DNA of 64,000 nucleotides, from positions 186,001-250,000 of the forward strand of contig JAYWIR010000044.1 in assembly GCA_036172245.1 (NCBI GenBank), written 5' to 3'. Below are positions 1 to 64,000 of this stretch, piece after piece. The notes below the pieces were generated by a model. The model was given only the letters and a program-made list of their open reading frames with translations, ran no database searches and was not told the DNA's origin. Source of the DNA: Raillietiella orientalis. Its lineage: Eukaryota. The position numbers and the translations under genes are program-made. Within the stretch, counting starts at the first letter, position 1. Each line of letters begins with the position of its first letter.

Positions 1-511
1 TCTTTCCTTTTCCCGTTTTTGCAGATACGTCTTCGAGTCGGAAAGTGGTCTTCCTCTGCCTGTGCGCCGACATCGGAAATTCAGCGAATGTGCAGCTTCG
101 AGGCAGGAAAGTCTTTGTGACAACACGGGGTCGCAGGGACTCCTCCGGTTGTCTCGCTAAAGAGCCAGGACGGACTCTCACGGCAGAGTCCGATCTAGAG
201 GACACGGGTCGAAGGCATCGCGTACCGCGCAAGCTGCTCACGTGACCCCTCCAGGCCAGTGCTCGCCGTACATCATAACGAAATTCGCTGTTGAAGAAAC
301 GAATCAGGTAGAAGCCCTCCACGAAAAAGAGTTGCGGGACTTTGTGGCATGAGAATCATATCCCTCCATCCACGGGTGGATAAATGGTGTGTCTTCTGCA
401 GCTGTTGCTGGAATTTCACTTCAGGTGACCGCTGGGAAATCTTCGTGAAGAATCCACTCGCACCCTACGCCATGTCCGTCACCTTGAGCTCCTGAGCTCA
501 TGCGAACCACC

Positions 512-1498
512 GAAGACGGTCCCTTATGTCAAGTTACGTGATCCAAGCCTGGCTTCCCTGTTCCAGGACAGTCATGTCTCTGCAGTCACCTCCCAGCTGA
601 TGATGCACCTGCTGAGGGTGTGGTCTCCCTTCCTCTCCACTTATGCGATACCGTTGGAACCGATCTCGGTCGCCTCCCGAGCGTGAGGTCGGTTTCATCC
701 ACCGCCGCTCAGACCAGACCGTCCGTGGATATCAGCTTAGCGGGAAGGATACGGCCGTCCAGGGCAATCTAACAAGGATAAATCACGCCATTCAGAAGAT
801 TCCATTCTCAACACCGAACAGGAGAGAAGAATCGAAAGGCGGATGGTGAAACTTCGGCGTCGGACACGGTGAGCAACGGATTCCTGGATCGTCTTGCTAG
901 GGAGAGGCCAAATCCCTCCTGGAGCTGCTACCGAGGCTTGGAAAATCGAAACGCTCCTGGGAGGCGCGCAATAGCCGGGCAGACAGGGGGTCCTCTAGAG
1001 TGACAGGGATTCGAAACCACCTTCCCGAATTTTCCTCGAGAAACGAGAGACCAGCACAGCTGCGAGTTGTCTGTGGACGGAGATACTGAAGGATGCGCGA
1101 TGCGTCCCGAATTGGACGGGACGGAGGACCAGGACACGCATCCTTCCTTCTACGGGCGTCAAAAGTTGTCCCCCGCGTTCGAACGCATGATCGAAGAGAC
1201 GCGAGCGCACGGGCTCGTCTGCGCGGTGGACAAAGGCAACGGCGAAGGGCACTTCCTGCTTCCTGCCGGCTTCCTGCGATTCCTGGAAGTGCATAGGTCG
1301 GGGTGCCTTGCAATCTGAAACGGAACGGTTGGATTCGCAAGGATGACTCCTGGATTTGCGGAAGACCTACAGGATGAAAACTCTTACTTTCTGTGGACCA
1401 CCTGCAGAGAACGGAGCATTTAAGGAAGCGCCCGGAATCCCGGATTGGAGACACTGAAGTGGCTGGCTGGTAGAGGAAGCTCCACCGGTTCGGAAGAG
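512..1498. repeat. Copy 1 of a ~0.9-1 kb near-identical dispersed duplication (partner 31941-32860), probably a decayed coding sequence
   Basis: 512-557 matches 31941-31986 and 649-1498 matches 32007-32860 almost base for base. The ORF-track peptides are nearly identical (1067..1318 vs 32426..32677). Confidence 0.92.
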
Positions 1499-1710
1499 CT
1501 TGTGTGAAAAACACGTATGCAGCCGGATCTGAAAACGCAGCTGCTGCCATAAATGCTGCTTAATAGTGGATCCAATTTGTCTCAGGAGCATCTGTTAGGA
1601 TCAAACACTGACTGCATCTTTGCCGATCTGCCTTGATGCAAACTACATTCATCTGGTGGTACTCAGTAGAGAAATAGGTGAGTAATGTAATATGAGGCAC
1701 GAGTAAGTTT

Positions 1711-2250
1711 CCATCCGGGTTCTCCGGGGCTTTTATTTAAACCTAAAATAAACATTTACAGAGTTTGTATGGTCGGACAGCTGTTTCAACCACGCCCTTT
1801 TTGTAAATACCCTGCCGTTTGAAGGGTTCGCAGACCGGTGAGGACCACCACGGCAGCAGAGGGGAGGGGCCAAACAAAAGAAAAGTAAACGAAATAAAAA
1901 TAAAACAATTTTAGGAGGGTACGGGAAGGGATCACAACCTGCTGAGGGAGGTCTTTTGCATCCTTTGGAGGATGCCGACAAGGTCTTCTTTTATGTAGAT
2001 GTCCATGTGGGGCCATCTGACCACTACCCGCAGAAAGAGAGCAGCGAAGTGGATGGCGTCCCTATCCTTTCTCCCTCCATTGACATCGCTCCACACCTCC
2101 ATGATTCCTCGAAGGCGGCAAAGTGCTGCAAGCGCTGAGGCTGGCTGCAGGGCGTCCCGCACAAAGAGCCATGAGTAAGTAGTAAGCAACACAGAAAATG
2201 GGCGTCAGCTACATTGACTTTGGAGCATCTGCTCAAAATACCCTCATGGC
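1711..2250 (-). mobile_element. Unidentified dispersed repeat family ('RDAIHFA' family), copy A
   Basis: The minus ORF 1932..2192 encodes LCRLRGIMEVWSDVNGGRKDRDAIHFAALFLRVVVRWPHMDIYIKEDLVGILQRMQK. It is followed by a T-rich tract, CCCCTCTGCTGCC..CCTCACCGGT, AATAAA and GCCCCGGAGAACCCGGATG, as in the copies at 38.7, 42.2 and 45.2 kb. Confidence 0.7.
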
Positions 2251-5200
2251 TGGACTTCTGCCTATTCGCTCAAGTTCAGAGGCAACCTTCCTCCCATCTT
2301 CAATTGCTGAAGTGTAGTGTGGGGAAGTGTAGCAAGCAAAAGATTTCTTGGGCACCTCCGTGAAGCATGCTGTCTTTGCTAAACGAGCTTTCCTGAGTAG
2401 AGCACGGGAAGGTCAGTCACGGGCAAGCAGTTCTCTTTCAGTCCGGTCGTGTGCCGTCTCGGCCCTTGGTAGGCGTTTGGTATCTCTGCTCGACCGTGAT
2501 GTGCCGGCTGAGATAATTCGGAACTTCAGCAATAAGGAAGGCAGCCTTTGAAAGGAGATAACAGGTTTTTATTATTCCATGTTTCCAACGGCAGCTGGAA
2601 ATTTCGTTTTTTAAGCTCTCTCATTATGTTCTTCAGAATGAAATCACACTCGCGAGTTGTTTACGAAAGAAGGGTTCCGGCACAGTTGTGGACGAAATGC
2701 AGCGAGGAGCGATTCGGAGACCTTAGGGGATCAGGATGAACTCACCAACCTCTTCTGGGATTTCCCTAGCCAGGGTGAAGGTTGAGGAAAGGTTCGGAAG
2801 AGGTCTGCAGCGACCTGAGTTGTAGCTGGAGAATGTGAAAGCTGGGTGTAGATGAGAAAGACGAATACAACCACCTAGTAGGGTCCCTTAACACCTCCTC
2901 CACATCTCATCTTCCTCTTCCTCCCTTCCTTCCTTCTTCCATCTCCTCATCGCATCATTGAGCGCATCAACAGTCATACTAGATGATCGTCCAATCTCGT
3001 CACAGTCATCACCAGCATCATCTCAGAATAACTGTGGACCGTCGAAGAGGAAGGAAAAGGAAGGACCTCATCCGGTAAGCTGAACGTGACCTCGCTCTGC
3101 TCTCAAGCTCTGAATGGGGGTATAGCTGTCGCACCCACGATAGCGAACCCACTTTGGCAAGCAGAGCAGACTCTGCAGACTATGAAATAAAGGTTGGGTC
3201 AGGGAGTGCCGCATGGGACGCTCATCGGATCGCGTGGAAGGCGTTGGTCGTCGCCACGGACAGCACGAGGTTGCCCAGAGTCTGCTCAGAAACAGGCGGT
3301 CCTGAAAACGGGTGACGCCTGTGTGTCGATCCAGCATCCAGCCTCCGGGACAGAAGCGCTTCCTGCCTCGGGGCGTTCCGTTTCGTCGGAGGTCGGCAGG
3401 TGGCTTTGGATGGCGCGCATAAGGGTCCAAGGGGCGGAATCACCTGCAGCCGCCCCAGTCAGTGCAATCCAGCGGTAGCAGCAGGTTACATAGAGAACGT
3501 TCTATGCGGAGAAGGGTTCCATGGGATGGTTCAGTGTATCAGAAGTCCGTGGCACTTGTGGAGCACCCCAAAACGGGAGCTCTCGGAAACGCCTGGAGCG
3601 CCTCCGTGTTGGTAAGAATCCACAAGATTGCGTGGATGGAATCGAGCTGAGGCTCTCACCGGCGGGCTCTGCAGAAGTTGCCTGTTTGTCTCACTTTCGG
3701 TCCAACAGCGCTGCGCCCGTCCGAAGTAGTTTGACAAATCCGGAAGCGCAGCGGAGCCATGGCAACGCTGGTCGCACTGCGAGATCAAGTCCTAAGGAAA
3801 ATCGGAATAGGCACTTGAGGACAGCCTGGAGGTCGGCCGTCTCCTGCTTGCGAAAGTTCGTGTACGAACCCGGGGGCGACAGCGCCACAGACGTGCTGCG
3901 GCGACTCTCCGCAAGAGGCGGAAGTTTCTCGCGGTGGCCGTGACGGTGGCGCCGTTGGCTTTCATCGGCGCCATTGTGGGGGTGCGCCACTTTGTTCACA
4001 GCGACGGGACGTCCATCCCGACACTATTCCACGGAAACTGCGGCGAACCTCGGTCCTGTCCGGACGAGGAAGTCTCCCCAGAGATCGCCTGCGCCTGCGC
4101 CGGTCACGAGGGGGAAAGAGCAAATCCACCCAACCTTCTATTTTCCTCCTTTATTTATTTATTACTTTTCTCGCGCTTCAGACTTTTCTTCCGTGACCTG
4201 CGTGTCGGTGGTCCTTCCCGCTGAACTTCGGGAAGCATAGGCTCCCAGTTTGTTTGCTTCTTTCATTGCAAAGGTCCGGGCGCGACCTGTCGAAAGGCGC
4301 CCCAGCTCTTCGGAGAGGCGTCGCGCGAAACCATTCCCAAAAGGGAAACTTCTGTTCCGAGGGCAACGACGATAGGATGATTACTGCAACCATCATAAAT
4401 AATTGATTATTAACAATTTGCAGCACAACAATGATTTCATACATAGGGCGAGCCTCCGTTCGTGACGAATTAAATTCCCATCGGAGCGGGGGTAATGGGG
4501 TAGCGGCTAAAGCAAGCTGTCCCTTGAAAACATTTCCTGCCCTTCAAGTGCCGGTGACGTTATTCCGAAGAGATGCGAGATCGCTGGTGCCCGGGCAGGG
4601 GTCGCGAAGGGGGAAGCGCTTTGACCCGAATGGTAAACACGCAATTATCTGCTGGTCTCGAGTGAGTTATGCCAACAGAAGGAATTTTGATTCCTCCTTC
4701 CTCATGATTTAGAATTGCTCCGGGAAACGAAAGGAAGTGACATAAATAATGCAAGAGGAGACGTGATGAAGACATTTGTTTGCCTCTCCACCGGAAACAG
4801 AGAACCTGGGATACAATCCGTGATCCCAAGAAGGCATTCAGTCAGATTGGCTGCCACGAGGGGGCGCGCGTTTCGCGTGCCGGGGTCCTCCCTCACTTCC
4901 CCACAGTGAGAGGCGGGGCTGACTGCTGGCGTGTTCAGGCTGCTGGAACCCGAACTTCTGGTGAAGAAGCGGCCGCTTTTGGCCACTGAAGACGTCCACA
5001 GACGAAAGCAAGTTGTTCCGGCCGCGATGGTCGAGGAGTTCTCGAGAGCGCGCAAAGGATTGTCTTCCTAATTGGATTTCCCTATTGCTCTGTCGGACCG
5101 CATCGTCTTTTCCCTCTGCACCAACAAGATCGGACAGCTGCCGCTCATGTTCCCCTTCAGTCCGCATCAACAGAACCGTGCTGCCGCCGCTCAAAAAGAG

Positions 5201-8200
5201 GCTGTGTCTACAAAGGAAACCCACTGTGGATCACCCTGAGATGACCCAGGGCATCTCAGTGCTACCGAACGCAACATAACCTCCCGTACAAGCTCGGAGG
5301 ACTTCGTGGACCGCGGAGGAAGACCGAGTCCTTCGCGAACTCTGTGGAGTCCAGCGTTCCGAATCTCCAGCGAAGCGAGGCATCGAATTCCCGGATCCAA
5401 GAACTCTCTAGCGGAGAGAACACCAGGATAAATCGGAGGGGTCTTCCTCCACGTTCTCCTCGGAGGAGGATGTCCACTCTTTGTAGACGGCAGCATCTGC
5501 CGCGCTGTCTGTCTTCATCTCCTATCCATCCGCGTACCGACCTGGCGACCGACGAAGATCAATGCTCCAGCGAGCGCTCCAAATGGAGCGAGGCCTTGCC
5601 TCACGTCTTGCATCTCAGCGCCCTGCTGCACGGACCCCTCGGCCGACCGCAAAAAGAGGGGGGTAGGGGGCAGATTGCGCGTGCGCAACCAAACGGAGGA
5701 GCCTACTCGCCACCCGACCTCGCAACGAGGAAGCCGAGACGCGTCACAGAACGGGGAGAGCGCTGCTCCGCTTGCGCGATCGTCGTGGGGCTCGAAGAAG
5801 GGCCGAGGGATGACCGGGCAATCGCCCCGTCATCTCCACCGCGTTCCGCTCCCCCTGCCGTCTTCCGCTCGAGGCGCCTAGGGAAAACGGGGGCTCCAGT
5901 GGGGAAACCCAGCCGAGAAGCGGAAAGGCACGCGAAGAAGGGGGGGGGGCCGCAACGCTGCCACCCGCCCAGCGGCAGTTGGTCACCCGGCAGAGCGGGT
6001 GATCTCGCAGCGGGAGCGACGAGACTGGCAGGCGGGCTGGTCGAAGCGGCGGCACACCTCTGGACGAAGGGAGGAGCCGGGAACTTCCGCGTGCAGCCTG
6101 TCACAGGGATGTGGCGACTCGGGAACGCCCCGCGGCTGCCCCGCTCCGACCGGAAGGCATCCCGCCCCGGAAGAACCGCTGCGGCGGCGGCGGCGCCTCA
6201 CCTGGGACTCTACCCTGCGATGTCAGGAGGACCCGGAAGAGACTCCGACAGGGAGGAGGGACACCCCTCCTGCATGGTAGCGGAACATGGCGAAGCGGCC
6301 GTCGGCGGATGGCAGAGTCCAGGAGGACTCCGGGAGCCTGCGGCGGCGCGGGTTCCGGAAGACGCTGCGAGTGCTCTTTTCATCCCTTGTCCCCTCCTCC
6401 ACGTCCTTCCCGCTCTTCTGCGCAGCCTGCCTGCGAGTCGGAGGCCTTATCGCTTTCCTCCTCCTCCCCTTCTGGATTTGTCCCGGATTCGTGGATTCGC
6501 TGATCTACGTGTCCTGCCTGCCTTCCTTTTTTGGGTGGGAGGGAAGGAAGCGTCCGGGCATCACTTGGCGAAAATGGACGCTCCGGGAGCTGCGCGCATC
6601 TCGTCTCCCTCCGGACACGCTCCGACACCCAGAGGCGCTGGTCGAAGCATCGTCGTCGCCCAGGAGCAGTCGCCGCTTCGCGCTCGCCTCTCGACGACGC
6701 GGAGAGGCGCAAGGATGCCAGGCTTCCCGCGATGCCGCGCAACGGTCCGCGTGACGAGCCCGTCGTTCCGCGAACGAACGCCTTCTGCTCTCGCGGGAAC
6801 CCGTTCCAGCAGCCACCCCTGCATTGGGGCGACGGTGGGGGCGGGGAGGGAGAACGAGACGATGGGACCGCTGTGCCCGTGCGCTCTTCCCCCGTCCGAT
6901 GGCACCGTTCCAGCAGCGTGCAACACAGCGAGAACATTGCCGGCCGTGGATGCCGATGGAAGGCACCTGGAGCGACCGAGGGGCTGCCCAGCCGCGTCCC
7001 ACCCGAAGGCCCAGGTGATCCTGAGGAGGGGGACGGTTGGACGGATCGGCGGCTCCAGTGGAACGAGCAAGGTGGTCGCAAAAGGAACCGTTTCTGGAAG
7101 GGAGGGAAGCGCTGGAGGTCGGAGGTCGGGAAGCGAACTCGCTCGAAGAGGCTCGCAGCCGCTAAAGCGAGCACTGGAACAATTCTTGCACATTCGTTGC
7201 GGACCTCGGACAGCAACGGCGGAGCAGGTCTAAGGTCGGATTGAACTGCCTGAGGGCAATTTCGGTTTCGAACGAAGCATCTTGGAGATCTCCTTCCCTC
7301 CTTGTCTATTCAATCGAGAAAGGGGGAGGGGGAAGGAGTAGTGACGTAGTCACTGGCTCTTTGCTGTCTTTCAGCAAGAGAATGCAGCCCCGAATGCAAC
7401 CCCCGATCCCTTGCGAGGGATGGTCTGTTGTGTCCTCTTTGGGGAACTTCTGCCTTCCCCCGGATTGTGCCGGAAACTGGGAGGCTTCAGGTTCCGAAAA
7501 GGATCGCAAATTCCTCGCTTGCTGCTGATCACCCTCCGGTAAGATGGCATGGTGCGCATGGGGGTGGTTGCCGGCAAGCGGATTCCGGTACAGATGTCGT
7601 GCCACTCGGAAGCCGCCCTCGGGGAAGAATGGCGAGCTACTAGGGAACGAAGCTCCCGGTGCGGGGGAACCGCTCTTCGCTTGTGAATAGGGAAGGCCCC
7701 GCGAATGATGAGTCCGTCGGGTGCTCCCTGCATCCGAGAGCCAACCTCGGACTTTCTCCGGCAGGAAGAGACCTGCGTTCGCTTGGAGGTATCGATCGGC
7801 ATACTCTGGTTCCAGAAGCTCCTTCGAGAAATCGCGAATGCTGGTCTCAGGCGGATTTGCCTTTGGGGGGGTCGGGGTTCCAATCTTTCAAGATGCAACC
7901 AGGAGTTCTGAGCGATCGTCGGGAAGGAGCGGGATGAAGAACGGTACGGTTGGCAGCACGAGCTCCGTTATCCGCAAATCTGCATCTTAGGAAACGCCTC
8001 TTGCGATGGTAAGGGAAATGAGTTGAACCACGGAGCGATTTCATCCCTCTGCGGCATTCGTTCGAATGTACTTCAATCACGCCACGTGATGCGAAGATTC
8101 CCTCCTTCCACTCCCTCCCCCCTCCTCTAAGAGCATCCGGGATTCGCTTGCAGCGGTGCCACTCCGTCCATCCCACTGCCTGTCCGCCAGGTTCGTCCAC

Positions 8201-8384
8201 GGATTTCGAGGCACCTTCGCACCCACGAAGCCCACGCGCGTATCCCGGGTCCACCCACAATGCAATGGATTTCAGGAGCGCAAGTCTTCCTGAAAGACAG
8301 CGGAGAAGGCCAGGTCATGCGTCCGGCAGCATCGACCTTCGAGGACTGGAAACGTGGCCTTACTGCTAATATTCTTGTATGCCT

Positions 8385-8698
8385 GTTGTATTCAATAAAC
8401 ACCCCCGGCATGGCCGGGCGATAAACCTGGTGCTCCGATGCGAAGGAAAGGCAAATCGCACCCAGCTTCCTCGGTCCTTGCAGGCATCCTGCAGCAGCAT
8501 TGGAAGAGGCAAGGCGGGGGAGAGGAGGCGGTGTGGAGTGTTGCGTCCCCACTCTCTCGATCGAGAGAGATGCCGTGGTCAACGGATCTTTGGCGTGCTG
8601 CAACGCAGGGAACTCTTCAACGTCGAGAGTGTGTGAAGATCCTGAAGAGCCTCTAATATTATTACTCAAATTTGTTGTAATTCTTATTCCAAAATAAA
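8385..8698 (+). mobile_element. Decayed 3' end of an RLE-type non-LTR retrotransposon (Utopia/NeSL-like) abutting a U2 snRNA fragment
   Basis: Frameshifted peptides NLVLRCEGKA, AALEEARR and DAVVNGSLACCNAGN resemble the RLE motifs PDLVL, AFxxAR and VVGSLGxWDPxN. The element ends in AATAAA (8693-8698), 2 nt before the U2 sequence. Confidence 0.6.
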
Positions 8699-8700
8699 TG

Positions 8701-8820
8701 TGTTCTTATCAGCTTAATATGCCATCTATCTGGTGACCAGTATATTAAACTAGTTTTTGGAAGTGGACGAGGATGCTTGGAGCTTGCTCTTCCCAGTATT
8801 GCGGTCCGGGATCGGTCCAC
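8701..8820 (+). pseudogene. U2: 5'-truncated, degenerate U2 snRNA copy
   Basis: TGTTCTTATCAGCTTAATAT...ATATTAAACTAGTTTTTGGAA...GGAGCTTGCTC...GTATTGCGGT..CCGGGA follows U2 from about nt 40 to the 3' end. It lacks the 5' part with the branch-point pairing GTAGTA, has internal deletions, and has an altered Sm site (AGTTTTTG). Confidence 0.88.
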
Positions 8821-11749
8821 TACTCCCCATCACGGGAGGACTGAAAAACAATTTCAGAGAGAGACGCACGTTCCGCACTCCATCGGAAGGCGAGCTGTAC
8901 GTCCACTTTACGGGCGAAGACTATCAATCCCTCCAGGCCTCGCGTCCACTTCCCAAATAGTAGTAGTTCGATGTGCCACCCGCCAGGTATTGCGCAAGCA
9001 GGTGTGCGGGGCACATCGTGGAAGAAGTCGGTTTGTTCCAGCGTCCAGTTCTGCTGCGACACCTTCGGGAACCACCAGCCGCAGAGTGGGAACCTCTCTC
9101 CCTCTCGAGGGAGGGGGGTGAGATAGACGACGGAAGAGCTAGTGCGCCTTGAGGTCAGAGTGAATGCAAGCGACGAAGAATTGGAGGTGTTGAGCGACTC
9201 GTGTTTTCGTCATGGGAGGGATCAGGCGGCACACAGTGTTGGTTTCCCCTCTTGGACAAACAAAAGCTGTGCGATCTGGTTCAACTTGTTCCGGACTTTC
9301 GGATCGATGGGCTATTCTCGAGTCTGGGTCTGCGGGATGACCCACTTCAAACTGGACCAAAAGTGGACAGAAAAATAGCTTCGCCTATTTGGTTCCCACA
9401 GAAAAACGGACTCCACAAGTAGGTGCAGAGAAGACTCATCTTCACAGACAGTGGTTGCTCTTTCTTTGTTGTTTTGGGTGACCTGGATGGTCATTTGCTG
9501 CTCCCTATGAAGTTAAGAAACCTCTTCCTATCCATACAACCCAACCAGTGCAGCATTCAAACCAAAAGGATGGGGTGTCCTTTCTTGAGACGCCAGTGAA
9601 TCAGACCCTTGCTGACTCATCTCCACAGACAGCGGTTGCACTTTCTTTCATACTTTCGGTGACCTCGGTGGTCACCTGATGCTCCAAACAGCTGAAGCTT
9701 TTCAGCTTGCTCTTCCTCATCCCTTGCGCACTGCTTCCTGCTCTTCATATCAAAGGTCAGCCTTGAGTTGTTGGTCCGGCTCCGAGCTGCTGGCTCTGCG
9801 GCTCCCATAGAGGAATTCGTTTTGTACCTTGCGGCACGGAGCAGGTATCCCAGTCGCCCGTTTCCGGCTGCTCAGGCCCGCGCACCAGTAATCCAACAAC
9901 CGGCGATTCTCGGAGACAAACACGTAGACGTCGTTCCCGAATGATTTGCACTCTGGAGGCGTCGCTTCCAGAGAGGAGCTTGTGCAGTGCGCCGAAGCAG
10001 GCGTGCGTGCGTATTTATGAGCCGTTCGGAGAACAGCGGCGTTGTCTTTCACTGTTTCCAGTTATTGACTGCTTCTCGCAATGCTCTGGTGAAGATGTGC
10101 GTTCGAACAACATTTTCGTGCCGCACGGCCGCTCTGTAATTGTGGCGAACGAGTTGGGCCAATCGATCCTGCAGCCTGTTTGCAGTTCCTGCAGTTTCCT
10201 TCCTTCAAATTACCAAAAAATTTTCTCGAGGAACAGTTGCTTCTTGTTTGGCCGGCGAATTCCGTTTCCTTGGCGACCCGACTCCACTTTCTGCCTGTGC
10301 AGGCGCTCATCTGATCGACCGTGCAGGAGGTGCGGAATACGGGAAGAGGCATCCCGACGATTGCCGAGCTGGTGGCTGAAGTCCAGAGGCCTCCCTGAAA
10401 TACTGTGGGTGATGGCAGCCACCGATGAGCCCATCCTGAAGCAGAACTCGTCCCATCAGACATCTCCTGGTCTGGGGTGATGTGCTTCAGGAACCTGAAG
10501 GGTTCTTCAGGTTGCCAGAAACTAAGGGCCGGAGAACTCTGCCCATAGTAAGAAAACGGGAATGAGAGCACTTCCAGGGCGAAGATATTCCTGCCGCAAA
10601 TCATTTCGGTACATGCAAATAGGCGGAAACATTTTCGCACTCCCTGTGGAAATCTGTGTGACCAGAAAAAGTTCACGGACTCATTCGGCTGCTGGTGGCA
10701 GCACCCAACAAAAACAGTCGACGAGGTGTGCTTACGCTTTTCCCAGCGGTGGCAAGGGACTGACTGCTCTGATCTCACGAGATACACCAGCATCCTCCCT
10801 GCGGGCATGGGTCTCATGTCTGGGTCTCTGTTACTGTGCACAAGTATCTTTCACATACCTGTATGGTGCTTTCCCCGAGTCCGTCCTCCTTTCCTTCCAA
10901 GAAAACTGAGCTTCCCCAGTAAACGAAATTGCGTGTTCGAAATCCACAGCTCCCACATTTTAAGGGGGAGGACCCAATCAGCTGATCCGCCGCAAGATAT
11001 TGATTCCTGGCTTTGAAAACAAAATCAAACAGGACGGGCTGACTCGTGGCGGGTTTCGGACCCTGGAAAATTCTCCAATGCTTCTTTCTTGCCGCCTTTA
11101 TAAATGCATCGTCTTCTGCATGGCACTGCTGCTTCCGTGCCTTGGATTTTCTGCATCGGAGAGGCAATATGTTTATTTTTCTGCGCTGCCAGGGGGGGGG
11201 AAAAAAAAAAAAAATTGTTGCAAATCAAGAAAATCGCTTCAAAAAATTCCCAGCCCCCAAATCTTCGGAAAAAACTTCTCTTTCTTTCTTTCCTTTTTTC
11301 CTCTTTCCCGGGACGTCGCTTTTGTTCGAGACTTTTTGAGGCGTGCACGGGGAAACGCAGCTTTCAACAGTTCTCGTCAATTACCGACGCGCGGCCCTCG
11401 GTTTTCCTGCGGAACGCGTTTCGCAAACATGTGCAGCCTTGAAAATTCAATGGCACGCGAAAAAGATTATCTGGAATCGAGGTGGGATTCCCGGTGCCGG
11501 CGATGCTCGGGAGGGTCTCGCGTCGGATCTGTCGGGAGCAACGCATCCCGTGTGTGTGCTTGTGCTGACATGCTCCTCGGTAAGCAGGTCTTCGGTAAAT
11601 CTTCCACAGTTCGTGCAGATGAGGAAATGGCATTCTCCTCCTTCAATCCGTTCCCGTTATGCAAATTCCGGGATCTCCAATTAATCCGCGCGTTCCAGTT
11701 GGTGCCAGTTGATCTTCCTCAGAAAACGATGATGTTCTTACTTCCTTTT

Positions 11750-11880
11750 CTCTCCTGATTATCGGAGCTGCGTCTGTGCAGCATTTCAGGAGCGGTCGGC
11801 AAGCAGCGGCAGTGGTCCTCGGTGACCATCTTCCGGTTTCTCCACTGAGACTCATTTAAATGAGAAAGAATTCCGGACGT
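11750..11880. repeat. ~125-bp direct repeat, copy 1 (partner 14012-14135)
   Basis: Both copies share GGCAGTGGTCCTCGGTGACCATCTTCCGGTTTCTCCACTGAGACTCATTTAAATGAGAAAGAATTCCGGACGT and have similar upstream sequence. Confidence 0.9.
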
Positions 11881-12264
11881 TTCCGATGATTTCAGTGTTT
11901 CAACTCCTCTGCATCGTGAACAAGAACAGCAGGGCTTCTTCCAGTCAGGAAGAATTTACTCGATACTGGAATTCTGGAATATCTGGAATTCTTCCGGATC
12001 AGGCGTTCATCTGCGAGGTCTCGTATGACTTCATTTCCCCGAAGGCCTGTGGGCGTTAGAAAGGGAAAGATTATGACCTCACAAAAGGGTAGTTCTCCTG
12101 TGTCATAGTAAACAGCCTTTTCTAAGGCGTTTTATCTTTCAGTTTATCACATGGCGGCACTGATGGTTGCACAAGATGTTGGGAAAAGAATATTACGTAC
12201 ACCTCAACTGATGGTCAAACCACCAGGGTGGGACTGAATTCCTCAACTTTCATGATACATAGGA

Positions 12265-12318
12265 ATATATATATATATATATATACATGCATACATCAAT
12301 GTATATGTGTGTATATAA
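12265..12318. repeat. (TA)n microsatellite with degenerate tail
   Basis: ATATATATATATATATATACATGCATACAT... Confidence 0.85.
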
Positions 12319-13498
12319 ATTCTCGAAAGGCACCCGATGGCTGCTGCAATTTGGCCGCACCCGAAAGACGAAGTGGCCGCCGGCGTTCTGAGCGGGCTCT
12401 GACCAAGTAGTGCCAGAAACCAAAGACCCCTACCCTCTCTTTCCTTTTTTCATAGCATAAAAGAATAGCCAGGGCTTTTGTTCTCCAATTGCTGGTCCTG
12501 AATTGCCCCGAGTTTTCTCTTTTAAAGGTGCACTCATAGTTCGAAAATTCACTACGCCATCTTTAAGGAACAGGAGGAGACTTTGTTACTCCCTTCTCAA
12601 GAACTCCTGGTTGTGGGTTCCTCTACCTTCAAACGAGATAAAAAGTTCCTCGCTCATCCCGATTCCCACTGACATTACTTTCGATACGGTTTCATCCATT
12701 TTCACTTGTGGATCTGCAGGGGGGACCTTCACGACTTGTTCCAGAAGTCCTCTTCCGATTCCCTCCGGCTATTAGCAGCTTTGAGCACGTGTTTGGCATG
12801 GTTGGTAACGATAATTCTTCGAGCTCAACTCGTGACGTCTGTTTCTCTTTTTGGTCATGGGAATCTTCATGTTCAAGAGAGTGAGATGCAGTCTATCCAG
12901 GAGTTTGACTGTCGTGTCTACGAAACCTCCAAGCTGTACTTCCATCCTCCTCCAAGACCTCGGTTTCTTTTTTTAGCAGCCGTGACGCTTCAGGGAAAAA
13001 CCCTCATTGCAGCCCTGTGACTTGTCGTTCCCGCAGTCCTCGGTTTTGATTCCACCTCACGGAAGTCTTGTCGGCTTGGAGGAAATTGCTCCCGGAGTTT
13101 GCTTCGCGTCTTTGAGGTGATTCGCAAGCAGTACCAACTGCTGTTGGGCGCATCTAGTGTAATGGAACGTTCAGTGTGGAGATGAAACTTATCCGCATTC
13201 ACACACGCCGCAGGTCGTAAAGATCAAAAGTGGAACTGGGAAAGGTCTCACTCGATTTCCATCATTGTGAGTGCAAGAAAAGAATGCTCCGCAGCCTTTG
13301 CATCGGCTTTCATGGCCAAGCTTGAGGTCATCGGGCTCAGGAAACGAAAAGGCAAGCTCCAAAGCAGCGATCTCTACAGCCGCAGAGGGTATGCCCAGTC
13401 CAAGGTATTGGGCTAATTAGGCCACAGAAGTGCAAAAGGGGCTTCGTCGAAGAGAATGAAAATTCAAAAGAGCATTCTTCCTGTTTCTAGAGCGCTTC

Positions 13499-13635
13499 TA
13501 TATAGAGAGAGATGGATATAGATAGATTACACATATAAATAGATGCAAATGTAGATAGAAAAAATATCTGTATTTATTTAGACATAGAGATCGATGCGAA
13601 TATAGATAGATATACATACGAGCATGGATAGGTAT
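13499..13635. repeat. Degenerate TA/GA (ATAG-like) simple repeat
   Basis: TATATAGAGAGAGATGGATATAGATAGATT...TATAGATAGATATACATACG. Confidence 0.7.
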
Positions 13636-14011
13636 TTGTACTGGAAGGAGATATGCTCTCCTTGGGTGAGTCGATCGCATTTATTTGTTTACAGTTATGT
13701 TGCCAGGGGTTAGAATTCATGATGGTGGGGGGCTGTTTGCCATCTGCACCTTTGGATGATCCTACACAGCCGGCACATTTGAAGAGACTTTTGTCTTCGG
13801 AGGTTTGTCGTTTATCTCTGCTGGCAGCCCAAGCTATTCCGGCCGTGTGATTCCTTTTAACTGCTGGATGTCCAAACGCTGCATTCCTCTTCCTGAGTGC
13901 TCCGAATGGCTGTGCTTGCCGAACGAAAACTCAGATTGCCTGCCACGCACATCGAAGCCTTCTAGCTAAAGCGTGTTGACCACCTTCCGAAGAGCCCCGC
14001 TTCCTTTTCTT

Positions 14012-14135
14012 TCTTGATTGTCGGAGCTGAGTCTGTGCAGCCTTTCACGCGCGGTCAGCAGTGGCAGTGGTCCTCGGTGACCATCTTCCGGTTTCTCCAC
14101 TGAGACTCATTTAAATGAGAAAGAATTCCGGACGT
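14012..14135. repeat. ~125-bp direct repeat, copy 2 (partner 11750-11880)
   Basis: Near-identical block; see copy 1. Confidence 0.9.
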
Positions 14136-16222
14136 CCTCATGGCTCCGTGATGCCCTCCAGCATCTCGACAGAACCCCCGCGACAGGTGTCCCCATACCC
14201 TGGATCTTGCTCCCGCCTCCTCCCTGTGAATTCCCGATCTGAACTTTCCCCCTGAGATTGTTTCCCGGGAAGTATTCAACGTGGCAGAGCCATGGCAGCA
14301 GGCCTCATGGCGCTGCTTTTCTGCAGAGAATTCCCTTGACCGATTTTTTCCACCCTGCCGTCATCGTTTTATGCGCTGTGCCTCAAACTTTGGGACGCGC
14401 CTCGTGCGCAGGGTCGTTAAATTTCTTCTCAAAAGTGCAGGAGTCCGCCTGTCCCAATCTCTCCAAGGGTTGATCGCAAACCCGTGGCTACGTTAGCTTC
14501 CCCTGAACTCCAAGAGATGCCTGATGCTTTTGGAAATTGCACACGAGAGACGCAAACACTGCCGGATGCAGCGGTCGCTGTTTCGAATCCTCCATTTCTC
14601 TTCGCCATCCGCTATATATATAGCTGCTTAGCTGAGGAGAAGATGGCATTCCTCTCGCGGCTCCTGTAGCTGCGCAAGTTTCACTCCGAAGTCCATCGGT
14701 CAGCTCGCTGCCCTCCTGGTGAAGAAGGTCACCACGGCGATGGCGTTTCCGTCTGAGCTTCATGGGGTCGTCATCGAGCTGTCTCCCACGAAGAGGCGCT
14801 TCAAGGCGTCGTCCCTGCGGAGGTCCACCGGGAGCAGCAGCAGGGTCTCTGCATTTGCTGGAGGACAAGGGTCGATCCACAAGCCACGTGCGCAGGGGAT
14901 GCGGACCGCGCTTTCACCCCGTCCTGTGGTGCCGACGAGCGCTGCGAGGGTGACCTCGACGCTCGACCGCGCCGTCGTCGAGAGCGATCCTCGGAGGCGC
15001 GGAAATGTTGGTGAGAAACCGCAGAAAGAGCCAAGATCCACTGCAGAGATTCCGAGGAGCGGACGGGAGCTTGATGGAGGGGGGGAGGGGTCGCTGCGCC
15101 TGCGAGCCGTCGCCAGAGTTTGCGCGCGGACTGCGTTTGCATTTGCCGCTCCCTTGCCGTAGCCTCAAGGTCGCAGCAGGAAGATTCGGCCACCTCGATC
15201 TCTTTCCCTGCTTCTTCACGAGGAACCCCGCTCGACTGAACCAGGATAACCATCCCGAGTGCGGGGTGCTAGCTAGTCTGAAACCGCCGCCGGCGCAGAT
15301 CCTGATGGCAGCAGTGCGGTACGTACTCCAGTGGTATATCCTGGACGTCTGATGTGGAGGAGGGTTCGACATGAGCAGTCTTGGAGCACGATCCTGCTTC
15401 CCTATGCGTGCACATAATGAACTGTCAAACGCCTCGAAGACTGACGAGGAGCAAGCTCTTCGGGGAGCACAGGGACTTTCACATCAATAAACCAGCGTGC
15501 TTCCTGATCACGTGCAGAGCTCTCACCGACGGGAGAGTAAGGAGGAAGGTGTTGCCAGGGGTGATATCACGTGTGCAGGGAGCTCACGGGCGCAAAGTGC
15601 AGAAGGGCGTAGTGAGGAGGTGGCCGCCAAGTCCGATAATAGGCCGTTCCTCGGAACCAACGTCTTCACTCCTCCATCATCTTCCTGTTCATGATTCTAC
15701 CTTCTCTTCTTATGGAGATGAAACAGGTTCCCTTAGCTAAGGAATTTCACCCAGATCCTCCGAACAGCGTGCATTAGTAAAGTCACTTCCGCGGTTTCCT
15801 CACCCCTCCTTTATTTGAAGAACCTGCATCCCTGCGAGATGAACCCCACTTCACTACCGAAATATCAACCTACCAACCGCGTTTCCCCCGTCCTTGTATT
15901 CCATAAGCCATGCCAGTATCCCCTATCTTTTCTAGGCCATCTTCATCACAATCCCCGAAGCGCTATCTTTCCCTTGTGGAAATTTCACCGCCGCCTTTTT
16001 TATTGGTTCTGAAGCCGATTTCATCCACTGACTTCATGGGTGCGTGCCCTGTAATCAGTTACTTCCCTGGTTATTTCAGGTTCGGAGCTACAGGATCCAT
16101 CTTTCAAAGCAGATGTTATTTAATTAGACGCTGCCTCGGACGATTTCGGCATCAACTTATTGAATTTGTTCACAATTTGAACCAATTAAGAAAAATCGTC
16201 AGATGACAGTGTCTTACCCCCT

Positions 16223-16735
16223 CGGAAAGAAAAACACTCGAGTTCATCTGCCGGATGCCAAGCATTCGCTCCAAGACAACGGAAGTCAGCTGCGTAAACC
16301 GAGAGACGGAAATGAAAGCAGGCGCTCAAGCGCGGAGTGACCAGGAGCGACATGTCTTCCGAAGCGATCCAGAGGTTCCGGAAGTGGACACCCAGTGAGG
16401 TCGCTCGAAGCTTGAGGAAGTTCTGGAAGCTTTCTTGTTCCATTTCCTCCGCCGCTAGAGCGAGGAATAGTCTACCACGGCCACCCCGCCCACAGAAGGA
16501 ACTCCGACATGCTTACCGCGCTGCTAGAAACCGCACCAATATCGCTCGCCCTACGACCCACAGCCAATATCGTCTGGAAGGTTGCATAATGTATAGTAGT
16601 CCTCTACACTACACTACACCACACTCTACACTACTCTACACTTCCTGCTACGCTTCCTCTGAGGGGAAGGCGTAGAACGGGAATCCTCATCCATCGGCAT
16701 TCCTCCAAGAAAAATAATAACAAGCGCATTGAAAT
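16223..16735. repeat. Two-block dispersed duplication, copy 1 (partner 27592-28263)
   Basis: 16223-16602 is near-identical to 27592-27971, and 16654-16735 matches 28182-28263. The spacers differ; here it is a CTACA-like simple repeat. Confidence 0.92.
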
Positions 16736-19700
16736 CGGTACTCATTCTTCCAAAAATGTTTTTCACTTGTCTCTTCCTTCTGATCACGCTTCAGGATTGT
16801 GGGTTGACTCTTCTGAGTCAATCCACAATTCAACTATTCCTGACGTTTATACCATTTCCTATAGAAGTACCACTTGGCAACAGTATTTTCTTCTTATGAC
16901 TTCAATTACGTGAACCCATCGCTCCCTCTTAGAAAACAGCATCCCTATCCTACAGATTCCATTGTTTCTTCCTATTACCATCCCTGCCTCCTATTGAATC
17001 AATACTCAAATTATGGAACATTTTATGCTTGGATTCTCCATCACAGATGCCATCTTTGGTTCCGCATTTTGCTTTCCTTTTTGGTTCGTCTGCAGCGGGT
17101 TCTCATCTTCTGATGTTTGCATCCCGGAAATGCCGCGGAAGACGCGAGCTCGAACGTTCAATCACATCTCTGCCTGCCCATGTCGGTGGCGGATTATCGC
17201 AGATTCCTTCCGTTCGACTTCGAGCCGGTTGCTGGGGAACGCACCTGCCAGGTTCCGAGTGAAGTAGCCACCGATGCCACGCCCTCCGCCCTCTTGCATT
17301 CTCTCTCATAGGATGGCTGCTAAATCGTCCATCTCTTCGCGCTTTTGCAGCAATGGAGGTTCCGCATCGGAGGCTGCTTCAACAGCGCTTCTGAGCTCGC
17401 GCTTTGGTGAGACTGCCATCATCGTTGGGACCGAGGATTCTTCAGGCCGCACTGTCATCCGAGAGTTTCAGAATCTTTAGATACGTAGGGATGATGTGAT
17501 GTAAGGATAGAATATGATAGTATAAACGAATGTACACGTTTGCGTCCCAAGCAATGCCACACATCAAGAATTGGGCTTTATTGATTGATTCCGGAATTCT
17601 GGGGGGACACTGCAGCCGTCCACTGCACATTATGCAACCTAACTATTTTCTCGTTTCGCCTTCTTCTTGCCTGTCATCGGAGCGTCCCCAAGTAAAACAA
17701 ACAAAACATCAATTAAAGGGAGACTTCCCGTGGTTAAAAGGCCGGAATAATCAGTGGAACTTTCTCTCGGAACTTTTAAATCTTTTTGTAAACAACGCTC
17801 ATTAGTGAATCCCTGCAGCCGAGGAATTTAAAGCTGCCGTTCCTTTTCCTTGTTCTGCTCTCTACATCTGTACGTGGATGGGAATAAACGTACAGTGACA
17901 ATCAACTGGAGGAACGCGAAGTTTCTCTCACTTCGCCGTGGCCATTTGCGGATGGGAAATTGAGAACGGATGCACAAGATCTTTGCAAATGGAAGTAGGA
18001 GGCAAAACTGTGAAGCTCGTGTTGGTTCCCTTTGTGTGCAAGTGGTACATAGATGTGTGTGCACCCTGCACACACATCTTTTTCATGTGCCTCAGATACG
18101 CTTCGCGTTGGCATAGGAGGCAACTGCATCCCAGTCACCTTGCTGCAGCCATTCACAGCACAGCAAATTACTACCCCTGCTTGCTCGTAACAAGATCGCT
18201 CGAAAGGATAATTACTTCAGAATGGCTTGGGGACTGACGGAACATCGGAAACAAGGACAGTAAAAATCGACTTGTTCTACCAACGATGAGCTTAAGAGCC
18301 ATGACTGCCATCCGGCGAGAAACCAAAAACCTGCCTCTAAATATGCAACTTTATGATTTCCTCATCGTGCATGAAGTGTAGAAATGTGCAAGAAATCCCG
18401 CGAAGCTGAGGACGTCAAGGTGGAACGGAAACGGAGAGCGAAGTGAAAAGAGCAGTTTCGCTGTTTGTCCACGCAGAAGTGATAGGTTCTCACTTTCACT
18501 CGAGGGAAACTGCGAAACTCAAGATGTAGGAAGAAGATGACGTTCAGGAACTCCTCTTCGAATTCCACACGTGGTCAAAAAATTACGTCCTACCCTTACT
18601 GCCAGGCTCACCGCCGAAGAGCTCTTTCGCAAAAATACCGAAACGGACGAAAATGCCAAGCGGAACGAGCTTTGTGGCCGCCGGCAGAATTTCCTGACCA
18701 TTCGTGCAAGCTGTACTGAAGGTGTTCCTTTTCCAGAGGGAACAGGACGCGCATGAACTTTTGACCTCAGTTAATTCGACGTGAGTCGAATTACTCACAT
18801 AATTATTCATGAGAACTGCCGACCTATCTGCGCTCCACACAACACAGTATCTTCCTGCATCCAGATTCGTCAATTAACGATCACGTTCCGATAATTAGCG
18901 AGCGAGGTCGTTTGCTTTAGTTGAGTGAATGGGATTCCGCACACAAGTACAAGAGTAATAATTACTGTCCACATAGACAGATTACAGAATGCTTAAACTA
19001 TCAGTACCAGCAATAGAAATGCACATCATCTCCACGTGCTACTTTCGGCACACTGATGGGGACAGCATGATTTCATTAGATCTTCGCTACGAGATGGAAG
19101 TGACTAAGATTGCTAACTATGATGTTGTTTCTAAAGCTCTTTTGCAGGGACGTACTTGGAACTCTGCAAATCGTCCTTCTGGATAGAGTGCTCCAGAAGC
19201 AATATGTATGTAAAGATAGAGCACAGAGGAAAGGCAGGCGGTCATTAGCTTGAAAAGATCACAGCGTTTGACGTTGCCGGAAGTGTCATCCGTTTGGCTT
19301 AGCAGAAAGGAGATCACAGCACTGAAACAAGAGTGAGGGCAAAATTCCAATATTCCCTTCTCATGCTTTAAAACCTCTTGGAATTATCCGATATCGGGAG
19401 TATCAAACAGGTGGTGCTTCTGCGGATGCATCTGGTGTACGATGCTTCACTCAGATGTGCCTTGTCAATGGAGTCGTTAAGAATCGGTTCTCCAACAGAA
19501 GCGGCGACTTGCCATCGAGATCTGAGTGGAAGGTCCCGGCATGATCCAAAGTGGATCTTGGGATCCTGGTTAGACGTCCCGAAAATGAAATCAATCCTGC
19601 AATCTGACTCTGCATTTTTATTCTCTGTGAAGACGGCATTTTCTGAAGTGCACCAAAGGAACGTTGCGCATGCCGCCGCAGGGTTCGCAGATCTTTGCAG

Positions 19701-20622
19701 CAAACTTCCCTCGCTAATTGACAGTAATGGTCACAGAGTGTGAGTTATCTCTCTCCAGACACTGATAATTTTCAGAGTTTATAATTGGAAATACAATGGA
19801 ATCTGGAAGGAGCCAGAACACATGGAGAACCCCTAGCATCTCCCTCCGCACCGGAGGTTTCCTATGATGGATACCCAGGGAGATGTAAAGGACAGTGCCA
19901 TCTATTTCTGCGAGGACAACTTGAACTTTTGAAAGTTTGGTAAGCATAAAAGCTCATTACAGAATCCCATTCGGGATTCTAATGTCTTTCGTTTCATGCT
20001 CGAGGAAGTGAGAAGCGAAACTTTCTTCATAATTTCCGGATTGCTTCAAATGATGATAGCTATCATACCTCCCGCTATCAATCAAATGATCATTCTCTCA
20101 AAAGAAACAGCAAACTGAGAGAAGCGCCTTTCGTGAAAGGGGAATGCCTTCAATCTGAAACTCTGAAAATGGGACTTTCAGGCATCCTAGATGGAATTTT
20201 GGGTGCATTTTAATGAAAACGAGCTTTCTGTTGCACCTTATTTTTTAAATCTCGAAAGATCATTGGGGGAACAAGAAAAATTGCTGTGGGATGCTTCCGG
20301 TGAAGGCTTCCTTCTACACATCTAATAAATGCCCTTTAGCAACCAATTCACGACAAATCGAAGAAATCCAAATTGAAGATCCAAATGTCAGACATTCCCT
20401 GAAAAGAAGGCAAGGCACGCCAGTGCGAAATCTACTTCCCGAGAGTTTTCTTCAAATAGGATTTCAGGAAGGCCGATCACGATCCTTTGCTACGCAGTTC
20501 GTGAAACGCAGTCTGGTCACTTCGACGGGTATCTCGTGGCACAGTTTCTTCACTTTCCCGAATGTTCACGCATTCCGGTAAGCGGATCCATCCTGCAAAA
20601 TCCTCATAAAAATCTATATATA

Positions 20623-20904
20623 CAGGCGAGCCACTTAAGCCGTTCCGCCTGAAGCCTCGTTACAGAGTTCCTCTCGCCGCGGGCCAGTTTCAAATCGCTC
20701 AGCGTGTGACTTTTGCACCGCATTGTTGGCCGCCATAATGGTCGAGCACGCTGAGGTCACGCCGCGGAAGCACACTTGCCGCGGACCGGTTTCGAATAGC
20801 ACACCCTGCGTCTCCGGATTGCATTGTTGACCGCCATGCTATTCGTGCACGCTGACGTCACGCTGCAAAGCCGGACTTGGAGCTGGACGCTTTTGCGTCA
20901 CCTG
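20623..20904 (+). mobile_element. Tc1/mariner-type non-autonomous MITE with two ~100-bp internal repeats
   Basis: TA|CAGGCGAGCCACTTAAG...TTTTGCGTCACCTG|TA gives degenerate TIRs with TA on both sides. The internal unit GCATTGTTG(G/A)CCGCC...GCTGA(C/G)GTCACGC occurs at 20720 and 20821. Confidence 0.7.
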
Positions 20905-21002
20905 TAGGAGCTTGGCGCTAGTGATGCATCTCTAGACGGGAGTGCTGGAGAGGAGGCAGCATCGCGAAGTATCTGGTGCAGGCAGGAAGCAGGCGCTCCT
21001 GC

Positions 21003-21083
21003 ATGGGGTGCCACTTAAAGCCGGCTGTTCTTAAGTCCAGCTATGTAGCGAGGCTGGAGGCAGACCAGTTTTAAGTGACCCAT
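21003..21083. mobile_element. ~80-bp mini-element with the same TIR family
   Basis: ATGGGGTGCCACTTAAAGCCGG...CCAGTTTTAAGTGACCCAT form imperfect inverted ends resembling the MITE TIR consensus CAGGGTGAGCCACTTAAAACCGG. Confidence 0.55.
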
Positions 21084-21635
21084 CTTACATTGCAATCAGC
21101 TGCAGGAAACGAGTGAGGAAACCGAGATGACCTCGGCCGATTGATTCTAAGGTCATAAAATTCGGTTGCAAGGAAATCAACGAAATTGCAACTTTGCAGC
21201 TTCCACGGAAATACTGGATCCGTAGGGATGGATTTTGAGCGCTTTCCTTCCCAGATGATAGGGTGCGATCCCTCGCTGCTTTAGATGAAGAGTTGCACCC
21301 AGTAACTCCGGGGCGTTTAGAATAAGATCTCAGACACACACGCTCGTATAACACTGCTGAAGAAAAGACAGGATGTTGTTCGCAGCACACGATCAAGGGA
21401 GAAACGAAGCAAGTGGCACCAAGGAAGGGTAGGAGATGTAAATAGCAAAACAAAGCTCTCTGTGGGGGGACTGGAGAAGGGGAACGTGTCAGTGGGTCCT
21501 GGCCATTAATATCTTTATGCTGCTCAGCACACCGGCAGCAGCCGTCGTGGTATGGTAGCTCAGTAAGGGGCTTTGGAAGACGAGCGTTTGCAAGAAAACT
21601 TGGAGACAGCGCGCTCTGCGGGCACGTGTGCAGCA

Positions 21636-21830
21636 CTATGACATCAGCGTGCACGAGCAGCACGGCGGCCAACAGTGCAATCTAAAAATACGCAGGGAGC
21701 CATTATAAACCGTCTGCAGTGCGACTTCGCGGCGTGACATTAGCGTGCGCGAGCAGCACGGCGGCCAACAATGCAATCTAAAAATACGCGGGGAGAGCGA
21801 CGACTTCAACCCGTCCCGCCTCGAGCGTGG
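21636..21830 (-). mobile_element. Internal tandem units of the same MITE family, reverse orientation
   Basis: Two copies of GAGCAGCACGGCGGCCAACA(G/A)TGCAATCTAAAAATACGC lie ~96 bp apart. This is the reverse complement of the unit at 24641/24742. Confidence 0.75.
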
Positions 21831-21869
21831 AAAAAAAAAAAAACACACAGAGAGGCTTCACAGGAACCG

Positions 21870-21926
21870 ATATATATATATATACATGAATCTGTGCAAT
21901 CATATATATATGTATATATATATATA
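21870..21926. repeat. (TA)n microsatellite
   Basis: Two interrupted TA runs. Confidence 0.85.
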
Positions 21927-22733
21927 ATTGCACAGATTTCATTGGAGTCGATCTTGAGGAAACCGTCATCATTCGTACTCGGTTACCCGAGCTGGAGCTA
22001 CGGAAAGCCCTCTGTCGCCTTCGCCATTGCCGAAGACAAGAAGCGGGGAATGGATCTCTGACACGCATTTCATCCTCATGGTATTAACAGCGCACTTCAT
22101 CTAACTTTACCGATATGTCCCCTAATCAAGCACCAGGCGGAACGGCAGAAACGCTCCCTTTCAAGGGGAGGAGACATTTCGGGCTCTTGTTCGGTTCATC
22201 CAAAGATCTCCCCCAAATTCGGGGCTCTAGAAAATGATTTGGGAACTCCAAACTCTCGCAAACAAAAATTTTGTACTCGGAGGAAGGGAGAGCGTTCTTC
22301 ATTGGCTTTTCCGCTCTTTAAAGAGTTTGCTTCTCGGAGCAAAGATGCGCTCCTCCGAAGGCATCCAAGGTCCCCATGTGCCTCGGATTCCTATCGCGGG
22401 TTTCTGGAAGCAAGCGGCACCCAGCCGCAGAATCAAAGGCTGACTGGCATACCACGAGGATTCTTTGGAAACTTTCCAGCAGTCCGATTTTCTCAGTGGT
22501 CCGGAGACATTGGGGTCAGGACCATCAGTTGTTTTCGATGCGTGTCCCATCACCCTTTCACGATCGCAAAGCTCCACCTTTGGACTTCCGCAAATGCTAG
22601 GCATTTCGTTGGACACTGCCAGGTCACTTCGAAGGGTGTCCTATTTGGCACAAGTTACTCCGATTCCGCGGGTGTTCATGAATGCACATAAGAAAGTCCA
22701 TTCTGCAAGACCTCCCACGAAAATAAATATGTA

Positions 22734-22932
22734 CAGGGATCAGTCACTGGAAACTGGCCCGTCCCTGATCTCGCCACGCTTCGCCGCTGTGCCAGAGTTG
22801 AGGCGAGCCGGTTTCCAGTCGCTCATCGTGTATTTTTAGATCGCATTGTGGGGCTCCTTGCTGATCGCGTGCCTTGACGTCACGCCGCCAAGCTGGACTC
22901 GGAGACGAGCCAGTTCAAAGTGACTCACCCTG
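22734..22932 (+). mobile_element. MITE of the same family, with both TIRs
   Basis: TA|CAGGGATCAGTCACTGGAAACTGG...CCAGTTCAAAGTGACTCACCCTG are inverted ends. The internal sequence TATTTTTAGATCGCATTGT...TGACGTCACGCCGCCAAGCTGGACT is one unit of the family repeat. Confidence 0.72.
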
Positions 22933-24574
22933 ATGGCTCCTAAACTACCCACTCCCCTCAGCAAGACCGTCCAAGCGAATCGCTTCCTGCAGGTGGATCT
23001 CTCCCGGGCAGTCCGCCTGGATGTCGCCTAGCGCTTCCGGGAGAGTTATCCCCGCTGAAACTTCCTTTTCCGATCCCTCCTTATTTACAGCTCGAGCAGG
23101 AAGCTGAGTGAGTTGTGTGAGCGAGAACAGAAATTCCCCCTTCTCTTCCCCCCCCCTCCTGCCTCCCTCCCAGGAGTTAGCTGGACGAAGCCTTCCAGCT
23201 CACCCACCCTCAGGGATCGCGCGCGCCCAGATGCCGAGCTTTCCGAGCGCCGTACCGGACGAGGAGAGGAGGTCGCTGGTGAAGCAGGCGACTTCGCTGG
23301 CCGAGAGCCTCTGGCACAGGCCCCGGACGACCGCAAACAGTCCGGGACGGGGAGTCGAGAGAAACTCTCAGCAAGGTGTGCTGGCAGATGGAGACGTCGG
23401 AAAGGGAGATCACTGGCAGATGGAGAAGTCGAAAGGGCAGATCACGGACCACCATCGCTGCCGGCAGAAAGAGTTTCATTTTTTTCGCCAGGAGGACGAT
23501 GCTGAAGGTCGGCCTCGAGGTGATGCAAAAAACTCCCGGAGGGGAACGCCGAAGCAGTCGTCAAACCCAGAGAGAGCTCTCCAACGTTCTGCAGATGCAG
23601 CGAGGTGGGCTTGATACGGACCTTGGATACGTAGTCGAGTCATCAAGAAGACACACACTCGCTGCCTGCATCGGAGAGTGCTGGAAGAGGACAAGGAAGA
23701 AGAAGAGGGAGAGGAACAGGAGGAGGAGGAGGAGGAGGGTATACCCTCGATAATCGGACAGGAAGGCATCACGAGGGCCGCGTACTAAAGCGACATGCCC
23801 TTTGCTGTGGGGACGAAGGAGGAAGAGGGAGCAGGCCATTACCTGGAGATGGAACGGTTTCCTCGATCGCGGTGAGCACTGCTTCCTGGACCAGAGCAGC
23901 CTGACCTGCAACCTGGAGAAAGGTCGCTGCACGACTTCCGGGCTGACGCCGAGCAGGAAGCCCTTTCCCGAACGCAGGAGCGTGGTCTGTGCGCCGAGCT
24001 ATTCCTGAAAATTCCCGGATTCCTTTTTTCATAAGAGTTGCGGGGCTCGGAGCAGCTTTTACTGTCGCACGTACTCCTCCTCCCCTCCTCCTCCTCCAGA
24101 CTTCATCCTTGCTCCGAACCAATTCCTCTCCAAAGGAACAGCACGTGGGTCGACTTCGAAATGGGGCAATAAAGTTAGAAACCCAATTCTTGATGCGTGG
24201 GAGTGCCTCGGATGCAAACCTGATCTGCTACCCAGCGCCTGCGTCGCCTTGCATGAAGATTAACCCTCTCTCTCTCTCCGCGCAGCCACTCTGTACGTCT
24301 CCCTGAAGACGTACTGCAAGACTCTCCTCCTCCCGTTCGTCTGTTCGCCTTCCGCGGTACCGAACGGACGATGGCTCTTGGCGCGGCTCAGAACCGGAGA
24401 AAGGCTCTGCACGCGGTTTCTCGGGTGAGAAAGGTGGGCGGTGCCGCGGCGAGCTTGCTGACAGGAAGGAGGAAAGCATACCCTTGATAACCGGCTCAGG
24501 AAAGTGTCACGAGGGCTGAGTACCAAAGAGACATGCCCGTTGCTGTGGGGACTCAGGAGGATCTGCTCTGCGTG

Positions 24575-24820
24575 CGCTCCCAGCCGGTCGAGACGCCGCG
24601 AGCCGCTCGCGATGGGGTGCTCTCAATACGCACATTTTGGATTGCATTGTTGGCCGCCGTGCTGATCGCGGGCGCTGACGTCACGCCGCGAAGCTGGACT
24701 TGGAGCGGACCGATTTGAAGACGCTCAAAGCGTATTTTTGGATTGCATTGTTGGCCGCCGTGCTGATCGCGGGCGCTGACATCACGTCGCCAAGAAGGCC
24801 GGTTTTAAGTGGCTCACCTT
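24575..24820 (+). mobile_element. MITE of the same family (right TIR plus two internal units)
   Basis: TTTTGGATTGCATTGTTGGCCGCCGTGCTGATCGCGGGCGCTGAC occurs twice, 101 bp apart. The element ends CCGGTTTTAAGTGGCTCACCTT|TA. Confidence 0.78.
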
Positions 24821-26199
24821 TATTAAGAAGCACATAGATCAAGTGCTGCACAGCGGGCGGGCACGCGGTGCTGCCACCTTCCCGCATTCTTTCATGATCC
24901 GAGTGCAGCTCGCCGGCGACGTTTCCGAGGTTTCCCTCTTCTTGTGCAATCGGAGCAGAAAGGGACGCAATGCAAACGATAGAAACGACAACATCCCCGC
25001 CATCCTTCGCGCGCCCTTGTCTCCATGGCATCCACCTGTCAGCGCACCATATCTGTTGCTCCGGAAATTACAAAAGATTCGTGACACGGGAGGCACTCGA
25101 TACCCACAGCCTTCGGATCACAAAGGCTACTTGGGGCTACTTGTTTGGCGAATGACCTGCGCTGGGGTTTTCCCGAAGCATTCCGTGCATGCATCGGACT
25201 GCCCCTTGAGCTTGGAGAAGAATCGGGAAGTCGTCGCCGCTGCGATGCCTCTTTATAAAGTGGTCACGAGACAGGGCACGAATTTCTCCGTGGACATGAC
25301 TAACAGAATGCGACCTCTCTTGAATCCACTACATTCAGCCGAACAGAATGCTCTGTGCAGAACTTTTTTAAACGGAGCTTCCCGAAAAGCTCTTTTTCCC
25401 TTTAACCCTTTCTCATCTGCACGATGCCTCTTGTGCAAAAGGCGAACCCTTCGCAAGCTGGCGCCAGTTTCTGAAGTAGGAAACATCCCTACGTGATACA
25501 CGTGCATAGAAATTTTTTTTTTAATCATCTGCGGGTACGAGTTCTCAGTGTGAAAACCAAGATTTTTCCATGAGGTCATCCCATTACTCGATGGCCAAGC
25601 CATCGGACAATCAGCTGCTTGATGACTTTTGTGCGTTCCGTCCGAGGTCGTGCGGTGCAACCAGCGCTTGGAATGGGATCTGGTGGCCGAGTCCCCCATT
25701 ACTAGGAAAAAGATGCTCATTGCAGGGTACGCAGTCCCCAGCGTCACAAGTTCGGAAAGAACGTCCCAGGAATTAAGGGGAATAGCAACTGCCCCTGCGA
25801 AGTAAGGGATTGCCGACACCGCTTACGGAGGGCGGAGCAACCTGACTGCCAAAGATCGCTACTCCCCATGGGCTTACGAAGCGAAATGCAGGAGGTCCTT
25901 CTCGCATGGGAATGCCCGGAAGCACGCTAGTTTGCCCGAAGACAAAAACATTCTGGAGTACCTCTCCCATGCACCGCATTTAGCTCCATAAAACTTTCAC
26001 CCATTCTCCCTAATGAAAACTACCATCCATGAAAGGAGGGAGGATGCCCAGGTTCCCGAGGAGGTCGGTGAATGGTCCTCGAAAAGTCCCTGAGGACTTC
26101 CGCCAGCCAGGAATATAGGTCTCCGTTTTGAGACAGGTGAAACTCATAAACAGAGATGGAGACTGCGAGCGGGAATGAGTTTCCCGAATAAACATGTGA

Positions 26200-26900
26200 C
26201 CGCTCCTACTCCAGACTCCAGCCCTCTTAAGAAAGTTTCCTTGAGCATGAAAGCACGGGGCAAATCCCATCGAATCACTCCCGGCTGTTGTGGGGCGCAT
26301 GTATTATGCAGTGGCTACTGAGCATAGCAACCGTCGCCCCGCTGTTAACTAACCTCAATGAAGTGAAATGTGAATTCCTTGCTATTCAAAGCACAGGCGG
26401 GTTGAAATTGCAAAACTCCTATGTCTATCGCTGCAAAATGCCAACGCCCAAAGCTGCAAACGCAACTTTCCCATCCCTTCGAGGAGTTTGGAGTTGTCCA
26501 CTCAGTATGAATCCCCCCTGGAACGCTATCGAAAATCACATACTACCCACGCTCAGCATTTCCAACGGAAAGATTGCGCTTCCTTCCTACGATTCACTTT
26601 TCCTACTCCGTTCTGTTCACTTCTTGTTTGCAGGTCCCCCGATTTGGTTGAGAATGTCCGAGAAATCGCCGAACCGCCAATTGCAGATCTCCAGGGTTGG
26701 GAATGGAGAGCAGTTTTCGCATCTTTTCTCTTCTACAAGGCGAATCTATCAGCGGATGAACCGGATGCTACGAAGACAGGAAAACTCTGCATCTTTCCCG
26801 GCCCTTTTCCAGGGAACGATCAATCCGTCAAGCGTTCCTTTTGCCCTTTGCTATGAGGTTCCGAACATCAGTGACTTTTCAAACCCAGGTGCTGCCGATA
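26200..26900 (+). pseudogene. Possible decayed leucine-rich-repeat gene fragment
   Basis: LRR-like snippets in different frames (HGANPIESLP, ATFPSL, LPTLSISNGKIALPSYDSLFLLRSVHFL), broken by stops and frameshifts. Confidence 0.3.
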
Positions 26901-27591
26901 GAATTGTAGGCATCTGATCCTCCAGCACGAGCCTTTGTTCCCATCGGAACGTCAGACCTTTGACGAGTGACTTGTTGCTCTAAAATTAAACGGCGTTGCT
27001 CTAAAATTTCCTGGCGCAGTGGACCTTGGGGGTCCGTCATACACTTGCAATGCAAACCGCCGCTGATTTGTTGTTTACCCGAGTTGCAAATTCCCTTCGC
27101 AGTTTTCCGAAGATAGCAAACGGGCGTTTCTTTTCTTCGGAAACACGGACACAGGAGCCGTAAACAGGACACTTGTTTTTCAGTGGTGAGACTGTGGGAA
27201 CATTCTCCCAGAAGGCGTCCTGAACCCAAATAACTTGAACTCGGCGGCTGAGTTTGGCACCTTTGGATTCCGCGAAGGAAGCTGTCCCTTTCGTGACAAG
27301 AGAAACAAAAACAAAAACAACAAACTGTTGTTTTTTGTTGCGGTGTAGGATTCGATGAAAAATCCTGCTCTTTTTTGCGAAAAGTGCAGCCGTGTTGTCC
27401 CCAACTATCCTCGAAGAGAAGTGAAGATGGCCGCCTTCGTGAATCTGTCTGCGGAGGGTCGGAAATCGAGGCAAAGGGTGCCGCCGCCCGAGTCCACTCC
27501 GCGGGCGTGACCGCTCCAAGGTCTACTTTCGGCCGTGAAAGTAGACGCTGCCCGAAAAACCGAAAAGTCACCCGCAAGACGACACACAACA

Positions 27592-28263
27592 CGGAAAGAA
27601 AAACACTCGAGTTTATCTGCCGGATGCCAAGCATTCGCTCCAAGACAACGGAAGTCAGCTGCGTAAACCGAGAGACGGAAATGAAAGCAGGCGCTCAAGC
27701 GCGGAGTGACCAGGAGCGAAATGTCTTCCGAAGCGATCCAGAGGTTCCGGAAGTGGACACCCAGTGAGGTCGCTCGAAGCTTGAGGAAGTTCTGGAAGCT
27801 TTCTTGTTCCATTTCCTCCGCCGCGAGAGCGAGGAAAAGTCTACCACGGCCACCCCGCCCACAGAAGGAACTCCGACATGCTTACCGCGCTGCTAGAAAC
27901 CGCACCAATATCGCTCGCCCTACGACCCACAGCCAATATCGTCTGGAAGGTTGCATAATGTATAGTAGTCCCGGTCCCTAGAGCGAACCACAGCTTGCAT
28001 GCAAGCTTATACTTTCGCTACACTTACCCCTCTCTCTAGACAGATAGATAACCACAATAACAACCCACCAACCACTTCCCCGCCATCCATCCATGATCTT
28101 TCTCTACCGTTCCCACCCCGTTGTTCTTTCCTCAACCTGTCTTCTACACAACAAACTCACATCCACAATCCACAACAGCTATTCCTCTGAGGAGAAGGCG
28201 TAAAACGGGAATCCTCATCCATCGGCATTCCTCCAAGAAAAATAGTAACGAGCACATTGAAAT
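27592..28263. repeat. Two-block dispersed duplication, copy 2 (partner 16223-16735)
   Basis: ORF-track peptides 16337..16675 and 27706..27981 are nearly identical. The spacer 27972-28181 differs from copy 1. Confidence 0.92.
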
Positions 28264-29532
28264 TTGCAGCAGGCACGTCACACACAACCAGGAAGCTGCT
28301 GCATGCTTCGGGACTTTCTGGAGAAGGCAATCAAAGCTGAAAGCCTCGTTCCTCTTCTAGAAGGATCTGAAGAGAAACTTCCTGGTCCCATTCCGTGCTA
28401 GCGAATGCAGTCTGTTCCTTAGACCGCTGGGAAAGAGTAGCATATTTGCGGCTCAAGGATGGAGGGAAGTCGTTGCTAGGAACAGCCTCGCTAAAATGCT
28501 CGTGATGGATGCAAGCGAGCAGCCTGGCTCAGGAGTGCTGAAACTTTAATCTGAAGTTGATTTCCCGGGTTTACAAGAAGATTGGAGGCTCGCTGTTTGG
28601 TTTCGCTTTGCATGAATTACATGAATCTCTTGGACACACGTGGGCTCACGGAGCTTTCGAAAGGAAGTTGTCCCAAGTCTGAGCTGAATGCACCTCGGCA
28701 CATCTTCGGCTTCCTCCGAGTTTCAAAACTGCCAAAGCTGTGGTTTGCAGTAGTTTCCTACCTGGTACTGTGGCGTACAAGGTGGGAAACTGGGAAATCC
28801 GCTACCTGCCGATTGCCAGTTGTGACTTCTGTTCCTTGGAGACCCATGCCGTAGCGCCCTCGGGGCTCGTCGAAAAGACAGGCACACGTTCGCACGGATG
28901 ATCTTCGCTTCCCCACGCACGAAGTCATTCGCATTCAGAAACAACGCGGAGTCCTGAGTCACCGTCCGTGTCGACTTTGGAGGCGAGCCTGGAGGGACTT
29001 CGCCCCACTTGCCCGCGAGCAGTCGGTGTGAGGGATGCGCGCGACCGGCACGGGGCTGTTCCATCGTGCGGTCTTCCTCTCGGGCAAGAGCGAGACGCTC
29101 TTCAGAGCGAATCTTCCGCTGGTGCAATAGATCGAGATGAACGGCGTGCCGTTTCGGATCTCGGTTTGCGGGTTCCCGAGGATAATGATTCCTGACTCAC
29201 ACTCGCCAAAGTCCACCCTCCCTCACCATCCAGTTTCATTTCTCTGGAAGGATCCATGCGAACGCTCGATTCATTGCGAGCGAACGATTTAAAGGCAAAG
29301 AAGCTCAATCCATTCCATCTCTTCATTGTCTTTTTTTTAAAAAAACAAAAACAAAAACAGAACAAAGCAAAGTGGTTACTGGCGACTTCACGGGGCGATC
29401 ATTACTATGGGCACAGGATGGCGGATATCCTTCTTGTTTTTTTTCCCTTTTCTTCTTCTGCTTCTGTTTGTTTTTGGTTCGCTAAATAACTCAGAAACCG
29501 CTCGCCCCCTTGGGGAGGGGAGGGATCGGAAT

Positions 29533-29613
29533 CTCTTTAACACTGTCCACGCCACCCGAGGGTGCGTGTAACTCTTCCAGTTATAGGGATTCCGTAGGGA
29601 CCTGCCTATGAAT
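29533..29613 (+). repeat. Conserved ~80-nt non-coding motif, copy 1 (partner 44806-44888), candidate structured RNA
   Basis: CTCTTTAACACTGTCCACGCCA.CCG.GGGTGCG.GT.ACTCTTC...TAGGGA...CCGTAGGGACC..CCTATGAAT is shared by both sites. Confidence 0.75.
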
Positions 29614-31940
29614 CCGGAGGAAGGAGTTTGTTCCCCTTAAGCCTGGGAGGTAAACCCGGAAGAAGCCCTCGCCCTGGATGTCTGCGAAGGGAATCCGCAA
29701 GGGAACCGCTCTTTGCTTGTTTCTCTGAAGGAAACCCCGAAGGGAGCAGCGAGCTCATTACACCCCCACCCAACCGGAGGGCAACCCCGAAGGACCCCAG
29801 AGAGTCCAATTCCGATACCGGTCAGTCGCCGGTCGCATCCGGTTTCCGGCTTCCTCCAGTGCCGCATCGGAGCCTACAGGGCCAACCAGCGCCGTCCAGC
29901 GGAGAGTACTCGAAGTCCGCGACGCACCCCCCGTTTCTCCGAAGTCGATCTTTCCCCGGGTGGAATTCGAAACCCCGTAGCGCACGGAGACGGCAGCCAC
30001 GCAGCCGCCGAAGTGGGCATCTCTTTGGAACCCTCGACGGATGCAAAATACTTCTCGTGGATGGAGCTTTCCTCGTACTTGGAAGCGACTCCGTTCGTCT
30101 CAGGGCTGCAAGGTAGATGGCGTCGCGGAACGCGCACTTGCGGAAATGCCGGACAAAGGATGGATGCAGCATGGAGCCACTAGCAGGGGCAGCATTCGAT
30201 TCTCCTGAACGCGCGAAAGCGAATTTTTCCGGCATTCACGATTATGTCGCACGCTCGCCTGTGGCCCGTCTGGACCTCGGTCGAACTGGCTTTCGGGGAA
30301 GCTCGCACAGATTTCCTCCATCAGCTGTCTTAGCTGTTAGCACGTCGTGCTCCCGCCGACAACACGGTGTCACTTGGTGTGGTGTGACCTCTTCTTGAGG
30401 CAGAGGGAAAAACCAAAAAGGGCCGGGGCTGTTTCCATGCAACAGGTAGAGTTGTTCACTCGGAGCATGGGGTGACTGGCGCGTGCCCACAGACGACAAA
30501 AGCCGAGGGCTATGGAAGATGCTGCAGCTGCAAATTCACCGTTCTTCCGCGTGTTTACGCGCACGCATGATTATGGGGAATACGTGAGGATGGAGCGTGC
30601 GTGCACGTGCTCGCAACGTGTACCATGCAGCAATAATAATACAGTATTACAGCGTACGGTGAAAGGGTGCAACGATTTCGCTCGCTCTTCACCCAAAGGA
30701 TGCTTTCCTAAAAGAGATGTTCCGCTGTCCTCCATAATTAAGGAAGGGTAAAAGGAATTTCATTTGTTCCTGCGTGCGCGCGCGCACACACGCGTGTGTC
30801 TTTTGAACAAATCGTTTTCGTTCTGAAAAACCGAGTCAGAGTGGGGAAAGAGAACAGGGAACGAACGGTTCCGGTTCCAGCTTCCATGCGACCGGACGTG
30901 GCTCCATGGGCGCGCTGCGAGGACACACCGTGGTAGAGAACATTCCTAGAGCTTGCCGAGAGGCTCCACTCTTGCGTGCGCAATTACTAGTAATAGTAAT
31001 AACTGATAGAGTAATGACACGGAGGCCCACCACTCGAAGGGAGGGAGGGAGCCGCTCAAGGCGTCTTTCCACACCGGAAGACGAGACGTCCATAATACGA
31101 AAGTTCCGCATTCCGGGCACGCCGAGCCCATTTTCGGAATATCAATTATTGATCTCTGGTTGTACGGAATTCCGTACTTAGTTTGAATCTCAAAAACCCC
31201 CGGCTGAGCTCCGGTTTTTGCGAACAGATGCGGGAGATATAAAAACAGGAACCCAGGAAGCGATCACTGTCTCGCGTTTTTCCTCGGCTCGTCGCTGCCC
31301 ACTTAATTATTTAAAAATGACCCTGTGGGTCGGAGAATGGACGCTCTCCGAGCTGCAGGGGAGCCGAAAAGAAGAAAAAAAAAATCAATGGCTTCCTTGA
31401 TTTCTCGGTTACCTTCGCCACTTCAGGGAGCACGTTTTCCCGTAGCCCGCCCTTCTTCCTCGCCACGTGTCCCGACCGTGAATGTTGGGGACCGTCCCGG
31501 ATCCTGGTGCTCGCCCGCCCTCCTCCAGCACCGACCTCGGGGAGGGTGTGCGGCCTCGGTGCGCTGCAGGTGGGGGGCACTTGGCCACGGTTTTCGCCAT
31601 TTGGCGTCGTGGGCGCGCACGCTAACCCACGACGTGCTGCGTGCTCGCATGCATCCCGAACGTCGAAGACAGATCCCAGGGATGCGTGTTTTTCGGGACC
31701 CGAAGGAAAGGTGAAAATGATCCCTCCGAACCTCGTGCCAGTCGTCAACAGTTGCGATCTTCGGGAAAGCGTCCCAGGTAATTAACTCTTCGTCGAGTCA
31801 TTACTACGAGTGCTTCTCGTGTCTTTCGAATTCGCCTTTCGGCTCAAAGCAGTCGGCTCCGTGGAAACGGAAACGAAATCGATTCATTGGTTCATTGCGA
31901 CGGGAGCGGACGCTCCGAGTCCAAATGAGATTCCCTAATG

Positions 31941-32860
31941 GAAGACGGTCCCTTATGTCAAGTTACGTGATCCAAGCCTGGCTTCCTGCCACAGAATCCG
32001 AGGGATTACCGTTGGAACCGATCTCGGTCGCCTCCCGAGCGTGAGGTCGGTTTCATCCACCGCCGCTCAGACCAGACCGTCCGTGGATATCAGCTTAGCG
32101 GGAAGGATACGGCCGTCCAGGGCAATCTAACAAGGATAAATCACGCCATTCAGAAGATTCCATTCTCAACACCGAACAGGAGAGAAGAATCGAAAGGCGG
32201 ATGGTGAAACTTCGGCGTCGGACACGGTGAGCAACGGATTTCCTGGATCGTCTTGCTAGGGAGAGGCCAAATCCCTCCTGGAGCTGCTACCGAGGCTTGG
32301 AAAATCGAAACGCTCCTGGGAGGCGCGCAATAGCCGGGCAGACAGGGGGTCCTCTAGAGTGACAGGGATTCGAAACCACCTTCCCGAATTTTCCTCGAGA
32401 AACGAGAGACCAGCACAGCTGCGAGTTGTCTGTGGACGCGGATACTGAAGGATGCGCGATGCGTCCCGAATTGGACGGGACGGAGAACCAGGACACGCAT
32501 CCTTCCTTCTACGGGCGTCAAAAGTTGTCCCCCGCGTTCGAACGCATGATCGAAGAGACGCGAGCGCACGGGCTCGTCTGCGCGGTGGACAAAGGCAACG
32601 GCGAAGGGCACTTCCTGCTTCCTGCCGGCTTCCTGCGATTCCTGGAAGTGCATAGGTCGGGGTGCCCTGCAATCTGAAACGGAACGGTTGGATTCGCAAG
32701 GATGACTCCTGGATTTGCGGAAGACCTGCAGGATGAAAACTCTTACTTTCTGTGGACCACCTGCAGAGAACGGAGCATTTCAGGAAGCGCCCGGAATCCC
32801 GGATTGGAGACACTGAAGTGGCTGGCTGGTAGAGGAAACTCCACCGGTTCGGAGGAAGAG
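31941..32860. repeat. Copy 2 of the ~0.9-1 kb duplication (partner 512-1498)
   Basis: Near-identical sequence; both copies carry the TGA after ...SGC(L/P)AI. Confidence 0.92.
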
Positions 32861-35409
32861 TCAGGAAGCCTCCAAACGGACTGTGGAAAGTGCCTTCGAT
32901 TCTCGAGGAAGCACCGGGACGCGCATCGTCTTGGAAGCGGCTGGAAGAGCAGGGACGCGGTGCACATCGGCCAGAAATCCCGATTCAAGGTCTCTTCTTC
33001 ATTTGTGCATCCAAATGCTGCTGGCCCTCAGCGATCCTCCATGTCTGGAGGCAGTTTCGAGACTTCCCTGTCCTTGGATCCAGGAATGCGTTTCGCTGCT
33101 TCTCAGAGATCCAAGATCGTCTCCAGAGCGATTCAGTGGACCTCGGACTGCAGCTGACGGGAGGGCCAGAGGTTTCTTCGGTCCATCACGGGATTTGCAT
33201 CTCGTGATGTCTCTTCTCGCTGGTACGGCGAGAAGATGTGCAAAATCCTTGCCGTTGGCAAGGCAAGCAGCGCGATGAGGAGGATTCCTATGGAGATTTC
33301 GTAACCAGAATGTCCCTCAGAGAAGAGCGCGCCCCACGGACGAAGGACCCTGACGATGGGAGCGACAACTGGCGGCGGATGCGTGAAGTGCAAGTTATTG
33401 GATCGAAACAAGCGAAGAGGCGCGCGTAGGCCAGACCTTGCTGGCTCCGATGCGCGATGTGGAATGCACCTCCAGCTGACCCACACAGGAGGTCCTCGGG
33501 GAACGAAATCGGCAGCGCAGAACCATCCCCACAGTGGGGTGACGGCTCATCTCGAGGAACACTCATCCATCCTTCCCGATCTGGCGAGAGGAAATGCCAC
33601 TGTGATGTGTCACTTCATTACTTTCGCGATTGACTTGGACGAGGCGAACCAGAACAGCCCGGAATCGAAGGCCGCACTCACGGAATTCCGGGAACCCTCC
33701 CTGCAAGCAGTCGGAGGAATTCCGAGAAGACGAATGGGGATGAGGAAGAAAGGGGTGAGAGAGATTCTATAAAAAAACAAAAAAAAACAGTTTTGCGACC
33801 CGAGACGAGTTCATGAAGGTTCCGGCAATGGGGAAGGACGGGGAGAGGGGGAAGAAGGGGAGGGGAGGCAAAACTGCCTCGGAAATGGGATTCTTCAGGT
33901 GTCACACCACGACCGAAAAGAAAAGGGGAAACCGAGAGCCTGGAGAACATTCTCCTTGAAGCATGACAAACTGCGGCACGGGATGGACTCGGAGATAGCA
34001 GTGGAGTTCCGGAAGTCGAATCCGCAGAGCAGGGACTGACTCCTACGCCGCCGCGCGGTCAGTAGCTGATCGCTAGGAACTCATTCCGGCCGATGCTGCC
34101 TGTTGGCAGTTCCGGAAATCGTGAACCTCCTGCGGAACCATCTGACCCCTTGTGATCTGGTGGAATCGGCAACCCTCATCTGATGACGACTTTGGGTCCC
34201 ACCCCACGCTTTGCGAGTTCCGCAAAGGAAAAATAAGACTCAGCTGTCGGAAGAGCATGCATGGCGGCACCAATGAAGCGTCAGAAGATTTTAGAGTAGC
34301 CTTAGAACTTCAGGCTCCGAGCTTTCCAAGGCACTCGTAAGATTTCACAGCCACTGGAGCCGGAGAGCTTCATTGCGGGCGAAAAGGTACCAAAGGGAGA
34401 GAAAAAGGCAGATTCAAGGGACCCCGAATCCTGCCGAAGTTCGAGGAATCGTGGCAAAGGCAGCTGGAGGAAAGATGGGAGAAACCCGCCTTGGGGAGAA
34501 AAGATGATCGAAAGATGATGTATGCCTTTGTGCGAGGCTTCTTGAAGATGGTGTCGAGCACTCTTCCACCCTTGACTTCCGAAAAACCCTACCACCGTTG
34601 CGTTGCTGAGAGCTAAAAACCATCTCTGCAGCTGCTTCCTGGAGAGGGCAGGAGGCCCGATGTTAGGGATGGAGGACCCGCTTCCGGAGATGCCGAATTT
34701 TTCGGTCCTCAGACAGCAGCCAGCCTATCCGTGGTCTCGGTCGGCCGAAACGACCTCTTCCCACCTATGCCATCCCAGAGCCATCCGTTGCTTGACAGAG
34801 GATCTCATCCGCAGGTCGGCCTGCGGTCGAGGTGCAGACGCAGCACAGCCGAGCTCCAAGAAGTCAGTGCCGGCTGGACTGCGGCGCGAGCCCTCACGCG
34901 TGCCCCGACGGAACGCCCGAGGGACGGTTCGAAGTTGCTGAAATGGAGGCTCTGTGCCCGCTTTGCTCGAAGCCCAAGCACGAACGCCTCTTCCGCGAAA
35001 GGGAGGAAGGAATGCTAGCAGCGCGGGGCTGTTAATGGTCCTCGCCCGACGTTCCGTGCGCCTTCCTTTCGTTGCCAAGCAACTCGGCTGGATGGAAACC
35101 ACCGGAATGACGACGAGTTGGCACATCTCTTTTTTTTTATTCAGGCGCACCGGAGCAGCGAGGGCGAGGAAAGGAGGAGGGAGAGGGTCCTCTGTGTTCT
35201 GGTCCTGGGCTCCTGGAAGAGGGCGAAGTGCACGACTCCCTCTCCAGCGTCTCTCTCAGCGGCCGAGACGCCACCTGCAATGGCCTAGGTCCCGCGCGAA
35301 CATCCGTACACGGTGCAACCGGAAGTCGCCTTTCGTAGGGGAGCAGCCCAGCTTGCATTGGCCCGAAACAGGGAAAGGCGACTCTGGCACGTACCTGGAA
35401 GGCGCCATT

Positions 35410-36861
35410 TCAGAATCCGCTGTCCAGGGTGCACCTCGACGTCACGGACTGCCTTCGAAATCCCAAGGCGCACCCCGTGAGGGCCAAGGCAGCTGTACAC
35501 ATGCCCCTTTGGTTGAGCACCAGCCCTCCTTCGCAAAGTCTAGAAGAACTTCTACTTCCGGAAGTCTTAGCGACTCTTCCAGGACGGACGCTTTCCCTAC
35601 ATTTCCAGTTGAAGCTCCTCTTGGCTCCCGGGATGCAAGGCAGCAGCATGCTGGCTTCCAGCAGGGGTCCCTGCTTCCTCGTGGGTCTCCCTCTCGCTGG
35701 AACTCTTCCGGGACGACCCACCGGCCCTGCCGGGGAATCTGGTCCGGGAGAAGCCTCGTTGCCGCTGCCGGGGTGCTTCCTGCGGGATACGAGCGGGACG
35801 CACTCCGGCTCCCGGGTGTCGATATTGAAGTTCAGGACGCCTCCCGCGGGGCAACCGCCGCTCCCGGAGACGCGCAGACAGCTTCCTCGGAAGAACATCT
35901 CGGACTCGGGGCACGTCTGGCGGGCGCAACCCGGCGCACCTTCCTCCCCGAGCAGCCAAAGCTCTCCCTCCGGGCAGGATCCCCTCGCAAACAGCTGGCG
36001 ACAGTTTCCCCCGGGGTCCTGGAGGTACCCCTCCAGGCACGCGCACACGACTTCGCCCGCCGCAGTCACGTACGCCCTCTGGGCGGGCTTCGGGCACACG
36101 GCTTCGTCGGTGGGGTCGAAGCAGCTCTGCCAAACCGGGACGAAGATCCTGCCTTGGGGGCAGGGGTTCCTCTCGCAGCTCATGGAGCGCGAATCGGGCT
36201 CCATGAGTATCCAACCGTTCTCCCCGCAGGGTTCGGTCAGCCGGAAGCAGGAACTGGATTCCCTGGAGAAGATCTCCCCCCTCCCGCAGCCGTCGGGAGG
36301 GTCATCCGGCCCCCGGAAAGGGAGCGTCACGTCTGGTATGGAGGGCACGTAGAGCTGGGACAGCACGCTTCCGACAAGAGAGACCACTCCCAGGGATGGC
36401 AGGAACGTCGCGCCAGACGCCACGGATGGCGTGAGGGAGGGCTGGGCGCTGTCCATGTAGCTGAGCATGCACGATATGGCGGTGGCGGCCATCATCATGC
36501 CGGCGTTCATTGCGGCGGTCCACATGAGTTGGCCCGGTGCGGGTCGCAGGGGACTAATCAGGGTCTGCAGCTGCGGTCGGTGGTGCTTCTGGCGCTCGCT
36601 GTTGTTCTTCATGCCGCAGTCGCACACGCAGAAGCAGTTGTAGTTGCACTCGCACCAATCGCTGCAGAAGCAATCGCACCACTGGTCGCAGTCGCACTCC
36701 CAGTACTCGTCGACTTCGTTTCCGACCAGGATGTCCACGACGGTCTGATCCAGCGTGCTCGGTCTCATGCTCTGCAACATCCCCTGCATCACGTTGGACA
36801 TGGTCATCAGGCCGGACATCGTTGACAGCCCCATCAGAGAGGCGCACACGGAACCCGACAT
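35410..36861 (-). CDS. Cysteine-rich DUF4789-like protein (483 aa) with Met-rich and CxC-rich N-terminus
   Basis: Intact 483-aa ORF containing CACLEGYLQDPGGNCRQLFARGSCPEGELWLL...GCARQTCP and SCERNPCPQG, the Cys pattern of arthropod DUF4789 proteins. An additional upstream exon cannot be excluded. Confidence 0.82.
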   Translation of the reverse strand: MSGSVCASLMGLSTMSGLMTMSNVMQGMLQSMRPSTLDQTVVDILVGNEVDEYWECDCDQWCDCFCSDWCECNYNCFCVCDCGMKNNSERQKHHRPQLQTLISPLRPAPGQLMWTAAMNAGMMMAATAISCMLSYMDSAQPSLTPSVASGATFLPSLGVVSLVGSVLSQLYVPSIPDVTLPFRGPDDPPDGCGRGEIFSRESSSCFRLTEPCGENGWILMEPDSRSMSCERNPCPQGRIFVPVWQSCFDPTDEAVCPKPAQRAYVTAAGEVVCACLEGYLQDPGGNCRQLFARGSCPEGELWLLGEEGAPGCARQTCPESEMFFRGSCLRVSGSGGCPAGGVLNFNIDTREPECVPLVSRRKHPGSGNEASPGPDSPAGPVGRPGRVPARGRPTRKQGPLLEASMLLPCIPGAKRSFNWKCRESVRPGRVAKTSGSRSSSRLCEGGLVLNQRGMCTAALALTGCALGFRRQSVTSRCTLDSGF

Positions 36862-37625
36862 CCGCTCTTACGGCGTTTCACCGCGGGCCCGGGAGGGAGG
36901 CTGGGGGAGGAAAGAGAGGGAGGAAGAGAGAGAGATTAAAAAAAAAAAAAAAAGGGAAAGCCACATCTGACCCGAACCCGTCACTGGGGGAACGCGGGTT
37001 CCCGCATGACCGTCCGAGTGGGCACCCGGAGGCGCACGCAACCTCACCGCTCGAAGACCAAAAGGAGACTGGCAGCGCAGCCGCATCTCCTCGGGGAGGA
37101 GAGAGGAGAACGTGCCTGCGTTTCCAGGGGTCTCGACTGACGGCGCTCGTGCAGGTGTCGCAATCAGACTTTTCTTTTCACCCAGAATGCTCCGAGGCGT
37201 CGATGTCCGGTCTCATTGTTCCGGTGGCCGATCCTCGGTTCAGCGCGTCATCCGATTTTCGCCCGGAAAAAAATCTGCCTAGGAGATCTGGGCTCTTCTA
37301 GGAGGGCTGAATCCGGCGCGGTGCCTGCGGAGCAGAATGATTAGGGGATGCATGACCGAAGGATGTGCCTGCAGTGCCTAATGCAACTAGGAAGATACTC
37401 TACTGGACCCAACTTCCTCTTCGCCCAGCAGCTGCCACAAGACCCCCCGGTCGGAAAGGAACCCACGCGTGACCGCACTGACAGGCATAGGGGCGGTAGG
37501 AGAACACGGGAGGGGAAACGCGCCGGCGTTGTTGCTGTCGTCGGGGGAACGCGTGGGTGACCCGGCGTCTGCCTGCCTGGGATGAGAGCAGCTCCAAAGT
37601 CCGGAGACACGAAACCAGGAGCGAT

Positions 37626-38044
37626 GGCACTCGAGTTCGTCAAGACGGCACCCCCGCCTCAAGGAGACGATGGCCCGTCGCCTTCCCCGAACCGAGATGC
37701 GGATGCTGGTCTTGGAAGCATCTCCCCCTCCCCCCCTCTCTACATCGTGAGATGAAAAATCCGCCTCGTTCAGTCCTTCCTCGCGCGGCACCTCGCCCCG
37801 CGTTGTCCGGACGCGACGCCCGCCCCGTTCCGCCTGGCTGGGGTGATCGTATCTCCCCGAGCTCACGAGAGCCGCCACACCAGCGCAGCCACGCCATCCC
37901 GGCCGGGAATGCCGCATTCAGGCATCATCCGGGTCGCCTGCACAGACTCCTTCTCCACCGCGGCCCGCGACGCTCGACTTTATGCACTTGATCGTTGGCA
38001 TCTGCGCGTTTGGACCCGACTAGACACACTCGCGGTCGTGCCAG
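37626..38044 (+). repeat. Left arm of a 419-bp near-perfect inverted repeat
   Basis: Reverse complement of 39570-39988. Only one substitution was noticed (AAGGAGACG vs AAGGGGACG), and ORF-track peptides are duplicated on opposite strands. Confidence 0.95.
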
Positions 38045-38720
38045 CGGGAGCAATGAACACAATTAAAAACACACAAGGAACGAATTCGGGGGAGCAGTTC
38101 AAAACACTGAGCACCCGGGGAGCTCTCTTCAGATCGATATTTGGCTGGGCAGACACGTTCACACCCTGGTGCTCCAGAGAGACAGTTGAACCGTTCCATC
38201 CGACGTCGCCTTCCCGTGAGAGAACGCGGTAGCAGTGTCGAAAGAGGCACGACGAAGGAAAGAGGTCAGGTCTCTTTCCTTCGTCGCTTCCAGAAGAGCC
38301 CTGACCTCGGAGAGGACGCAATTGGCAGGACCGTGGGACCCGACCAGCGAAGGGAAATGCGCTCGGAGAATTTCGGATCGCTCTCACGCAGGCGAGAGAT
38401 GTGGAGAGGATGATGGTGGCGCACGTCCCAAGGACACTCCCTGGGTCACCTGGTGTCAGCCAGCCTTCGGTCGGATAACTCGACAGTGTTACCGTTAAAG
38501 GATTTCCTTGCACCTTTGTCATATATAACAAAAGATGGCTTATTTTCACATAGGCAGTAACCTATCCAGCACTTCCGCGCACGTTCCTGGAACATTGGAA
38601 GTTCGGACAAACTTCTTCCTTTCTCATGTGCTCCACCCCTTAGTTCCCACAGTGATTCATCGTCCACCGGATCTCAAGATTCGAGGGACCCTACCTGTTG
38701 CGTCGCGGCCGCTTTCGATG

Positions 38721-39300
38721 CCACCCGGGTGCTCTGAGGCGTTTATTAAGCTAAAAATAAAGATTTAAAAAGGGTGTGATTGAACCAGTGGTCCAGCCAC
38801 ATCCGTTACACCTGGATCCTTCCAGGGTAGCGGTTCGCCGACCGATGAGGTTTGCCGCGGCAGCAGAGGGGTGGGGGAAAACAAGAAGAAACAGAGAAAC
38901 AAGAATAAAAATGAATAAACAAATTTGAGTGGTGATGGTGCAGGAGGGGATCACTGCGCTCCTCTGCATCCTTTGCAGGAAGCCTGCAAGCTCTTGCTGT
39001 ATAGAGTTGTCCAGGTAGGTCCATCTCGTTGCCATCCTTATGAAGTGAACGGCGAAGTGGATGGCATCCCTCTCGCAGTGCCCTCCACTTGCGTCGCTCC
39101 AGGCAACGACGATCCCGTGAAGAAAGCAGAGAGCTGTTAGCGAGGCTGCCGGCCGAAGCGCGTTGCGTAGGAGGAGGGGTTTCAAGGAGTCCCTGGAGTT
39201 GCCGCCGGGGGCTCGTAGGGTCGTGTCAAAGCGTTCCCAGGGGGACGGCTGCTTTCCAGAGGTGAAGAGCCGACCCTCTTCATGTGCTCTCCTTTTGCCA
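38721..39300 (-). mobile_element. 'RDAIHFA' family, copy B (longest open frame)
   Basis: ORF 38751..39422 contains SPWERFDTTLR...ALCFLHGIVVAWSDASGGHCERDAIHFAVHFIRMATRWTYLDNSIQQELAGFLQRMQR. It is followed by a T-rich tract, CCCCTCTGCTGCC, AATAAA and CGCCTCAGAGCACCCGGGTG. Confidence 0.72.
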
Positions 39301-39569
39301 AGTGCACTCAGGGGTACCTGAATTCCAAGAAGACCACCTTCCCTGCGTCCTGGGACACCGAACCGCTTTGCGTACAGTTCTGAGGGATTTTGGCTGATTG
39401 CAGACCAGCAGTTCCCTGACACAGCTCCTGGCCACGAACAGGTAGGAGCAAAAGACGCTGGAAATTCTTCCTCTCCCCAGACAGGAGCTGTAGAGGGTGA
39501 GTCGACGGACGCTATAGGAAGGGTAGAGGAGTGGGACTTCCTGGTGAACTCTTGGCATTCTCTCAGACT

Positions 39570-39988
39570 CTGGCACGACCGCGAGTGTGTCTAGTCGGGT
39601 CCAAACGCGCAGATGCCAACGATCAAGTGCATAAAGTCGAGCGTCGCGGGCCGCGGTGGAGAAGGAGTCTGTGCAGGCGACCCGGATGATGCCTGAATGC
39701 GGCATTCCCGGCCGGGATGGCGTGGCTGCGCTGGTGTGGCGGCTCTCGTGAGCTCGGGGAGATACGATCACCCCAGCCAGGCGGAACGGGGCGGGCGTCG
39801 CGTCCGGACAACGCGGGGCGAGGTGCCGCGCGAGGAAGGACTGAACGAGGCGGATTTTTCATCTCACGATGTAGAGAGGGGGGGAGGGGGAGATGCTTCC
39901 AAGACCAGCATCCGCATCTCGGTTCGGGGAAGGCGACGGGCCATCGTCCCCTTGAGGCGGGGGTGCCGTCTTGACGAACTCGAGTGCC
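39570..39988 (-). repeat. Right arm of the 419-bp inverted repeat
   Basis: See left arm. Confidence 0.95.
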
Positions 39989-40029
39989 TGGCGGTTGCAG
40001 GGCACCGCTCGAAATGTCGGACTCGCTGG

Positions 40030-40110
40030 CTGCGCAGGGGAGGTTTCGAACCCGCTGCCTTTTGTGTGATAGGAGTGCAGGCCCGGTCATCCGGGCGTTT
40101 GGACGGTGCA
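40030..40110 (-). pseudogene. Possible tRNA-derived (Val-like) fragment or SINE head
   Basis: The minus strand reads TCACACAAAAGGCAGCGGGTTCGAAACC, a B-box preceded by a CAC anticodon-like context. No complete cloverleaf is visible. Confidence 0.3.
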
Positions 40111-40779
40111 CGCCGTGGGCAGAGACATCAGGCGGTGTCCGGTGAGAGCGAAACCGGGTGCGAACAAAGAGAAGGAGAAGAAAAATGGAGCGAGGTGAGG
40201 AGTTCGCTTTTGCCGGAGGGTCGCTGTGCAGGACCTGCGCTGCGAGGTTCGCCGCGCGCCTCGTTTCCGGGAGCGGATGCACTGCCCACTCTCCCTAGAG
40301 TGCTCCGGGACCGAATTCTGCCACCCGGATTTTCCATGAGATCGCGGACGCCGTCCTTCGCTCTTTCGCATTGGTGAAGCGTGTGCGAGGCAGCGAGAGG
40401 TGGTCCATACTGCACAGTCGCCTTGAACGCTCATGAGCAGCGCGAGAGTCAAGTGAAGTGACCGCATGGGAAGACGTGAGTAACCCACAAACCTGAATAC
40501 TCTCCTTCCGGTGTTCCTTCGCATCTGGAAATCAGCGGGAGCCTCGAAAGCGAGTGAAGATAGCTCCGCTGCGAGAGGTCGAGGCAATTACGGCACGAGC
40601 GCGGAAGTTTTTCAACAGGTCACGCCCGGGGGCGTTCATTTAGTGAAAAACGGACCAGCTGGGAACACGCTGCCGGAAACAGAGGACGTTTAGTTCCCAA
40701 ATGAGCCAGTCTGAAGGGGGGCTAAAAAAAAACAAAAAAAAAATCAGTAAATCTGGACAAATGGGGCAAGGGTCTTTGA

Positions 40780-41150
40780 GTTCGCTCCGTATACAGCGGG
40801 ATCAATGCACAAAAACCGGGAAAGCTGTGGAGCGAAAATGAGAGAGGAGAATAAGAGGAAAAATAATTAAAATAGGGGAAGCTAGGGACAAAGGTCGCCG
40901 GTTTCCTTCGTTCCTTCCTTTTTAAATTGGCGCTGGATGCCGGCGATCTTCACCTTGTCTTCCTCTTGCAGGTGAGGCGGCCTTGCAACCTTCCTCATGT
41001 AGGTCGCTGCCATCCCGATGACCCCCCTTTCGTCGTCTCCGACCCACGGCGGGCCGTAACGGTGGCGTGGATGCGGCCAGCCTCCGCCACAGTTCCTGGA
41101 GGGCACCGCAGTCCAAAAGCAGATGCGGAGGGGGTGACCCCAGGAACCTG
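40780..41150 (-). mobile_element. 'RDAIHFA' family, strongly diverged copy C
   Basis: ORF 40882..41445 ends GDDERGVIGMAATYMRKVARPPHLQEEDKVKIAGIQRQFKKE, which aligns without gaps to the family peptide. A T-rich tract follows. Confidence 0.5.
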
Positions 41151-42199
41151 CACCACCTGAAAAACAGTTCGGGGCTGCAACCCCTGCGGGGACGCGGTGC
41201 CGGTGCTCCTTGTTGCACCTGAATCCCCAGTGCAGAGAGAGCAGCACAGGCTGCTTCCAGAAGAGCGGGAACGCAGAAGCGTCCAGGCAGCGAGGTGGGA
41301 CCACAAGTTCTTCCGGAGCGACAATCAGGAGTTGACCCCACCAATGGAGTCCAGCGTACGCGGAGTGGCAGCACCCACCAGCACACGCGTCTTCCAGCCG
41401 CCAAAGGGTTCCGTCCTTCCCGCGATGGTGAAGGAAAACTCCCACCTCGCCGGTCGGCAGCTGTCTTCGCTTGCCCTCAAGGCAAACAGCGCTGCTGCAA
41501 GGGGTGTGTGGCGGCCAGAGTCGACCACTTTGCCGTGTCCGGCCTTTGTCCGTGCATCACCACTTCCGGAGGTCGTGGTGGGAAATGCCTCAACATCCTC
41601 CGGGCGCATTCCCTGAAGTACAGTCCGGGACCCAGCAGCCTCCTGCCGCGGAAGCAGGAAGTGACGCGAGCGCGCGCGCGGAAGCACCTGCTGCGAGACT
41701 AGCGTCCCCACTTCCCGGAAGGACGAAACTCTCCGCAGCGGAAGCGAATCCTCTCGAGAAAGCGGGCGTGGCTGGGGAGGTGCGTGTGCCACCGATGGAA
41801 GAGAACCTTCCCTCCCTGAGGGAGCAAATGGGCAGCCGTCTTGCGGATAGATGGGTGGACTCCACGGAAATCTCCGGAAAGAGAAGAGGACTGGGCGAGT
41901 GGGAGACGGTCCAGCTCATCGGCACTGCGACCCCGATTGCTCGACCTCGTGGACTTTTGCGCTGGGGCGTGCTATTGGGTATTACTGAGGAAGACCTGAA
42001 GTGGCACCCGGTGCTCCTAAACACCCGTATCCTCCTCTTTAAGTGGCAGGAGTTGGCGTTGCTGCTGCTGCACTGGGACCTCCCGTTCAATGCCTGCCAG
42101 CAACACTGGACACGGATGTGTGTGTGTGTGTGTGTGGACCCCAACTGTGGGCAGAAGCAGGGAGCGGGAATGCCTCCCGCACCTGCTAGTGGACTGCGT

Positions 42200-42600
42200 T
42201 GCCCTCTGGCCCCTCTGAGAACGCTTTGTGGAGGCCCTATGAACCTCCAGGGGCAACTCCGGCGGCAGAGGTGTCACATCCACTTCGCCGTCCGCCGAAC
42301 CCCCAGGGGAGGGCAACAAGGTGGCTCCAGCCGGACAACAACATCCAGCAAGAGCTTTGCCGCTATTTCCCAAAGGATGCGGAGGAACACCCCCAGCACA
42401 CAGTGAGATCCCTTCCCGCACCCTCTCAAAATTGCTTTAATTCTATTTTTGTTTGACCCTTCCCCTCTGCTGCCTTGGTGGACCTCACCGGTAACACGGC
42501 AGGTTAGGTGTGAAAAGGACGGGGCTGGACCACTGATCCAGCCACAGAAATCGTAAATGTTTATTTATTTTATAAACAAACGCCCCGGAGTACCCGGGTG
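42200..42600 (+). mobile_element. 'RDAIHFA' family, frameshifted copy D
   Basis: IHFAV, WLQPDNNIQQEL and QRMRR lie in different frames. They are followed by a T-rich tract, CCCCTCTGCTGCCTTGGTGGACCTCACCGGT, GGCTGGACCACTG and AAACGCCCCGGAGTACCCGGGTG. Confidence 0.7.
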
Positions 42601-44805
42601 AAAATCGATCCACGTGACTCGCGCGCGCGCCGGTCGGAGCACCACCGCGCCGCAGGCGCGCTCGAAGAAGCAGAGACCCTGACACATACCACTGCCGATC
42701 GAGATGGGATCGGTTAGGGTTATGCATAAAAATAAGGGACGTCCCTATGAATAAACTATGGCCGCGGATAGCCGGAAATCAGCATACCCGTGGGAACTCG
42801 CAGTGGACGAACCCCGGAATTTATTTCCTCTCTGTAGGTCCTCTGCGTTGCGAGAGCAGCAGCGAGCTACTGGCTGGGGAAAAAAAGGGAGATGAAGATG
42901 CAACCGCTTCGGAAGCACAGGGGTCGAACGCGTGACTCCGGGACGCCATCCCGTGGTTCAGCGAGTCATTGCCTCTCGTCCCTCGCCCAGTTCACGAAGG
43001 CAAGTCGATAGAACCATCTGCTGGTTTCCTCGCTCTTTGTCATCTCAAAGTTACCGTCTCAGAGTCAGGGCAGCAGAATTTCCTCCGTGCTTCAGGGCAT
43101 GGACTGACTGTCAACCCCTCCCCCCCCCCTTTCACCGAGAACGGCGTCTTCAGCAACCGCCATTAAGCCCGATCTCACCCCCTGAGGACGGTTGCTTCAA
43201 TGTTTAATGAAGTCGGGATTGCCGAGGAGTCCTCTCCGCTCGTGCGGAAGTCGAGTCGTTCCTCGCATCTCGGGGGGGGGGACTGCCTGCTGCCACCTTG
43301 CGACCGACTCGAAAAGAGAGTCGTCACGTGGGGAAGGGGAAGGAGAGCACGGCGTGAAACTTGCCTCTCAAAAGACTGCGAGCGTGCGTTCCTCGTGAGC
43401 AGGAGACCTTCCCTGAGGGCCTGGTCAGCTGGCCAGCGCTCGCCCTGCGAAATGATGGACTGCCACGGAAGCGACCCGCGCGAACGGCCGATCTAAATAC
43501 CAAGACGTCTTCGCGGAACGGCTTCCCTTGGCACCCACCTCCGGAGCCGCCACCGCCCAGCTCGCCCGGGTGCTCGCGAGGGACCGCGGTGCGACCTCTC
43601 TCTCTTCGCCAGGAACAGACAGCTGGACGTCGGCCTCGCTCCCGGTAATTTTCGAGCGAGAGGAGCACGCGACAGGCTCGTCGCTGGCAACGGCGGCCGA
43701 ACAAAACGATCGGTTTTTGTTTTTCGGTGTTATTTCGGGAAGAAAGAAGAAGGAGGAAAAATTTTTTCCTCGCGTGGAAAAGAAACATTTCTGGAAGGAA
43801 AACGGCGAGGTTGTGATTAACCTAATGGGATGATAGCAGCTAGCAAAAGTTCCTCCGGGAGTTCGAAAAATCGTTAGGGACACAAGAATCACCGACTGCT
43901 GGCCCCGGACGGTGTGCGCCTCCGGAATCTCCGCCGCGGAAATCCCGTTGCGGGGCAACGAAACGGTCCTGCCGCGCGTGGGAGGGCGCACCGCGAGGCC
44001 TCCTCGGTGGGCAGCGCGGAACGCGGGAGCCCTCCCCCCCCACCCACCCCATCCGAGGCATCGCCGGAAGAGGCGCGAACTGAGGACGGGGGGGGGCGGG
44101 CGAGGTTTCGCGCGCGCGCGCGGGCAGAGCCGCCGTCCCTGCCAGCGCGCCGCGCACGCGCGGGAGCACGCGAACGCCCGCCGGGCGCCGCGTGAAATCC
44201 GCCGGAATCTCAGAGCCTGGCGCCGCGGGTGGAGGCATCTCGAAGCCGCGGTCCCCCCTGCGCGACCGTGACGACGGTGCCAGGGAACCGTGGACAGCCC
44301 TGTCCGCTGGCGTAACAGCAGCCGCCTGAGCGCTGTACCCCGCGGTCGTGGTCGCTGGGAACGGAATCGGGGCACAGACGGGTGCAGAAGAGGGAGAATG
44401 CAGCAGCAGCTCTTCGCGGAATTTCGCTCGCCGTCCAAACTGCTGTTTCCCGGGAGCAGATGCGGGGAAGTGCATTTCCCTGTGGAAGGCGTTGCACGTC
44501 GATCCGCCAGCGGCTTGGAACGAAAATCCTGCACGGCCCACGATTCGGGACGGCGAAGCTGAAGGTGCCTCCATTATCCGGCCGTCGCCTATTTCCTGCT
44601 CACAGGCAGCACGGGACCAGCGTGCGCTGAAGGATGCTGCGGCTCCGATGACCTCTGCACATCTTTCCTGCGAAGTTTTCATCTTTCCTACTGTGCTTTT
44701 CTTCCGTCGATTCCATTCCACTTCCGTCTTCTTCTTTTTTTTTTTTCGAGGAGGAGCTCCTTGAGTGCTGAAGAATCGTTCGCCTCCTTAACGACACTCA
44801 CGAAG

Positions 44806-44888
44806 CTCTTTAACACTGTCCACGCCATCCGCGGGTGCGCGTTACTCTTCAGGCTAGGGAGCAATCCCGTAGGGACCACCCTATGAAT
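44806..44888 (+). repeat. Conserved ~80-nt non-coding motif, copy 2 (partner 29533-29613)
   Basis: See copy 1. This copy includes a GGGA-GCAA-TCCC GNRA tetraloop hairpin. Confidence 0.75.
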
Positions 44889-45189
44889 AGGGAGGTGAAG
44901 TGCATAATCAATAGTGGGGAAAGATCATTTAAGTACGTGGACAACTCGGGAGCTGGCGGACGCTGCCACCCTGAGTGCCCCTCCAAGAGGACTGCTAGCG
45001 CCTCCGGAGGAGGTGCAATGGCCTCCAGCGTGCTGGAACAGTCCTACTCTCCCCCTAAAGTAGCAGGAGTCGGTGACCCTTCTGTCGCATGGGGGCCTAC
45101 CGTGCAACACCCACCGACACCATTGAACCCCAACTGCAGCAGGTGAGGAGAAAGAGAGTCCTGAACCTGCTCATGGACTATGTTACCCT

Positions 45190-45706
45190 CCGCCCATTGT
45201 GGGAACTTTTGCCGCGTCCCTGAGGATTCTCGAGGACAGCCCCAGAGACGTTTTCAATTCTCGAGGACTGTGTGACGTCCTCGCGCTGTGCCGCCCACGT
45301 GGCAGGATCGTGGCTGCATGGAGCAACGCCAGAGGAGGCCAGAACGACAGGGACGCCATCTATTTTGCCGTCCTCTTCGTGAGGATAACGTCAAGATCTG
45401 GCCCCATCTGGGGATCGTAAAGTAGGAACTTGCCGGCATCCTGGAAAGGATGCAGAGGACGCCCTCCAGCACCCGGTGATCACTTCCCGAACCTTCCCAA
45501 TTTTTTCGTACATATTTTTTTGGTTTTATTTTTCTTTTTGCTTATCCCCTCCTCACCCCCTCTGCTGCCAGGGCGAGCATCGCCGGCCTACGCGCCATTT
45601 CTGGGCAGGTTCCCATGGTTACATCTGTAACGTGGCAAGACCAAGCGTCCTGTCACTGAGCTGTATGTTTGTTTTTATAGAAATAAACTTCCCGGCGCCA
45701 CCGGGC
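45190..45706 (+). mobile_element. 'RDAIHFA' family, frameshifted copy E
   Basis: ALCRPRGRIVAAWSNARGGQNDRDAIYFAVLFVR is followed in another frame by ELAGILERMQR, then a T-rich tract, CCCCTCTGCTGCC, AATAAA (45682) and CCCGGCGCCACCGGG. Confidence 0.72.
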
Positions 45707-46319
45707 GTCAACCCTATGAATCCAGGAAGATTCCGGAAACAGCAGTCCGAAGAAAACCGAGCCCTTGATTCCTGGAAGAATTCCAGAGGGTCAACTTCGA
45801 ATCCCGGCCAGTCGACGGTGCCAAACAGCCACCAGCCAAACGGCGTCATCTTGCGGGGGGACTCGAAACCCAAGACGAGCGAGATTCGAACGTGCAACGC
45901 TTGGTGTCACGAGCGGAGCCTCCCAGCCGGCCGCCAACGCGGACCATCTGCCCGATTTCGATGAGGAATCGAAAACGGACCAACTGGAGAAGACATCCAT
46001 CTTAATCACTTGCAGCTAAAAGAGACCCAGGGAGCACCACTGTGTCCTTTCCATCGGGTTTTTACGAATTGACTGAGTTGTGAAGGAATACGATCGTCTG
46101 TAGGAATACGATTTCCAATAATTTTGGAAATAATTGTATGTGATACAGCATCATATTGCAACTGTACGCTTGGATTCTCAAGATGTGGGTTTAGAGTGGG
46201 CTCAACTCACAAATTTTAAATTAACAGTTACCTGCAAATCTTTGTCCAAAGAAGGACCACAATGAAGTTGATAACATCCATACAGAAAATTCGTGTAAAG
46301 CTGAAGTTGGAAACGCTTT

Positions 46320-46670
46320 CTAGTATACCATATTGTAATGCGTACTGTACGATACGATATACAAACAGAATGATCTGATACGGCATAATGTAATTTCAAA
46401 ACAGTATGATATATGATGTGGTGCAATGTAAAACTAATGGAATAAGATATGAGGTGATGTGACATAATGCAACAGTAATGCAACGTGACATGGTGTGACA
46501 CGGTGTCAGACCAAGTTAATATTATGTCATACTTAAACTGTGTACATAACCGGATGTGATGGGACAGAGTAATACATGATGTACACAAAGGAGTGTAATG
46601 TATAAGGAAACGATATAAAGCATAGGCAGCGTAGTAGGTCATAACGCGCTCCAATACAGCATAACGTAGC
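46320..46670. repeat. Degenerate 5-bp-period simple repeat (ATGTG/ATATG-like)
   Basis: ATATG ATGTG GTGCA ATGTA ... ATATG AGGTG ATGTG ACATA ATGCA ACAGT; AT-rich relative to its flanks. Confidence 0.65.
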
Positions 46671-47266
46671 CGTCAGCAATTCTGCTTAATAAAGTCAGGA
46701 CATTCACCTTTCCAAGAGAGGAATTCCATGATGGCGCGCTGTTCTTGCAAGGAACACAAAACGCCCGCGCGGACGAATCAACAGGAAAAACAAACTGCGC
46801 GGTGTTTATTTTTCCTTTTAAGACGAAAAACATCTCCTCGGAGAGCAGCCGAAAAGTGAAACCTTCATTCCGGAGTCCAGTCTTATTCACAAATGCCTCC
46901 CAGGGGTGCCATGGCTGAACACGAAGAGGATTCAAATATCGCCCGCATGCATCCTGCCTGCCGTTGGATTCCAGCTGGGTTCCACCCTTCCAGAGCGCTC
47001 CTGCGAAAGTTTGCTCTTCCACGTTCGAAATTCCTCTTAGCGCGTTGCTTCCCTTCCTCTAAACATCGCGCAGTTTCACCGACGCCATTATGGCCGACGT
47101 CCTCCGACGCTCCCATAGCCGCCCTGCCCCGCACTAAGGGGTTTCACCGAACTCCCTCCTCGCTGGCTGCCCCAGGTTGCTTTACTCAGGAAATTCTGCC
47201 TGCAATTCCAGGTCACCTGCCAGGTCACGTTTTCAGTTTCGCTCCGAACGACGACGGGCAGTCGAG

Positions 47267-47870
47267 TTTTTTATTGCTTTGATTTACAATTATACAACAG
47301 GCTACAGGGGGGCTTTTGACATTCTTCCGGCATTCTTCCTCTATTCATCTGGGGCGCTCGTCGCCCCTCATCATGCTGGATCCTGTCCTCCGTTTCGCGA
47401 AAGCCGATCTTCGGTATTCTCCGGCAGCATCTGTTGGTCTTTCGTGTGACGTGGGCTGCATAGATGTCGCTGGAGTACCGGATGCATTACCATACCATCC
47501 GGTGCCTCACCGCCACCACGTGCTTTTTGGGAATTCCAGGATCTCGAAGCACTTCCTGGTTACCTGGATCCCAGGTTCCCAGAGAGCCAACGATGGAAGC
47601 ACGCACCCTGCACTGCTTCCCCTCCCTGCCTAGCTGCAGGGCTGCCTCCTTGTGCTTTTCCTGTTTGCTCCTCCTGGCTGCGCCCCCTGAACGCCTCTCC
47701 CCCACCCTCGTACGGGTAGCAGACGTCCTGCACTGTGAACTGGTTTCCTTTTTTCAGCACCAGGTCCGGTCTTAAGAGGGAATTCGTTCCTGGAGCCTTC
47801 TGGTTAGTGGACACTGGGGAGTCCACTTCCCTTCCTCCACTGTGGCCTTGATGATAATCTCTTCAACCTA
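47267..47870 (-). mobile_element. 3' remnant of an RLE-type non-LTR retrotransposon (NeSL/Utopia/R2-superfamily-like)
   Basis: LRPDLVLKKGNQFTVQDVCYPYEGGGEAF / ARRSKQEKH...IVGSLGTWDPGNQEVLRDPGI...RMVW*CIRYSSDIYAAHVT is a PD-(D/E)xK RLE C-terminus with a frameshift and a stop. AATAAA and a short A run follow at 47275-47267. Confidence 0.85.
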
Positions 47871-50800
47871 CTTCAAATCGAGTCTGCAAATGATAACACC
47901 AATTTCTGAAACCTACCCACGCTATGCCTTGCGCACCTAAAAACCTGGTGACTCCCTCCCCTAGAGTTCCCCCGTCATGACTAGCAAACAGGAGGAAATT
48001 TAGAACGAAGGGCTGACGAGGTCGCTAAGGGCGAGTCCACAGAGCAGTTTGAGAGAGACAGCAGAAGTCACTCGGACAGCCAGCCTCCAGGTGCGAAGCA
48101 GACACCAGGACTTCAGAACAGAAGAACGTTCCCGCCTGGTTTGCACAAGAGGCCGGTTTGTAGCTGGACCGATGACGAAGAGGACAATCTGGGACGCCAC
48201 GGCAAAGTGGAGACGCCGAAAGCACCCAGAAGGCTTGGATGCAACTTGAATAATTACTCAAGCCGTGGGAGGCACAGAGTAGAACTCTCCCCAAGGAACT
48301 TGGGTCTTGGAAACTTTTCAAGACCTTTCAATGGACGCCGCAGGACGGCAGTTTCTCCAGATGGCCGACTGCGGCGTGCTCCAGGACAACGCAGAATGAT
48401 GGCGAAGGTGAAGACGACTTGCCATGGTTCGGACCAACTGGGATGTGATCAGGGAAAGCATACACTAAAAATGGGAAGTCGGTTGTAGCCTTGAACGTCG
48501 TGGTGGAAACACCCCAGCGGCTGAACGTTCTGTGATGTTGTATGACGTTACCATTTAAATAAGACTTAAACTCCAATATATACGTATTTTTTAATCCCCA
48601 CTTCCTTAAGGTTTCTTGAGTTATCAAGCGAATCCCCTTTGGCATTCATCATCCTTCCCTAAAAACTTGTGCTGTTCCCTCTACATCGAATTCGCGGTGC
48701 ACAAATTCACCAAAAGCACAGAATTCTAATCGTTTCTGCCCTTTCCTAGCAAATAGGGTAGGAACCGGAAAACTGGAAAACTACCCTTCATCGTGGTGCT
48801 TAGCTGATGTTCATCACCTTCCCTGAAGATGAGTCGATGCGAGGATTTCACAGAAACGATCACTCCTCATCTGAGGCCAATTCGCTGTCCAAGGAGACGA
48901 AACTCATTCGCTCGCCCTCCTCTTCTACTTGACACCTCTGAATTCAGATCATTCGGTCCGTCAAGTGCATCAAAGTTAAAGGATGTGGTACAGGGAAGAG
49001 CAGTTATGAATTTCCCCTGTTGATCGAAGAGTCCGAGGTACCTTCGCAGCGGAGGATACAGCAGCCTTCGTCACCGGTGTGTTCCCGGCGCTCCAAAACC
49101 ACACCCATAATTGCATGATGCAAGAAGTGAAGCTGGCAAATCTCCACTTTGATGCCGAGGAAACTCTCAGACAACAGTTCTGGAAAAAGCTGTTCGGGAA
49201 CCATTGCAGTGCGTTTAACCCCTCGGCTGACACTGTCGGCATCTTGCAGTCGTCACGCGAAAGCATCAGCCGGGAGATTGGTTTTGCTGTCTGTCAATAG
49301 CTGTCGCACCTGAGCTGAAATGCACGTGGCTGGCGCTGCATAACTCTATTGATTTCGCCGTTCCAACTGCCACTCTTCGAGAAAGGAAAAGAAGGAAAGA
49401 AAAAATTCAAAGGAGCTTTTCCCCCCATTTTCATGAGAAGCAGTATGTGAAGGTCGCTTGCGTCCCTACTGAAAATTGCTATGTCGCAGCACGGGATATA
49501 TTGATGGTCCAATAAGAAACATGGCACCTCGCAATAAATATGAGTCGGGCGATGAAGTGGATCAGGAAACAGGGAAGGAACCATGCCTGGAAGACTTTGC
49601 TGCATCCTTGCGATGGATCCATTAATCGAAGCTCCTTGCGAGTGGCAGACGCGAAAGCAGATTTGCAAATCGGAACCCACCACGCCTACGGGTTCCCTTC
49701 AGGTGACCTCTCCTCTCGTAAGATTCGGACAGATTTGGCTTTCTGGAGGCGGTGCTTCTCCCGATGCTGCTCCGCGTGGATGCCATTTCACCTCTTTCCT
49801 GCGTCATGAATCATTTGAAAATTCCCATTCATGCAAGTGCGCTCTTCCGTGCCGGTGAGCGGTCTCCTCCTCGGATGTTCGCAGGAATTCCTTTCAACGG
49901 CCGCAGAGGTCTTCCTCGCGCCGAGCTGGTACAGCCGCAGGTGGCAAGCAAGTGTTCCTCTGCGGGGAGATCGAAAAGAGATGTTTGGGCGCTGTTCTGA
50001 GCGGACATCCACTTCCGTCTAACTTTCTTCATTCGGTCGCAAAATCACGACTCAGTGCTCGGAATAAGTTGTGATTAACGGAGTCGAGGCAGCGATAATC
50101 AGAGCTATTGGCCCAAACGGCGACGATCCCCTGGTAAATTACAGATAGGATTGGATTGGACCTGACTGACCTGATGAACTGACCTAACCTGATTGGATCT
50201 GATGCACTGCACGCAAAAGATCAAATGCTGCTCAGCTGCTGCCAAGCCTCATCCTTCTTCCTCCCCTGCACCCGGACAAGAATCGCGAAGATGCCGGTTT
50301 CCAACGAAATCCTGTTCTTGCAAACTCGACGCATTTCCAAGGAAGACCCGCAGTGGCTTTTCTTCTCAGGGGTGGCCACTCAACAGAACTAGAGCTAGAG
50401 GAAGAGGGGAGGAAGAATGGGATCACACCAGTGACCCGCAGATTCCACTGTAGATGGCGCATCAGAAGAACGGTCCACGCGAGGAAGGAGGAAGCTGTTC
50501 TATGAGGGAATTCATGGATGGTGCTCACTTTCTTTTTCTCTGCCTGAGAGAGATGCGGCTTGCAGTACCGAGCAGCTGAAGAGAACTATTCCAATTCAAC
50601 TCGCTCCTTCCAGGACCGGCGAACCTGCTGCGTTGTTCCTTCCCGCGAAGCTGCAGCCTGTTGCAGTACCTGAAGATCCCGAAACCATCTACTACGAGTA
50701 CCAGATGCTTAGCACAGGACAGGCACACGGGTGGAATCCTGGAACGGACTGAGGTTCTGTCTCTGATAGTGCATTCTTTTGCGCCAGAGCTTTCGAAGCA

Positions 50801-52339
50801 GCGCATTTCGTGGATTTCATCCCCCGGATACTTCAGTGTTTCCCTCTCCTTCCCCGTTAGGGATCATTTCACCTCCAGACTGCCATCAACACTTCCGTCT
50901 CGTCTTTCAATGTTACCATCGTACAGCAGAACCTTCGCAGGAAACGTTCCGAGATGCATCGAACATTACTTTTTAGGGTTCGTGCGCTCCGGCATGACTC
51001 CTTTCAAAATCTCCACTTTGGGACCGTAAAAGTCGCAGGTTGCTAGGTAGCGCATCGGATCAGGAATACCCACAAAAAGTCATTTGCAGTGCAGCAGCAG
51101 CAAGACTGAGCGTGCAGTTCACCGGTTCGCTGTGATGAGCTGCTGTTGCCCTAGGGCTTACGCTACCTAATACTCCAATTTATCAGTGTGTCTCGTTATT
51201 TCGCTGCATCCGAGCAGCATTAAGTGGAAGATGTGCACCCCTCACGGAACGGCAATGTGGAACAACGCCGACACCATCCTGACAAGGAAACAAAGTCCCC
51301 ACAGCGTTTTTCCATCTCTAGCCACACTGTCGGTCCACAGCAAGCATTCGCGATTCCATTCCTCCACACGCGACTCGGTGCTATGGGAATCGCCTGACGG
51401 CATAGTTCCGGCCTCACCTGCCCATGCGCCAGTTCATGGCAGAACCTGAAGACTCTGTCCTGAAGGACGGTTAGTTTTCCTCAAAACAGAAAGTCTTGTG
51501 CGAGTCTCCGTCTGCTGCTTCCCACAGCGTTCGCAACGCTGCCTTCACCTTTTCTGCCCGAAAGTTCGCTGCAGATGAATTTGCCCACAGCGTTTGCTTC
51601 GCGCGAATACTCAAAGATGTCACTGCTGGCGGCGCCCTTCCCTGAAACTTCCCTCTACTTCGATGCGGGATGAAATCAGGGAATTTCTGTTGTTGAAACC
51701 GGTCGGCGGCTACCCCCCATTTGCAAATTTCCCTCGGTCCTCTAGACCCGATCTTGGGTTCACTCCCTATCGTGGGTTCGTATGCTGGCTTGGGGACGCA
51801 TGCAATGCCAAATTAATGGCCATGCGTGGGGTGTTTCCCTTGCCGTTGATTTCGAATCATTTCTGACGCGCCTTGGCTCCCGTTTCCCCCACAAATTTCT
51901 CTTTCTGGATTCCTGAGGCACTCCGTGCCCTTTAGGTCAATCTGCCGAGCTGCCATCTAATTCTTTTAGATAGAGCAACACAGTGCTCGTGGAGTACGGT
52001 GTGTTTCCTGCCTGCATTCTTCGGGAAGTTTTCGGTAGTCAGACAGAGCACGTTCCGTGTTCCTCCTAGCGACCTTCAGCCGTGGGCACAGATATCCGAT
52101 ATGTCCCTGGTGTTTCGCTGCTGTGGGTGATTTGTTTTTTCAAGGAGATTTCTAATTGAGGTGGAGTCTTTTTCTAAGTTTGAGCAATCGGGCTTCTGGG
52201 CGCATCAATTAAGAGAGTCTGTATCTATGAATTTAAATGAGGTCGTCGATAATTGGGACACTCTAGAGTCTTCTAGAAAGAACGACAAAGAAAAAAAAAA
52301 AAAGAGGTGCTTTTCACGGCTGGCTTTGGTAGCAAACCA

Positions 52340-52600
52340 AAGTGATTATGCCGAATCCGGCAGCCTGGATCTTTCATTCCCACTGACGTTGCCACGTGGA
52401 CACATCTTTGGTACCCCATACCATGAGCCATACCATGAGCCCGATGGGAGTCTCTCATCCAGCTTGGAAGGGAAACGCCTCTCGGTGAAAAGGGTCATTT
52501 CATCTGGAGGCTGAAGCCGCAAATGGATGAGTTTCCCTGAGGGCACTTTCCAATCCTTCCGATTCCCGTTAACCGCGCAACCAAAACCACGGCGAGCTTC
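52340..52600 (-). pseudogene. Possible VMO1-like (vitelline membrane outer layer protein 1) remnant
   Basis: Minus-strand fragments KCPQGNSSICGFSLQMK and GSWYGVPKMCPRGNVSG resemble VMO1 repeat motifs but are in different frames. The DDTALN motif was not seen. Confidence 0.3.
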
Positions 52601-53264
52601 CCAACGTCCGTGGAAGCAAACGACTGGGTTCCCTGGAGTTTTTGTCTCATGCCGGTTCTTGGACTTCTTCGTCAGCAAAGGTCGATGAACCCAGAGCTCC
52701 ACGCTGGAGCAAAGGACAAAGTGGCTCCGGTCGGTCCCTGCGTTTACGGAGCGCCACTCCTTCGAGAAGAAAAAAATTTTTTTCCTCTCAGCACCCCACG
52801 TCGCTCCTCTCCCATGCTGGAAGGGAAACCTTTCCCATCGGGAAGAGGCGATCGTGAGCAAGGTCTGCTCGCTGCGTTCGATCTACTTTGCGGGACGATT
52901 TCGAAATGGCGGGGTGCTGGAGACCTGGGAATTTCCTTGTCTTCCCAGGGGTTTCGCAAGAGGCCACCATGCTTTGCTGTAGGTCGTTGCCGAGCTGGGA
53001 ACAATAAACCCAGAGGCTGGTTCTAAAACCTTTGGAGGAGCGAGCTACTTCCCCGTGACCAGCCGCGTATCGTGGCTAGCTGAGTCTCTCCTTGCGACCA
53101 CCTCCTCGGCCGGCTCATTGTGTCGGCGAGCAGCTACCGAGCCACAGATGCGCTGCTGATTCTTCTGCACCCATCAGCGTGGAGCAGCTCGACCTCATAC
53201 GCTGCCTGTTCTTCTTTTTGTGCTTCCGCAGGAACGTACACGCCTGGTCAAGAAGGCTCGCAGC

Positions 53265-54200
53265 ATGCTTTCCTTCGTGGCTGTGAGTTTGTGGGTAGCT
53301 GCACTGGCACAGGACTGCCCGCCGAGCACGATCCTACAGGATTACCTGAATCTGTGGGATTTCAGCATCATCCAAAATCCATTCCTGCAAGATACTCTGG
53401 TATTTCTTTCTTTCCTCCCACCCCCCTTCGCTTCCTCCCTCTCCCTCGCTCCCACCGCTCTGGTCTTATGCTACAGGGAAATTTGGCGCGCCCTCATGCG
53501 TATGCGAAGGTCCAAACAGGAATTCTTTGCTTGATGGCAGCGCGCTGTGCTTCTGACACCTCGGTAGTTGAAAAGTGCCGCGTCCTCTTGCTGCAAAATC
53601 CCTGATTCGTTTCCATTGCCCCCCTCCCCCCTAAATGAAAAAATCTCTCGCAGACTCAACGGTTCCAATTCGTGGACTGCGGTAGAAAAAGCGACCCAGT
53701 GAAGATCAAAGGCTTGAGCCTTTCGCCTGACCCGATAGAGCTGCCCGGGAAGGTGTACGCCACCGCAAGGGTCAGACTCACTCAGGCCGTCAACAGCTCC
53801 GTCTCCGTGAGTATCGCACGAAGAGCGCCGGTTCGACCGTTGGTCGCGGGCGCTGGCTTTCCAGGCGCACCTGAGACTCAGTTACGAGACGTTTTTGGGG
53901 TGGGTCACCGTCCCCTGCCTGTTTGGGTCGGTGGGCTGCGAATACAAGAACGTCTGCTCTCTGTACGATGGCCTCTTCGGCGGGTCGAACTGCTCGCCCG
54001 ATCTGGAAAGAGCGGGGATACCTTGCGAGTGCCCGATACCCATCTTGAAGACCCAGTTCAAAAACGCCTGCATCTCGTTGAACAGCCTCCAGGGAGCGCC
54101 GAGTGGGCATTACAAGACGAAGATAGAACTGTACAGGAAGAACCAGAAATACGGATGCTACTTCTTGAACTTTTATTTGAGCACCGGTTCAGGTACGTGA
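53265..54200 (+). CDS. Ganglioside GM2 activator-like ML-domain lipid-binding protein, paralogue 1 (207 aa; exons 53265-53399, 53654-53806, 53865-54200)
   Basis: Signal peptide, then FVDCGRKSDPVKIKGLSLSPDPIELPG, GWVTVPCLFGSVGCEYKNVC, GIPCECPI and PSGHYK...YGC, all typical GM2A motifs. Two phase-0 GT-AG introns join the exons in frame. Confidence 0.93.
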
Positions 54201-55631
54201 GCGCTGACCAATGCCCCGCGGAACGGGCCGCCACCCGCATGCCGCCCGATCGAAGGTTTGAATGAGTGCCGAGACCCGGCACTCGTTCAAACCCGTTAGG
54301 ACAACGGCATCTCTCTCACTTTGCTGGGGGGAGAATGAATAGGAATTCCTCATTTTAAGGGCAAGGCACTCCCGTATTGTGCGAATAACATGGCCCTCTC
54401 CCGTCTGCAGCTGAACTCCTTCTCGGTGCTCAACGAACGGGAAGTACGGTGAGGCGGCTGGCCGTGCTTCCCGTTCTTCCTCTCCCGTTCTCCGGGCTGG
54501 TCGTCGAAACGAAAAGTACGTTTCCCGTTCTCGCTTGGTCACACGAAGAACTTCCGAAACTGCTCGCTAGAGGGCAGGCGCGGCTTCCTTCGCTTTGCGC
54601 AGCGACGAATGCTCCCTATTCCCGTTCGGGATGCCCCCCATTCAGAGTGTTTCGGTGGTCTTGATCCTCTCGCTTCCCTGGAACCCGAAGATGGTGCCCC
54701 GATGGATCCCCGATTGTCAATTTTTCCCTTCTCCCGTCATCGGTGTCTCTCTCTTACAAGGGGGACTGATGTCAAAACAAGGTCAGGTGATTTTCTCGAG
54801 AACATCCCCGAAAGCGAATTTGTCACCGGAAAGGACTGCGCTCCAGCGGTAATTTTCCTGGCTGTACGTACCTGGCACCAGACGGACTCCTCTTAAACTT
54901 CGGAAATTTTATTCCTCCGGTCTTTTATCTTAATTATCCTTTTACGTCTTCTCGCCCCGTTCTTATCTCCGTCGTTCCTCACTGCGAGCTGATGCAGAAT
55001 CACCTCCTGCCGTGGAGCCAGGCTCATTCCGAGCGTCGTAAGTATCTCCCAGGAGAAGCAGGAAGCCACCCACGGCTCGGATGGAGGAAAATCTCGGGGA
55101 AAGTGCCTCACGAGCAGATGGTTAACCCCGCAACCGCGTCCCGCGTCCAAGAGAGCAACGCCTTCCTTTTCGGTAGGTTCGCCCGCGGGTGGAAGCTGTG
55201 CCCAGCCACCCTGGTCGAACCTGGAACTTCTGGGAAGGAGTCGATCGAGGGCTGCGAGAGCGGCGAGCGTCCAGCCTTAACCGTCTTGTTTCAGATGTGA
55301 AGAAGTCCTACGTCCGTCTGAGCAACTTCACGTGGCAGGGTGATGAGATCGGAGGACAAAGCCGGAAGGGCGGTTGAACGGTAGGGCAGACCGGGGGCGC
55401 GATGTCTTTCTGGTTGTGCTGACCCGTTTTTCCCAGAGAACGCGATTCCGTAGAAACCAGCGCGCGGGCGATCTTCAGTCAGCTTAGACGAAACCGTTTT
55501 CTGTCAATAAAAGAGATGAATTATATAAACTGACCACCTCGTGCAACCATTTTTATTATTCAGCGAAACCACTCGAGAAGCACACGTCAGTCGCGACCGC
55601 AGCCTCCTTGCCGCGGCAACAGAGACTGCAG

Positions 55632-56560
55632 TCAATCTTCTTCCAAGTAGAAACTTATCATGTAGCAGCCGAATCTCTTCCCTCGCTTTCTGAGTTCGAT
55701 CTTCGTTCTGTAGTGGCCTTCGGGAATCCTCCTCAGTTTGCCGATGGACAGGCAGATATTGTTCAGGGTGGATCTCACGGGATTGATAGGGCATTGGCAC
55801 GGAATGCCCGCTTTCGGCAGGACCTGCGGGCAGTTTGGCGGCTTCAGCAGCTTGTTGTACAAGCTGCATCCGTTGCTATAGTTGCAGCTTGGCAACCCGC
55901 TCAGGCAAGGGAGCAGCACCCATCCAGCCCGCGCTTCGTACCAGAGCTGCAGATTTGCCTGGAAGCACCTCGCGAAGATGGCATTTTTTTTTTCAGAGTC
56001 ACTTTAAGTAGAACTCACGGAAACGGAGCTGTCCACCACCTCATCGATGCCCAGGTTCGCGGAGAAATAGGTGTTTCCCGGCGCTTCGATGGGATCAGGT
56101 TTCAAGGCTAGAGAGTAAATCTTCAGGGGGTCGTCGTAGCTGCCACACTGCGTCCACTCGAACGAGATATCGTCCAGCATAAGGAAGACAAAAATAAACG
56201 AACGTTCGGCACACGGAAGTCCGCTCGCTCGCCCGCGTGGGTCAAGCGAAGTGCGTGCGCGCGTGATTCCACGCCAGGAAAGGCCCGTGAGCCCAAGAAC
56301 TCAAGGCGTTTCCTGGGGGCCACCTCCCACACTGCCTCTCCGCAAAAGAGAACGCCCAAGACCCATCTTCCACTCCTCTCTAACATTATTAGTACGTGGG
56401 CAATAGAAACCTCGTGGTCATGGGTATACGGGTACGCAATCTGACCAAGGTCCCAGAGGTTGATGTAATCAAACAGGATGGAATTCGGAGGACACCGCCG
56501 ATCTTGAGCGGAGAAAGAGACGCTGGCGATCAGTAGCAGCAAGGATGCGAAGGAGCACAT
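55632..56560 (-). CDS. Ganglioside GM2 activator-like ML-domain protein, paralogue 2 (exons 56560-56411, 56174 or 56156-56019, 55958-55632)
   Basis: Same exon structure and phases as paralogue 1, with WTQCGSYDDPLKIYSLALKPDPIEAPG, GWVLLPC and GIPCQCPI...GHYR...FGC. AATAAA lies downstream near 55555. The intron-1 acceptor is ambiguous. Confidence 0.9.
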
Positions 56561-59500
56561 CTTCGGTGAAAGTGGTTCTGGACGAATATTCTGGAAAAAG
56601 CAAGCATGTTGCTGTGCTTGCAAGTGCGAGTGAGATGCGCGCGTCAACGCGCGGCGGCGGGCGAACGCCGCCGGGACAGCGAAAAGATTGGGTTCGCGCG
56701 GGCGCACTCACCCGCCTTCCTTCCGCCGGCCGGCAAAGGGTTTCCTTCGAGACCAAAAAAAGTGGGCAGCTGCTACGCAACCAGTCTCAGTTCTGCATTC
56801 CCTTTGAGCACCAGCTCACACACCGACACTTCGACGCCTGAGGAAAGTCCTCCAAACTGAGGGTGTGCTAGAAGGGTGCCTCTTTTTTTTTTTTTTTTTT
56901 TTTCGGGTCCGGTTATTGTCTCAGGGGAACGGAGCTGCTGCCGAAAGAGCAGACACGCTGCTAACCCCATTGAACTGGATTTTGGTTCAACGACCGCGTC
57001 TAAACACCCCAAAAGTTGCGGGTGAGAGAGGAAACCAAGCCTTGCCACCGGTTGTTCCTCACATACCGCGCGCAGATGCCGACAAGAGAGCAGCGGTCTC
57101 CATCATTTTTCTCGATCCCGAGAGGACAAGGACACGCAAATCCTCGTGAGAACGCGTGCGAAGGAAAGATTTTTCCCCCCTTTGATCAAAGATCGTCGAG
57201 TAACAAAAAATAGATTGGTAAATGGCCCTATACTGCAGCTTCCAGAGCATATCGAAGAACGTTTCGTGCTGTCCAAAGATGCTGCTCTGACCGTCATCTT
57301 TCGAGCAACACAGAATTCTCCTTTGCCACGAGGGACGGATCGTTCGGAATTCATGGAATCAACCCATTTATGCCTTCGCTGCTGGGAGCAAGATTGGAAG
57401 ATGCCGAAGGGAGAGAACATCCACAGAAATAGCATCCGGGTGAACTCTGACTTTCTGCGAAGGCGGATCATCTAAGCGGACAGCTGGACCAACTAGATGA
57501 TCGCTCAGCCGAGGAGCGGGATTTCAGATCCCAGGAGTTTTCAGTTTGCCTCCCCGTCGGTGCGCCTTTGAGCAAAAAGGCACGCCCGTCGTCGAGATCC
57601 ATGGTTTCCAGGGAACCGGCGGTGTCTCCAGGGAAAACATTGCCCGTGGATAGTTATACGCATGCACTGTACACAGATGTGTGCACTCCTTCAGCAGCAT
57701 ATCCTGCATTGAGAACGTGTGAGAAACCCTTCCCAGTTCTTTTGCAGGGTTAAGAGCGTTGCGTTCCTCAGTGCCCTCACGCGCGTCGGCTGTCTTCCCC
57801 GTTTCCAGTTCTGCAAATTGGGATCCTCCGGGAATCCTGATGACCGACCCACTCTCCCTCATCTCGAACGCTTGCTCCAACTTTCGGAGTCCAGAGCTTT
57901 CTTCTTGCACGCGCGTCTTCATCTTCGTTACTTGCTCCGTTTCCTTGGTATTCCTCCCGTGTTACTAATCCGGAACAGATCGGGAACGATCCTCTGAACA
58001 TCTCAGTGGCTTATTGCGTAGCTCCTTTTTTCCTAACCAAGGGTTGTCAGTTTCAAATGTCTTCGCTGCATCGAACGAATCCACCATTCCGACTGCTTGG
58101 CCATCCGGAAAGAAGGAGTAGGTCGTCTCAGTCCATCTGTAAGAGCATAATTCGAAGATCGCAGTGTGGTCTTTGTGGCCGCAGTTTCTCTTTCCAGTCT
58201 TCCGTGCCAGAGAAGCATCACATCTGCTGATTAGGTGCACTCGCGCTTCTAGGTTGCGGGATGACTGCGGCGATTTCGCAAGAACAAGCCCCATAAGATC
58301 CTCAGCAGTGCTGGACCTCTGGTGCTTGTACGCTAGTGCGTTGTGCCGGAGGATCAAAAGTGGTAGGAGAGTTTTGACTGGCCCCACTGCAAGCCTTGAG
58401 GATGCTGGAGTGCAAGTAAAAGTCCGAGGATAAGATGGACACTGCGATAGCCTTCTCTCCTTTCCAGAACGCACGTTCCATTTGCTTGAACGCTCCACAG
58501 AAGTGCCACCCACTCTGAGATGCGCATGCAAGTAAAACCGAATTCCAAACAGACCCCAGGTATCCGTCGAGGACCGTTGTCCTTCGACAAAAACAACCAG
58601 ACAAAGACGGGAACGTTGGCTCGCTCCTCGAAATGCAGCTCTAAATGAACATTGGCTCCTCCATATGCGGCTTTAGGAATGGCTGCTGACTCCTCGAAAA
58701 GCATCTTCGAGAGCAGGCATCGTCTCCTCGAAACACGCGGCTCCAAGAGCAGAAGTTCCCTCCTCCATAAGCCGCTTCAGCAAATAGGTTCTCAGTAAGT
58801 CGACCCTGTCATTCCTACTGGCATCGCGGTTCTCGCGAGCCTCGTGATGAGTAATTCGATTTTCAAAGCAAAGAGCACCAACGTACCATTTCAGATTGCA
58901 TTCACAGGTGGGAACAGCAAGAGAATTAAGGGAACCACAAGGTACAGCTTGGAGATGTGGCACATTGTAAGAGCAATTTTCTGCTGAAGAGTTCCTCTAA
59001 AGGTCGAGAACCAGGTCACGGAAAATATCTTCGGGAAATGATGCTTTACAGATGGCGATTCCTCTCCGGTCACCTTTCCGAAACGGTCGCGTCCAGGTCA
59101 AGCACACCAAGATGATGAGGAACGTGCTTGCGAACCGCGAAAGTCAACAGCCCCCATCCGTCCACTGGGGCATTCGGAGACACGTTGCCACGTTGCGTTC
59201 CCATCTGACCTCCACCGGGCTTCTTCCCCTCTTCACAAGCGGCGCGGTTCCAATGAATCCGCCGACGCGCAGAGGGTTCTTGCAAGGAGAACCCATTCCG
59301 AATGGCATCACAGATCGGAGGTGTTTCGAGAAAACTTTTCCTTCTGCGAGTGTTGGAACGGGCCGGATGTGAGCACGGAACCTACGATGCAGGCCCGAGG
59401 GCTCAGAGCCGAATTTCTCGTTCTGACCGAGTGCAAGGAGCCACCGCCATCCAGAGACCATATGGAATATTGATAAAGAACTGCAGACGGCATGTTTTCC

Positions 59501-62500
59501 TTCTTTTTTTTTTTTTTTTTTTTTTCTTCGGTCCCGACCGGCACTCGAAGGGAAACCGAATTAATTTTCGGTGCCACTGCGTGCTAGTCGAGGGCTTCTG
59601 AAATCTCCGTCTTGAATTTACCTAACGTTCACGTGCTTTTTGAAAATGGCTTCGCAGGAGGGTTACATTATTTATTAAGCGGAACAAAACCACTGCGATA
59701 AAAAGCCATCTTCATATACAAGTACATCGGGTGTGCCTTTGCGTCGGCTCGTTAAGATTGAATAGCATCTGCCGGCGGTGTACACGAAGCAGTCAGCTGC
59801 AAAAGCAGCTGGTTTGACCCCCGGGGCGTTCGCACGGTGTCCGATCGCTCCAGGAGATGCGAGCTCCGGTCAGCCGTCCCTAACCATCCGTGGTCACTGG
59901 ACGAGTGCCGAGAGCTCTTCTCCCTACAGCTTTACCCCAGTACCCTCGACCCCGTGATGTGAAACAAAGAAAGGCGCTGTTTGGCTTTTGCCGTCGAACG
60001 CCAAGCGTGCGACGGGCTTTGCAAAGCAGCATTACCCTCCCCTCCCCCCTCCCCCTCGAAAAAAAAAAAAAGGAAAGAAAGAAAGAAAGAAAAGGGGGGA
60101 AACACTGACAAGGTGGTAATACAGCTCAGTCGTTCCTCATTTATTATGCATTCCGTCTTCCTTTAAAAATCCAGGCAGTTATTTCACACCCGGTTTGACT
60201 GGGATGCGTCTGCTCAGCACGCGTCAGCATTCTGGAAGAACTGGCAGATTATTACGATTAACGCTCTCCTGGATCGCGATTGGTAACGTTCACACACGTC
60301 TGGAGACGCGTGCACCTTTCTGAAGATGCCTCCGGGATCCCCGAGCCACCATGGAATCGGGATCGGGCAGCCGGTCAGACTGGAAGCTGTGCCTTTAGGA
60401 ATCCGCGGTGGACCTTAATCTTAACGTTCCCATAGTTGCACAGTGTTTCAACTGCACACTTTAGTCTGCATGAGCAGCTGATTTGGTTCCGTTCACGGTA
60501 GTCATCAACGCGCACAGTGTTATATGAATATTGCCGATTCGCTGCTGCTTAATCCAATACGTTCTCAGAACATCGGGCATGGGATGCGACATTCCTAATG
60601 ATGGTTTCGAGAGACAGCTGGAGGTACGCATTGGTCGGTAAACATCCACCACACCACCCTGTCTTGAAATGGCTGAACTGAAAGCTGAGCATCTCACGAC
60701 TCAGCCTCGAGACAATGTCTCGTGAGAGAACCGGAGATCAGAGAGACAGTTACACGAGCAGTGGGAGAAAGGCCAGACACGGAGAGAACGAGAAGAAAGA
60801 AGTTTTAAGTGGGATTTCGAAGGGTTTCTTGCATCGTCGTCAGACGTCCGCTTGGTTTCGAGAAACCGCCGTTGCCGTGGAGACAGGCGTGGCGAAGCGC
60901 ACCGAAATTTCTCGATCCTGGTAGGATAAAAGATGCGAGAAAAATAAATCTCCTTTTTTTCACTGCTAGGCTACTGGCAGTGGGGGCCGGGGGGCGGGGA
61001 TGGGGATGGGGGGGCAGAGAGAATTCGAGAGCATCTCAGCAACGCATATTAACCATGGACACGCAGCGGACGGCTTCCGTTTGCTGAAGAAGACCTCGCA
61101 CGCTCCCGGGCGCAGTGCCGACCCTTTAGCAATAAATAGAATGGTGACAGTCAGCACGCTTCTATCGGTTCCGTGGAAGCAAGGGAGGCGTGGAAATCCG
61201 GATTTAACAGAATCAGAATCGTCAGCAACCGAGTCAGCAGTGAGGGGACCAGGAAAGTCGCACTTCGCGGACTGCATAGGTATGCGCTAGGTCGCTCGCC
61301 AGCAACCAAAGTCGAAACACCAGAGCTTCCTAGACGGTGCGCCCAGCCTATGTGGGATCTGTTCTGGATGTTGGATTCCCATTTCGGCATCCTGGACACT
61401 GGCTGTCCTCTCGGAAGCGCCCTTGTCGCATTCAGAAGTGGTCTAGAAGAAAGGAAACCAAATGCGGAGATCCTGCTACCTCCTTGCCGACGAAGGCTTC
61501 CAGGAGACCCTCCGAGCCACTGTGATTGGCTTTCTACCCAAAGTGATGAGAGAGCTGAAGATGCACCTTGACTAACTGAGGAGTCTCGTGGTTGCTTCGG
61601 GCATCTACCATGGCCGCGATGTGCACTGGACCCACACAGATTAGACATCCGATGAAGAAAGCGCACGTAACGTCCACGTCCAAGAACTAATGCCAACCGA
61701 TGCGGGTGCAGACGAAGGATTCATACCGTGACCTCATACAAACCGAACAAAACTGACATGACATGACCATGGCGAAGACTGTAAAGGTACCAGCCTCCTC
61801 TATTCTATGGTAATCCCTTCGTTTGCGTAGCAAGCAGAGCAGGTTCGCTCCACACGCTCTTTGATGGCCTGCAAAACATTGAACATTTTGGTCCGAATCC
61901 CCGATACCCCGGAGAATCTCCTGGTTGCACCCTGCAGCACGTCTTTTTTGCGAGTCCGAGAGTGAATGAGCCCTCCGTGTGCCTCTTGTACGCCTCCAGG
62001 GTGCTTTGGAACGCGCGGCATGCGCCGAGGTCTATGAGAACTCTCAGGACGAGGTCAGATCTCAAGGTCAGCTCCGCATCCCTTTGGTTGTTGGCCAGAC
62101 TCCCGCCTTAGTCCAGGCGACGCCTTGGCGTGGTGGGTCGCGGCAGCCGGAAGCGCCACGCAAGGCGATTCAGAATGCATTTCAGATCGTTGCAGAATCG
62201 CTGCTGCTTAGAGCAAAGATTCTGGTGGCTGCACGAGATCCTGCATTTGGCTTCTTGTATGTGAATGGTTTCAGGATGCGTTCGGGAATAGAAAAAATCA
62301 TTGCGGAAACGGTGCTTTGTAGAAAACGCCTCCCGTTTCCAGTAGCAACGCTTTCTCATACCTCGGGGTGCGCGGTCAGCTTTCACCAGCCGTTCCGTTT
62401 CGAGTCGTTTCTCCTTGAGAAGAAGCGTTTCTAGGAAACGTAGCTCCGTGGAAACTCCTGCTCGGATAGCAGGTTCGCTGCTTCGAGGAAGGTTTCCCTG

Positions 62501-62892
62501 AGTTTCCAGGAACGGGCAGAGAAGTCTGCAATGTAGATGTACATGGTACACAACACACGTAGCATGTAAAAGGTAGTGTTTTGGAATCCGGAGAAGCTAT
62601 CAGACGTAAAGCTGGAGAGTAACGAGAGCTGATGAGAAGACAGAAATCTTGGAGAATCTTGCATCACATCCAGCAGCAGGAAATTCTTTATGAGGAACGC
62701 AACGCATCTTAGAGGAATGTGTGTTTGAGAAACCCGTGCGCGGTATATGCAATCCCGCATGTCACGGGATCTTCAACCTCTTTATGCACGGGTCATTTCT
62801 GTGAGGTGGACTCCTCAGCTTGGCATCTCGTATCTCCGCACAATTTTCGGATCACACTTTTATTGCTTACTAGCAGGCATGCTTATCACAGA

Positions 62893-64000
62893 TTAAAACA
62901 GACTGAGGGTGTTTCCGGTCATCAGCACAAGAACAGCAGCGATAACAACACAGCTTATTCTGAAAACGGCGACATGGGAGTGGTGGAGGCTGGATTCGCT
63001 GTTGATCAACATGCTAGGCCCGGAATGGTTCTTGTTTTGAAAAACGTACCTCGTCGAAAAATAATCTGGAAAGACAAGGCACCGTTACCCACGTGGCGGC
63101 GCGTGGTCGCCGCGTATTCCTCGGGATGTCAGATCAGAGGGCAGGGGCATCCACGCAACCACGCAGATCTTGGCAGTTCGTCATGGGGATTCGACGAGAG
63201 ATCGGAACGGAATTCAGATACGAGAAGGAGAGCGAGGCAAGGTATGGTACGTGATTCTTGTGGTCCAGCGGTTGCGTGTTCTGGGACGATGCGAAACTTT
63301 CGTGGAAACTCACCCTTCATGTGCATTTCATCCTTGCCATGGCTTTCTGACTCCCCTGGAGGTAATTCTGGAATTAAGGAAAAAGGATGTCTACACATGC
63401 GTGAATGTATGTACGCAGCAACGGCGAACACTCATGCGGATAGAAGCCAAAGCTGGAACTGACCACGGAGGCGTACGGATTCGTTCGCTTTCCCTAAGGA
63501 ATTTTCCGATTTGCAGTGATAAGTTCCAATGTCGTCGTACTGAGCGTCATGAATCCAGAGTGTGAGTCGAATTCGATATCCCTGCCTTTGCTCTTCGATG
63601 CGGTACTTCTTGCTGAAATGAAACAAAATGCAAGCAATAGTTCCACAGAGGATTCTCCTAAATCTTGCACGTCGGATTTCGACGTGTTCCAAGCTGTGAA
63701 AGACTCAAAGTAAGAGCGCAGCTCACTTGTTCATTAATATTTGTTCCCCTTTACTCCAGTAATTACTTGTCGTAGGGAACGCCTCTATGGTACAATGCAA
63801 CTGAACGTCGGTACCGAACGAAACACCCATTACTTCATTGCTTATCTGTACCAAAGGTGGAACTGATTGTGATGCTGTATTTAACTGTTCTTTAATACTT
63901 ACAAGAAACCTGGACATCTATTTTCTTGCTGACTGCTGGGGAAACATCATTGGAGGCCACGCACAAGTAGGTGCCCATTTGTCTTCGCGTGACGGAAACG
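62893..64000 (-). CDS. 3' part of a lachesin/Dpr-interacting-protein (DIP)-like Ig-superfamily gene, probably GPI-anchored (runs off the window)
   Basis: Exons are <64000-63903 (VTRRQMGTYLCVASNDVSPAVSKKI), 63862-63727 (FPPLVQISNEVMG...VQLHCTIEAFP...YW), 63612-63464 (LTLWIHDAQYDDIGTYHCKSENSLG) and 63367-63314. The last exon 62998-62893 has the hydrophobic tail ISCVVIAAVLVLMTGNTLSLF*, with AATAAA near 62860. Exons between 63313 and 62999 are uncertain. Confidence 0.9.

Follow-up and report, generated by a model that had tools for sequence, protein, structure and literature searches.

Penelope-like elements insert by target-primed reverse transcription and leave 5'-truncated copies without poly(A), often as inverted pairs, and their ORF ends in a GIY-YIG endonuclease. 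HAL1-type elements are LINE derivatives that keep one ORF and depend on a reverse transcriptase (RT) in trans. A terminal microsatellite is typical of CR1/L2 elements, and target duplications measure 4-6 bp for LTR elements and are absent for Helitrons. The described systems closest to the family reported here are the stringent-type LINEs (the L2/CR1-type UnaL2 and ZfL2, or R2), for which we follow the definition, and the distinction between stringent and relaxed LINEs, given in PMC4176376.

We found the family in a window of 64,000 nucleotides of the Raillietiella orientalis assembly (contig JAYWIR010000044.1). Like the stringent-type LINEs, it has a defined 3' terminus without poly(A), a conserved 3' untranslated tail that bears hairpins, 5'-truncated copies with flanking duplications of variable length, and an ORF that reaches to a few hundred nt from the end. 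It differs from them in that the copies, which represent ~0.9 kb of the 3' part, show no RT or endonuclease, in the presence of an AATAAA-like hexamer close to the end, and in a C-terminal peptide that matches no Pfam family; no clade was assigned. Compared with CR1/L2 elements, the family is without the terminal microsatellite.

Copies of the family in the window

The five copies of the family found in the window (A to E) are real and not due to chance, and none of them is intact. They are the following:

1708..2310 (-), copy A, 5'-truncated, placed by tblastn, the nhmmer extent, the stop codon and the 3' end at alignment column 1125
38717..39245 (-), copy B, 529 nt, 5'-truncated, with ORF core and 3' tail
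40609..41482 (-), copy C, the most decayed, with N-part, core and a recognisable 3' terminus, head-to-head with D
41814..42605 (+), copy D, with the N-part in a single open frame and the stop at 42404
44889..45712 (+), copy E, 824 nt, with N-part, core and 3' tail, the stop at 45477 and a target-site duplication on both sides

In a tblastn search of the window with the 279-aa frame of copy B, copy A was recovered at E=4.5e-23 (46.7% over 105 aa), copy E at 6e-11 and copy D at 1.6e-6; copy C was not significant (E=0.84). With blastn, copy B matched A (68.5% over 343 nt), E (69.9% over 276 nt) and D (69.2% over 169 nt). Copy C was recovered at 40834-41040(-) with E=1.7e-6 by nhmmer, using a DNA profile made from A, B, D and E with C left out. 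It aligns with D (41482-41099 of C against 41814-42206 of D, 232/369 aligned positions, score 24, with shuffles reaching 18 at most), and its 3' terminus (40642-40609) matches that of D at 25/32 positions.

The original prediction had listed five copies and a possible sixth, of which tblastn, blastn and the profile bear out the five. The possible sixth, at 3900-4220, stays at the level of shuffled controls: its local alignment with four copies, on both strands, scored 10-15 against 13-18 for the controls, a further profile scan (E<=10) of the window had no match there, and its sole overlap with the copies is a T-rich stretch. The predicted coordinates are limited to the cores; C, D and E extend 350-400 nt further 5' and C about 170 nt further 3', to ~40609.

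The copies carry different lesions. The ORF core of A occupies 1932-2204 (90 codons, TGA stop at 1932-1934), and the 5' limit of this copy is uncertain. In B, the ends of which are defined by its flanking duplication, a 13-nt deletion right behind the QRMQ codons (a gap in the alignment) takes out the normal stop and leaves that frame without one. The core of D has a deletion of ~125 nt, and the core of E is frameshifted near 45397. A longer extent of E, out to 44802, was considered and rejected, as 44802-44895 is part of another repeat (repeat 'R2', see below).

Four of the copies are clustered within 7 kb, and C and D stand head-to-head as predicted (41482..40609(-) and 41814..42605(+)). We rejected an inverted segmental duplication as the origin of this pair: there is no homology beyond both 3' ends or in the 330 nt between the 5' ends (flank alignment score 13, shuffle mean 12.6).

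The conserved peptide

The retained part of the ORF amounts to at most ~240 codons and consists of an N-part followed by a core of ~100 aa that ends in ..QRMQ, seven residues and a TGA stop. This stop is at the identical position in A, D and E, and a relative from a metagenome (P0001, see below) ends there too. The core was recognised as coding because of an excess of third-position changes. At ~72-80 sites per codon position, the differences at positions 1/2/3 were 23/23/40 for A-B, 20/13/38 for B-E and 22/22/37 for A-E, the excess being significant in all three pairs (p=0.0017, <0.0001 and 0.0045, respectively), and codon periodicity was absent from the untranslated tail that served as control. 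The peptide was thus formerly under purifying selection, in line with the original prediction. The calculation of dN/dS that had been proposed as a check gave about 0.30 for A-B in the ORF frame (Nei-Gojobori, dN 0.318, dS 1.047), compared to about 1.5 and 0.7 in the remaining two frames. The related claim that the peptide was conserved despite much DNA divergence has to be qualified, since overall DNA identity is about equal in the coding core (A-B 132/197, B-E 123/173) and the non-coding tail (A-B 149/228, A-D 162/214).

The N-part is confined to C, D and E (D-E 37.5% over 80 aa, E=1.2e-7; D-C E=1.8e-6), and a search for it in A and B gave no match. Its third-position excess is weak (D-E p=0.17, D-C p=0.32, E-C p=0.036). 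The core peptide of ~100 aa is a real, once-selected coding sequence without a Pfam family.

Searches for domains and relatives

The window contains 236 frames of at least 100 aa, and the 150 longest gave two Pfam matches (DUF4789 and, sub-threshold, an ML domain), both unrelated to the family. No match at the curated cut-off was obtained for 98 shorter frames between 37 and 47 kb, and the family copies themselves had no Pfam match at E up to 10. None of these 150 and 98 window frames contained an RT or endonuclease; the copies reach only ~0.9 kb from the 3' end. Rfam searches, which covered the window at the gathering score and 38.5-46 kb at E up to 5, found neither a hammerhead ribozyme nor any other family. 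One match to the peptide was found among the PDB sequences (E=0.7) and no usable match in the ESM Atlas. AlphaFold2 modelled the peptide (from a 4-row alignment) as four helices with a pLDDT of 63.7, a weak model for which Foldseek found no PDB structure at E<=0.001 (best 1.9) and which is too poor to be informative. The original prediction had not recognised the peptide as a known domain, and this agrees with the outcome for Pfam, PDB and fold (the last from the weak model).

Against 1.84 billion representative proteins the peptide gave four matches at E<=0.001, of which only P0001 is credible, an 87-aa metagenome ORF with 56% identity (E=3.7e-16) that forms a single-member cluster and derives from one 2870-bp JGI metagenome contig. 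The other three were rejected, being long repetitive proteins matched over 30-50 residues only. There was no long protein bearing the family peptide among these representatives. In word-indexed searches the core alignment retrieved P0001 alone among proteins of near length and nothing among longer ones, and the N-part alignment likewise retrieved nothing among longer proteins. Locus scans of metagenome contigs, prokaryote genome contigs and viral contigs yielded no confirmed match.

The 3' tail and the ends of the copies

Behind the ORF follows an untranslated tail of ~225 nt, delimited by alignments:

38717..38946 (-), 3' untranslated tail of copy B
1708..1931, the same tail in copy A
42407..42605, the same tail in copy D
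45480..45712, the same tail in copy E

The order within the tail is a T-rich stretch, a 13-nt block that is invariant in 4/4 copies, two hairpins, the AATAAA-like hexamer (~24 nt before the end of the element) and a short GC hairpin. RNAalifold predicted 35 pairs, three of them with compensatory changes, and conserved hairpins, from four sequences only. All five copies finish in a similar ..AAAC/..ATC terminus, beyond which the flanks are unrelated. Poly(A) is absent in all five; a terminal A run of at most 3-5 is present in A, C and D and none in B and E.

The 3' ends of A, B, D and E coincide within two alignment columns (1124-1126), and C has the same 3'-terminal motif. The 5' ends vary: column 132 for the limit of C/D homology, 167 for E, about 484 for A and 547 for B. 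The first two, which are independent end points, are just 35 nt apart. At several of these ends we found target-site duplications, and for copy E also an empty site:

44880..44888 (+), 5' target-site duplication of copy E, 9/9 identical to its partner at 45713-45721
39246..39256 (-), 5' candidate target-site duplication of copy B, whose partner at 38706-38716 immediately follows the conserved 3' terminus
29529..29833 (+), uninterrupted paralogue of repeat 'R2', which contains the target 9-mer once (29605-29613) and acts as empty site

The duplication of E, which can be extended to 12/13 over 44876-44888, is equalled in 2/500 shuffles (p=0.004); the 9-mer itself occurs four times in the window against 0.21 expected. 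For B, the two sides are identical at 10/11 positions (4/500 shuffles, p=0.008). Copy A has a weak possible duplication at 2415-2427 (10/13, p=0.028). A terminus-anchored search found none for C or D. In D, 41659-41673 and 42612-42626 agree at 12/15 positions (p about 0.01, unanchored), and this copy may start at 41674, provided this weak duplication is real. Both flanks of E align with the uninterrupted repeat, the left over 29529-29620 against 44802-44895 (76/92) and the right over 29789-29833 against 45775-45819 (34/45, score 23, shuffle maximum 13-15). Judged by these alignments, copy E interrupts repeat 'R2', which is unrelated to the family.

The ends of B and E were searched for terminal inverted repeats and had none, and neither LTR features nor a tRNA head were found; the window contains no tRNA. 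A perfect inverted repeat surrounds copy B. We considered it as a foldback transposon and rejected this, as the outer ends of the repeat show no target duplication.

Interpretation

The original prediction suggested that the peptide belongs to the terminal ORF of a mobile element, and this is supported by copy E, with its target-site duplication and the empty site in a paralogue. We consider it probable that a single non-LTR (LINE-like) retroposon family gave rise to the five copies as old insertions that have since decayed; none of them reaches an RT domain. Two features expected of LINEs were found, namely a common 3' end with variable 5' truncation and target-site duplications of variable length (in E and B, weakly in A) at ends without terminal repeats, as was the conserved structured tail that replaces poly(A) in stringent-type LINEs (four sequences for the hairpins). 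The absence of inverted repeats, tRNA and poly(A) agrees with a LINE that has a specific 3' tail. No RT, endonuclease or other element-type domain was found in the window (the 150 longest and 98 shorter frames), so the family is a putative LINE.

The family would have spread by target-primed reverse transcription that began at a defined 3' end and often halted early, and such a defined start with early stops would result in a common 3' terminus and 5' ends of differing length. Master copies probably evolved under protein-level selection, and the inserted copies would afterwards have decayed neutrally. We infer that the family ORF belongs, as the C-terminal part, to a longer, RT-bearing ORF2 and that the 3' tail may be a recognition element, of the type that a sequence-specific ('stringent-type') RT would recognise.

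The closeness (35 nt) of the 5' end of E to the C/D homology limit is better explained by a full-length unit of ~0.9 kb than by random truncation of a long element, and this favours an alternative that we regard as possible but unlikely, in which the family would be either a retroposon of no more than ~0.9-1.0 kb or a small gene that was retroposed, its sole ORF encoding an all-helical protein of ~250 aa without known relatives, with RT supplied in trans by a partner LINE. C and D would then be complete or almost complete, whereas E would lack 35 nt and A and B would be truncated. An in-frame ATG of D at 41795, 19 nt upstream of the C/D limit, agrees with such a unit, as do the hexamer near the end and the lack of a longer copy or RT in the window and of a long protein with the peptide among the representatives. 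However, the coincidence involves two independent 5' end points only and is weak (p roughly a few percent, by estimate), an ATG is missing near the 5' end of C, and E does not extend into that region, the frame of D is already open from 41432, a long way 5' of the ATG, and the poly(A) that is expected of a retrogene from a poly(A)-dependent LINE, according to PMC4176376, is absent. Processed pseudogenes and retrogenes made by L1-type (relaxed) LINEs share 5' truncation, flanking duplications and a polyadenylation-type hexamer with the family, but the family does not match them, as 5/5 copies are without poly(A); the copies go back to lineages whose divergence took place under selection (dS about 1) and not to one parent gene. 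A unit of only ~0.9-1 kb would resemble HAL1 in being a non-autonomous retroposon that bears an ORF, although HAL1 keeps ORF1 of L1 and a poly(A) end, whereas in the family an ORF for a protein without a known family adjoins a 3' tail without poly(A). It is doubtful, to a similar degree, that such a protein-coding non-autonomous retroposon of ~0.9-1.0 kb has a product (e.g. an RNA-binding or chaperone-type factor) that helps it to use the machinery of a partner LINE; in a weaker version, the peptide may be the C-terminal domain of a LINE lineage absent so far from protein databases.

The original prediction had also offered a birth-and-death gene family. In a host family of this kind, the copies would be the terminal exon and 3' UTR of a multi-exon gene, duplicated at the DNA level, with only pseudogenes in the window. 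The coding signature with its conserved stop, the polyadenylation-like hexamer, the four copies within 7 kb and, in our own reading, pyrimidine-rich stretches with an AG behind them at the points where C, D and E become homologous would agree with this. Nevertheless, duplication of DNA does not yield 3' ends that coincide within two columns in four copies, nor duplications that flank single copies together with an empty site in a paralogue; the inverted copies C and D have non-homologous flanks, the pyrimidine-AG of E belongs to repeat 'R2' and not to the family, and an intact copy is lacking from the window. This explanation therefore fits poorly and is very unlikely. The 3' part of a Penelope-like element, which is similarly improbable, would share the reading as target-primed insertion, the duplications of variable length, the absence of poly(A) and inverted neighbours such as the head-to-head C and D, but neither a C-terminal GIY-YIG endonuclease (no Pfam match in any copy, E up to 10) nor a hammerhead ribozyme motif (no Rfam match) was found, and C and D, with their unrelated flanks, are as diverged from each other as other pairs (63% for C against D). 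That the copies are fragments of an element of another class (LTR element or solo LTR, DNA transposon, Helitron) is hardly credible. The short GC hairpin near the 3' end does resemble a Helitron end, and the unit is of discrete size, but duplications of 9-13 bp fit neither LTR elements nor Helitrons. Furthermore, E starts with AG.. and finishes with ..AC instead of TG..CA, the stretch after the stop is T-rich and has no purine tract as for an LTR, no CTRR is present at the terminus as for a Helitron, and neither E nor B has its two ends paired by an inverted repeat as for a DNA transposon or MITE. A SINE was rejected in view of the absence of a tRNA in the window and of an Rfam match, and because the unit bears a selected ORF.

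In its behaviour the family resembles an ordinary non-LTR retroposon with 5' truncation, and its description as the best candidate for a new system in the window was therefore overstated; only the peptide lacks a known family. The window contains a retroposon family that is as yet unclassified, together with a second repeat that was the target of its insertion. This has no bearing on any long-standing open question, and its value lies mainly in annotation: the family is to be masked and named, and not annotated as genes. With a full-length copy, either a new C-terminal domain would be added to a LINE clade or a small retroposon that bears an ORF would come to light.

Five copies with a common 3' end

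The family is represented in the window by five copies, of which four lie inside 7 kb and two (C and D) are head-to-head. One copy (E) is embedded in another repeat (R2).

Copies of the family and the repeat interrupted by one of them
1708-2310 (-), copy A
38717-39245 (-), copy B
40609-41482 (-), copy C
41814-42605 (+), copy D
44889-45712 (+), copy E
29529-29833; 44802-44888 + 45713-45819; 42735-42752, R2, a repeat unrelated to the family, with E inserted in one copy

A tblastn search of the window with the 279-aa frame of copy B found A (E=4.5e-23), E (6e-11) and D (1.6e-6), with C below significance (E=0.84); at the DNA level B is 68-70% identical to A, E or D (blastn). A DNA profile of the other four copies, run against the window, recovered C independently (E=1.7e-6) and added no copy beyond it. 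Five of the six copies in the original prediction are thus real, and the sixth, at 3900-4220, was ruled out by a second profile scan and by direct alignments. The extents first assigned to the copies cover only the cores: translated self-comparison and pairwise alignment showed that C, D and E reach 350-400 nt farther 5'. The stretch 41814-42206 of D can be aligned with 41482-41099 of C at 232/369 identical positions (score 24 vs a shuffle maximum of 18), and the peptide of the upstream ORF piece of D (N-part, 41795-42109) has matches in E (37.5% over 80 aa, E=1.2e-7) and in C (E=1.8e-6), with no match in A, B or elsewhere in the window.

With all five copies aligned, A, B, D and E have their 3' ends within columns 1124-1126; on the 5' side the C/D homology stops at column 132, and E begins at column 167, A at ~484 and B at 547. 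The 3' terminus of C lies at ~40609 and is 25/32 identical to that of D. All five copies have a similar ..AAAC/..ATC terminus, beyond which the flanks are unrelated, and none has a poly(A) tail. The untranslated tail instead contains, in order, a T-rich stretch, a 13-nt block invariant in 4/4 copies, two hairpins and a short GC hairpin, with an AATAAA-like hexamer ~24 nt before the end (canonical in A, B and E, with one change in C and D). Compensatory changes were found in 3 of the 35 predicted pairs (four sequences), which is suggestive of a conserved tail structure but not proof of it.

Insertion marks and surroundings

Copy E is flanked by a direct repeat (9/9 identical, 44880-44888 / 45713-45721, extendable to 12/13), the 3' copy of which begins at the first base beyond the conserved terminus, a match found in 2/500 shuffles. 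R2 was found on both sides of E, 44802-44895 matching 29529-29620 (76/92 identical) and 45775-45819 matching 29789-29833 (34/45, score 23 vs 13-15), and the uninterrupted R2 paralogue has the target 9-mer once, at 29605-29613. The E locus and the paralogue at 29529-29833 are therefore a filled-site/empty-site pair. Copy B has a 10/11 repeat (39246-39256 / 38706-38716) that starts directly past the terminus (p=0.008), and A a weak candidate duplication (10/13, p=0.028). No flanking duplication of C or D appeared in the terminus-anchored search; an unanchored 12/15 match at D begins several bases off the terminus and is not relied on. Terminal inverted repeats are absent from B and E. At least one copy of the family has thus been mobile, and the earlier reading of the family as a mobile element is borne out by the duplication and empty site of E and by the duplication at B.

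C and D are 63% identical, no more than other pairs, and their flanks lack homology. The cluster appears to be a repeat-rich stretch that gathered insertions and not a structured locus; a chance estimate from five copies would be fragile. D has an 18-nt piece of R2 130 nt downstream, which matches at 16/18 positions and includes the 9-mer target. Copy B lies inside the 1525-nt spacer of a 419-nt inverted repeat (37626-38044 / 39570-39988), reported as 100% complementary but with one mismatch by eye. No target duplication is visible at its outer ends. This inverted repeat may have arisen by inverted duplication very recently, or it may be an artefact of assembly.

The conserved peptide as a protein C-terminus

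DNA identity is alike in the core, which encodes the conserved ~100-aa peptide (A-B 132/197), and the tail (A-B 149/228, A-D 162/214), so conservation alone is uninformative on coding. In the peptide frame, however, differences at codon positions 1/2/3 (~72-80 sites each) number 23/23/40 for A-B, 20/13/38 for B-E and 22/22/37 for A-E, an excess at third over first and second positions with p=0.0017, <0.0001 and 0.0045, respectively. The signal is weaker in pairs with the deleted copy D (p=0.06, 0.11 and 0.04), and the N-part gives only a trend (p=0.17, 0.32 and 0.036). The tail, taken as a control in the same register, lacked periodicity in every pair (p=0.05-0.54) and had no third-position excess. 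For A-B, the Nei-Gojobori method gave dN 0.318 and dS 1.047 over 65 codons (ratio ~0.30), against ratios of ~1.5 and 0.7 in the two other frames, both of which contain stops. In A, D and E the frame closes with a TGA at one shared position, eleven codons past the start of the (Q/E)RM(Q/R) motif; in B the stop was removed by a 13-nt deletion.

Only one related protein was found among 1.84 billion representative proteins, P0001, an 87-aa ORF (56% identity) on a 2870-bp metagenome contig, and this sole outside relative terminates at the same place as the family frame. Codon-position skew, dN/dS, the shared stop and the end of P0001 together show that the core formed the C-terminal end of a protein on which selection acted while the A, B and E lineages diverged. 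The copies themselves have decayed, with stops, frameshifts in D and E and a ~125-nt deletion in D, and none is intact.

Pfam gave no match to any copy at E up to 10, PDB sequences nothing for the peptide and the ESM Atlas no usable match. The AlphaFold model is all-helical and weak (pLDDT 63.7) and found no fold match, and further profile and locus searches added no relatives. The searched databases contain few eukaryotic repeats; the missing matches are thus no sign that the family is absent from repeat libraries such as Repbase or Dfam.

Other features of the window

G+C ranges from 46 to 63% in 2-kb steps. The open frames are broken up, and searches of the window for tRNAs and Rfam families came back empty. 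Among the 150 longest of the 236 frames of at least 100 aa, just two have Pfam matches. The first, a 485-aa open frame (35413-36867, -), contains DUF4789 (E=3.4e-8, above cut-off), a mainly arthropod family, which suggests that the window is eukaryotic DNA, probably of an invertebrate. This frame, which also has an unusual Cys/Asp/Trp-rich stretch towards the N-terminus, probably corresponds to a genuine host-gene exon. The second is a sub-threshold ML domain (53811-54197, +). Frames 53850-54179 (+) and 55644-55973 (-), in opposite orientation with 48% identity over 110 aa and one with the sub-threshold ML (NPC2-like) match, seem to be two ML-domain genes that have diverged from each other.

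Several other repeats were observed. An 850-nt direct duplicate (649-1497 and 32007-32856, 98.9% identity, 31.4 kb apart), accompanied by a 46-nt exact match (512-557 / 31941-31986), is a recent segmental duplication or young repeat. Collinear direct repeats 11.4 kb apart (16223-16522 / 27592-27891, 99%; 16654-16735 / 28182-28263, 94%) seem to belong to a single young repeat or duplication. The ~85-nt units in 20711-24820, found in both orientations, often paired 96-101 nt apart and each with a TGACGTCA-like palindrome (61-86% identity), may represent either a MITE-like repeat or recurring promoter modules. The two copies of an 84-nt direct repeat (11797-11880 and 14052-14135, 96% identity) are 2.3 kb apart.

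Nature of the element

The copies combine a fixed 3' end with ragged 5' ends, flanking duplications of variable length (9-13 bp), no terminal repeats and an ORF running to ~225 nt from the end. This combination is typical of target-primed reverse transcription, as in non-LTR retrotransposons, and the copies would have inserted in this way. PMC4176376 describes stringent-type LINEs, which require a specific 3' tail structure, and the relaxed, poly(A)-dependent L1, also the source of processed pseudogenes. The absence of poly(A) therefore speaks against retrogenes made by a LINE of the relaxed type and in favour of an element whose own tail is recognised. Judging from these sequence features, the copies are fairly likely to be 5'-truncated, dead members of a putative LINE-like retroposon of the stringent type, with the peptide at the C-terminal end of its last ORF. 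None of the copies extends as far as a reverse transcriptase or endonuclease, and domain searches of the frames found neither elsewhere in the window.

The most interesting of the rival readings is a short unit of ~0.9-1 kb, an ORF-bearing retroposon without its own reverse transcriptase, to which two independent 5' end points 35 nt apart and an ATG just upstream in D would point; we consider it unlikely. That the peptide is the terminal exon of a gene family is compatible with the coding signal but at odds with the coincident ends, the duplications and the empty site, and is improbable. A Penelope-like element, to which searches for GIY-YIG and ribozyme gave no support, is slightly more improbable, and an LTR, DNA-transposon or Helitron element, each of which conflicts with the copies in a defining feature, is the most doubtful of all.

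The original observation was therefore largely right and its reading as a mobile element right, but the proposed 'new system' is overstated: with the LINE-like retroposon as the preferred reading, the element is of an ordinary kind, and its protein tail is unclassified.
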